From IMG/VR virus record IMGVR_UViG_3300030708_001737, positions 1-37,606 of that record: DNA of 37,606 nucleotides; one strand, given 5' to 3'. The notes beneath the pieces were generated by a model. It ran no database searches. It was not told the origin of the DNA and worked only from the letters and a program-made list of their open reading frames with translations. Source of the stretch: a virus (lineage: Duplodnaviria > Caudoviricetes). The position numbers and the translations under genes are program-made. This document shows positions 1 through 37,606 of this stretch, piece after piece (position 1 is the first letter of the stretch; each line of letters opens with the position of its first letter).

Positions 1-552
1 GGTTCACAGCCTAGCTCGGATACTGATCCAAGTAGTGCAGAGGAAAGCAGTATACCTGTGGAAAAGGACTGTAGCGAATACGCCTGTTATTATATATGCG
101 AGTTTTCTGGATGGGTAATAACGGATAATTTTTGCTATCTTGGTGGAAGCGGTGATAGCCCCTGTTTATGTCCAGACACAAGCTGGCAAGATACCTATCC
201 TTGTCCTTCAATAGCCATGCCGGGTTCTACTATAGCAATCCAATGTGAGAAAGATACACCTGATCCTAGCGGCTCTGGATCTGGCTCTGGTTCAGGCTCT
301 GGTTCAGGCTCTGGTTCTGGTGACGCAGGTTCTGCGGAGGACTCCGGCTCTAGTGAACCCAGACCCACGCCAACAGGATTCTGTGAATACATGTGGGTAT
401 GCACGGATGGTGGCGAAACCTGCACTCCTGCCGAGGGTGGTCACTGGATACTAAACACCTCTAATTGTACTGGTGTTTGCAGCGAGGAGCCTCCAATACC
501 AGACCCGGGTGATCAGTTTAATGGTTACTTAGCATTCGGATCGTGTACATAA
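1..552 (+). CDS. C-terminal part of a Cys-rich, acidic protein with a Gly-Ser linker (5' truncated; possibly virion or surface protein)
   Basis: Frame 1 is open from base 1 (GSQPSSDTDPSSAEESSIPVEKDC...) to TAA at 550-552. Two Cys-rich modules are separated by a (GS)n linker. Confidence 0.7.
   Translation, partial: GSQPSSDTDPSSAEESSIPVEKDCSEYACYYICEFSGWVITDNFCYLGGSGDSPCLCPDTSWQDTYPCPSIAMPGSTIAIQCEKDTPDPSGSGSGSGSGSGSGSGSGDAGSAEDSGSSEPRPTPTGFCEYMWVCTDGGETCTPAEGGHWILNTSNCTGVCSEEPPIPDPGDQFNGYLAFGSCT
268..321 (+). repeat. 6-nt-period coding repeat (GGN TCN)n encoding a (Ser-Gly)n linker
   Basis: agc ggc tct gga tct ggc tct ggt tca ggc tct ggt tca ggc tct ggt tct ggt. Confidence 0.9.
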
Positions 553-553
553 T

Positions 554-730
554 ATGAAAAAGAAAAAATACAAACCCCGCAAAACAGACGAGGCAGAGCT
601 TCAGGAGTTTCGGGAGCATACAAAACTAATTAACGAAAAGACCAAGACGATAGTTGAAAAATACCGTCAATGGTGGGACAAGGACAAGAAAACATGGAAA
701 AAAGGATTCAAGGGACATGGGAATTCGTGA
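554..730 (+). CDS. small basic hypothetical protein (58 aa), not in the ORF track
   Basis: ATG at 554, 1 nt after the upstream stop. MKKKKYKPRKTDEAELQEFREHTK...GHGNS*. Fills the gap exactly. Confidence 0.65.
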   Translation: MKKKKYKPRKTDEAELQEFREHTKLINEKTKTIVEKYRQWWDKDKKTWKKGFKGHGNS

Positions 731-977
731 AGAGTTGTGTGAACATTTTGGCGATGATCTTCTGTTTGCCGATGGCTATGACGATGCTATTATTGGCGTT
801 TGTGGTGGCCACGATTCAGGAAGGGTTGCTTATTCTGTTCCGAAAATGATAGACTTGTGTATGAGAGAGGCCGGTATGCCCTACGAAGAAGCACTAGAAT
901 GGCTAGATTTTAATACATTTGGTGCTTACGTTGGAGATAACACTCCAATTTATATTTATTTTACTCCTACCGATTGA
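717..977 (+). CDS. conserved phage hypothetical protein (86 aa)
   Basis: Motif LFADGYDDAIIG...VAYS..KMI...EEALEWLDFNT.GAYVG..TP resembles a family common in aquatic phages. ATG 717 preferred over TTG 654. Confidence 0.75.
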   Translation: MGIREELCEHFGDDLLFADGYDDAIIGVCGGHDSGRVAYSVPKMIDLCMREAGMPYEEALEWLDFNTFGAYVGDNTPIYIYFTPTD

Positions 978-1001
978 CATCTAAACTTTTTAGGATATAA
1001 T
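974..1001 (+). promoter_or_regulatory. sigma-70 consensus promoter, probably giving a leaderless mRNA
   Basis: TTGACA 974-979, 16-nt spacer, TATAAT 996-1001, ATG at 1008. Confidence 0.75.
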
Positions 1002-1007
1002 GTAGAC

Positions 1008-2420
1008 ATGAGAAAAGAAGGTAAATTTGTTTTTTTGGGCGACCCAAGAGCCACTTGGGATGATATTAGTTGCCCACACCTAAAAGAAGATAAAACCTGC
1101 GGACTAGCGTCGGCTTTAGTAAAGGCTCCAGTAGCCACTAAACCCTATGACTGCTCGATATGTTCAGAATGGTCAGACGGACAGACACATACATGCAGAA
1201 CAGTACACAGGTTGGCAGAGAATCACGCAAAAAAAGAAAACAAGTCCTTACATATATCAATAGAAGACAGACTTGGAGAGGGTGTAGGCACAGAGCTTCA
1301 CAAAATGATACCAGCATTTTTAGAAAAGAAGGGCTGTAACTGTAAAAGTTTCGCACTAAAGATGAATGTCTGGGGGCCTGACGGATGCGAGAAGAATAGA
1401 ACCGCCATAATTAACCGCTTGGTTCAGGAGTCAAAACAGAGAGACATATTTGGCTGGCTTCCTGAATCTGCGACAGCTATGGTAGCCAACAAACTATTAA
1501 CAACAGCTATAAAAAGAGCCAGACAGAAAGGCGACGACAGTAAGGATAAATGGTTCTGTGCGGTAACAACTGCACCTAGACAAATTCCCACTGTGCAAAC
1601 ATGTCTGGAGTCTCTGGTGGTGGCTGGGTTCAACCCCTTTGTGTTTGCAGAACCGGGTAGCCAGCCGCTTTCCCACGAATTCAAGCCGTTTTTGATACAG
1701 AATAAAAAGAGAAAGGGAGTTTGGCACAACTTCTTATTTAGTGTTAAATACGCACTAGAGAATAGTAATGCCGAAACTATTATAACCGTCCAAGACGACA
1801 GTCTGTTTCACCCCGACTGCAAATCATTTTTAGAGGATCATGTCCTTTGGCCGGACGAAAAGGTTGGATTTGTTTCTCTTTATACCCCGAAACATTACAG
1901 CAAAAGACCCAATAAAAAAACAATGATGAGGCCGTTTGGCGTCAATAGAATTATAACCAAAAGTATGTGGGGGGCTTGTGGTTTAGTGTGGCCTAGAAAA
2001 GTTTTGGAGGAGATGCTTGAGCTTGATAACTGTGTAAACTGGCTCGGTGCTAGAACAAAGTCAAAAGATCTATGGCAAAGAAAGCAGCTCGAAAGACGTA
2101 AAAATCCAGAACAAATACAGAATAGCGACACGGCTATTGGAAAACTCATGAACCAGATGGGCAGAACCATGTGGTTTTGCGACCCTTCTCCAGTACAGCA
2201 CTTTGCTACAACTTCGGCAATTAATCATGGCGGTAATAAAGGCCGTAGAAACTGCGGCAGGTGTGCCCTTTGGACACAACCACTAGTTGATCAAATCCCG
2301 CTGCAAACCAATGGAGAGCCGTTAAACAAGTTCAGCTACGACCAAATACAACTAAGTAACGAGTTCATGGAGCCTGAAAGACTTGGCAAAGCTAGATATC
2401 CTCTTAATTATGAAGAGTAA
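1008..2420 (+). CDS. Cys-rich N-terminal domain fused to a GT-A fold (GT2-like) glycosyltransferase
   Basis: C-terminal half has AVTTAPR...CLESL, a GVWHNF helix, a hydrophobic strand ending in QDD (DxD-like), WGACGLVW and a PSPVQH motif. N-terminus has several Cys motifs (CSIC, CNC). Confidence 0.65.
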   Translation: MRKEGKFVFLGDPRATWDDISCPHLKEDKTCGLASALVKAPVATKPYDCSICSEWSDGQTHTCRTVHRLAENHAKKENKSLHISIEDRLGEGVGTELHKMIPAFLEKKGCNCKSFALKMNVWGPDGCEKNRTAIINRLVQESKQRDIFGWLPESATAMVANKLLTTAIKRARQKGDDSKDKWFCAVTTAPRQIPTVQTCLESLVVAGFNPFVFAEPGSQPLSHEFKPFLIQNKKRKGVWHNFLFSVKYALENSNAETIITVQDDSLFHPDCKSFLEDHVLWPDEKVGFVSLYTPKHYSKRPNKKTMMRPFGVNRIITKSMWGACGLVWPRKVLEEMLELDNCVNWLGARTKSKDLWQRKQLERRKNPEQIQNSDTAIGKLMNQMGRTMWFCDPSPVQHFATTSAINHGGNKGRRNCGRCALWTQPLVDQIPLQTNGEPLNKFSYDQIQLSNEFMEPERLGKARYPLNYEE

Positions 2421-2430
2421 AGTATTAAAT

Positions 2431-2440
2431 TGTGTATAGT
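2431..2440 (+). promoter_or_regulatory. putative phage late-promoter motif TGYGTATW
   Basis: Intergenic TGTGTATAGT with no -35 box. Similar words at 6601, 18729 and 26016. Confidence 0.45.
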
Positions 2441-2477
2441 ATACTGGTATTTTTCAACGACAGTCTAGGACATAAAT

Positions 2478-3197
2478 ATGGCGATCACATTAGAATCTTC
2501 ACAAACTAGCTCTTTCACATCGGGTACATCCTTGACGATAAGCCTTCCCTCTGGAGTATCTTCTGGGGATTTGATACTAGTCATCGCTGGTGTCGAAAGC
2601 GATTCAACGCTTACCACTCCCAGCGGATATACCGAGGCGGCTACAGAGCTTGTCACAGCATCGTTTGATGGCTCAAATTTATGTAGAATGTACATATTTT
2701 ATAAAATTGCAGGAGGCTCTGAAAGCAACCCTTCTACTACTTCCAACTCAAACACGGCAGACAAAAGATTTATAACCCATAGATTTTCTGGTGTGAATAG
2801 TGGCCAGCCAATAGATATAATAAGTAGTGGAACAGACAACACTAAAGTCTATCCTCCGGGCAGTCCTCCGACATTTAAGATCGGATCGGGAAGTCTTGAG
2901 TGGTTTCACAAAGCCTTATTTAGAGTCGCTATATGTAACGATAACGGAGACAATGGTACTTTTGACAGCACTCAAACTTTTACGGGTCACACTAGAAGAG
3001 GTATACTGACGGGGCTTGAAGTTGGGGCAATTAGTATTCAAAAAGACTCTGTTTCAACAGGGACGTTCTCCAGTTTGACTCTGGCCACACAATCAATAGA
3101 TGGCGGAGAAGTAGACGGTATATGTTTTGCCAATATAGGGATATTGGAGACATCCTCTGGAACATCCCGAAACATGATGATGACCGGCGTTGGATAA
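2478..3197 (+). CDS. Ser/Thr/Gly-rich beta-strand protein, putative virion (tail or adhesion) component
   Basis: SLTISLPSGVSSGDLILV...LTTPSGYT...IFYKIA motif typical of phage tail-associated domains. AGGA RBS. Confidence 0.55.
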   Translation: MAITLESSQTSSFTSGTSLTISLPSGVSSGDLILVIAGVESDSTLTTPSGYTEAATELVTASFDGSNLCRMYIFYKIAGGSESNPSTTSNSNTADKRFITHRFSGVNSGQPIDIISSGTDNTKVYPPGSPPTFKIGSGSLEWFHKALFRVAICNDNGDNGTFDSTQTFTGHTRRGILTGLEVGAISIQKDSVSTGTFSSLTLATQSIDGGEVDGICFANIGILETSSGTSRNMMMTGVG

Positions 3198-3201
3198 CAA
3201 A

Positions 3202-3720
3202 ATGAAGATTATTGATAACGAGAGAGAGCCAACTGATTGGGATAACATATTCTTGCAGGAGGCAACTCTATGGTCTCGAAGAAGTCATGACATTGAGACA
3301 CAGTGCGGATGTGTTTTAGTAAAAGATAAAACCGTTATCTCTTCTGGGTATAACGGATTTATCAGAGACATAGATGACTCAGACCTACCAAATACAAGGC
3401 CGGGCAAATATCCATTCATGATACACGCCGAAGCTAATGCTATATACAACTCTGTAAGAATAGGAAGATCAACACTTGGAGCGACCGCATACATAACCGC
3501 AATACCCTGCTTATCCTGTCTACAAATGTTGTATCAATGTGGTATAGAGGAGATAGTTTATTCTGATATATCCAATCCAAAGATGTGTACAAGCTCAGCC
3601 AAGTATCTAACGATGGCTAGCAAAATAATTGAAAAGATAGATATATCTTTTATACCTAAATCAAAGCTGTCTGCTGAATTTTTATCAGAGGCTCATGAAA
3701 AAATTTGTAAAAAAAACTGA
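3202..3720 (+). CDS. dCMP deaminase (ComEB / T4 Cd-like)
   Basis: GYNG, HAEANA and PCLSC zinc motifs, with QCGI downstream. Confidence 0.93.
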   Translation: MKIIDNEREPTDWDNIFLQEATLWSRRSHDIETQCGCVLVKDKTVISSGYNGFIRDIDDSDLPNTRPGKYPFMIHAEANAIYNSVRIGRSTLGATAYITAIPCLSCLQMLYQCGIEEIVYSDISNPKMCTSSAKYLTMASKIIEKIDISFIPKSKLSAEFLSEAHEKICKKN

Positions 3721-3728
3721 AGAACCTG

Positions 3729-3757
3729 TTGACAAATGACGATACCTAGGTTATAAT
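3729..3757 (+). promoter_or_regulatory. sigma-70 consensus promoter
   Basis: TTGACA 3729-3734, 17-nt spacer, TATAAT 3752-3757, intergenic. Confidence 0.85.
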
Positions 3758-3799
3758 GATAGTGTATCAGCGAACGACAAAGCAAGCGAGGAAATCAGG

Positions 3800-4216
3800 A
3801 TGGCGAAGAAAAGGAAGCAACCATTGAAGTCTTGTCCGGACTGTCAAGAACAGTGTCACGCAAGACTGGCGACATGCAAGAAATGCGGATACGTTTTCTA
3901 TAAGAAGAAAAAGAGATTCATTGAAAATTGGAAAGAAGAGATTAATCCGGGTGACCACGTAAGAGTTGTTGGAAGATCAGGAACTTATTACATCAAGGAA
4001 AGTGGAGAGAGAATATATTTCACAAACCCCGGTGTCTATTTGGTAAAAAAGATTCTTAAGGATGGCATAGTCGCCATAGGAGTAGGTAGAATATGTCATG
4101 GTTATGAGTTTCTTTACATGGGTAAAGAGAAGAAGTCATCTATGTTGGATTCGATGTTTAATAGTCCACATAAATTAATTAGTGTTTCTTTAAAGAAAAG
4201 AAAAGGAGAGTCTTAA
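3800..4216 (+). CDS. zinc-ribbon hypothetical protein
   Basis: CPDC...CKKCGY motif followed by a small beta domain. AGGA RBS. Confidence 0.75.
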   Translation: MAKKRKQPLKSCPDCQEQCHARLATCKKCGYVFYKKKKRFIENWKEEINPGDHVRVVGRSGTYYIKESGERIYFTNPGVYLVKKILKDGIVAIGVGRICHGYEFLYMGKEKKSSMLDSMFNSPHKLISVSLKKRKGES

Positions 4217-4434
4217 TGACTACAAATTGGAACTTGTTACTAAACAACAAGCGTAACATGAGTACGGTATCAAACTTTGCAAAGGGAGATATGTCAGGTA
4301 AGGATTTTATTTCGGCTTTTGCTGGAACAACAAGCGGCGGGACTGCTCGTTCGCTTCTAAAGACGCACGGCGTTGACAAAAGTCGCACGCTAGCAAAGAA
4401 GGCACTCTACCGTCGAGAGTCTTCACGAGGTTAA
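4216..4434 (+). CDS. hypothetical protein (72 aa)
   Basis: TAATG coupling with the upstream gene. AGGAG RBS. Confidence 0.7.
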   Translation: MTTNWNLLLNNKRNMSTVSNFAKGDMSGKDFISAFAGTTSGGTARSLLKTHGVDKSRTLAKKALYRRESSRG

Positions 4435-4456
4435 TTTTACTTTTAGGGAGTTTAAT

Positions 4457-4819
4457 ATGTTTAACAATAGAGTTATTTTGAAGGGCAATTTGACTAAAGA
4501 TCCTGAGTACAAAAACGTATCAGAGAAAGATCTTGTTACTTTTAGAATTGCCGTTAACGAATCGGTTGGAAACGGTCGAGAAGAAACTGTTTACTTGGAT
4601 GTAGACGGTTGGGGTAGTCACGCGGCTTATGCACAGAATGTGACACTAAGCAAGGGGGATCGTGTGATTGTTGACGGACGGCTTCGTCAGCGAAGCTGGG
4701 AAGACAAGAATGGTGTATCCCGTACATCATACAGTGTTTTGCCAAGTACCTTCTCAAAGGTAGTCAAGCCTACCCGAGCTTTATCGGAGGAATCGGGAGC
4801 TGATTCTGACACCTTTTAG
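4457..4819 (+). CDS. ssb: single-stranded DNA-binding protein
   Basis: NRVILKGNLTKDPE, FRIAVN and KGDRVIVDGRLRQRSWEDKNG motifs; acidic tail ending in F. Confidence 0.95.
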   Translation: MFNNRVILKGNLTKDPEYKNVSEKDLVTFRIAVNESVGNGREETVYLDVDGWGSHAAYAQNVTLSKGDRVIVDGRLRQRSWEDKNGVSRTSYSVLPSTFSKVVKPTRALSEESGADSDTF

Positions 4820-4830
4820 ACCGTAGCAAT

Positions 4831-4880
4831 GAAGACTAGCTCGATGGCCTCTTCAGCGGGGTCATCGGGTTGGCTTCTTT
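4831..4880 (+). terminator. long G.U-rich stem-loop after ssb (terminator or processing element)
   Basis: 4836-4851 pairs with 4858-4873 (16 bp, 5 G.U), plus GAAG/CTTC, followed by a short T run. Confidence 0.6.
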
Positions 4881-4886
4881 AATATT

Positions 4887-5087
4887 ATGAAAAACATCAA
4901 CTCACAAATAAAAGATCTAGACGACAGAATACACGTACTTTCTGAGCGTTCTTACTCGCCAGAAATATCTGGTTCAGAGTTAAGAGAAATAAACAAACGT
5001 AAGAAAAAGCTTCTTAAAAATAAGAAGAAACTATTGAAAAAAATTGAGCATAATCAAGATCAATTAGACTATAATGAATTAGACTAG
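4887..5087 (+). CDS. small coiled-coil hypothetical protein (66 aa)
   Basis: ATG-started ORF in the + strand gene run. Confidence 0.55.
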   Translation: MKNINSQIKDLDDRIHVLSERSYSPEISGSELREINKRKKKLLKNKKKLLKKIEHNQDQLDYNELD

Positions 5088-5105
5088 AGTAGCTTACTAG
5101 TCTAA

Positions 5106-5267
5106 GGAAGGTGGCTGAAAATACCGGAGCAAACCAGTGACGGTAACAGCACACGAGTCTCAACCGGACGGGCAAGTGCTATACATGGTTGAGATAGTGG
5201 TTAAAGTAGGCGACATGACATAACTGGTGCCGAAATTTGTGGGTAAAATGTAAATCCCACCCTTCCA
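5106..5267 (+). ncRNA. tRNA-shaped structured ncRNA with a pseudoknotted D-loop insertion
   Basis: GGAAGG 5106-5111 pairs with CCTTCC 5261-5266. T-arm-like GTGGG/CCCAC. D-arm halves TGGCTGA and GTGGTTAAAGT. Four further helices: TACCG/CGGTA, ACCAGT/ACTGGT, AGCAC/GTGCT, TCTCAACC/GGTTGAGA. Lies in a non-coding gap. Confidence 0.7.
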
Positions 5268-5328
5268 TTTTTATACAAACTGTGCCGTTTTGGGCAGTTA
5301 AATTTCTTGCTAACATAGGAGAATTATA

Positions 5329-5751
5329 ATGGCTAATGTAGATAGACTAATGTCTAACCATCAACAATTATTTCGCACTCTATTTTCCAACTCTATTGGT
5401 ATGGACAGAGTGTTCAACCGTCTCACCAGCACAGAGACGAGTAATTTCCCGCCCTACAACATCATAAGACACGAAGACAGGGTTTCTGTAGAACTGGCTG
5501 TTGCCGGATATAAAAAAGAGAACATATCTGTCACGGTCAATGATGGAGTATTGAGCATCACAGGAAGCTGGGAACAAGAAGATAAGAATCACCTGCACAA
5601 AGGAATCTCTACTAAAGACTTCAAAAGGACTTTTAGTCTTGGCGAATATGTAGAGGTAAAATCTGCGGAACTAAAAGACGGTCTACTGAGAGTGTCGCTG
5701 GAAGAAGTTCTCCCGCCAGAGAAACAACTGAAAGAGATTAAAATAAAGTAA
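5329..5751 (+). CDS. hsp20: small heat-shock protein Hsp20 (IbpA-like)
   Basis: NFPPYNI, ELAVAGY, LHKGIS.KDFKRTFSL and AELKDGLL motifs. AGGAG RBS. Confidence 0.95.
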   Translation: MANVDRLMSNHQQLFRTLFSNSIGMDRVFNRLTSTETSNFPPYNIIRHEDRVSVELAVAGYKKENISVTVNDGVLSITGSWEQEDKNHLHKGISTKDFKRTFSLGEYVEVKSAELKDGLLRVSLEEVLPPEKQLKEIKIK

Positions 5752-5924
5752 TGAAAATTTTAGATACGCTGGTTTTTATAATGCCCTCCGTTGTGGGGGC
5801 ATTATATTTTATAACAGCTATCTGTTACCTATTTAAAAAAGATTACGCTTGGTCACTCGTGTGGCTTTCATATGCGTTGGCAAATGTCGGACTTATACTA
5901 ATCGGATTGCGAGAAAACCAATGA
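5751..5924 (+). CDS. small two-TM membrane protein (57 aa), not in the ORF track
   Basis: MKILDTLVFIMPSVVGALYFITAICYLFKKDYAWSLVWLSYALANVGLILIGLRENQ*. TAATG and ATGA coupling on the two sides. Confidence 0.75.
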   Translation: MKILDTLVFIMPSVVGALYFITAICYLFKKDYAWSLVWLSYALANVGLILIGLRENQ

Positions 5925-6154
5925 AGAAACCAGATAGAAAGAAACAGCAAAAACAATTAGCAAGAGGAAAGAAAAAAGCACAGAAAGAACTGCTTAAAAA
6001 AAGGGAAGCAAAAAAGAAAAGAAAGATCAAGCTCGCTAAAAAAATAGCCGATAGAAGAGCAGACAGAGAGACTTTCAAAATGGAAGAGGAAATAAGAAAA
6101 CTTCAGGCAAAGCACGCTAAAAAAAATCCCGAACCGGTTGACAAACAGGATTAG
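5921..6154 (+). CDS. Lys-rich hypothetical protein (77 aa)
   Basis: ATG 5921 overlaps the upstream stop (ATGA). Very basic and helical. Confidence 0.65.
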   Translation: MKKPDRKKQQKQLARGKKKAQKELLKKREAKKKRKIKLAKKIADRRADRETFKMEEEIRKLQAKHAKKNPEPVDKQD

Positions 6155-6165
6155 TGGGTTATAAT
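6138..6165 (+). promoter_or_regulatory. sigma-70 consensus promoter
   Basis: TTGACA 6138-6143, 16-nt spacer, TATAAT 6160-6165. Same GTTGACAAA...GGTTATAATGA context as the 3729 promoter. Confidence 0.8.
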
Positions 6166-6191
6166 GAAATAAAAACTTTGGGAGCTTAACA

Positions 6192-6590
6192 ATGACAAAT
6201 TCTGGATCGCCCGTAGACCTAAGCATAGGTTTTTACTGTTTAATTTTACTCATGCTGCCTATCATACTAGCATTTGCTGGTAGTGTTTTCTGGGCTATAG
6301 CTGCGTGTATACCTGATGTAGTTTACGTAGAAAAGGAAACAGCATCCAGAAAGGCTCCCCCCATTCCTACTAATAATACACCAAAAGCACGGGAGGCTTC
6401 TATAGAAGCACCTCCAGTAATACAGAAAAACGCCACAACCAGTAGTGAAGTGGTCTCTGAGACTGTGGTCACGCTAAAAAATCTAGGGTACTCGCTAAAA
6501 GACGCTAAGTCTATTGTCTCCCAGCTAGTTTCGCAGAGATCTTATACAGACTCCGAGACCCTCCTAAAAGATTGCTTATCTTCCATTTAA
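6192..6590 (+). CDS. membrane-anchored protein with a C-terminal RuvA domain III-like helical domain
   Basis: N-terminal hydrophobic segment, Pro/Thr linker, then ETVVTLKNLGYSLKDAKSIV...DSETLLKDCL. GGGAG RBS. Confidence 0.7.
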   Translation: MTNSGSPVDLSIGFYCLILLMLPIILAFAGSVFWAIAACIPDVVYVEKETASRKAPPIPTNNTPKAREASIEAPPVIQKNATTSSEVVSETVVTLKNLGYSLKDAKSIVSQLVSQRSYTDSETLLKDCLSSI

Positions 6591-6600
6591 GAATCCTAAT

Positions 6601-6610
6601 TGTGTATAAT
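6601..6610 (+). promoter_or_regulatory. promoter motif TGTGTATAAT heading the PAP2-DUF1501 operon
   Basis: Intergenic AATTGTGTATA, the same 11-mer as at 2428-2438. No -35 box. Confidence 0.5.
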
Positions 6611-6635
6611 ATTACACACCCCACAAGGAGATAAA

Positions 6636-7310
6636 ATGGACCCAAAAGACATAATACTAGAAGTATCAAAGAAAATTGATTCCATAACCTATACAGACAC
6701 CCCAAGGTCTCAAAGAAAGGTTAAGGACATAATATCTATTGGATGGGAAAATGTCTTGCCAAACCCTCCCGCAAATACCTCCGACATAACCAAGAAGGAG
6801 CTACAATATTTATCTAGCCTTACATCAAGGCTTGACTTCAGGCAAAAAGAGCTAGTAAAACTTGTTGACAAGGAACCCTTAGACCTGTTTAACTCTATAA
6901 TCAGAAAAAACGATTTGAAGTTTGACAAAGAGTCTTTCAGAGATTTATACTACGGTACTTTTGATCCTGTTATTTTGAATCTGAAAAGCAAATACAACAG
7001 AGCTAGACCAGACCAATTAGCACCGGTTTTTGGTATGAAAGTTAACGTTATGACGACAGATACTCACCAAACGCCCGCCTACCCTTCAGGACACACTGCA
7101 TACACGGCTTTTGCGGCATACTTGTTGGCAGCAATGTATCCCGACCTAAGCTCTTCTTTTTTTGGCCGTATAGGTCTTGCGGGTTATGCAAGATGTTTAC
7201 AGGGTGTACACTATCCGTCTGACAACGACGCATCAATGGTGATCTCCGGTGCATTGTGGGAAAATGTAAAATACGAACTATACCCAGAACTATTTCCAGA
7301 GAAGAATTAA
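6636..7310 (+). CDS. PAP2-superfamily phosphatase (acid phosphatase / vanadium haloperoxidase fold)
   Basis: All three PAP2 motifs: KSKYNRARP, YPSGH, RCLQGVHYPSD. AGGAG RBS before ATG 6636. Confidence 0.9.
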   Translation: MDPKDIILEVSKKIDSITYTDTPRSQRKVKDIISIGWENVLPNPPANTSDITKKELQYLSSLTSRLDFRQKELVKLVDKEPLDLFNSIIRKNDLKFDKESFRDLYYGTFDPVILNLKSKYNRARPDQLAPVFGMKVNVMTTDTHQTPAYPSGHTAYTAFAAYLLAAMYPDLSSSFFGRIGLAGYARCLQGVHYPSDNDASMVISGALWENVKYELYPELFPEKN

Positions 7311-7323
7311 AGAAAGGCATGTT

Positions 7324-8583
7324 ATGTTAGATTTCATTTTCAATAGGAGAGAATTTCTTAGGATAGGATCTATAGGGGCAGGAATGACATTGGCGGGACT
7401 TACTGACGAAGCTTTTGCCGCTAACGCCCAGAGCTACGGAGACAAATCGGTTGTATGGGTTTGGCTAGGAGGAGGCCCCACTCAGTTTGAGACTTTTCAC
7501 GCCCCAAAAGACACTGTTCCAAGTGAATGGAGAGCGGTAAACGGTGCAAGACATGATTCTAAAACGAACATCACGCTAGGAGAAGACTGGCACGAGTTGT
7601 CCAAGCATACTTCAAAGCTAAATGTTGTTAATTCCTTTAGTCATAAAGACTCGTCGCACAGACAGGGAACGCATTTTATGATGACTGGGCACTATAACCC
7701 AGAAAGAACCACAACCTCAACCGCCAAGTACCCATCCTTTGGCTCTATCGTGTCTGCTGTGTATGGAACTAACCATCCTCAAAACGGCGTACCTTCTTAT
7801 GTTAAACAGGGAAAGATAGAAGGCGACGAAGGGGCTTGGCTTGGAGGGGCATATAAACCCTTTGACCCGTCCAATAAGGATAATCTTAAACCAAGAATCG
7901 AGATTGATAGATTCAACACTAGAAAAGATCTATTGGGAGCACTTGGCTCAGCGTCAAAAAGTATTCAGGGGAAGAGTGCTGATTCAGTTGGTTTCTATAA
8001 GGGACAAGCCTATGACGTGATTCTTGGTTCCGCTAAAGACGCATTTGCTACAGATCAGGAATCAGAAACGACAAAAGCTTTGTATGGTTCTGAAAAGGCT
8101 AACGACATTGGCGAACAAATGATCCTAGCAAGAAGACTCGTAGAACATGGAACCAAGTTTATCACCCTGCACTATGGCGGTTGGGATATGCATAGCAATA
8201 TTTCCAAAGCTCTAAAAGGAAAAGTTGCACCCATCGACAAGGCGATTTCAGGTTTTCTGCAAGATATTTGGGATCGGGGTCTAAACGAAAAAGTACTACT
8301 TGTTGTGACTGGTGAATTCGGAAGAACTAAAATTAATGCAAACAGTGGTCGTGATCACTGGCCTTCCATTACACCGATGATGATGGCAGGAGGCGAGTAT
8401 CAGTCAGGGAGGACTATTGGGGCGGCTGACAGATCCTATAGTCCTATCGACAATCCAGTAGGACCACTGGATTTACAAGCAACCTTATTTGACCACTTTG
8501 GAATTGAGCGTGGTACTCAACGCACAGATATGTCTGGGCGGCCAAGATATTTACTTGAAGGAGAAGCGAAGGTTATATTATAA
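7324..8583 (+). CDS. DUF1501 family protein, Tat-exported (copy 1)
   Basis: NRREFL signal ending in AFA. LGGGPTQFETF, YPSFGS, LARRLVE.G, GWDMH, GEFGRT and GRDHWP motifs. Confidence 0.9.
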   Translation: MLDFIFNRREFLRIGSIGAGMTLAGLTDEAFAANAQSYGDKSVVWVWLGGGPTQFETFHAPKDTVPSEWRAVNGARHDSKTNITLGEDWHELSKHTSKLNVVNSFSHKDSSHRQGTHFMMTGHYNPERTTTSTAKYPSFGSIVSAVYGTNHPQNGVPSYVKQGKIEGDEGAWLGGAYKPFDPSNKDNLKPRIEIDRFNTRKDLLGALGSASKSIQGKSADSVGFYKGQAYDVILGSAKDAFATDQESETTKALYGSEKANDIGEQMILARRLVEHGTKFITLHYGGWDMHSNISKALKGKVAPIDKAISGFLQDIWDRGLNEKVLLVVTGEFGRTKINANSGRDHWPSITPMMMAGGEYQSGRTIGAADRSYSPIDNPVGPLDLQATLFDHFGIERGTQRTDMSGRPRYLLEGEAKVIL

Positions 8584-9839
8584 TGGACAGAAGATCTTTT
8601 TTACATACTGGAATCTTAGGAGCTTTTGGTACGTCTTTAGCTATGGCGGATCAAAAGCACTATGACAGCAAAGAGGGACCGGCAAAGAGCATTATATTTA
8701 TTTATCTACCGGGGGGAATGGCTCATCAGGAAACTTTCGATCCTAAACCATTTGCACCTCTTGAATATCGTGGTCCGCTGGGAAGTATAGAAACAGTAGC
8801 TCCGGGTATTCGGGTGGGAGAACTCTTAAAGAAAACCGCCAAGGTTACAGACAAGCTGACGATTATAAGAAGCCTAACTCACGGAGAAGCTGCTCATGAA
8901 CGTGGCACACACAATATGTTTACTGGCTATAGACCTAGCCCAGCCCTTCAATACCCATCAATGGGTTCAGTGGTTGCACATGAATTCGGCCCTCGCAAAA
9001 ATCTTCCTCCGTATGTCTGTATCCCAAACCAGCCTAACGAATTTGCAGGTACTGGATATTTAAGTAGCTCATATTCTGGGTTTGGTTTAGGGTCTGACCC
9101 CGCTAGTAACGACTTCCAAGTTAGAGATCTTAAGCTTCCAGTTCCGGACGAAAGGTTTGCAAGAAGGCAACGTGTACTTAATGTAGTAAATACCAACTTT
9201 AACAAAAAGCAGAACGCCGACTCTGTAAAGGCGATGAACTCTTTTTATGAGCGTGCATATAGTTTGATAGGAGATCAAAACGCAAAGGACGCTTTCGACA
9301 TAGAGAAAGAATCAGCACAGACAAGAGACAAGTATGGCAGAAATACTGCGGGTGCTAGAATGCTTCTTGCCCGAAGGCTGGTTGAATTTGGAACACGTTT
9401 TGTTACTCTTACCTACGGCGGATGGGACATGCATGATAACATAGCTAATGGCATGAATAGTCAGCTACCGGCTTTCGACCAAGGGTTTGCAAGTCTTATC
9501 GAAGATTTAGATCAGCGTGGTTTACTAGAATCAACTCTAGTCTGCGTTGTTTCTGAGTTTGGAAGAACCCCAAAGATCAACAATCGTGCAGGAAGAGACC
9601 ACTGGCCAAAAGTGTTTAGCACAGTGCTTGCTGGTGGTGGAATCAAGGGGGGAATGACATATGGAACCTCAAACGCCACCGCGAGCGAGCCAGACCAAAA
9701 TCCAGTCAACATAGAGGACTGGGCTGCTACCATCTACAATAGATTAGGAATAGTTGCCGATAAAGAACTAATGGCTCCGGGCGAAAGACCCATCGAGATC
9801 GTAGACGGCGGTAAAGTTTTAACAGACATTATTACATAA
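8583..9839 (+). CDS. DUF1501 family protein, Tat-exported (copy 2)
   Basis: DRRSFL signal ending in AMA. GGMAHQETFDPKP, IIRS, PSMGS, LLARRLVE, GWDMH, SEFGRTP and GRDHWP motifs. Confidence 0.92.
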   Translation: MDRRSFLHTGILGAFGTSLAMADQKHYDSKEGPAKSIIFIYLPGGMAHQETFDPKPFAPLEYRGPLGSIETVAPGIRVGELLKKTAKVTDKLTIIRSLTHGEAAHERGTHNMFTGYRPSPALQYPSMGSVVAHEFGPRKNLPPYVCIPNQPNEFAGTGYLSSSYSGFGLGSDPASNDFQVRDLKLPVPDERFARRQRVLNVVNTNFNKKQNADSVKAMNSFYERAYSLIGDQNAKDAFDIEKESAQTRDKYGRNTAGARMLLARRLVEFGTRFVTLTYGGWDMHDNIANGMNSQLPAFDQGFASLIEDLDQRGLLESTLVCVVSEFGRTPKINNRAGRDHWPKVFSTVLAGGGIKGGMTYGTSNATASEPDQNPVNIEDWAATIYNRLGIVADKELMAPGERPIEIVDGGKVLTDIIT

Positions 9840-9850
9840 GGAGAACTATT

Positions 9851-10045
9851 ATGAAATTTAAAATACCCTTTTTGGCGGTATTGATTGTAGGTGCAATTCT
9901 ATTTATCAATAAAGATGAAGTAAAAAATATGTTTACAAAGGAGAATCCTGTGATTTGTGATATTTGCGAAAACGAATGCCCATGTGTAGAAGAGACTTGT
10001 ATTTGCAAAACCGAGATATGCAAATGTCCTAACTGCATTAGTTAG
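9851..10045 (+). CDS. small membrane-anchored or secreted Cys-rich (metallothionein-like) protein
   Basis: Hydrophobic N-terminus, then 9 Cys in the last ~30 aa (CxxC, CxC). AGGAG RBS. Confidence 0.75.
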   Translation: MKFKIPFLAVLIVGAILFINKDEVKNMFTKENPVICDICENECPCVEETCICKTEICKCPNCIS

Positions 10046-10061
10046 CTAAGGAGTTGATATA

Positions 10062-10439
10062 ATGAAATACTTAGTATTAATACTATGTTTGTTGTTTATT
10101 CCTTTGTCAGCCGAGGCACAACAGCCTGAACGCAAGGTTATCAAGCCTCCGGTTGTAAAGAGCGTTCCTAGAGATTTTACGAGACCACAACCACAGAGAC
10201 CCTCTGGTTTTGGCAAACAGGAATGGCAAAGACCTCAACAGCCTCAAGTTAGGCCTAGCCATAACTACAGACACGGAAGCATAATAATCGGTAGACCGTA
10301 TGTTTACCCATATCAGTACAGGGTGTATCCACCAACGATTCACCATTACTACTATGGTCCTCCGGTAATTGTTCAGCCACAACCTGTTCCTGTTTACCCG
10401 TCTCCGTTTAGCGGACTATTTTTTCACTTTAGGTTTTAA
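10062..10439 (+). CDS. secreted Pro/Gln/Tyr-rich low-complexity protein
   Basis: Sec signal peptide ending in AEA, PY-rich body, C-terminal GLFFHFRF. AGGAG RBS. Confidence 0.75.
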   Translation: MKYLVLILCLLFIPLSAEAQQPERKVIKPPVVKSVPRDFTRPQPQRPSGFGKQEWQRPQQPQVRPSHNYRHGSIIIGRPYVYPYQYRVYPPTIHHYYYGPPVIVQPQPVPVYPSPFSGLFFHFRF

Positions 10440-10440
10440 T

Positions 10441-11652
10441 ATGAAAAGAAGAGAATTTCTATCGTCATTAGCTGGAGTCGCAGCACTCACCAATACGTTA
10501 AAAGCTAATGAGCAACAGCTAAAGAAAAATGGTAAATCGGCCATTCTCTTATGGATGGGAGGTGGCCCTTCTACTATGGATATTTGGGACTTGAAGCCAA
10601 ACACGCCAACGGGCGGCCCATTCAAACCAATCGCAACTAGTGGCGATGTGCAGATAAGCGAACATATGCCGTTAATGGCAAAGCAGATGCACAACATGGC
10701 TATCGTCCGTAGCATGAGCACCCGTGAAGCAGACCATATGCGTGGCAGGTATTATATGCACACAGGTTATGTTCCAAGCCAAAGCATGGTTCATCCAAGC
10801 TACGGCTCTGTTATCTCTAAGCAGCTAGACAGGGGCCTTATGATTCCACAGTTCATCTCTGTAAATGGCGGGAGCATGGGGGCTGGGTTCTTGGGGGCAG
10901 AGTTTGCACCTTTAATTCTAAATAGTGATGGCAACATCAGAAACCTCAATATGAAAATAGATGAAAGATTTTATCAAAGAGCACAAGTTCTTGATATGAT
11001 AGAAACTAATTTTATCAATAGCAACAGAGGAAGTATGGCAAAGGAGCATCAAAAAGTACTTAGAAAAACTTTTAATGTTCTAACTAGTACAGAGATGGAC
11101 GCAACAAAAGTAGCCAAGGAACCCGAATCTGTGAGAGAGAGATATGGAGACAATAGCTTTGGCAAGGGATGTCTAATGGCTAGAAGATTAGTGGAAGTTG
11201 GCGTGCCTTTTGTCGAGGTGGGCTTAGGAGGATGGGACAACCATCAAAATATCTTCCCAACATTAAGAGACGAAAAGCTACCCATGCTCGATCAGGGTAT
11301 GAGTGCTTTGGTAGAGGACTTAGAGCAGAGAGGACTACTAGAGGATACGGCTATCATATGGATGGGCGAATTTAGTAGAACCCCACGTATCAACCAAAAC
11401 GCTGGTCGTGACCACTGGGCACGAAGCTGGAGTGTGGTTGTAGGCGGTGCCGGTATGAAGGGCGGCATAGCCGTTGGTGCTACAAATGAAGATGGTACTA
11501 GAGTAGAAACAGAACCATATTCCTCCCAAGATGTCATGGCTTCGGTATGCAAAGCACTTGGCATTTCGCTACAAACCACTTACACGAGTAATAGTGGGCG
11601 ACCTATGAAAATAGCTAATTCAGGAAAAGTGATTACTGAACTATTTTCTTAA
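10441..11652 (+). CDS. DUF1501 family protein, Tat-exported (copy 3)
   Basis: ATG 10441 gives MKRREFL. WMGGGPSTMDIWDLKP, IVRSM, HPSYGS, CLMARRLVEVGV, GWDNH, GEFSRTP and GRDHW motifs. Confidence 0.92.
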   Translation: MKRREFLSSLAGVAALTNTLKANEQQLKKNGKSAILLWMGGGPSTMDIWDLKPNTPTGGPFKPIATSGDVQISEHMPLMAKQMHNMAIVRSMSTREADHMRGRYYMHTGYVPSQSMVHPSYGSVISKQLDRGLMIPQFISVNGGSMGAGFLGAEFAPLILNSDGNIRNLNMKIDERFYQRAQVLDMIETNFINSNRGSMAKEHQKVLRKTFNVLTSTEMDATKVAKEPESVRERYGDNSFGKGCLMARRLVEVGVPFVEVGLGGWDNHQNIFPTLRDEKLPMLDQGMSALVEDLEQRGLLEDTAIIWMGEFSRTPRINQNAGRDHWARSWSVVVGGAGMKGGIAVGATNEDGTRVETEPYSSQDVMASVCKALGISLQTTYTSNSGRPMKIANSGKVITELFS

Positions 11653-11662
11653 GGGTGTAAAA

Positions 11663-11953
11663 ATGAAATTTTTTAAGTGTAGTGTGTATGTATTATTTAC
11701 ATTAAGTATAGCGAACCTAGCATTTAGTGCGTATACATATAGAGACCTCAGACAACCAAAGATTTTACATAATTCCGATCCAGCAATAGCTGAGTTTTCA
11801 AGACAAGCGATGATGAGAGAAACCCAAATACTTCAAGGTATACTAATGATACATCACGACAGAGAGATGCATCCTTCTGGAACCCAAGTTTTGTGTCCTC
11901 TGTGCGATCAAGAGAAACAACTAAAGTCAATTATAGTACAAAAGGAGAACTAA
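11663..11953 (+). CDS. membrane-anchored hypothetical protein with a CxxC
   Basis: N-terminal TM segment; HH...H...CPLC near the C-terminus. Confidence 0.7.
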   Translation: MKFFKCSVYVLFTLSIANLAFSAYTYRDLRQPKILHNSDPAIAEFSRQAMMRETQILQGILMIHHDREMHPSGTQVLCPLCDQEKQLKSIIVQKEN

Positions 11954-11954
11954 G

Positions 11955-13163
11955 ATGCCACTTCCAGAACGGCGAGACGATGAGTCACGAGAGAATTATA
12001 TGTCTCGATGTATGTCAGACAGCAAAACAAATAAAGAGTTCCCAGACCAAAAACAAAGAACTGCTGTCTGCATGTCTAGGGCTATGGATGGCCTATCCGG
12101 AATGGCGGCTGCCGACTTCAAGTATAATTTAGAAGAACTGGGCTATACAGAGGAGCTTACGGAAGATAATTTTTATGTGCCAGCACAAGCTGAGTACGTC
12201 GATTTCAAAGAACAGACAGAAGAGTGGGATGTTTCTGTGGCTAAGCCCGGTCTCTGGGAAAACATAAGAAAGAAGAAAGAAAGAGAAGGGGACGACTATA
12301 GACCTGCCCGCACTGAAAAAGAGGGAAGACCCAGCCAAGAAGAGCTAAAGAAAGCACAGGGACCCAAAAAGCAGAAGAAGGTTGGACCGCCCTCATACGC
12401 TGAAGAGGCACAGGCAGACAAGCCGCCAAAGGGAGATCCAAGAAGAACTCCGGCACCTAAGAAAGATCAAAAGAGAGGATCTAAAAAGAACAAGCCTGAC
12501 AGTGCAAAGAATCCTAGCGGCAAAATTACTTTTAGCAAGGAGACTACTGCGAAGCTGTCCAAGAAGGTAAAAGAACATAACGCTAAAGGCAAGGGATCAA
12601 AAGCAACTCTCGGTATGTTAAAGGCGGTGTACCGCAGAGGAGCCGGAGCTTATTCAACTAGCCATGCACCAAAGATGTCCAGAGACGGATGGGCTATGGC
12701 TAGAGTAAATGCCTTCCTCACACTACTTAGAACCGGCAAACCTTCAAACTCAGCGTATACACAAGACAACGACCTTTTACCAAAAGGGCACCCAAAGAAG
12801 TCAAAGGCAGAGGCGGCCTACAAGTATATGAACCCTAAGACTGGAGAAATGTTTACATTCAACAGAAAGGGAGATCATAAAAAGGACGGAGTTTTGCTTC
12901 TATACAAAGGAAAGTCCGCTGAATATCAAGGCAGAAAAGTCACGCTTAACAAACCCTTTAGAACTCCTGATGGGCCAAAGAAGTTTGCCGTGTATACCAA
13001 GAACGGATCTGGAAAGGTTGTGATAGTTAGATTTGGTGATCCAAACATGGAGATCAAAAAAGACAACCCACAGAGAAGGAAAAGCTTTAGAGCTAGGCAC
13101 AAGTGTGATACCGCACCGGGCCCTAAGTGGAAGGCCAGATACTGGTCTTGCAGAATGTGGTAA
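11955..13163 (+). CDS. modular basic protein (DUF5824-like and DUF6321-like modules), possible capsid-internal protein
   Basis: Modules: MPLP..E....MSRCM; GLWENIRKK; LKAVYRRGAGAY..SH..WAMARVNAFL; YQGRKVTLNKP...FGDPNM..RKSFRARHKC..ARYWSC. Confidence 0.65.
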   Translation: MPLPERRDDESRENYMSRCMSDSKTNKEFPDQKQRTAVCMSRAMDGLSGMAAADFKYNLEELGYTEELTEDNFYVPAQAEYVDFKEQTEEWDVSVAKPGLWENIRKKKEREGDDYRPARTEKEGRPSQEELKKAQGPKKQKKVGPPSYAEEAQADKPPKGDPRRTPAPKKDQKRGSKKNKPDSAKNPSGKITFSKETTAKLSKKVKEHNAKGKGSKATLGMLKAVYRRGAGAYSTSHAPKMSRDGWAMARVNAFLTLLRTGKPSNSAYTQDNDLLPKGHPKKSKAEAAYKYMNPKTGEMFTFNRKGDHKKDGVLLLYKGKSAEYQGRKVTLNKPFRTPDGPKKFAVYTKNGSGKVVIVRFGDPNMEIKKDNPQRRKSFRARHKCDTAPGPKWKARYWSCRMW

Positions 13164-13260
13164 TATAGTGTGCAAAGCTCTTGCATGTGAGCTACTATAC
13201 TATAGACAGTTTTTTTCACACACCGTTTTTCTGATATAAAAAAAACGGACTATATAAAAT

Positions 13261-14331
13261 TTGGAGAATAAATTGATAAACCTTACTGCACCTATAAATA
13301 ACTTGGGATATGGGGTAGCTGGATATAATATATTTAAACATTTATATAAAGATCATCCATCCGCTGCCCTGTATCCCATTTCCACACCAGAATTTATTGA
13401 CGAGACGATCAGTGCTGGGCTCAAGAACAGAGGAACCTTAAAGGGGTCGCCGTCTGTTAAGATATGGCATCAAAACGATGTTCATTCACACATAGGAAAC
13501 GGACAGCATATTGGTTTCCCTATCTTTGAGCTAACTGAGTTCAATGACGAAGAAAAGCTTAGCATGAAGCACTGTGATAAGCTCTTTGTTTGCTCGGAAT
13601 GGGCTAAAGATGTTTTATACAATCAGCAGGGCTGGACTTCTCCTCCGGTACATGTTGTGCCACTAGGCGTAGATACCGACCTCTTTTGTCCGCACAAATC
13701 AAATAGACCGCAGACTATATTCTTTAATTGTGGTAAGTGGGAAAAACGCAAGGGTCATGATATATTACTAGAGTGTTTTAACTCCGCCTTTGAAGATAGG
13801 GACAATGTGGAGCTTTGGATGATGTGTGAAAATCCGTTCATTGGGCAGTCTAATGAGGGTTGGGCAAACCTTTACAAGTCTTCAAAACTAGGAGACAAAA
13901 TAAGACTAATTCCCAGACAAAAAACTCATAAAGATGTGTATAACATTATGCGACAGACTGATTGCGGTGTCTTTCCCGCAAGAGCTGAAGGCTGGAATCT
14001 AGAGCTTCTAGAAATGATGGCCTGCGGCAAAAGCGTAATAACTACAAACTACTCGGCTCATACAGAATTCTGCAACGTTGACAACTCTTTATTAGTTGAG
14101 CCCGAGGGTTTAGAGAAAGCTTCTGACGGAGTTTTCTTTTCTGGAGAATATGGTATGTGGGCTAATTTAGATGGTTCAAGAACTAAAGAACAGCTAGTCG
14201 TTCACATGAGATCCATACACAAAAAGAAGATGGCAGGGAGCCTTGAGATTAACCAAGCAGGGATAGATACCGCAAACACATTCACTTGGAAAAACTCAAC
14301 CCAAAGGCTTATACATGGAATCGAACTTTAA
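13261..14331 (+). CDS. GT-B (GT4-family) glycosyltransferase
   Basis: VVPLGVD, GKWEKRKG and FPARAEGWNLELLEMMACGKSVI (EX7E) motifs. TTG start, uncertain. Confidence 0.9.
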   Translation: MENKLINLTAPINNLGYGVAGYNIFKHLYKDHPSAALYPISTPEFIDETISAGLKNRGTLKGSPSVKIWHQNDVHSHIGNGQHIGFPIFELTEFNDEEKLSMKHCDKLFVCSEWAKDVLYNQQGWTSPPVHVVPLGVDTDLFCPHKSNRPQTIFFNCGKWEKRKGHDILLECFNSAFEDRDNVELWMMCENPFIGQSNEGWANLYKSSKLGDKIRLIPRQKTHKDVYNIMRQTDCGVFPARAEGWNLELLEMMACGKSVITTNYSAHTEFCNVDNSLLVEPEGLEKASDGVFFSGEYGMWANLDGSRTKEQLVVHMRSIHKKKMAGSLEINQAGIDTANTFTWKNSTQRLIHGIEL

Positions 14332-15238
14332 AACACCAAGAAAAACCTTAGAGTATTACAGGTCTGGTTTTGTCGGATCAATATGCGACAAAGAAGATGT
14401 CAGAAAGCTAATGAAAGAACTGCCAATGCCAGTATTTGGTGCTGCGGCATACGAGCTTTCTAATTCTGGAAAAGGCAAGCTGAGTCTACCATTCAAAGCG
14501 TTAATAAAATTTGATCCGGGTTTTGGCCCTTCTGAACGACAAACAACAGGGGACTGTGTTTCTCACTCTACTAGAAACGCTATTGACATTACTAGAGCCG
14601 TAGAGATTGTAAATGGAGAGAGGGAGGATTTTCTGGCTCGTGGAGCCACTGAGGGCATTTATCAGTCTAGGAGCCATAGTGGACAAGGAATGACTTGTAG
14701 CGGTGCTGCTAGGTATGTACATCAAACGGGCGGCATACTGATAAGAAAAGATTACGGTGACATTGATTTATCAACATACAATTCTTCACTAGGTGCAAAA
14801 AAGAGAATACCTAAAGATGTCTACATTACAGAAGCTAAAAAACATCAAGTTAGAACGATATCTAACGTCAGAACGGTGGAAGAAGCTAGAGACGCCCTTG
14901 CTAATGGCTATGCTCTTAGCGTATGTAGCGGGTATGGCTTCAGTTCTCGTAGGGATGCTAACGGCATCGCCAAACGTTCTGGCGGCTGGAGTCATGCTAT
15001 GGCTTGGATCGCTTGCGATGATACTCGTGAAACTATAAACGAGACATTATTCTTAGTTCAAAATAGTTGGGGCGTATGGAATAGTGGTCCTAAGCGTCAT
15101 GAGCAACCCGATGGTAGCTTTTGGATACGCGAGAAAGACGCTAGAGGTATGCTTTCCGGAGGAGGTGCTTGGGTATTTAGCGATGTGGAAGGTTTCCCCG
15201 CTAGAGAAATAGACTGGACAATAGATGAGGTTTTCTAA
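14315..15238 (+). CDS. papain-like (C1A-type) cysteine peptidase
   Basis: Oxyanion Gln and catalytic Cys in RQTTGDCVSH, His in WSHAM, Asn in QNSWG. Confidence 0.85.
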   Translation: MESNFKTPRKTLEYYRSGFVGSICDKEDVRKLMKELPMPVFGAAAYELSNSGKGKLSLPFKALIKFDPGFGPSERQTTGDCVSHSTRNAIDITRAVEIVNGEREDFLARGATEGIYQSRSHSGQGMTCSGAARYVHQTGGILIRKDYGDIDLSTYNSSLGAKKRIPKDVYITEAKKHQVRTISNVRTVEEARDALANGYALSVCSGYGFSSRRDANGIAKRSGGWSHAMAWIACDDTRETINETLFLVQNSWGVWNSGPKRHEQPDGSFWIREKDARGMLSGGGAWVFSDVEGFPAREIDWTIDEVF

Positions 15239-15675
15239 TGAATTTCAAAACGAGGTTAGTTATAGGGACTGTTGCGGTAGCGGTCTTTATTTATCTGAAT
15301 ATTAGTGGAAAAAATACAGAAAAGGCCTTGACAAATGATGAGTTGCAGGTTATAATAACTACAGTCAATCACGCATTTGACGAAGCAGAGCAGACAGTTT
15401 TCAACAAGGAGCCTGACGATAAGCCTGTTGGCCCAGATCCAGATCCTGAAAAATGTATTTGCAAAGGCACTGGAAAGATTGTGCAAGGCGATGGACATGT
15501 ATCAGACTGTCCTTACCACAAAAAAGAACCGGCACCAAATAAAACAACATGCAAATGCGATACATCAAAAACATATTGCAACTGCATACCAACATACGGT
15601 AAGTGTTCCTGTACCAAAACTAGCACATCTAACACCAGAACAAGAAGTATCCTTCCCTTGTTTAAGGGGTTGTGA
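15238..15675 (+). CDS. membrane-anchored Cys-rich hypothetical protein
   Basis: N-terminal TM segment, CICKGTG...GDGH..DCPYH, then three further CxC motifs. Confidence 0.75.
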   Translation: MNFKTRLVIGTVAVAVFIYLNISGKNTEKALTNDELQVIITTVNHAFDEAEQTVFNKEPDDKPVGPDPDPEKCICKGTGKIVQGDGHVSDCPYHKKEPAPNKTTCKCDTSKTYCNCIPTYGKCSCTKTSTSNTRTRSILPLFKGL

Positions 15676-15731
15676 CAATAATTTTTCGTTTGAACAGTTG
15701 TTCATTTTTATTTTTTTAAAAGGAGACTATA

Positions 15732-15908
15732 ATGTCTAAAGTAAAATCTTTACTCAAATCCCGTAGATTCTGGGTTTCTGCCGTAGGTCTTGTATCTGTG
15801 GTAGCGTCCGAGACTCTTGGAATTGAGCTAAACCAAGAGCAGATCATTGGTGTCGTTACTATCGTGGTAGCGTGGGTGATCGGTGACACCGTAAGAGAAA
15901 CCTCGTAA
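15732..15908 (+). CDS. holin-like two-TM protein (58 aa), not in the ORF track
   Basis: AAGGAG RBS. MSKVKSLLKSRRFWVSAVGLVSVVASETLGIELNQEQIIGVVTIVVAWVIGDTVRETS*. The KSR(R/K)FW motif is typical of small holins. Confidence 0.75.
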   Translation: MSKVKSLLKSRRFWVSAVGLVSVVASETLGIELNQEQIIGVVTIVVAWVIGDTVRETS

Positions 15909-15917
15909 GGATTAAAA

Positions 15918-16214
15918 ATGGAAATCTTATCAAATATCAGTGCGGTTCAGTGGGTATTTATCGCTATTGGTGCGGCAATTGCACTGCCTCCCGCCCTCTC
16001 CTCGTTGAGAGGGTTTTGGCCACAAGTCTCCAGCGTTGTAAAGCCGGAGGCCCGTAGCAATGAACTCACTGATTTGGTACGAAAGTGGGAAGATTTGTCA
16101 GACGCTTGTCAGTCAGCAGGACTGAACAAAGCGTGTCAGACACTTGACAGCGTTTTTCCTCTCTTGCTTCAAGCTAGGGAAGACGCTACTCAGGTGGAAC
16201 CCGAAACTACTTAG
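15918..16214 (+). CDS. single-TM hypothetical protein
   Basis: Hydrophobic N-terminus. AAGGA RBS. Confidence 0.75.
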   Translation: MEILSNISAVQWVFIAIGAAIALPPALSSLRGFWPQVSSVVKPEARSNELTDLVRKWEDLSDACQSAGLNKACQTLDSVFPLLLQAREDATQVEPETT

Positions 16215-16222
16215 GAGTTACA

Positions 16223-16675
16223 ATGAGTCCAAATTTAAGAATCTTATTGGGGCTTAGTATAGTTTGCATTGGTTTCTTCTGGAATAACATTCAGGAAAGG
16301 ATTCCTGATTTTCTTCCTGATAGAGTAGAGTACTATATCGAAAAACCAGATGAAAAAACTTTAGAAAAAACCTCAAGTATTGCTAGCCTCGTGACCGATA
16401 AGAATGACAGAGAAAAGCTTTCTGTGTTCAACAATGTCTTTTCAGAAAGAGTAGTCCTTTACGACTGTAATGGACAGCAGGTAAACGACGTTTATACGCT
16501 AGCGGCTAAGGAGATGTTTAGCGATGAACTAAAAGGAAAGTACAATGGTTACGCCAATGGGATTATTCAGTTGATGAGGAGTGTCCTAGGCAACGAAAAC
16601 ACGCCAGTAAAAGAAGATCAAAAAACGCTTCTGTCCAAAGACTTTAGTGGTTTAGCTTGGTCTCTATGGCATTAA
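16223..16675 (+). CDS. membrane-anchored helical hypothetical protein
   Basis: N-terminal TM segment. AGGAG RBS. Confidence 0.75.
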   Translation: MSPNLRILLGLSIVCIGFFWNNIQERIPDFLPDRVEYYIEKPDEKTLEKTSSIASLVTDKNDREKLSVFNNVFSERVVLYDCNGQQVNDVYTLAAKEMFSDELKGKYNGYANGIIQLMRSVLGNENTPVKEDQKTLLSKDFSGLAWSLWH

Positions 16676-16684
16676 GGAGAACAG

Positions 16685-16918
16685 ATGAATATTATTAATG
16701 TTTTGCAGAGCGAACTAAAGTCTTCATTAGATAGTGCTACTTTTGAAATAAATGCCGCTTTGTCTAACCAAAATTCAGAAGGTGCGGTAGACCGCCTAGC
16801 GAAAGCAGTTAGAAATTATACAAACCTAATGAATCAGATAGAAGTATTACTAAAACTAAAAGAACAAGTGGAGAAACAAGAACAAGAAGAAAATCAGAAA
16901 AAGGAATGCTGTAAGTGA
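16685..16918 (+). CDS. coiled-coil hypothetical protein
   Basis: AAGGAG RBS; tight gene packing. Confidence 0.7.
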   Translation: MNIINVLQSELKSSLDSATFEINAALSNQNSEGAVDRLAKAVRNYTNLMNQIEVLLKLKEQVEKQEQEENQKKECCK

Positions 16919-17292
16919 AGGTCAGACTGAGCTTAATTTTGCTAGAGGCAAACTCTTCTTATGACGCATTGTCCGGAAGTTATCTATCTGTACTACTAGA
17001 TGAGAATCATAATCTTCCAAGTGTCTATTTGTCAACAAAGACAGTAGAAGAAAGCCTGCAAGAATTAATATCGAAATACACATTCTTAAATCGTGCTTGG
17101 TCTCCACCTGTAATTGCTGGATGCCGACATGATAAGGGAGCCTTAGAAACTGAAGTACTATATACGTCTATGATTCCGGACGGAATATGCTGCTTAAAAA
17201 GAGGTTCTTTCGTTAACCTGCAAATAGTTAAATTAGATGAGTTTTATGAATCAGCAATCACAAAAACCCCAAGATCAATCGGACAACCTTAA
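16915..17292 (+). CDS. hypothetical protein (possibly a degenerate Nudix-like fold)
   Basis: GTGA overlap with the upstream gene; no intact Nudix box. Confidence 0.6.
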   Translation: MKVRLSLILLEANSSYDALSGSYLSVLLDENHNLPSVYLSTKTVEESLQELISKYTFLNRAWSPPVIAGCRHDKGALETEVLYTSMIPDGICCLKRGSFVNLQIVKLDEFYESAITKTPRSIGQP

Positions 17293-17587
17293 TCTAGAAG
17301 ACCTAGTTTCGCAGCTTACTATATATGTTGATCAAGAAGGAAACATAGCTTATAACTGCGATTGGGAGCCCTCAGAAGACGGTTTACTGGCAATAGCAAC
17401 TATATTATACAAGCTAATTTCAGATGATTTACCTGCCAAAATATTCGATGAAATCAGAGATCAGTGCGTATTAAATAATGCGGAGGCTGACTTCATGGCT
17501 ATACAGGCGATAATTGCAAAATACCGAGATGTTAATAAAGGCGAAGATTCGATAGTTGTGCCTCCAGATAAAATAGTAAACCTTTAA
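17237..17587 (+). CDS. acidic hypothetical protein
   Basis: ORF in the gene run; start may be ATG 17246. Confidence 0.65.
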   Translation: MSFMNQQSQKPQDQSDNLNLEDLVSQLTIYVDQEGNIAYNCDWEPSEDGLLAIATILYKLISDDLPAKIFDEIRDQCVLNNAEADFMAIQAIIAKYRDVNKGEDSIVVPPDKIVNL

Positions 17588-17599
17588 TTGGAGACTGCT

Positions 17600-18253
17600 A
17601 TGTTAGACGATTCTGAATTCACAACCGGCCCTAAGAAAAAGATATGCTGGAGTAGCTGGAATGCTAGCGTAGATCACTTCATAGAATCTGAACGAATTGC
17701 CATTGAAGCAATGCAAGAAGAAATGGAGGACATGGGCACAGAGATACCCCTTCTTCCGATGATGCCGATGGAAAGTGCTCCTAGGGTGCTACATACACCT
17801 TTGGGAATGTATCATCAGGAGTCGATGTTCAAACCTTCTGATAGGTGGGATTGTTGGATAGGCAGTACTAACTTCAGCATTACTCATGGAATAAAAGACA
17901 CGTTATCAATGGTAGATGGCGTGGAGGCACTGAGAGTATTAGGTAGATACACATTCTTCATAGGAGTCGCTAGTCTATTTGATTTTAAAAACGTTAGAAT
18001 TGACATAGAAAAAACCCTATGTGGATATACAGAACAAGAGCTGTTGTCAAACGAGGAAACTCAGGCAACTGTTGACCTTGTAAAGGAGCAGTTAATAGGC
18101 AATAAATATTGGTCTATACTTGTTGCTCCCACAGGAAAAGTTGATTACGTAGTTTCAGACAGTCTAGATCAAGCCTACTTAGATGGTCTGAACCAATTAA
18201 TGGAACTTAAGCAAAGAGTAGGCGGAATAATCCTAAGAGGTGATCATGGATAA
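17600..18253 (+). CDS. hypothetical protein
   Basis: GGAG RBS before ATG 17600; WDCWIG.TNF.IT and GVEALRVLGRYTFFIG blocks. Confidence 0.75.
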   Translation: MLDDSEFTTGPKKKICWSSWNASVDHFIESERIAIEAMQEEMEDMGTEIPLLPMMPMESAPRVLHTPLGMYHQESMFKPSDRWDCWIGSTNFSITHGIKDTLSMVDGVEALRVLGRYTFFIGVASLFDFKNVRIDIEKTLCGYTEQELLSNEETQATVDLVKEQLIGNKYWSILVAPTGKVDYVVSDSLDQAYLDGLNQLMELKQRVGGIILRGDHG

Positions 18254-18722
18254 CATTTTGAATAACAATTTTGAAGAATACTGGAAAAGCTCAGACGTAC
18301 AGAACATCATGAATAAGGTTGCAAATAGATATAAAAAGTCTATTGATATGGATGACATTGAGTCCATTAAGATGCAAACATTATGGAGATGTATTGATAA
18401 GTATGATGAGTCTAGAGGCACTAAGTTTACATCATATCTATATCAGCAAATAACCTTCGCGTTTAAAAATAAACTCAAGAAAAAACGTATGGAATTCAAT
18501 AACGACAGCATTGAGAAACAAGACACCAATACTGTAAATAAAATGGAAGTATTTGATATACTTACTGGACTTGAACCGGAGCTTCGTGACGTTATTGATA
18601 AAAGATTTTATCACAACATGACTATGGTTGAAATTGGCGAGTCTAATGGCTACAGCAGGGAGACCGCCAGAAGGAGACTAAAGAAAGCACTAAAAATTTG
18701 TAAGAAAACCTGTATCACGTAG
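18246..18722 (+). CDS. compact sigma-70-family RNA polymerase sigma factor (regions 2 and 4)
   Basis: Region 2: LWRCIDKYDESRGTKFTSYLY. Region 4 HTH: MTMVEIGESNGYSRETARRRLKKAL. Confidence 0.9.
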   Translation: MDNILNNNFEEYWKSSDVQNIMNKVANRYKKSIDMDDIESIKMQTLWRCIDKYDESRGTKFTSYLYQQITFAFKNKLKKKRMEFNNDSIEKQDTNTVNKMEVFDILTGLEPELRDVIDKRFYHNMTMVEIGESNGYSRETARRRLKKALKICKKTCIT

Positions 18723-18728
18723 TTTTTT

Positions 18729-18738
18729 TGCGTATATA
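18729..18738 (+). promoter_or_regulatory. putative phage late-promoter motif
   Basis: Intergenic TGCGTATATA immediately after the sigma gene. Confidence 0.45.
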
Positions 18739-18818
18739 TTTTTAGGAACTGGATCTCTTGTGGAAAATTGGAAAATAGTAAATTTTGTTTTATCTTTTAA
18801 TCTACAAGGAGATTAATT

Positions 18819-19499
18819 ATGGCAGTTCCTGCTAATTCAGCAGCCTACCTGAGAAATACCACCAACGGTGCTTTTGTAAAGCAGAACCAAGGCGGTACAG
18901 TCCTAGGCAACACAACAACCGGCGATGCTATCACTAAAGCTTTGGCACTTAAAGATAATGCCACAGACCCTGTTCCTACACTTCCTAAAGTTAAGAATAA
19001 CGGACTTTCGGCTAATCAAAAGGCACAAAGTGGCGGTACGTTTGCTTATGAGGTTGCTGGTAAATATGTTATCATGACTATTAGTGATACTCTTTCGGGA
19101 GTCTCTAACACAAGTATTCTTAGCCCATCGAGACCAAAATCGTTCTCCTCTAATGACGCCATTATGCGTTCTCGTGGTAGCTACGGTGCTAAAACAGTTA
19201 CAGCCTTCCGTAATGGAAGATTTAGCTGGACTAGCACTAAACGTGATGGCACTGCAATCGGTGCTAGGGTTAATTGGCTTAACGTCGCTAGCGGTGGAAT
19301 GGACACCGCGACTGCCCCAGATGCTCTGAATGAGGACTTCTGGGACCCAGCCGCTGGTTCAACCTCGGCCAATAGTGACAGTGCCGCAAATCCAACCCGT
19401 GCGGTACCCGGTGAATTGATCTTGTTAAATGACTTTGTTGACGCTGATATTTCTACTAGCGGTAACTTCTTCGACTACAAGTCTATCACAGGTATGTAA
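18819..19499 (+). CDS. putative virion structural protein (Ala/Gly/Ser/Thr/Asn-rich)
   Basis: Strong AAGGAG RBS, own terminator, small-residue-rich composition. No recognisable family. Confidence 0.55.
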   Translation: MAVPANSAAYLRNTTNGAFVKQNQGGTVLGNTTTGDAITKALALKDNATDPVPTLPKVKNNGLSANQKAQSGGTFAYEVAGKYVIMTISDTLSGVSNTSILSPSRPKSFSSNDAIMRSRGSYGAKTVTAFRNGRFSWTSTKRDGTAIGARVNWLNVASGGMDTATAPDALNEDFWDPAAGSTSANSDSAANPTRAVPGELILLNDFVDADISTSGNFFDYKSITGM

Positions 19500-19509
19500 T
19501 CCTCGTTTT

Positions 19510-19540
19510 GGCTACCCGTCTTTATGGCGGGTAGTCTTTT
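19510..19540 (+). terminator. rho-independent terminator
   Basis: GGCTACCCGTC-TTTAT-GGCGGGTAGTC followed by TTTT. Confidence 0.85.
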
Positions 19541-19564
19541 ATTCTCAAAATCGGGGGTCTTATT

Positions 19565-19885
19565 ATGAACGACACTTGGGATTTAATTAGAAATGTTACC
19601 GAAGTAATAGGGATGTTTTTTCTTCCCGTCATGGCTTGGGTACTATATACTATGGTTCAACATGGAAAGCAGATTATCGTGTTAGAGCAAAAGGTTAACG
19701 AGTCTTTGAACCAGCGTATGGGGCGTATTGAAAAACGTGTCGGTGGTATCGAAGACAAAATAGATCAAATGAGCGATAACGTTACAGAGTGCAAAATGGT
19801 TGTCCAAGACAACAAAAGTTTGCATGGACAAATAAGTCAACAGTTAGGATCTCTTATGTCTAAGATAGATGACATAGGAAAATAA
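19565..19885 (+). CDS. single-TM plus coiled-coil protein
   Basis: TM segment VIGMFFLPVMAWVLYTMV followed by heptad repeats. Confidence 0.7.
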   Translation: MNDTWDLIRNVTEVIGMFFLPVMAWVLYTMVQHGKQIIVLEQKVNESLNQRMGRIEKRVGGIEDKIDQMSDNVTECKMVVQDNKSLHGQISQQLGSLMSKIDDIGK

Positions 19886-19912
19886 ATAGTTGCGATTTGT
19901 TTTAAAAACTAC

Positions 19913-19948
19913 CCGCTGGCAGATAATTTATTTGCTGGCGGTTTTTTT
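19913..19948 (+). terminator. rho-independent terminator
   Basis: CCGCTGGCAGATA / TATTTGCTGGCGG stem followed by T7. Confidence 0.85.
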
Positions 19949-19968
19949 ATTTTTTGGGTTTTATTCAG

Positions 19969-19997
19969 TTGACAAACGGTCTTGAATGGTGTATAAT
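19969..19997 (+). promoter_or_regulatory. sigma-70 consensus promoter for the nrdAB operon
   Basis: TTGACA 19969-19974, 17-nt spacer, TATAAT 19992-19997. Confidence 0.85.
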
Positions 19998-20037
19998 AAT
20001 CTACATGATTAAAACATCTAGTTTGGAAAAGGCGTAA

Positions 20038-22266
20038 ATGGAAGTAACAAAAAGAAACGGGAACAAGGAATCGTTCTCCGTAGAAAAAATTCACAAAGTA
20101 GTAGAGTGGGCAACAAAAGGGATTAATGGAGTATCCCTTTCAGACATAGAGATGAACGCTAACTTGTCGATCCACGACGGCATAGAGACCTCTAAGATCC
20201 ACCAAATTTTAATAAAATCCGCAAATGATTTAATATCTACATCAGAGCCCAATTATCAGTACGTGGCATCAAGATTGCTAAACATGCAACTTAGAAAAGA
20301 GGTCTGGGGATGTGGGGACGAGCCAACCGATTTTCTTTTGTTCCTGCAAAGAAATGAAGACAATGGTATATATGATCCAGATATACTTAATAAGTGGGAT
20401 AGCAAAGAAGTAGACAAACTCGGCAAATATATTAATCATAGTAGAGACGACTTGTTTACGTATGCTGGGTTGCAGCAAATGATAGATAAGTATCTAGTTA
20501 AAAATCGTAGCACTGGGGTTATATATGAAACACCACAGTTCGCTTATATGGCAATAGCTATGTGTCTTTTCGACTCACTAGACGAGGTAAAGAAAGCTTA
20601 TGATTGCTACTCGACGTTTAAAATTAATCTTCCTACACCTATCATGGCTGGCGTGCGTACAAATATTCGGCAGTTCGCATCCTGTGTTTTGGTTGATGTT
20701 GACGATAACCTTGATGCTATATTCTCTAGCATACATGCTGTCGGCAAATATACCGCCAGAAGAGCAGGTATTGGGCTAAATATTGGAAGACTAAGGCCGA
20801 TCAACTCCCCTATTAGGGGAGGTGAAGTTATTCACACGGGACTTATTCCCTATCTAAAAAATTTCGAGTCTGCCGTCAAGTCAACTTCACAGAATGGTCT
20901 TCGTGGAGGATCTGCTACAGTACATGTTCCGTTTTGGCATTATGAAATAGAAGACATAATGGTTCTTAAGAATAATGCAGGAACGGACGACAATCGTGTT
21001 CGCAAGTTGGACTACAGTATACAGTTCTGCAAGCTGTTCTACGACCGCCTAATAGCCAATGAAGATGTGACTCTGTTTAGTCCTCACGAGGCCAAAGGGC
21101 TGTATGAAGCGTTTGGAAACAATGAAAAATTTGAGCAACTATATCTCAAGTATGAAAACGCCAGATCTCTCAAGTTTAAAAAGAAAGTACCCGCCCGAAA
21201 GCTAGCGGAAATTTTCGCAAGAGAACGTCTAGAGACAGGTCGAATTTACAGTATGAATATAGATAACGCCAATCAAAACGGATCTTGGGATGTTCCTGTG
21301 TATATGAGCAACCTGTGTCAGGAAATTATTCATCCGACTAAACCCATAAATTCTATAGATGATCCGGACGGTGAAATAGGTATATGCATACTGTCTGCTA
21401 TTAATCTTCTAGAGCTAGGATCAGACAAAGATATAGAAGACGCTTGCAGAATGGCGGTTAGAACCCTTGAGTCTGTTATAGACTATCAAGATTATCCGGT
21501 TTTAGCTGGAGAGAACTTTACGAAAAATAGAAGGTCTCTGGGCATAGGTGTCACAAACCTAGCGGGATTCTTGGCTAAGAACAAGCTTAGATACGAGGAT
21601 AGCGAAGCTTTAGAGATTGTCCACCAAACAATGGAAAAGATCCAATGGAACTTGATAAATGCCAGTTGTGAGCTGGCCGAGGAGAAAGGTCCATGTGAGA
21701 AGTTTGCCGAGACCAAATACGCCAAGGGACTTCTTCCCATAGACTGGTACAAAAAAGAGGTAGACGAATTAATTTGGCCCAAATATAACATGGACTGGGA
21801 GGGTCTACGTGAACGTGTTAAAAAACATGGTCTACGTCATTCTACTTTATCTGCTATCATGCCTTGTGAATCCAGTAGCGTAATACAGAACAGCACCAAT
21901 GGGATAGAGCCCGTAAGAAGTTTATTGTTATACAAAAAAGCCAAAAACGGAGTTCTTAAGCAGATAGTCCCCAACTACAGAAGAAGAAAAAATTATTACA
22001 CTTTAGCTTGGGACATGCAGGACAACAAGGCTATAATGAATATAGCGGCGGTGATCCAGAAGTTTGTAGACATGAGTATGAGCACTAATTTATACTACAA
22101 CTATTCTCATTATGCTGATGGAAACGTTCCCCTTAGTGTGATAATAAAAGACCAAATTTATGGGTACAAGTATGGTCTCAAAAATTTCTACTATGCGAAC
22201 ACGCCCGATGGAGACGGAGAAACAGAAAAAGGTATGAACTGCGAATCTGGAGCATGTGCAATATGA
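20038..22266 (+). CDS. nrdA: ribonucleotide reductase class Ia alpha subunit with ATP cone
   Basis: VTKRNG ATP cone; LPTPIMAG, QFASCVL, SNLCQEI, MPCESSS..NSTNGIEP; YY pair; C-terminal CESGACAI. Confidence 0.97.
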   Translation: MEVTKRNGNKESFSVEKIHKVVEWATKGINGVSLSDIEMNANLSIHDGIETSKIHQILIKSANDLISTSEPNYQYVASRLLNMQLRKEVWGCGDEPTDFLLFLQRNEDNGIYDPDILNKWDSKEVDKLGKYINHSRDDLFTYAGLQQMIDKYLVKNRSTGVIYETPQFAYMAIAMCLFDSLDEVKKAYDCYSTFKINLPTPIMAGVRTNIRQFASCVLVDVDDNLDAIFSSIHAVGKYTARRAGIGLNIGRLRPINSPIRGGEVIHTGLIPYLKNFESAVKSTSQNGLRGGSATVHVPFWHYEIEDIMVLKNNAGTDDNRVRKLDYSIQFCKLFYDRLIANEDVTLFSPHEAKGLYEAFGNNEKFEQLYLKYENARSLKFKKKVPARKLAEIFARERLETGRIYSMNIDNANQNGSWDVPVYMSNLCQEIIHPTKPINSIDDPDGEIGICILSAINLLELGSDKDIEDACRMAVRTLESVIDYQDYPVLAGENFTKNRRSLGIGVTNLAGFLAKNKLRYEDSEALEIVHQTMEKIQWNLINASCELAEEKGPCEKFAETKYAKGLLPIDWYKKEVDELIWPKYNMDWEGLRERVKKHGLRHSTLSAIMPCESSSVIQNSTNGIEPVRSLLLYKKAKNGVLKQIVPNYRRRKNYYTLAWDMQDNKAIMNIAAVIQKFVDMSMSTNLYYNYSHYADGNVPLSVIIKDQIYGYKYGLKNFYYANTPDGDGETEKGMNCESGACAI

Positions 22267-23336
22267 AAACCATCTTTAACACAAAGAACGTCGATCCAAT
22301 GTCTCAGCCTCTTTTCTTGGGCAAAGACCTAGGGGTTCAAAGGTATGATGTCGTTAAGTATCCTATATTCAAGGATCTTGACAGCAAGCAAATGATGAAC
22401 TTTTGGAGACCGGAAGAGATAGAGCTAAAGAAGGATCGTGGCGATTTTAAGGAGATGTCGGATAATGAAAAGTTTATTTTTACATCAAACCTAAAGTATC
22501 AGACAATGCTTGACAGCGTGATTTGTCGTGGGGTTCCAACCCTGCTACAGTATGTCACAAATACAGAGCTAGAGGCGTGCTTGATGACTTGGCAATTCTT
22601 TGAAAAGATCCACTCGCAAAGCTATAGCTATATTATCCAAAATGTTTACGCAGATAGTTCCGAGGTATTTGGCGGTATTTATGAAGACAAAGAGATAATG
22701 AAACGTGCCAACAGTGCGATAGCCGACTATAATAATTTGATGGGCATGGCTTGTGATTCCGCAAAGTTGACAGATTTAAAGAAACAGATATACATGACGG
22801 TCATAAGTATCAACATACTAGAGGCAATAAGGTTTTATGTTAGCTTTATCTGCTCGTTTGCCTTTGCTGAAAATAAGAAGATGGCGGGGAATGCAGACAT
22901 AATCAAGCTAATCAAGAGAGACGAGGCACTACACTTAGCAAACACTCAGCACATACTAAAGATACTACACAAGGAGTCATCTGAAGGTTTTACTAGGATT
23001 GCTGATCAGTGCCAAGAGGCTGCTGTTGAGATGTTTGAAAACGCGGCCAAGGAAGAGAAAGAATGGGCTTCATACCTATTTAAGGATGGGTCAATTATTG
23101 GTCTAAATGAAACCGTTTTGCATCAGTATATCGACTGGTTATGTATGTCCAGAAGAAAGACAATCGGGCTTCCTTATGAGAACGTAGGAAAGAATCCAAT
23201 AGCCGGATGGACAGAGCCTTGGCTAAGTAGCGAAAGCGTTCAGGTCGCACCGCAAGAACACGAGATAACGAGCTATAAAATCGGTGCTAGTAAAAACGAT
23301 TTAGAAGATATGGATTTTGGAGACATGGGTTTATGA
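22263..23336 (+). CDS. nrdB: ribonucleotide reductase class Ia beta subunit
   Basis: FWRPEEI, LDS, EKIHSQSY (radical Tyr), LEAIRFYVSF, RDEALH, VQVAPQE..I.SY. Confidence 0.97.
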   Translation: MKTIFNTKNVDPMSQPLFLGKDLGVQRYDVVKYPIFKDLDSKQMMNFWRPEEIELKKDRGDFKEMSDNEKFIFTSNLKYQTMLDSVICRGVPTLLQYVTNTELEACLMTWQFFEKIHSQSYSYIIQNVYADSSEVFGGIYEDKEIMKRANSAIADYNNLMGMACDSAKLTDLKKQIYMTVISINILEAIRFYVSFICSFAFAENKKMAGNADIIKLIKRDEALHLANTQHILKILHKESSEGFTRIADQCQEAAVEMFENAAKEEKEWASYLFKDGSIIGLNETVLHQYIDWLCMSRRKTIGLPYENVGKNPIAGWTEPWLSSESVQVAPQEHEITSYKIGASKNDLEDMDFGDMGL

Positions 23337-23776
23337 GAGTAGTTGTGGTTTCCGGTTACTTTAATCCTATACATGGCGGTCACCTAGACTACCTAGAAGG
23401 TGCTAAGAAGTTAGGCGACTATCTGATAGTGATAGTCAACAATGATAATCAGGTAAAAATAAAAGGAAGCAAGGCCTTTATGGATTGTCAAGAAAGGATG
23501 AGAATAGTTCAGGCACTGCAATGCGTTGACAGGGCCGTTGAATCTGTCGACGAAGACGGGTCAGTAGTAACCACGCTAAATATATTGCATACCAAATACT
23601 CTCTTGAGTGGGACTTCGATGAGATGATTTTTGCTAACGGTGGTGACAGGAAGTCAGACAACATACCTGAATATGATCTTTGCGAGAAGAGAGGCATAAA
23701 GATGGCTTTTAATGTTGGGGGAGGAAAGACTCAGTCTTCGAGTGATTTAATAGAAAAGGTAATTGATAATGAGTAA
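23333..23776 (+). CDS. cytidylyltransferase-like nucleotidyltransferase (TagD / RfaE-II / RibL family)
   Basis: SGYFNPIHGGH (HxGH), FANGGDR, GGGKTQSSS. Confidence 0.9.
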   Translation: MRVVVVSGYFNPIHGGHLDYLEGAKKLGDYLIVIVNNDNQVKIKGSKAFMDCQERMRIVQALQCVDRAVESVDEDGSVVTTLNILHTKYSLEWDFDEMIFANGGDRKSDNIPEYDLCEKRGIKMAFNVGGGKTQSSSDLIEKVIDNE

Positions 23777-24683
23777 ATGTATTGTTACCGGTGGATGTGG
23801 ATTCATCGGATCTAATTTGGTTGACTCGCTTATATATCAGGGCGATGAAGTTATAGTCATTGACAACCTCTCCGCAGACTGTCACGAAAAGTTTTACTAC
23901 AATGCGTCAAAAAACGCTACATATTATGAGTTAGATATAAACAACTATGATGATATTCACAAACTGTTTATGGGTGTTGATTATGTTTTTCACTTGGCGG
24001 CAGAATCCAGAATACAGCCAACTATAGAAGACCCAGCCCTAGCACTCCAGACCAATACAATCGGAACCCTCAATGTCCTAGAAGCCTCTCGCCTTCATGG
24101 GGTTAGCAGAGTTTTGTATTCTTCAACATCGGCGGCGTATGGGCTAAAAAACAAACCCCCAATGGTCGAGACAATGACCCCCGACTGCCTAAACCCCTAC
24201 TCGGTCTCTAAGCGTGCTGGAGAGGATTTGTGCAAAATGTACTACACCCTTTATGGGCTAGAGACAGTTTCGTTTAGATACTTTAACGTCTATGGTGAGC
24301 GACAGCCAACAAGAGGTCAGTATGCACCGGTAATAGGGCTATTCCAAAAACAAAACAGAGAAGGCAATCCCATGACTGTTGTTGGTGATGGGCTGCAAAC
24401 AAGAGACTTTACACATGTATCAGATGTTGTCAACGCCAATATCACAATGGCACTATGTGAAGATAAGGCCGTTTGTGGAGAGCTTTTTAATGTTGGCTTT
24501 GGGGTCAGTTATGCTATCCTAGATTTGGTCAACATTATTGGCGGAGAAAATCCTTACTATACGTTCATACCGGAAAGATTGGGAGAGGCTAGATTCACTC
24601 AGTCGAACACTAATAAAATTAGATCCTTTGGATGGGAACCAAAAGTTAAACTTGAAGACTGGTTAGAAAAGGTAAAGGATTAA
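23769..24683 (+). CDS. NAD-dependent epimerase/dehydratase (UDP-sugar 4-epimerase-like)
   Basis: TGGCGFIGS, FHLAA, YSVSK (YxxxK), RYFNVYG.RQ, GDG.QTRDFTHV.D. Confidence 0.95.
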   Translation: MSKCIVTGGCGFIGSNLVDSLIYQGDEVIVIDNLSADCHEKFYYNASKNATYYELDINNYDDIHKLFMGVDYVFHLAAESRIQPTIEDPALALQTNTIGTLNVLEASRLHGVSRVLYSSTSAAYGLKNKPPMVETMTPDCLNPYSVSKRAGEDLCKMYYTLYGLETVSFRYFNVYGERQPTRGQYAPVIGLFQKQNREGNPMTVVGDGLQTRDFTHVSDVVNANITMALCEDKAVCGELFNVGFGVSYAILDLVNIIGGENPYYTFIPERLGEARFTQSNTNKIRSFGWEPKVKLEDWLEKVKD

Positions 24684-24685
24684 TT

Positions 24686-25336
24686 TTGAATAACAAGGTA
24701 GAACTTCTAGGTTATTATGGATCAGACGAGGTTATTGCTTGCTCTGCATGGACCTCGACATCAAGGGACTTAACGGATGGTAAACGACAAAGAATTGGAA
24801 AGCTCATCCACATGCTGTGGAGCGAAGGTCATGAAACGCCATTTGAGAAGGGCGTTGTCCATTTCCTTGTGGATACGGATATTGCTAGCCACATTCATCT
24901 TCTCAAGCATCGTATTAGTTCCCTTAATGCTGAATCAGCACGTTACAAGGAACTAAAAGAAGATAAGTATTACATTCCAGAGGACTGGAACGGTATTAAA
25001 CCTTCACACAAAGGAATCCCAGCAAAAGATTGGGCGACACAACTTGCCGTCTATACCGATCTAGGTAATGAACTCTACCATCAATGTATAGCAGACCTTG
25101 AACCGGTCTTGGGACGCAAGAGAGCAAAAGAGTCAGCACGATTCTTCAAGACCTACAACAGTCAGATTCAGGCTGACGTAATGTTTAACATGCGTAGCTT
25201 TGCCAACTTTATCAAACTTAGAAACAGCGAGCACGCTCAGGTTGAGATCAGAGACATAGCACGGGAGATGCTAGAACTAACAAAAGCCATAGATGGCAAT
25301 CCTTTCAAACACACTCTAGAAGCATGGGGCATTTAA
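24686..25336 (+). CDS. thyX: flavin-dependent thymidylate synthase
   Basis: GHETPFE, KHRISSLNAESARY (variant of RHRx7S), KESARF, LRNSEHAQVEIR. Confidence 0.93.
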   Translation: MNNKVELLGYYGSDEVIACSAWTSTSRDLTDGKRQRIGKLIHMLWSEGHETPFEKGVVHFLVDTDIASHIHLLKHRISSLNAESARYKELKEDKYYIPEDWNGIKPSHKGIPAKDWATQLAVYTDLGNELYHQCIADLEPVLGRKRAKESARFFKTYNSQIQADVMFNMRSFANFIKLRNSEHAQVEIRDIAREMLELTKAIDGNPFKHTLEAWGI

Positions 25337-25519
25337 ATGGGCATTGTAGATTCTATTATAGACGGCGTACTAGAAAGGTACGGGGTTTCTGAGGAGATGG
25401 TTAAAAAGATTACCTCAATTATTGACGGGGTAGTTAAGAATGTCTCAGTCCAAGAAGTCGGAGATGAGACGTTCATAACGATACATTTAAACGACATAAA
25501 CTTAAAATTCAAGAAATAG
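25337..25519 (+). CDS. hypothetical protein (60 aa)
   Basis: Abuts the thyX stop and fills the gap. Confidence 0.65.
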   Translation: MGIVDSIIDGVLERYGVSEEMVKKITSIIDGVVKNVSVQEVGDETFITIHLNDINLKFKK

Positions 25520-25528
25520 GAGTTTGTC

Positions 25529-26014
25529 ATGCCGGAAGAACCAGAACACAATGGAATACACGACCAAAGAGCAAGACTGAAACAGCTAGCCGATCAAATG
25601 AACAAAAAGCATACACCGGTTAGCGAGTCGGTAATAACGGTACAGACAGTACATGGAGTCAAACAGGATGTTGTGTTTAACAGTTATCCAGAGAATATGA
25701 TAGTAGAAGAGCGAGAAACTCTAGAATCTTTAGTCAAAAGGGTCCAGCGGTGGCACAGAGACCGCAACTTAATAGATGGCAGCACAGACAAGGATCAGAC
25801 CTTGAAGCTTTTACAAGAGCTAGGAGAGCTTTCAGACAGCGTATGCAAGGAAAAGGACATAAAAGATGACATTGGAGACATGCTTGTGGTAATGATTAAT
25901 ATTGCAACAAGAAATAATGTCTCTTTGTTAGATTGTCTGGCTAGGGCTTGGGAAGATATCAAAGACAGAAAGGGTAGAATGGTCGATGGAATTTTCGTCA
26001 AAGAAGGTGACTAA
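25529..26014 (+). CDS. MazG-like nucleotide pyrophosphohydrolase with an N-terminal extension
   Basis: W..DRNL, Q.LKL.QE.GEL, DDIGD, CL..AW.DIKDRKG.MVDG.FVKE. Confidence 0.88.
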   Translation: MPEEPEHNGIHDQRARLKQLADQMNKKHTPVSESVITVQTVHGVKQDVVFNSYPENMIVEERETLESLVKRVQRWHRDRNLIDGSTDKDQTLKLLQELGELSDSVCKEKDIKDDIGDMLVVMINIATRNNVSLLDCLARAWEDIKDRKGRMVDGIFVKEGD

Positions 26015-26015
26015 G

Positions 26016-26025
26016 TGCGTATTAT
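26016..26025 (+). promoter_or_regulatory. putative phage late-promoter motif
   Basis: Intergenic TGCGTATTAT before a structural-type gene. Confidence 0.4.
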
Positions 26026-26056
26026 ATATAAATTGGAACTTTAACGAGACTTAATA

Positions 26057-27460
26057 ATGGCACATGCTTCAAATATAGATTCAAGAAGGGTATTTTATGC
26101 CTGTCAAGCGGTTTTAGTAAAAGAAAGACAAACTACTAACTCCGGAGGAAGTGATGCTCCACAAACTGGAGAGGTCGTACATGGCGTGCAGTCTATTGGG
26201 GTCGACTTTAGCCAAGACAGAACAACCTACGATGATTTTGGTAGATTCCAAAGAGAGTACGGTTCGTATGGGAAGCCTGTATATACAATAACCATCGAGA
26301 GAGTTATATCTCTTGAAAATATATTTACTGCGGCAGGCGGTCCATTCTACAGGCCAGCCAGCAACCCTAGTAGCTATCAAAATAGCCACCCGCTCAAGCC
26401 TACAAATCTAGGTACAGATGGCTATTCTAACAATCAGGCGGGTTTTAGAAACTTCGACATTACTTTACTTTATGGTCACGAATATAATCAGTATATGGGC
26501 TCAGCCGGAGACGGTAGCCCTAATGAAAGGGACGAAGAAATATTCCCAGTAGATCCCGCATACACTAATCCTGCTGATGACCCACAATTTCCTGCTAGAT
26601 ACGGAGCGGGCGGCGAACCCCCAAACGACGATAGCAATGATAGCTGTAGTCAAATGACCTACAGATGTTGTAGAATAACAGAGTTATCTTACTCAATACC
26701 TGTTGAGGGATATGTCACAGAGAGCATAACGCTTGAAACACATACGGTTACGCACAACGATGGAGCGACCGTTCTTTCTTCGTATCCTGAAATTCATAGC
26801 GACTTCAGCAAAGAGCCGCACATAATAAGAAGACACAACCTTTTAACTGAAAGTGGCACATCGACCTTTCCCGAGGCCGTTCACAGGGCGTTCGACATGC
26901 AGGTCACTAAGGAAGGAAACCAAGGAGAGGTTGTACCAACCACTATACCCGTACTTGGGCTACAGAGTATAAACGTTTCTTTTTCGATAGCCTATGAAGA
27001 TCTTCAAGACATAGGTGAATTTGGTGGGGCTAGAGGAGACAGAGCAGAGCAAAACACCTTTAAGAGGATTACATTGCCCGCAACTGTCACCGTTGACTTT
27101 ACTGGCGTTGTTCAAGACCAGTTCTTTGGTAATCAAGGCAACATTACTCAAAACTCACAAGGAGAGCTTAAGGACACCTTGTTCGGAACACCGGATGGTA
27201 GCGAGGCTCTCGGTGCAACAAAATACGAAACAGACCAAGAAGTAAACATTAAGTTTAAGAAAGTTATACGTGGGGTTGATAAGTATTTTCAAATTATACT
27301 TGGTCAAAAAAACTATCTCACAGGAATATCCACCACTGGAGGAGATACCGGAGGAGGAAACGTTGAAACAACTTTAACTTTTCAAAATGATCACTGCGAC
27401 TTTATAACGTATGGCGGAACGACTATTTACAATACTGCTACATATGATGGACCATACTAA
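26057..27460 (+). CDS. putative structural protein (tail tube-like, beta-rich)
   Basis: Two related segments (HGVQSIGV and LGLQSINV); alternating beta-strand patterns; G/T-rich. Confidence 0.45.
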   Translation: MAHASNIDSRRVFYACQAVLVKERQTTNSGGSDAPQTGEVVHGVQSIGVDFSQDRTTYDDFGRFQREYGSYGKPVYTITIERVISLENIFTAAGGPFYRPASNPSSYQNSHPLKPTNLGTDGYSNNQAGFRNFDITLLYGHEYNQYMGSAGDGSPNERDEEIFPVDPAYTNPADDPQFPARYGAGGEPPNDDSNDSCSQMTYRCCRITELSYSIPVEGYVTESITLETHTVTHNDGATVLSSYPEIHSDFSKEPHIIRRHNLLTESGTSTFPEAVHRAFDMQVTKEGNQGEVVPTTIPVLGLQSINVSFSIAYEDLQDIGEFGGARGDRAEQNTFKRITLPATVTVDFTGVVQDQFFGNQGNITQNSQGELKDTLFGTPDGSEALGATKYETDQEVNIKFKKVIRGVDKYFQIILGQKNYLTGISTTGGDTGGGNVETTLTFQNDHCDFITYGGTTIYNTATYDGPY

Positions 27461-27471
27461 CGAAAGAAAAA

Positions 27472-28146
27472 ATGGCAAGAAAAAGAAAAACAAAAACAAA
27501 CAAGCAACCAATTAGACCCGCTAGAAAAAAACTAAGACCCAAGACAGACAATCAGGCAGACTATATAGATTCGATGGTCGAGTCAGACGTAACCTTTTGC
27601 TCAGGCCCAGCCGGAACTGGAAAAACTGCCGTTGCTGTTGGTCTTGCGTGTGAATATATCCTAAAGGATCAGGTGCAAAAAATAGTTATAACTAGGCCGG
27701 TCGTAGAGTCGGGAAGAGGCCTAGGCTTTCTACCGGGAACTCTTACAGACAAGGTTCAACCTTATCTAGTTCCAATAATAGAAGAAATGAAATTGTATCT
27801 AGGGATGGAAACCTATAATTCACTTAGGTCAACTAACTCTATAGAAATATGCCCCCTAGAATACATGAGGGGCAGAAATTTTCATGATACCTTCATGATA
27901 TTGGACGAGGCCCAAAACGCCACCTTTGAACAGATAAAAATGTTCCTGACCAGAATCGGACTGGGATCAAAAGCTGTTATAAACGGAGACTTGGATCAAA
28001 CGGATTTAAGAGGCAATCAGTACGGCGGACTTGATTGCTGTATGTCAAGACTAGACAATTTAAGGGGAGTCTCTATATGTAGGCTTGACAACTCAGACAT
28101 CGTTAGAAATGGAATTATATCTGACATTCTAGATAGATTAAAATAA
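27472..28146 (+). CDS. phoH: PhoH-family ATPase
   Basis: GPAGTGKT, ITRPVVE, LGFLPG, YMRGR, ILDEAQN, GD..QTDL, DIVRN. Confidence 0.96.
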   Translation: MARKRKTKTNKQPIRPARKKLRPKTDNQADYIDSMVESDVTFCSGPAGTGKTAVAVGLACEYILKDQVQKIVITRPVVESGRGLGFLPGTLTDKVQPYLVPIIEEMKLYLGMETYNSLRSTNSIEICPLEYMRGRNFHDTFMILDEAQNATFEQIKMFLTRIGLGSKAVINGDLDQTDLRGNQYGGLDCCMSRLDNLRGVSICRLDNSDIVRNGIISDILDRLK

Positions 28147-28204
28147 ATAGTGCATTTTGTGCGTCTACTGTATATAATAAATAAATTGAGCAAAAGGAGG
28201 AAAA

Positions 28205-28561
28205 ATGCCACGTTACGATTTTCAATGCGATCCATGTGCCTATTATGCGGAAATAACGCAAAGCATGGACGCTCCCTCGACATTAGAGTGTCCAGTATGC
28301 GGACAGCAAACACTAAAGAAGGCTTTCATAAATGCACCTAGTATTTTTGTTAGGGGCGAGGCCAAGACCGTAGGGCAATTGGCAGAAAGAAACGCTAAGC
28401 AAATGGGCTTTTACGAGAAGCAGGACAAAGCGATCAAAGACGGAATAGACCATGAACTCAGAAAAAAGAAAAAAGAAAAGCGAGAGCAGCATCAAAAAAT
28501 TGTATCTATGACGCCCGAGCAACAAATGAAATGGATTAGGACTGGAGACACGGGAAAATGA
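28205..28561 (+). CDS. FmdB-family zinc-ribbon protein
   Basis: MPRYDFQCDPC...CPVCG. AGGAGG RBS. Confidence 0.85.
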   Translation: MPRYDFQCDPCAYYAEITQSMDAPSTLECPVCGQQTLKKAFINAPSIFVRGEAKTVGQLAERNAKQMGFYEKQDKAIKDGIDHELRKKKKEKREQHQKIVSMTPEQQMKWIRTGDTGK

Positions 28562-28821
28562 AAGGACCAAAAATAGCCGACTCTATACAATCAGACGACG
28601 AGCTGTTTCGCAGTGAAAAACCCCATATAGCCATAGTGACGATGAAGTTTGATGTAAGAGCGTTGAATCCAGACAGTACTATGGATCTTTACGTGATGGG
28701 AGACGAGGCACTCAATAAGTATGGCATGACTACAAAAGCCCAGTTCTGCGTTAAAGGATATTCTGAGGCGGATTGCATAAAAAAACTCAAGCAAACATTG
28801 GAGAAAATGAATAATGGGTAG
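28558..28821 (+). CDS. hypothetical protein
   Basis: ATGA coupling with the upstream gene. Confidence 0.7.
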   Translation: MKGPKIADSIQSDDELFRSEKPHIAIVTMKFDVRALNPDSTMDLYVMGDEALNKYGMTTKAQFCVKGYSEADCIKKLKQTLEKMNNG

Positions 28822-29155
28822 AGGAGAAAATGAAGATATTTCGGGACTAGATATTCCATCGCCCCCGAAGGTGGAGGTAAGGTTTTATGACATCAAGGGG
28901 AATGAGTCCGAAGAAAAGAACGCTATAGCAAAGAAGGTTTCGACAAGCCTAACCTACGAAAACGTTTCTGTACAGAGATTTGTTTTATACGGTCGTGGAG
29001 AGCTTTTAGATCCACACGGCGTTGATAGTAGAGCGAATAGAAGTTTTTACAAATATAAAAAGGTTTCTGAAGACGCCTTCGAGAACTATATAAAGTATTT
29101 GAAATCAAAGAACACAATGTATTTTACCAGAGCCAGAAGACTTGTTACGGAGTAG
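28814..29155 (+). CDS. hypothetical protein
   Basis: GGAG RBS; overlaps the upstream stop. Confidence 0.7.
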   Translation: MGRGENEDISGLDIPSPPKVEVRFYDIKGNESEEKNAIAKKVSTSLTYENVSVQRFVLYGRGELLDPHGVDSRANRSFYKYKKVSEDAFENYIKYLKSKNTMYFTRARRLVTE

Positions 29156-29158
29156 AAA

Positions 29159-29470
29159 ATGAAAAAGGGACCACTTTCAAACAAAGAAAAAGATTTTATA
29201 ACTGAAAACCTGCCAACCTTTAAGCAGAATATTGAAAAACTAGCAGAGAAGATGGAGAGATCTCACTCTATAGTTTCTAAATTTGTTGACTCGCTAGAGA
29301 AGCAGGAAAAACCAAAAGGACAAACAGCAGAGCTATTCGCAAAAAAAGAAGAACGAGGCGTTACTGTCATGACTGAATCAGCTTCTATGGCTGGTGACGA
29401 ATCAAAACAAGGAAGAAAATCACAGACACCCGCTAGATACAGACAGTTTATTCACAAGATTAAAGATTGA
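29159..29470 (+). CDS. hypothetical protein with an HTH-like N-terminus
   Basis: LSNKEKDFI...IEKLAEKMERSHSIVSKF. GGAG RBS. Confidence 0.7.
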   Translation: MKKGPLSNKEKDFITENLPTFKQNIEKLAEKMERSHSIVSKFVDSLEKQEKPKGQTAELFAKKEERGVTVMTESASMAGDESKQGRKSQTPARYRQFIHKIKD

Positions 29471-29679
29471 GAAACAGAGACTACACTAAAAAAAGCGATG
29501 ACAGCACTAGCGGAACTCTAGTTCTTCGTGCGGTTGCAGAAAGAACCGCTAAAAAAAGATTGGCTTGTGTTGAAGATCGTGAATTATTTAGCTTGTTGGT
29601 TGAGATGCTCGTGAGAGAATACTATGTTAACCACGAGCTATATAAAAAGCATATAGAGGAAACAAATGATTTGTACTAA
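29467..29679 (+). CDS. hypothetical protein (70 aa)
   Basis: TTGA overlap; fills the gap. Confidence 0.5.
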   Translation: MRNRDYTKKSDDSTSGTLVLRAVAERTAKKRLACVEDRELFSLLVEMLVREYYVNHELYKKHIEETNDLY

Positions 29680-30181
29680 TTTTGATGGACATATGAACAA
29701 GCTGTGCCATCAAGAACTAATGATAAGTTGGCAAATAACCCTGACAGACGGAACACTTGTCTTTGGGGACTATGACAGACCAGAAACAGATAATCCTTGG
29801 AATAGACTTAAACAGTACTGTTCCGAGAATGATGTTTTACCTGCAAAAGTTGAGCTTTATATGTTTGGAGCCGAACATAAAGTTTTTTTTGAAGATCCAA
29901 ATGGTCTTGACGGCATAGCTGTTTTTAGAGGAATAGCCAAAGAACAGACTATGGACGGCAATCATTCACAGTCTTTTCAAACTTTGACTGTGCTATTACT
30001 AAACGACTCGTGCGATTATATTGATGTATCAAAATATACGTGGCCAAACAATCAGTTTGAACAGAAAGAATCGGTAAGAGGACTTTCTACTAAGAATTTG
30101 GAGCATATGATTTTTAGAGATGGATCAGAAAAACTCAAACACAAAGAAGTACAAGAGTATCTCAACCTCTCAGCCGTGTAG
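29666..30181 (+). CDS. hypothetical protein
   Basis: GAGG RBS; 171-aa ORF. Confidence 0.75.
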   Translation: MICTNFDGHMNKLCHQELMISWQITLTDGTLVFGDYDRPETDNPWNRLKQYCSENDVLPAKVELYMFGAEHKVFFEDPNGLDGIAVFRGIAKEQTMDGNHSQSFQTLTVLLLNDSCDYIDVSKYTWPNNQFEQKESVRGLSTKNLEHMIFRDGSEKLKHKEVQEYLNLSAV

Positions 30182-30605
30182 TGCGGCACAATATATCGCT
30201 GAGCTTGTCTGCATTAGAAGAAGCGAAAGAGATAATAACGGCAGTCTTGAGTACAAGTTTTGGAACAATTCTAAAAACGAGCAGTATCAGACCCAAGTGA
30301 GAGTTGCACATAAGCTTATTAAAAAATATGGCGACGAGGCTATTATTCACTATTTAAAAAGCAAGGGTGGTAATAATGTATACTCTTTAGGCTTTCTTCA
30401 TAAATCTAAAAAATTTGTTTTACCGCTTAACTTTGTTGAAGACGGTATAAAGAAATCCAAGGAGATAGTGGACAAAAATAATAGCAAAGCCAGAGAGATA
30501 ATTGATATACCAAAAGGCGAGTATAAGCCAAGAAAGAAAAAACCAGACAATACCCTAATGTCAAAACTGAGGAAAGTAGATGGCAACAAAAACAAAAACA
30601 CCTGA
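30120..30605 (+). CDS. basic hypothetical protein
   Basis: 161-aa ORF directly upstream of recA. Confidence 0.7.
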   Translation: MDQKNSNTKKYKSISTSQPCSAAQYIAELVCIRRSERDNNGSLEYKFWNNSKNEQYQTQVRVAHKLIKKYGDEAIIHYLKSKGGNNVYSLGFLHKSKKFVLPLNFVEDGIKKSKEIVDKNNSKAREIIDIPKGEYKPRKKKPDNTLMSKLRKVDGNKNKNT

Positions 30606-31662
30606 ATATCTTAAGAAGATCATAAAAGACTACGGCGAAATTATTCGTAATGGAACCGATGTACTAGAACAGAAAAAGAATTTTAAAACTATCTCTGTTA
30701 GCCCAGCTATAGACATAGCTCTAGGGGGAGGAATAAGAGAGGGGAGCTGGCTGACTCTTACCGGAGACCCAAAGTCGGGCAAAACAACGACCGCAATGCA
30801 GATAGCGTCTAACTGCCAAAAAGAAGGTAGGCCAATCATTTACTTGGACGCTGAGGGGCGTCTAAAGGACATGAACTTTGAGGTGTCAGATTTAGATCCG
30901 AGTAAAATGACTATCGTTGCACCAGAAGATAAACCTATTCCGGCAGAAGACTTCTTAGATGTTGCATACAAAATGATGAGTCATCCCGATCATTACGGTG
31001 CCGTATTGATTATCGACTCCATATCCTCTCTAATGCCAAAAAAAGAGCTTGATGGAGACTTTAGCCCCGGTCGTGCCGGACTGCCTAAAATCTTGTCAAT
31101 CTTTACGAAAAAAGTCGGACAACTACTTCCTCGTCAGCACGGATTAATTATAGCAATTACCCACTACATTGCTAACACGGGCGGATTTGGAAAGGCTAAG
31201 CTTGCTGACGGAGGAAACAAAATTCAATATCAAGCTGATACAAGAATGGAAATAGCTGGAGGAGGAGAAAAGGTCTCTGCTGTGTCGCCTTGGACTAGCA
31301 CAGGAGGAGATAGAATTGGTCAGGTCGTTAACTGGAAAATCATCTGCTCTTCTATGGGAGCACCCGGAGGACAGGTGCAGAGCTATATACGATACGGTCA
31401 CGGCATAGACAAAACGCAGGAGCTACTTATGCTTTCGTGCGACTTAGGTCTAATAGACAAGTCTGGTGCTTGGTTCTCGTGTTCGTTTATGAGCCTTTGT
31501 AAAGACCTAGCTAAAGAAATTAAGCCAGATTTAGACACAAACGACGAAGAGGCCGTCACAAAAGCCTTTAAGTTCCAAGGTCAGGATAATCTTTATGAAT
31601 TCCTGTCACAAAATCCTAAGTTGGTAGAGTTTTTAGAATTGTCAATAAAGGAAATGCTTTAA
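30580..31662 (+). CDS. recA: RecA / UvsX-like recombinase
   Basis: SPAIDIALGGG, Walker A GDPKSGKTT, YLDAEG, Walker B IIDSI, GLIDKSGAWF. Confidence 0.9.
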   Translation: MATKTKTPEYLKKIIKDYGEIIRNGTDVLEQKKNFKTISVSPAIDIALGGGIREGSWLTLTGDPKSGKTTTAMQIASNCQKEGRPIIYLDAEGRLKDMNFEVSDLDPSKMTIVAPEDKPIPAEDFLDVAYKMMSHPDHYGAVLIIDSISSLMPKKELDGDFSPGRAGLPKILSIFTKKVGQLLPRQHGLIIAITHYIANTGGFGKAKLADGGNKIQYQADTRMEIAGGGEKVSAVSPWTSTGGDRIGQVVNWKIICSSMGAPGGQVQSYIRYGHGIDKTQELLMLSCDLGLIDKSGAWFSCSFMSLCKDLAKEIKPDLDTNDEEAVTKAFKFQGQDNLYEFLSQNPKLVEFLELSIKEML

Positions 31663-31663
31663 C

Positions 31664-31834
31664 TTGAATGACGAGGACATACTGCTGCCCTGTCCGTTTT
31701 GCGGTGGAGAGGCGATGGAGGAGGAACTAAAAACTGTAAGCATGTGTTGGTACGAATGCGAAGACTGTGGTGCGTCCTCTGGCTACTCGGAAAACTGGGA
31801 ACAAGCCAAAAAAAATTGGAACATGAGAGAATGA
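31664..31834 (+). CDS. Lar-family (restriction alleviation) zinc-finger protein (56 aa), not in the ORF track
   Basis: TTG start. LLPCPFCGGEA...ECEDCGAS...EQAKKNWNMR. ATGA coupling to the next gene. Confidence 0.8.
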   Translation: MNDEDILLPCPFCGGEAMEEELKTVSMCWYECEDCGASSGYSENWEQAKKNWNMRE

Positions 31835-32238
31835 AAATAACCGGCCTCGACGGAAAAGAATATAAATGGAACCCTTCTAGCAAAGAGTCTTCATCTTCTA
31901 AAAGGTCAAATTTGCATAAAAGTGCGAAGGAACTACTTGACATTCTCTTTCCGTATGATAGAATACTAGAAGAAGTTTCGCTAGTCGGGACTAATAACGG
32001 TATAAGAAGGGGTGTGCTTCGTGCAGATTTTTTCATACCAAACAGAAACCTGATGGTAGAAGTTCATGGCGAACAGCACTTCAAGTTTAATAAGTTTTTC
32101 TTCAAGGATAAGTTATCGTTTTTCAAGGCTCAAGCTAGAGATAGAGACAAAAAAGAATGGTGCAACCTAAACGAAATAAGACTAGTAGAATTCAATTACG
32201 ACGAGGACTGGGATGACTGGAGAAGAAAAATTAGTTGA
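31831..32238 (+). CDS. Vsr / DUF559-like PD-(D/E)XK endonuclease
   Basis: LRADFFIP...VEVHGEQHF...QARD..K..WC..N.I.L. Real start is ATG 31831. Confidence 0.85.
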   Translation: MKITGLDGKEYKWNPSSKESSSSKRSNLHKSAKELLDILFPYDRILEEVSLVGTNNGIRRGVLRADFFIPNRNLMVEVHGEQHFKFNKFFFKDKLSFFKAQARDRDKKEWCNLNEIRLVEFNYDEDWDDWRRKIS

Positions 32239-32674
32239 GTTTGTAGAGGCTATAGACTCTTGGGTTAACTCTAAGTATGTACATAGCAGTGAGCCCAGAA
32301 AAGAAGTTCCAGAAGCATTGAACTTCAGAAGACAGGACCTTAACTCCTTGTCAAGCAGCGACTGTGCATTCTACGCTTATGAGCTATATGCCTACGCTGA
32401 GTATATAGAAACGCTAAGAACAAAAGAAAATGCAATTTTAGAATGGGCAGATTCTAGTATTTGGTATATAATATCTACGGTGATGCAGAATTACGGAACA
32501 CAATACACTAAGTGGCAAGAGAAGTATTATTCAGCAATCAAAGAAAATCCACTAGCGTCACAAATACTAAAAGTAAAAAATCACGCCGATGCAAGGGTAA
32601 AAATGCTAAGCGGAAAGGCCGATAGAATACAAAACATGGCCCAAATATTAAACAATTTATCAAAGAGGAGATAA
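32213..32674 (+). CDS. helical hypothetical protein (possibly a UvsY-like recombination mediator)
   Basis: All-helical, ~150 aa, near recA. The UvsY idea comes from context only. Confidence 0.6.
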   Translation: MTGEEKLVEFVEAIDSWVNSKYVHSSEPRKEVPEALNFRRQDLNSLSSSDCAFYAYELYAYAEYIETLRTKENAILEWADSSIWYIISTVMQNYGTQYTKWQEKYYSAIKENPLASQILKVKNHADARVKMLSGKADRIQNMAQILNNLSKRR

Positions 32675-32675
32675 T

Positions 32676-33086
32676 ATGAGTGATGAAGTTGTAAAAAAAC
32701 TTCTTGATTCTCTCTCGCAAGAGCAGAAAGAAGAACTTATCCAACAGATACTGAGCCCGAATGTAAAGTCTGATCCTCCGCCACCAGAACAGAAGCCGGT
32801 GGTTAGGGCGTCAAGTTTGCCCGAGGGTATGACAGAGATAAAAAAGACAAAGACCCAAGGGCAAGTTACTGGAGTTCCGGTAACAGACATGCCTAGGTTT
32901 AACAAGTTCAAGGATGACGGTTCTGAACACACCGACGATGTAACGCCAGAAGTTCAGTTAACCGAGAGAAAAAGAAAACCTTTTACAAAGGTTGAGCAGC
33001 TATGTACACGCTGCAACAAAACATTTTCCGTACATCCTCAACATCAAAGAGAATTTTTCGTTTGCGACAGATGCCTAAGAAGATAA
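32676..33086 (+). CDS. hypothetical protein with a C-terminal zinc finger
   Basis: CTRC...CDRC. GAGGAG RBS. Confidence 0.75.
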   Translation: MSDEVVKKLLDSLSQEQKEELIQQILSPNVKSDPPPPEQKPVVRASSLPEGMTEIKKTKTQGQVTGVPVTDMPRFNKFKDDGSEHTDDVTPEVQLTERKRKPFTKVEQLCTRCNKTFSVHPQHQREFFVCDRCLRR

Positions 33087-34546
33087 CAAGAAAACTGGAA
33101 GACCTAGCGGCAGAAAGAGCTGTTCTCGCGGCACTCTGTCAGTATGGACTAGATGCGTACCTAGAGATAGACTTTGTAAGTTCACAGTCTTTTACTGATC
33201 CTATGAATCAGTTAATATTTGACTGCATATACAGATCTATATCAGAGAACACGCAGGTAGAACTTTCGTCTATACTGTCGTCTGCTAATGACCTAGGCGT
33301 TCAAGACCAGATAAACAACAAAGAAGAAATAGGATTCATAAGGTCTCTATTTAACTTTCCGATACACAAAGAAAACGTAGGTGCTCACGCCGCCAAGATA
33401 GCTAAACTCAAGCTAGCAAGAGATCTAAAGAAAACCCTCAAGGCGTGTGAAAGCGATCTAGACTGTATAACGGGCGACGAAGACGTGATGGATTTAGTCG
33501 CCAAGATAGAAGAGCCACTCCTAGAGGCTACTGGCGATATTTATCAATCCTCTAGAAAAAAGACAGAAATCTTAGGAGAGGGAGTAGAGGATTATGTAGA
33601 GTATTTATCTGAAAACGTCTCTGATTTTGTTGGTATTCCCAGTGGTTTCGCAAGGTTTGATGTATCTATTGGTGGTGGCCTGAGAAGAAAGTGTGTTGAT
33701 CTGGTAGCCGCAAGACCTAAAGTTGGTAAGTCTATGTTTGGAGACGCTGTAGCTATGCATGTGTCTGGAGAACTAGATATTCCCGTATTGATGCTCGACA
33801 CAGAGATGTCTAAAGAGGATCATTATAACAGAATCTTAGCCAATATGTCGGGCGTAGAGATCAATAGAATCTCTACAGGTAGATTTTCAGAAAATGAAAT
33901 AGATAAAGAAAAGGTATTTGCAGCCGCAGAAAAGCTTAAGAGTATACCTTATCACTACATAAGTATCGCAGGAGAATCGTTTGAGAACATTTTGAGTCAA
34001 ATGCGAAAATGGATATATCAGCATGTTGGGTTTGACGAAGATGGTCAAACCAAGGACTGCTTGATAGTTTATGACTATTTAAAACTCATGGGCTCTGAGG
34101 GCATCAGTGCGTCGATGCAGGAGTACCAAGTACTGGGCTTTCAAATTACAAAGCTACACAATTTTGTTGTTAAGTACGATGTCCCCTGCTTGGCGTTCGT
34201 TCAGCTAAACAGGGACGGTATCACCAGAGAGTCAACAGACGTTGTTTCTGGCTCAGATAGGCTGATTTGGCTATGTACCAGTTTCTCGATATTCAAAATG
34301 AAATCAGACGAGGAAATAGCAACCGATGGTGTTGATAATGGTAACAGAAAATTAGTTCCAATCGTCGCCAGACATGGAGAAGGTCTAGACGATGGAGACT
34401 ATGTTTGTATGAAAATGCATGGAAAGTTTGGAAGAATAGAGGAAGGAAGTACTAGAAACGAGATTCATGAAAACACAAGAAGCAGAGAAGAAGGATTTGA
34501 GACCCAAGAAGACTTTGACGAATCAGCAGATCTCAGCGATATGTAA
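33071..34546 (+). CDS. dnaB: replicative DNA helicase
   Basis: AERAVLA, GIPSGF..FD, AARPKVGKS, TEMS, YDYLKLM, QLNR. ATG 33071 preferred as start. Confidence 0.95.
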   Translation: MPKKITRKLEDLAAERAVLAALCQYGLDAYLEIDFVSSQSFTDPMNQLIFDCIYRSISENTQVELSSILSSANDLGVQDQINNKEEIGFIRSLFNFPIHKENVGAHAAKIAKLKLARDLKKTLKACESDLDCITGDEDVMDLVAKIEEPLLEATGDIYQSSRKKTEILGEGVEDYVEYLSENVSDFVGIPSGFARFDVSIGGGLRRKCVDLVAARPKVGKSMFGDAVAMHVSGELDIPVLMLDTEMSKEDHYNRILANMSGVEINRISTGRFSENEIDKEKVFAAAEKLKSIPYHYISIAGESFENILSQMRKWIYQHVGFDEDGQTKDCLIVYDYLKLMGSEGISASMQEYQVLGFQITKLHNFVVKYDVPCLAFVQLNRDGITRESTDVVSGSDRLIWLCTSFSIFKMKSDEEIATDGVDNGNRKLVPIVARHGEGLDDGDYVCMKMHGKFGRIEEGSTRNEIHENTRSREEGFETQEDFDESADLSDM

Positions 34547-35546
34547 TGAGCTATTTTTAAGACTGCCTAGCCTACTACATTATTTCGATATAGACTTTGT
34601 TGAGTACCCAAATAGACTGGCCTTTGCTTGTCCTATTCATGGTGGAGACAACCCAGAGGGATGCTGTGTCTTTACAGACGGTATGACACAAAAGGGAAAC
34701 TGGTCATGTTGGACACAGCATTGTGAACAAGAATATACCAGTAACCTTTTTGGCTTCGTTCGAGGCTGTTTGTCAAGCAAGAGAAATAAAAGCATTTCTA
34801 TGAATGAAACAGCCGCTTTCTGTTCTAACTTCTTGGAAAAAGACATAGACGAACTCGATTTAGAGTCAAACCACACCAATACTTTTAAGGTTGTAGATGT
34901 CTTCAATAGAAGCGTAGAGAGGCAAGAATCGTCTATAAGCAGAGCAGAGATAAGATCCAAGATTAGTATTCCTTCTGAGTACTATATGGGGAGAGGCTAC
35001 TCAGCAGAGACCTTAGACATTTTTGATGTGGGAGAATGTTTGGCAGAAAATCAGCCAATGTCCGGAAGAGTGGTTGTCCCAATCTACGATGAAGGCTATA
35101 ATTATATAGGATGCGTTGGAAGATCTAGAAACGAAAATATGAAACCAAAGTGGTTGCACAGTAAGGGTTTTAGAAAGTCGGTTCTGTATGGCCTGAATGT
35201 GGCTAAAGAGCACATATTGGAGACATCTTCTGTAGTATTGGTCGAGGGACAGGGCGATGTCTGGAGACTTCATGAGGCTGGCATTAAAAACGCCGTAGGA
35301 ATTTTTGGCTCAAGTATAAATGATGATCAGCTTATTTTGTTAGAGTCTAGCGGTGCGTTAGACGTAATTATATTGACGGATACCGATGAAGCCGGAAGTA
35401 AAGCTTACGAACAAATAATTAAAAAATGTGGCCGGAGATTTAACTATCATCGTCCAGCGATATCGCACAAAGATGTAGGCGATATGTCCACTGAACAAAT
35501 AAAAGAAGAACTTTATCCTCAGATCAAAGGAATAATAAATGAATAG
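34467..35546 (+). CDS. dnaG: DNA primase (CHC2 zinc finger plus TOPRIM)
   Basis: CPIHGGDN...W.CWT..C, GRVVVPI, GR, LYGL, LVEGQGDV, DTDEAG, KDVGD. Confidence 0.93.
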   Translation: MKTQEAEKKDLRPKKTLTNQQISAICNELFLRLPSLLHYFDIDFVEYPNRLAFACPIHGGDNPEGCCVFTDGMTQKGNWSCWTQHCEQEYTSNLFGFVRGCLSSKRNKSISMNETAAFCSNFLEKDIDELDLESNHTNTFKVVDVFNRSVERQESSISRAEIRSKISIPSEYYMGRGYSAETLDIFDVGECLAENQPMSGRVVVPIYDEGYNYIGCVGRSRNENMKPKWLHSKGFRKSVLYGLNVAKEHILETSSVVLVEGQGDVWRLHEAGIKNAVGIFGSSINDDQLILLESSGALDVIILTDTDEAGSKAYEQIIKKCGRRFNYHRPAISHKDVGDMSTEQIKEELYPQIKGIINE

Positions 35547-36414
35547 CAGAATACTAGCCTTTGCGGGAACGAAGCAGTCGGGAAAAACAACCTGTTCCAA
35601 CTTTCTTCATGGCTATCAATTAAGATGTCACCACATTATTGATAACTTCACGATCACTAAGGACGGGCAGTTAATAGTCACTACTACTTCGGTCAATGAA
35701 AACGGCGGAGAGGAGCAGGGCAATGTTTTAATAGACGTGTCTAGATCGGACTTGGAGTTTGCTGAGTGGGCCGCGTACAGCATGTGGCCATTTATTAAAA
35801 AATATTCGTTTGCAGCCCCATTGAAAGAGATAGCAACCGGCCTATTCGGACTTAGGAACGAGCAGGTATACGGAACCGAACAGCAGAAAAATACTCTGAC
35901 GAACATAAAGTGGGGAGACATTCCTACACCAAACAAAAAGAAGAAGAACAAAAAGATGACGGCCAGAGAATTTTTGCAGTACTTTGGAACCGATGTTTGT
36001 CGTTCTATGTATGAAGATGTTTGGGTGGATAGGTGTATCAAAGATATCGAATACGAACAGCCTCTGCTGGCTATAGTGGATGATTGCAGGTTTCCTAATG
36101 AAGCCGACGCAATACAAAAGGCTGGAGGAAAAGTAATAAAGTTAACCAGATCCATTTATGAGGATAAACATAGCAGTGAAACAGCACTAGATGATTGGGA
36201 TAACTTTGATGCCGTTATAGATAGTGAGAACCTAGAGATACACGAAATGTGTCAATCTCTTATAGAGACGCTCAACTCTTGGGGCTGGATTGGGTCTGAA
36301 ATTCCCAAACCAGAGGTTAATAACGATCTTCGTAAGCAAATAGAAGAAGAGCAGGTGCCCGCCAAAGAGTTGGTGGGGGGTATACATACTATTAAAGAGG
36401 TTGAAGCAGAATGA
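35539..36414 (+). CDS. deoxynucleoside monophosphate kinase-like P-loop protein
   Basis: GTKQSGKTT, SFAAPLK, REFLQYFGT, DDCRFPNE, HSSE. Confidence 0.85.
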   Translation: MNSRILAFAGTKQSGKTTCSNFLHGYQLRCHHIIDNFTITKDGQLIVTTTSVNENGGEEQGNVLIDVSRSDLEFAEWAAYSMWPFIKKYSFAAPLKEIATGLFGLRNEQVYGTEQQKNTLTNIKWGDIPTPNKKKKNKKMTAREFLQYFGTDVCRSMYEDVWVDRCIKDIEYEQPLLAIVDDCRFPNEADAIQKAGGKVIKLTRSIYEDKHSSETALDDWDNFDAVIDSENLEIHEMCQSLIETLNSWGWIGSEIPKPEVNNDLRKQIEEEQVPAKELVGGIHTIKEVEAE

Positions 36415-37433
36415 TCGTAACATATATCAGGAGTTCGTCATATAATAATTATGACTACTGTCAAATGCAGTATTTCATAACATATGTTCTGGGACATAGA
36501 TCCACATCGGGTAAAAAGGCACAGCTCGGAACTATTGTACATAAAGTGATGGAGGTTCTTTCTTCCTGCAAGAAAAAACTTCAGGGCAATGAAGATAAAA
36601 AGAGCCTATATATAAATGACGACGCAATAGGCAAGGTTAACTTTACGCCCAGAAGCCTATTCACTAAGAAGTTTGTTTCAAAAATACTAGACAGAAGCTA
36701 TGAGCATTATACTAGCACATGCACACACAAGTATACCGGTGCTGACGTTAAGTTTTGTAGAACACAGGTTGAAACAGCCTTAACTTACAATGATGGTCAG
36801 TTTGATCCAAGAAAAAGAGACATTGTAGACGCTGAGCCACAGTTCGACATACCAATCGAAGAGCCTTGGGCTAAGTTCAAATACAAGATGCCAGACGGCG
36901 AAGAGATTGAAGGGCAGCTAGCAATCAAAGGAACCATTGACCTAGTGACCGAAGTTGCGGATGGCACTATAGAAGTTATTGACTGGAAAACCGGCAGAAG
37001 ACTAAATTGGGCGACCGGCGAGGAAAAAACATATGAGAAACTCTTAGAAGATCCACAGTTACTGCTTTATAACTATGCAATATCAAAGCTTTACCCCGAT
37101 TATAGTGAAGCCATCATGACGATATTCTTTATCAGAGACGGTGGGCCTTTTAGCATGTGTTTTGATGAATCGGACAGAAAAAAGTTTTTGGGAATGCTAG
37201 AAGCTAGAGTAAAACAGATACAAAGAAACAACTTTCCCCAGCCATGCTCCAGAAACAGAAGTCACTTCAAGTGTACAAAACTTTGTCACTTCTACAAAAA
37301 CAATTGGCCCGGTACAAATATTTCGATGTGTGAGCACGTAGAGGAACATTTAAAGGCGTTTGGAGAAGCAGAAACAGTAGAGAAGTGTACAAGAGAAGGA
37401 TTTAATATAGGATACTACGAGGCACCGGGATAA
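36411..37433 (+). CDS. PD-(D/E)XK exonuclease, Cas4 / AddB-like
   Basis: SSY..Y..C..QY, GTIVH.V.E, GTIDL, IDWKTG, QL.LY; C-terminal Cys cluster (CTKLC...C). Confidence 0.9.
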   Translation: MIVTYIRSSSYNNYDYCQMQYFITYVLGHRSTSGKKAQLGTIVHKVMEVLSSCKKKLQGNEDKKSLYINDDAIGKVNFTPRSLFTKKFVSKILDRSYEHYTSTCTHKYTGADVKFCRTQVETALTYNDGQFDPRKRDIVDAEPQFDIPIEEPWAKFKYKMPDGEEIEGQLAIKGTIDLVTEVADGTIEVIDWKTGRRLNWATGEEKTYEKLLEDPQLLLYNYAISKLYPDYSEAIMTIFFIRDGGPFSMCFDESDRKKFLGMLEARVKQIQRNNFPQPCSRNRSHFKCTKLCHFYKNNWPGTNISMCEHVEEHLKAFGEAETVEKCTREGFNIGYYEAPG

Positions 37434-37606
37434 TGATAGAGGTAGAGATAACGGAGCAGATGAAAAAACGGGCTTGGAGAAAGGCTCGTGAAATGGGGGA
37501 GATAAATAACTCAATAACAAAAGGCGAAGGGAACATTGCGGGTTTTTTGGGTGAACAAGTTGCTAATGAAATTATTAAAGGTGACGTAACCAACACCTAT
37601 AACTAT
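37433..37606 (+). CDS. hypothetical protein, 3' truncated (possibly restriction-endonuclease-like)
   Basis: TAATG coupling. MIEVEITEQMKKRAWRKAREMGEINNSITKGEGNIAGFLGEQVA... is open to the window end. Confidence 0.65.
   Translation, partial: MIEVEITEQMKKRAWRKAREMGEINNSITKGEGNIAGFLGEQVANEIIKGDVTNTYNY

Follow-up and report, generated by a model that had tools for sequence, protein, structure and literature searches.

A phage manA RNA subtype without P5 and P7, whose tRNA-like core is exchanged between loci

Introduction

The stretch of DNA analysed here (the window; 37,606 nucleotides) is the whole of a 37.6-kb virus record that is estimated to be ~24% complete. Between its ssb and hsp20 genes lies a sequence with the outline of a tRNA, and the question that it raises is what kind of RNA, if any, is encoded at this position. 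A first-pass annotation, made from the letters alone, described a tRNA-shaped non-coding RNA with a 78-nt double-pseudoknot insertion in its D-loop and suggested that this might be a decoy, a Y-RNA-like molecule, a ribozyme-containing element or a switch upstream of hsp20. Here, we find that the element, which comes from an uncultured marine phage, is a real, conserved and folded RNA gene, and that it is a variant of the known manA family rather than a new kind of RNA. What is new is a manA subtype without P5 and P7 that is missed by Rfam, together with the exchange of cores between loci.

Results

The phage record and its likely host

Besides ssb and hsp20, the record encodes a dCMP deaminase, a UvsX-like recombinase, a ribonucleotide reductase, PhoH, a sigma factor and three DUF1501 genes (Table 1), with three to four of the latter per phage record across the window and the related records G001-G003. 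For one of the window's DUF1501 proteins the closest Atlas clusters were one viral and two bacterial, the bacterial ones with Planctomycetota commonest, and the top plasmid match of that protein came from Singulisphaera (33.5%). These protein matches provide a lead towards a planctomycete host; no paper describing DUF1501 in planctomycete phages was found in the open literature. The sequencing runs that contain the region are marine for the most part. The window also holds a terminator-like hairpin of 16 pairs 3′ of ssb (4836-4873) and a perfect TTGACA-16-TATAAT promoter at 6138-6165. A small conserved hairpin (5278-5299) separates the RNA from the ribosome-binding site of hsp20, and is also found in L016, L020, L169 and L178; its folding energy is no better than that of shuffled sequences.

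Relatives of the window RNA

Viral contigs were searched for relatives in four pattern scans (12, 12, 58 and 21 loci) and metagenomes in one (57 loci), and 55 phage hsp20 loci were added. A filter requiring the 5′ motif and both terminal helices took 216 loci to 70 distinct cores, many of which are near-duplicates, and lost some real members that were later recovered by a model built from the window's subtype (R1), namely L160, L162, L179, the truncated L213 and the divergent L032. The last of these (L032:689-915) is a longer relative that scores 34 bits with R1 and lies directly 3′ of a tmRNA gene. The 70 cores fall into three subtypes: A with 31 cores, B with 26, the window among them, and C with 13. 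Members of the last (e.g. L110, L114, L122 and L011) have an additional hairpin within P8 and a longer L9. Relatives were found on phage-like contigs only, with one RNA match in each of three longer related records. The sole match in a prokaryote genome, from a pattern limited to cores beginning GGAA, was dismissed as chance because it sits inside a coding gene and has no R1 score, and blastn against cultured phages returned four short chance matches only.

Secondary structure

The region 5075-5275 folds with an energy of -65 kcal/mol (z -4.5), which none of 200 shuffled sequences equalled. Covariation was assessed in an alignment (A1) of 24 of the 26 subtype B cores, from which L193, containing an N, and L006, whose 11-nt deletion takes out the L3 strand, were omitted; the deletion, on a contig shared with L017, L109 and L204, is either a natural loss or an assembly error near the contig end. 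Including the L3-L8 pairing, and with the long P4 stem counted as 5159-65/5187-93, 96% of the 1248 cells of the structure are paired in A1 and two-sided change is seen in 31 of the 52 pairs, compared with 40-45% pairing in slid controls (relatedness uncorrected). This level of compensatory change among homologues rules out a decayed pseudo-tRNA.

Much of the structure read in the first-pass annotation was borne out, and all of the letters that it quoted were confirmed in place. The acceptor-like stem (P2; GGAAGG/CCTTCC, followed by A5267) is paired in 24/24 rows, with three of its six pairs compensatory. Covariation across the 24 aligned relatives likewise supports the P3 hairpin (TACCG/CGGTA), the long stem of 8 bp formed by TCTCAACC (5158-65) and GGTTGAGA (5187-94), the T-like stem GTGGG/CCCAC with its 12-nt loop, and the pairing of the ACCAGU loop with ACUGGU. 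The 9-bp 5′ hairpin P1 (5079-87/5097-5105) shows two-sided change in 10/10 pairs and is 82% paired in what is an imperfect alignment. Its loop reads U(A/C/U)GC(U/C) in 68 of the 69 cores whose flank is long enough. Whether such loops kiss through a self-pairing AGCU is doubtful, given that the palindrome is broken in 13 of the 68. A kink-turn in the P4/P6 internal loop was a poor fit by inspection, and an all-against-all covariation list was for the most part noise among the pairs listed.

Other parts of the fold had to be redrawn. The second half of the D-arm had been placed at 5197-5207, beyond the 78-nt insert. The GCU(G) strand pairs instead with the nested CAGC at 5147-50, in 70/70 cores and with G-C/A-U and C-G swaps, so the D-stem closes there and the insert at the D-loop position is ~26 nt rather than 78. 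The distal motif pairs in 34/70 cores and is missing or disrupted in 30 of the 31 subtype A cores; that it can pair in 25 of the 26 B cores, compared with 1/31 in A, follows from the strand being nearly invariant in B. The arm at 5209-31, taken to be anticodon-like, is at the variable-arm position, with support for its three outer pairs only. As for the two pseudoknots, the ACCAGT/ACTGGT pairing stands, whereas the crossing helix AGCAC/GTGCT falls: it is whole in 8/24 rows, has no two-sided change, is equalled by 500/500 shuffles and competes for bases with three supported helices.

Table 1. Positions of the RNA, its parts and its neighbours in the window
Feature	Position	Strand	Remarks
ssb	4457-4819	+	PHROG 44; upstream marker of the RNA insertion site; gene order shared by L016 and L020
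TATAAT, likely the -10 box of a promoter belonging to the RNA itself	5070-5075	+	No consensus -35 in the window
P1, 5′ hairpin	5079-5105	+	Loop UAGCU at 5090-94; the stop codon of ORF 4887-5087 lies within the hairpin
tRNA-like core	5106-5267	+	P2 acceptor-like stem 5106-11/5261-66, unpaired A5267; basis: relatives' pairing, manA match 5080-5270
D-arm-like domain	5112-5151	+	U5112 G5113; stem 5114-17/5147-50; A5118 A5119; inserted hairpin 5122-26/5141-45 with L3; A5146, A5151
L3 strand ACCAGU	5133-5138	+	Partner 5223-28; basis: covariation in A1, duplex test over 70 cores
P4 arm, anticodon-arm position	5152-5199	+	5152-54/5197-99; 5158-65/5187-94; no P5/P7 (against the Rfam consensus)
P6, small hairpin within the P4 arm	5171-73/5178-80	+	AAGU loop
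P8, variable-arm position	5209-5231	+	5209-11/5229-31; loop L8 with ACAU 5218-21 (L9 partner) and ACUGGU 5223-28 (L3 partner)
U5238 (U48 position) and P9 T-arm-like stem	5238-5260	+	Stem 5239-43/5256-60; 12-nt loop L9 UA...AAU; AUGU 5248-51 can pair with 5218-21
T-run, likely 3′ end signal	5268-5272	+	Directly after the unpaired A; no encoded CCA
hsp20	5329-5751	+	PHROG 432, PF00011; neighbour rather than target of the RNA
DUF1501 genes	7324-8583, 8583-9839, 10441-11652

Loop-loop pairings

In A1 the L3-L8 pairing is complete in 24/24 rows (144/144 cells) through four different loop codes, with 5/6 pairs compensatory. Over all 70 cores, 60 form 6-7 Watson-Crick pairs with their own partner, compared with 6% of 3094 cross-subtype controls, and many different codes occur across the three subtypes. 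A further contact between L8 and L9, ACAU with AUGU, was spotted on inspection and forms 4/4 pairs in the window. With L112 dropped and L119 unanchored, 37 of the 39 cores of subtypes B and C were scored, and in these the contact is Watson-Crick in 112/148 cells against 89.6 when shuffled (0/10000), for a register picked post hoc and with relatedness uncontrolled; for distinct combinations the figures are 48/64 against 37.1 (1/10000), again in the post hoc register. All four pairs are present in 12 of the 37 rows, three in 14 and two in 11, and four of the 11 scored C cores are complete; the swaps seen are U-A/G-C and A-U/C-G. On this comparison of sequences, L8-L9 may be a second loop contact, weaker than L3-L8 and distinct from the crossing helix rejected above. 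Pairing of AUGUA in L9 with UACAU (5183-87) was also considered and rejected as it is lost in relatives. The covariation signal is identical for pairing inside one molecule and for pairing between molecules.

Membership of the manA family

A permissive Rfam scan matched the window to manA (RF01745) from end to end (window 5080-5270, model positions 1-192) at 29 bits (E 1.3e-5). This falls short of the manA gathering cut-off of 55.2 bits, which is a curation threshold, and at the gathering score Rfam has zero matches in the window. Amongst 29 scanned relatives, 20 matched manA and three passed the cut-off, all of subtype A (L003 59.5, L007 56.7 and L147 59.1 bits), whilst subtype B members scored 24-32 bits or were missed. 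Model R1 detects those same three at 70-91 bits, and the 56.7-bit locus (L007/L020) has the gene order of the window, ssb-orf-RNA-hsp20. Through these cut-off-passing relatives, model R1 and the shared synteny the window RNA is tied to manA despite its own low score, and we regard it as almost certainly a member of the family. The novelty relative to Rfam that the first-pass annotation had entertained is thereby largely lost.

The likeness extends over most of the molecule. Present in the window are the 5′ hairpin P1, followed by the terminal helix and then UGRCUGAA, the UAA-RGY strand, the P3, P4 and P8 arms in the same order around the central junction, and a 3′ GGUA...AAUCC hairpin (P9) stacked on the terminal helix, all within ~190 nt; the 2010 description (Weinberg et al. 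2010, PMC2864571) shares these traits as well as a phage location and neighbours including tRNAs and hsp20/ibpA, and has an L8-L9 pairing, for which the window carries a candidate. The window subtype differs in having no P5 or P7 hairpin, and hence no L5-L7 pseudoknot, in a P8 shortened to three pairs, in a terminal helix of 6 bp rather than 5 bp, and in a 6-bp L3-L8 pairing that is missing from the 2010 structure lines (PMC2864571). It belongs to a probable planctomycete phage, compared with the cyanophage or Photobacterium of manA. P5 and P7 appear to be modular, some rows of the 2010 alignment also being without them (PMC2864571). In 31/31 subtype A cores one G-C/C-G swap is seen at the corresponding internal loop and may be a remnant. 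When the Rfam helices are numbered in order, the two pseudoknots drawn in the 2010 alignment (PMC2864571) fall at L5-L7 and L8-L9, which supports our helix mapping; the numbers were aligned to those of a recent preprint (10.64898/2026.07.01.735769, main text) by order alone. No paper on a manA subtype without P5 and P7 in DUF1501-bearing phages, or on any function for one, was found in the open literature, subscription journals lying outside that coverage.

Likeness to tRNA

The arms of the core follow each other as in a class II tRNA, which has a long variable arm: the acceptor-like P2, U8-G9, a D-like arm whose loop contains a hairpin, A26, P4 at the anticodon position, P8 at the variable position, U48, the T-like P9 and an unpaired A. 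The letters shared with such a tRNA, as checked against the Rfam tRNA consensus, are U8, R9, C11, A14, A15, A21, G24, R26, U48, G52, G53, U54, A58, U60, C61 and A73. U8, A14, A15, A21, G24, U48, G52, G53, U54, A58 and C61 are invariant in 70/70 cores and A73 is found in 68/70; positions 8-15 and 53-55 were selected for by the search patterns, whereas U48 is in no pattern, and U48, A58, C61, C62 and A73 are kept in 12/12 cores retrieved solely by an internal motif. The Rfam manA consensus has the same core letters, as does the manA annotated in phage S-CREM1, which lies flush between tRNA-Leu and tRNA-Asn. In tRNA itself, U8-A14-A21, A15-U48 and U54-A58 are inner tertiary contacts. The tRNA-shaped core proposed by the first-pass annotation is upheld.

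The same annotation had concluded that this is a structured non-coding RNA and not a decoding tRNA, and here too we agree. There is no 7-nt anticodon loop on a 5-bp stem, no G18G19, no U55-C56 and no TUC (UUC) in the T-loop; the acceptor has 6 bp rather than 7, so that acceptor and T stem total 11 bp rather than 12, no CCA is encoded, the D- and T-loops are larger (the T-like loop, UA...AAU, has 12-16 nt in 70/70 cores) and there is an additional 5′ hairpin. Neither ARAGORN nor the Rfam tRNA model (RF00005) made a call at the element, and ARAGORN called no tRNA in the window. Applied to real tRNA genes, model R1 gave at best ~9.5 bits (E 0.04), which is no significant model-level homology. A cloverleaf link of 13 bits between tRNA and manA was reported by CMCompare and deemed presumably false yet worth study (PMC3692125). 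The word 'tRNA' has no occurrence in the main text of the preprint, the figures and supplement of which may show the likeness or the subtype (10.64898/2026.07.01.735769). We lean towards a scaffold derived from tRNA. An atypical tRNA-Ile with a TAT anticodon (31-40 Rfam bits) occurs in L015, L147 and L221-L223, in a small cluster with Met, Arg and Glu tRNAs, none of which encodes a full CCA.

Genomic context, ends and expression

A promoter scan of the window did not call the TATAAT upstream of P1 (Table 1). The close relative L016 has TTGACA-17-TGnTATAAT at the equivalent place, and a -10-like box stands 26-45 nt 5′ of the core in 20/69 cores compared with 2.1 in shuffles (near-duplicates counted). 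On the 3′ side of the unpaired A, at least four of the next six nucleotides are T in 56/70 cores and CC follows in 0/70. The neighbours vary widely. Of the 63 cores whose flank is long enough, 12 have an hsp20 start within 250 nt downstream. Among all 70, 13 have a tRNA no more than 110 nt away (12 of them from one site), six have a tmRNA 5′ end 13-18 nt downstream (five confirmed) and eight a fresh promoter within 60 nt downstream; of 55 phage hsp20 loci, one has an RNA relative, 2 kb apart. These island contexts, the RNA's own -10 box and the T-run do not fit a gene leader, and we consider a stand-alone RNA very probable. The tmRNAs downstream of the RNA in L203, L205, L206, L210, L214 and L201 encode the tag ADTSVLALAA and that of L027/L028 encodes AEKNFALAA; a phage tmRNA is also present in L032, and L141 has an 81-nt tmRNA-like piece just 5′ of P1.

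The RNA region was present in two of six metatranscriptome runs; three (X15-X17) cover ssb only. Contig X20 (5081-5239) begins at the predicted 5′ end and includes P1, X19 covers 5106-5286 and then runs into a relative's hsp20 leader, and X18 spans 5226-5414. These contigs are a hint only, as they give neither strand nor transcript ends and may be derived from DNA.

Comparison of flanks and cores revealed that cores have been swapped. Three upstream-flank clusters hold both A and B cores (8+4, 5+3 and 6+1), and A and B replace each other at one site, with P1 and flanks constant, in L015/L147, L013/L155, L208/L171 and window/L007. For L015/L147 the upstream 60 nt are identical and the cores 65% identical, whilst the likeness between cores from unrelated sites reaches 90-99%. 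The exchange needs no mobility mechanism, being explained by recombination between the conserved ends; selection for core variety is possible.

Discussion

The explanation that we favour, at a probability of roughly 55%, is that this is a trimmed phage manA with a tRNA-like core, acting as a stand-alone RNA of ~190 bases whose copies are linked via matching loops. In the main text of the preprint, cryo-EM resolves manA pentamers, decamers and a 60-mer held by the intermolecular contacts L5-L7′, L8-L9′ and L3-L8′ (10.64898/2026.07.01.735769). The window shares the L3-L8 and L8-L9 complementarity with that self-assembling manA, in which it acts between molecules, and lacks the L5-L7′ contact used, as described there, by both solved pentamers, so that its subtype appears to combine L3-L8 with L8-L9. 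By analogy with these relatives, assembly between RNA copies seems somewhat better than an even bet. The inner tRNA contacts (U8-A14-A21, A15-U48 and U54-A58) would hold a rigid L-shaped scaffold in which the enlarged D- and T-loops (L3 and L9) could stand in for the elbow contact. Given the supported helix mapping and the contacts of the preprint, the variable-arm loop L8 may dock on L3 and L9 at this tRNA-like elbow, likely that of a neighbouring copy, which would produce a head-to-tail ring or small closed oligomer. Since the L5-L7 contact of both published pentamers is absent, the assembly state is predicted to differ, with a smaller ring or a dimer being candidates.

The same variant could instead be a compact monomer in which L8 pairs with its own L3 and L9, rebuilding the elbow to give a single tRNA-shaped mimic. 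The L3-L8 and L8-L9 covariation is equally consistent with pairing in cis, the elbow of a tRNA fold is where L3 and L9 would both fall, and the subtype lacks the interface that L5-L7 forms in the solved pentamers. On the other side, contacts of the same number are intermolecular in the solved relatives, in the main text of the preprint (10.64898/2026.07.01.735769), and we treat the monomer as a less likely alternative. It is improbable, to our minds, that the RNA goes further and is a true tRNA mimic, cut by RNase P at 5106, provided with CCA and perhaps charged, or a decoy for enzymes directed against the 3′ ends of tRNAs. It is packed flush among tRNA and tmRNA genes, the core 5106-5267 moves between sites whilst P1 stays with the genomic site, an A occupies the discriminator position in 68/70 cores and adjacent tRNA genes also lack a full CCA; yet the acceptor has 6 bp, there is no G18G19/UUC elbow, and the conserved P1 loop suggests that P1 is retained, as it is in contig X20. 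No CCA-adding gene was found in three related, incomplete records. A decoy for anticodon nucleases, as the first-pass annotation had it, is unlikely because there is no anticodon loop.

That annotation's switch upstream of hsp20 would make the RNA a cis-acting riboswitch or thermosensor, as was first proposed for manA. The gene begins 62 nt 3′ of the RNA, contigs X18 and X19 from RNA runs extend into hsp20, and ibpA chaperones are among the genes that follow manA in the 2010 paper (PMC2864571). Set against this proximity, 51/63 cores have no hsp20 within 250 nt, near-identical cores are flanked by tRNA genes or stand ahead of a tmRNA or a fresh promoter, the single relative at 55 phage hsp20 loci is 2 kb off, and no alternative fold over the ribosome-binding site was found. 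We hence judge such a switch very unlikely, and these contexts argue against Rfam's cis-regulatory label for this branch of manA. Bacterial Y RNAs such as YrlA carry a tRNA-like domain inside a larger RNA, and that domain, the overall shape and the long-range pairing might suggest a Y-RNA-like adaptor, a ribozyme or, indeed, a decayed pseudo-tRNA. With no match to YrlA (RF02553) or to any Rfam ribozyme at the element, no TROVE/Ro60 gene in 3/3 related phage records (39-88% complete) and strong compensatory change excluding decay, this group of ideas is scarcely credible.

If copies of the trimmed manA do assemble, the stable oligomer might present several tRNA-like acceptor/T domains at once and, during infection, sequester a host factor that handles tRNA or acts against phages. 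This is the least certain step of the model, and such a decoy purpose is doubtful. Equally speculative is a wider view in which manA RNAs would be domesticated tRNAs, which kept the acceptor/D/T core, lost the anticodon and the elbow and placed L8 on a neighbour's elbow, forming protein-free rings as multivalent decoys against host tRNA-targeting defences. The window subtype would then be the minimal form, and core swapping would reflect selection that varies the assembly code whilst the tRNA-like face stays fixed.

manA has been without a function since 2010 and is now known to build RNA-only cages. The subtype described here drops one of the two cage contacts and, together with its natural series of loop codes, offers a small system in which to ask which contacts determine ring size and whether the loops pair in cis or in trans. 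The alignment also turns a dismissed 13-bit link between tRNA and manA into position-level predictions for the cryo-EM models.

Follow-up and report, generated by a model that had tools for sequence, protein, structure and literature searches.

A marine phage gene cassette encoding three probably Tat-exported DUF1501 proteins captured from different planctomycete subfamilies

Organization of the cassette

The window analyzed here, a stretch of 37,606 nucleotides from a virus of the class Caudoviricetes (IMG/VR record IMGVR_UViG_3300030708_001737), encodes phage replication genes together with a compact run of co-oriented genes, three of which belong to the DUF1501 family and are called D1, D2, and D3 below (Table 1). 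All three open reading frames are intact and code for proteins of 403–419 aa, in agreement with the first-pass annotation of this DNA, which had described three DUF1501 paralogues of about 400–420 aa. Across the block at 6636–11953 the intergenic gaps are 13, −1, 11, 16, 1, and 10 nt, the largest being equal to the maximum of about 16 nt given earlier. Perfect sigma-70 sites occur five times in the window against 0.07 expected, and the one upstream of the run is found at the same position in the related record L006; none lies near the cassette in another relative, G001.

Table 1. Genes and features of the DUF1501 cassette and its flanks
Feature	Position	Strand	Remarks
Candidate sigma-70 promoter, perfect consensus TTGACA-16-TATAAT	6138..6165	+	Upstream of the co-oriented run with the cassette; presumed function
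Membrane-anchored protein, RuvA C-terminal-like domain	6192..6590	+	PF07499, 29.1 bits; first gene after the promoter, loosely linked
PAP2-superfamily phosphatase-like protein	6636..7310	+	PF01569; no obvious signal peptide
D1, DUF1501, 419 aa, most diverged copy	7324..8583	+	PF07394, 219 bits
D2, DUF1501, 418 aa	8583..9839	+	PF07394, 381 bits
64-aa protein, hydrophobic N-terminal anchor and conserved Cys-rich tail	9851..10045	+	27/81 loci
125-aa Pro-rich protein, Sec-type signal	10062..10439	+	29/81 loci
D3, DUF1501, 403 aa	10441..11652	+	PF07394, 345 bits
96-aa membrane-anchored protein, conserved His and CPxC motif	11663..11953	+	Closest linkage to D3
Lys-rich modular protein, DUF5824 and phrog_7595 modules	11955..13163	+	50/81 loci; length variable

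The genes between and around the DUF1501 copies accompany them to different degrees. The PAP2 gene is present in 14 of 81 cassette loci, and its product has a weak match to PhoC that falls far under the cut-off. The Cys pattern of the 64-aa protein is conserved across 24 sequences, which suggests a possible metal-binding peptide, and the protein has no match in Pfam, PHROG, or NCBIfam. Look-alike clusters of the 125-aa protein in the Atlas are 100% viral. In 40 of 78 loci the 96-aa protein is encoded directly behind D3; it was not found in the five host genomes searched, and an Atlas search gave no usable match. A profile search of 2.2 Mb of cellular loci likewise found nothing for the three small proteins and PAP2. 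A GT1 gene comes after the cassette in this window, and the window also contains a PhoH gene.

Concern that the block could be a chimeric host-phage join, or the contig cellular, is answered by several observations. One relative of 167 kb, complete by CheckV and carrying the DUF1501 trio too, has genes for TerL, rIIA/B, and a cement protein. Public marine assemblies cover positions 3000–16000 in 30 of 30 bins in three of four runs (runs X2 and X3, almost identical in depth, may be one data set), and zero-mismatch contigs covering 5248–7701 bridge the left edge of the block; no RNA run was listed among the carriers of the sequence. The GC3 of D1, D2, and D3 (0.37–0.41) is similar to that of the remaining phage genes.

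Family membership, export signals, and predicted fold

D1, D2, and D3 score far above the PF07394 cut-off of 27 bits and align from profile positions 1–2 to 386–390 of 390, so that the proposed family assignment holds. PHROGs and NCBIfam contain no family matching them, and a search of 50,697 phage records gave no match. All three proteins carry the GG, ARRLVE, GWDxH, EF(G/S)RT, and GRDHW motifs already recognized in the first reading of the sequence, and each begins with a twin-arginine-type leader (NRREFL in D1, DRRSFL in D2, KRREFL in D3). An RR-x-F-type motif is present in 166/166 full-length phage copies with a best 10-residue hydropathy of 1.6–2.0, and the shortened D2 leader retains the RR pair and the h-region. 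Assessed by motif and hydropathy alone, the products of D1–D3 are thus likely to be Tat-exported. In the planctomycete Tuwongella immobilis, 69 of 73 DUF1501 rows are assigned a TAT signal by SignalP (PMC8567305, Table S3).

An AF2 model of DUF1501 (pLDDT 79.6) predicts an alpha/beta fold of the alkaline-phosphatase superfamily. Fold comparison returned PafA (Z 18.1, rmsd 4.6, 271 aligned) and ENPP6 (Z 18.0, rmsd 3.2, 244 aligned), LtaS, EptA, and YejM are also among the matches, with Z of 14–18 for the superfamily, and Foldseek found sulfatases at E of about 1e-6; a sequence search of the PDB gave no significant relative. Formylglycine sulfatases (S1) are characterized by a C/S-x-P-x-R motif. 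The equivalent stretch in DUF1501 reads H-x-x-G-T/R-H/Y-x-M-x-T-G, without C/S-x-P-x-R; the earlier label "alkaline-phosphatase/sulfatase-like" is supported for the fold. The His of this stretch is invariant in 118/118 rows, and we take the motif register to place it (H105) at the nucleophile position, with Gly in place of the first Asp. The model has a helix start in this region at a pLDDT of only about 57–61, and strand 1 ends in Gly-Gly. E325 aligns to the Asp of the sulfatase DNG and LtaS GD motifs in a local profile alignment restricted to residues 280–365; it is the sole putative metal-site residue aligned by a tool, the His/Gly register being read from the motif. The cluster of putative catalytic His, Asp, Glu, and Arg residues is invariant in all phage rows.

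Separate origins from planctomycete subfamilies

Pairwise identity among D1–D3 is 29–35%, and because each lies in a separate planctomycete subfamily they are not products of recent duplication, as their strong divergence had already indicated. In the tree, four phage DUF1501 subfamilies sit in four host clades, and phage monophyly is rejected (p-AU 1.4e-45); D1–D3 were captured separately from different host subfamilies. D2 is orthologous to the DUF1501 gene that opens a four-gene host cluster (DUF1501, PPC, PSCyt2/PSD1, PSCyt1/WD40), with up to 75% identity and host orthologues in 82 of 101 genomes. D3 is the orthologue of a near-core host gene located directly behind a 580-aa PSCyt2/PSD1 gene (identity up to 76%; 133 of 151 genomes). 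In Pirellulaceae, both host orthologues belong to the near-core genes and are hardly ever present in more than one copy. D1, whose best host identity is 45%, is sister to a host subfamily that mostly lacks an adjacent partner gene (host context in six loci), and no D1 orthologue was found at E 1e-65 in five genomes, the two nearest D2/D3 hosts included. The host orthologues of the trio are unlinked in host genomes. D3 was captured twice, since in the tree a second, related group of phages is nested with a different host lineage (p-AU 1.8e-5). Multiple host captures of D2, hinted at by quick trees, were not upheld, as a single origin is not rejected (p-AU 0.5). These genes alone point to a marine member of Pirellulaceae as the host; the tRNA and tmRNA of G001 agree with candidate hosts to just 77–82% over parts of the tRNA, and give no support to any host.

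Relatives were found in 531 viral stretches, and the cassette recurs in many marine viral contigs. D1, D2, and D3 often co-occur, gene order and content are shuffled among relatives, and D4 and a fifth subfamily are swapped in. Among complete records, two (G413 and G414) carry a single DUF1501 gene, which is D3, one (G412) carries two, and the others three or four. The phage genes are under strong purifying selection, with dN/dS of 0.024–0.063 in the 13 of 18 pairs that are unsaturated. D1–D3 thus lie in a viral genome among viral neighbors, are host-derived, and are maintained by purifying selection, as is expected of phage auxiliary genes. Literature searches, which covered freely accessible papers and few supplements, found no paper on phage DUF1501, in line with the earlier remark that no description of the family in this role was known.

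Partner genes and the predicted complex

In host genomes the orthologues of D2 and D3 have regular neighbors. A PPC gene directly follows D2 in 75/80 host loci, and a PSCyt2/PSD1 gene directly precedes D3 in 45/51 under a strict rule and is adjacent in 24/24 further loci (one place was fetched twice). PSD1 matches number 21–92 per genome in four planctomycete genomes. The phage lacks such partners, as the first reading had noted: none of 57 window ORFs matches PSCyt or PSD1 families, PSD1 is found in 0/6 viral records against 4/4 planctomycete genomes as positive control, PSCyt2 in 0/5 other viral records, and viral contigs contain 0 partner relatives vs 181 relatives of D3.

When phage D3 was co-folded with the host partner, the ipSAE was 0.75, compared with 0.00 for the best of three controls; the mark used is reached by 116/157 solved complexes and 2/215 mismatches. 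At least 90% of contacts agree between runs, and partner pLDDT is at least 86. Each alignment held 45 host rows, and the complex may therefore reflect the pairing of the host proteins and not that of this phage copy. In the model, a helical hairpin of D3 (residues 166–214) would contact the C-terminal PSD1 region of the partner. Ten residues of the interface core (N168, L169, R176, R180, L184, E188, F191, R196, G197, and H203) are fully conserved in marine phage D3, and an R-R-L core is retained in every phage D1, D2, and D3 row. The rest of the interface is less well kept, as marine phage D3 retains 12/21 host-conserved positions there vs 167/196 elsewhere (Fisher p 0.004), and D3 of the window is 59% identical to its nearest host at interface positions and 80% elsewhere; this drift spans residues 111–210 and is thus wider than the interface. 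The drift is slight for the second phage group (0.77 vs 0.80), and D2 copies with long leaders do not show it (about 0.92 vs 0.87). Docking of D3 onto a host PSCyt2/PSD1 protein is thus predicted from the model, and the same may be supposed for D2.

Proposed role of the captured subunits

The explanation that we consider best, with a confidence somewhat short of even, is that the phage DUF1501 proteins are Tat-exported catalytic subunits that dock onto host PSCyt2/PSD1 partners carrying haem motifs, and so maintain or retune core periplasmic reactions. The cassette would be transcribed from the sigma-70 promoter at 6138, and its DUF1501 products would fold and load metal in the cytoplasm before export. 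The metal site would consist of D282, H284, E325, D339, and H340, R328 and R338 would hold an anionic group (D2 numbering), and H105 would act on a phosphate or sulfate ester; a phosphoester is slightly preferred because the fold list is headed by PafA and NPP enzymes and genes for PAP2 and PhoH are nearby. D3 would bind the C-terminal PSD1 region by its hairpin, with partner proteins supplied by the planctomycete host during infection. D1 could borrow a partner in trans or act alone, its host relatives being mostly solo genes. A broader reading, which we put forward as a speculation of distinctly lower probability, is that DUF1501-PSCyt2/PSD1 pairs form an undescribed class of periplasmic metalloenzymes that couple a haem-c partner to an alkaline-phosphatase fold whose nucleophile position holds His, and that globally spread planctomycete phages repeatedly capture the catalytic subunits only, rewire the docking surface, and take over periplasmic chemistry.

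Modules of DUF1501 (PF07394) with PSCyt1, PSCyt2, and PSD1, including a four-gene DUF1501-PPC-PSCyt/Big_2/PSD1-PSCyt1/WD40 cluster, are reported from PVC bacteria by Kamneva et al. (2012; PMC3542564). Phage D2 is orthologous to the DUF1501 of that cluster and D3 to the one behind a PSCyt2/PSD1 gene, and the phage copies share the twin-arginine leaders and conserved motifs. They differ in being phage-encoded with the partner genes left behind, in gathering subunits of several unlinked host loci next to phage-only small genes, and in their shortened leaders and drifting partner-facing region. Among phage auxiliary genes, cyanophage psbA and psbD each provide a single subunit for a complex of the host. 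They resemble the present case in repeated capture of one conserved core-complex subunit, in strong purifying selection, and in dependence on host-encoded partners, which for phage DUF1501 is presumed; in contrast, the DUF1501 proteins would be periplasmic, have a planctomycete host, and target several complexes. With PafA, NPP/ENPP, formylglycine sulfatases, and LtaS/EptA they share the predicted fold and the aligned E325, whereas His in the nucleophile register, the Gly-Gly end of strand 1, a Phe after E325, the D-x-H and R-D-H motifs, and the inserted helical hairpin, which is predicted to dock onto a partner with a haem motif, set them apart.

Planctomycete genomes contain DUF1501 and its PSCyt/PSD1 partners in tens of copies or even more, and these are among the largest unexplained gene families of the phylum. 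Phage selection has singled out a few subfamilies, one of them twice, and therefore indicates which members matter. The problem is narrowed to pairs of two proteins for which an interface is predicted and residues for mutation are named, so that the cassette would offer a small, testable model of the family; the captured genes also suggest which bacteria this widespread, uncultured family of marine phages probably infects, and subunit-supplying auxiliary genes would extend from photosynthesis to the periplasm.

Alternative explanations

It is unlikely, though worth serious thought, that the proteins are stand-alone periplasmic hydrolases of phosphate or sulfate esters, each releasing P or S for the replication of the phage and needing no partner. 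The scavenging role suggested earlier is still conceivable in this form, given the resemblance to PafA, ENPP6, and sulfatases, the PAP2 gene in the run and PhoH in the window, the drift of the partner-facing D3 region in this lineage, and the mostly solo host relatives of D1. Against it, the proteins lack the canonical sulfatase motif, the nucleophile register holds His rather than Ser, Thr, or Cys and Gly ends strand 1, the hairpin core is invariant, PAP2 is confined to the minority of loci noted above, and the genes captured are near-core and single-copy, not a sample of many accessory copies.

A comparably small chance is left for a take-over in which phage subunits displace those of the host and alter an envelope-modifying complex, so that competitor phages are excluded or lysis is eased. 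A rim that diverges around a retained interface core is expected of a competitor, and the superfamily contains envelope transferases such as LtaS, EptA, and YejM. Those enzymes carry membrane domains, however, which the DUF1501 proteins here lack. In G001 the cassette adjoins an island of glycosyl-, sulfo-, and methyltransferase genes, and a GT1 gene follows it in the window, but the cassette position varies among relatives and the glycan-island linkage is therefore not constant. Of the 73 DUF1501 proteins of T. immobilis, only two were detected in every one of the three replicates of a fraction, and these two occur in the SDS-soluble fraction, where outer-membrane proteins but also many cytoplasmic proteins are found (PMC8567305, Table S3). 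Neither of the two has a PSD1 neighbor, and GMBLW1_50550 has gene neighbors different from those of D3 orthologues. This low detection, a result for the family as a whole rather than for counterparts of D2 and D3, does not fit abundant housekeeping complexes and counts against the docking explanation preferred above. Five supplements of an essentiality study of P. limnophila (PMC10632474) do not mention DUF1501. A host DUF1501 complex as target, one of the first proposals, comes closest to the evidence, except that working subunits are favored over inert decoys because the putative metal site is invariant in all phage rows, and an inert decoy would not need it.

That D1–D3 form their own hetero-oligomer or three-step pathway, with small neighbors perhaps replacing the host partner, is quite improbable. 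Their frequent co-occurrence, the compact co-oriented run, and the His/CPxC protein behind D3 would agree with it, but complete relatives carry D3 alone, which makes a three-way assembly unlikely, others hold two to four copies in shuffled order with D4 and the fifth subfamily swapped in, and the host orthologues are unlinked; an obligatory oligomer or short pathway, as first imagined, is thus not supported. Finally, an assembly artefact, a cellular contig, or decaying neutral host genes are contradicted by the analysis, for although close matches from cells are known (as high as 88% in the case of other phage copies of D2) and no single contig among those listed spans the whole block, the virus record with its phage genes, the phage-like GC3, the even coverage and bridging contigs, the many viral relatives, and dN/dS values well under 1 all speak for genuine, maintained phage genes.

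Features of the window and of related phage and host loci
Feature	Location
Cassette (D1–D3 plus small neighbour genes)	window 6636-11953
D1, D2, D3 (DUF1501 genes)	window 7324-8583, 8583-9839, 10441-11652 (+)
Perfect sigma-70 consensus promoter	window 6138-6165
Perfect TTGACA-N16/17-TATAAT promoters	window 974, 3729, 6138, 15328, 19969
Lys-rich protein, shuffled modules DUF5824 and phrog_7595	window 11955-13163
Phage ECF-like sigma factor and zinc-ribbon protein after PhoH	window 18240-18722, 28205-28561
D2 copies with D3-like leader	L040:12298, L043:7901, L045:4983, L064:13634
625-aa protein before D3, second phage group	L376:6127-8004, L378:6115-8004
Glycosyl-/sulfo-/methyltransferase and epimerase island	G001 27775-54084 (L301, L302)
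tRNAs and tmRNA	G001 L304:18535-19458
PSCyt2/PSD1 and D3 pair	host G410, L396:7951-11809

A widespread phage cassette

The phage DUF1501 cassette is real, widespread and under selection. The first-pass annotation had described three Tat-exported DUF1501 proteins in a compact block, and on re-reading the sequence all three ORFs are intact where it placed them, show the motifs it named as well as RR leaders, match PF07394 far over the cut-off in a Pfam profile search, and lie in a block with short gaps (-1 to 16 nt). Their pairwise identity is 29–35%, dN/dS is 0.024–0.063 in 13 of 18 pairs (the remaining pairs being saturated), and their GC3 is the same as in the window's remaining phage genes. 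The window is viral rather than cellular, a virus record with NrdAB, ThyX, DnaB, DnaG, RecA-like and PhoH genes; a chimeric host-phage join at the block is contradicted by even cover in public contigs (3 of 4 runs compared) and by bridging of its left edge. The same trio is present beside TerL, rIIA/B and cement protein genes in the relative G001 (167 kb, CheckV 100%), whose gene content comes from 114 of 163 ORFs scanned in Pfam and 51 in PHROGs. A scan of viral contigs gave 531 stretches with DUF1501 relatives; among the best 80, many of them incomplete loci, 49 carry D2, 31 carry D3 and 20 a fourth subfamily, and a fifth is found in some phage relatives. A second phage group (~34–38% GC, 180–238 kb) has a TerL of 55–56% identity to that of G001 in two of three records.

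The window holds 5 perfect sigma-70 promoters against 0.07 expected. The relative L006 keeps the one preceding the cassette at the same position but G001 has none near its cassette, so early expression is only a possibility. Perfect promoters in G001 cluster amid small ORFs, likely its early region. In four loci D2 carries a leader nearly the same as the one on D3 in those phages (MKRREFLT...), which suggests that signal peptides were exchanged between these paralogues; other D2 leaders are shortened, with RR and h-region retained.

Separate origins from host genes

These are host-derived phage genes for which we found no published account. A search joining DUF1501 and phage gave no description in the accessible text, and none occurs in the accessible portions of PMC5615132, PMC4960237, PMC11495043, PMC13035462 and PMC10632474; in the accessible text of PMC5418858, DUF1501 is mentioned as a weak match on a 61-aa ORF. 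The top identity to planctomycete relatives is 75% for D2, 76% for D3, 70% for the fourth subfamily and 45% for D1. As the first-pass annotation had thought worth checking, the phage copies fall in separate planctomycete host clades, four in number, in a tree of 75 rows (a subsample of 118; LG+G4, no mixture), and their monophyly is rejected (p-AU 1.4e-45). The D3 of the second phage group nests with a different host lineage, and the test rejects one shared origin for the phage D3 genes (p-AU 1.8e-5); multiple captures of D2 were set aside, a single origin not being rejected (p-AU 0.5). A handful of small genomes in the Pirellulaceae family sample (G008, G009, G261, G384) hold the nearest relatives of both D2 and D3, other phage D2 copies show up to 88% identity to one of these genomes, and the evidence on the host of the phage consists of these relationships. 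Some D2 orthologues come from MAGs that bear the label Chitinophaga or Kuenenia (L082, L099, L085, L086, L100, L103, L105, L109, L130), yet they cluster with planctomycete copies or resemble them closely; these labels or bins are probably wrong, because DUF1501 is reported absent from Kuenenia in the available part of PMC3542564.

Host D2 is the first gene of the four-gene DUF1501 cluster described by Kamneva et al. (available part of PMC3542564). Its neighbours in 80 loci are PPC (77), PSCyt2/PSD1 (67) and PSCyt1/WD40 (56), families named from one representative apiece. By a strict rule, the gene immediately ahead of host D3 is, in 45 of 51 loci, a PSCyt2/PSD1 gene that has a single invariant CxxCH; in five of the other six the partner overlaps the called ORF start and one meets a contig end. 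Both genes are near-core and nearly always single-copy (D2 in 82 of 101 and D3 in 133 of 151 incomplete genomes). In host G410 the pair follows a gene, identified by eye as apparently that of ribosomal protein L17, which closes the secY-adk-map run; this is a housekeeping position. In 5 of the 6 loci examined, host relatives of D1 lack a partner directly beside them, although three lie near other DUF1501/PSD1 genes. Partner genes were not found in the phages searched; viral contigs gave 0 relatives of the D3 partner versus 181 of D3, in a pattern-based scan that distant partners could therefore escape.

Fold, putative active site and predicted docking

The predicted D2 structure (pLDDT 79.6) resembles the alkaline-phosphatase superfamily in a structure search (PafA Z 18.1, ENPP6 18.0, sulfatases 14–17). 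All 118 rows keep H105, D282 and H284 (D2 numbering), and all save one or two keep E325, R328, R338, D339 and H340; in weak alignments, E325 pairs with the Asp that binds metal in sulfatases and LtaS. In the model H105 lies right before a helix and nine residues ahead of a conserved T-G, which is the same register as the Cys of sulfatases and the Thr of NPP enzymes. A formylglycine sulfatase is therefore ruled out, and the protein is probably not a canonical phosphatase; H105 may be either a nucleophile or a metal ligand.

Phage D3 (24-403) with the partner of the nearest host (52-582) gave a predicted-complex score (ipSAE) of 0.75 against 0.00 for the best control; 116 of 157 solved complexes attain the score mark, as against 2 of 215 mismatched pairs. 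Contacts agree by at least 90% across runs, partner pLDDT is at least 86, and the predicted interface joins a helical hairpin of D3 to the C-terminus of the partner. Because 45 of 46 rows of the D3 alignment are host proteins, the prediction supports a family-level complex more than one formed by the window's own copy. Marine phage D3 proteins keep the hairpin core in full but the rim has drifted, host-conserved interface positions being kept in 12 of 21 cases versus 167 of 196 elsewhere (p 0.004). This drift extends over residues 111-210; the second phage group and the long-leader D2 copies show little or none of it. Copies closer to the host therefore look ready to dock unaltered, while the lineage of the window may have relaxed or changed its partner choice.

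What the genes may do

We tentatively favour, at a little under an even chance, the reading that the phage supplies catalytic subunits for host periplasmic complexes, in which phage-borne DUF1501 proteins would join host-made components. It is based on the carriage of one subunit only, core host loci, repeated capture, and retention of metal-site residues and docking core. This combination matches the pattern of psbA-type phage genes. Of the 73 DUF1501 proteins of T. immobilis, only 2 turned up in every replicate of a fraction, and neither has a PSD1 neighbour (PMC8567305, accessible part, Table S3), which counts against abundant housekeeping complexes. Stand-alone nutrient scavenging by the phage proteins is unlikely, and envelope take-over or exclusion we judge improbable to a similar degree. 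An oligomer specific to the trio, the hetero-oligomer of the first-pass annotation, is contradicted by complete phage genomes with a single DUF1501 copy and is very improbable.

Neighbouring genes

Relatives of the Lys-rich protein range from 64 to 524 aa and are at times split and interleaved with DUF1501 genes. The 625-aa protein immediately before D3 in the second phage group is membrane-anchored with a weak VWA domain, and no homologue was found among the cellular loci compared. The large glycan-type island of G001 adjoins its DUF1501 cassette and surrounds a two-part DNA polymerase III alpha; elsewhere G001 encodes four tRNAs, along with a tmRNA called as permuted-type with the tag GVENYAMAA.
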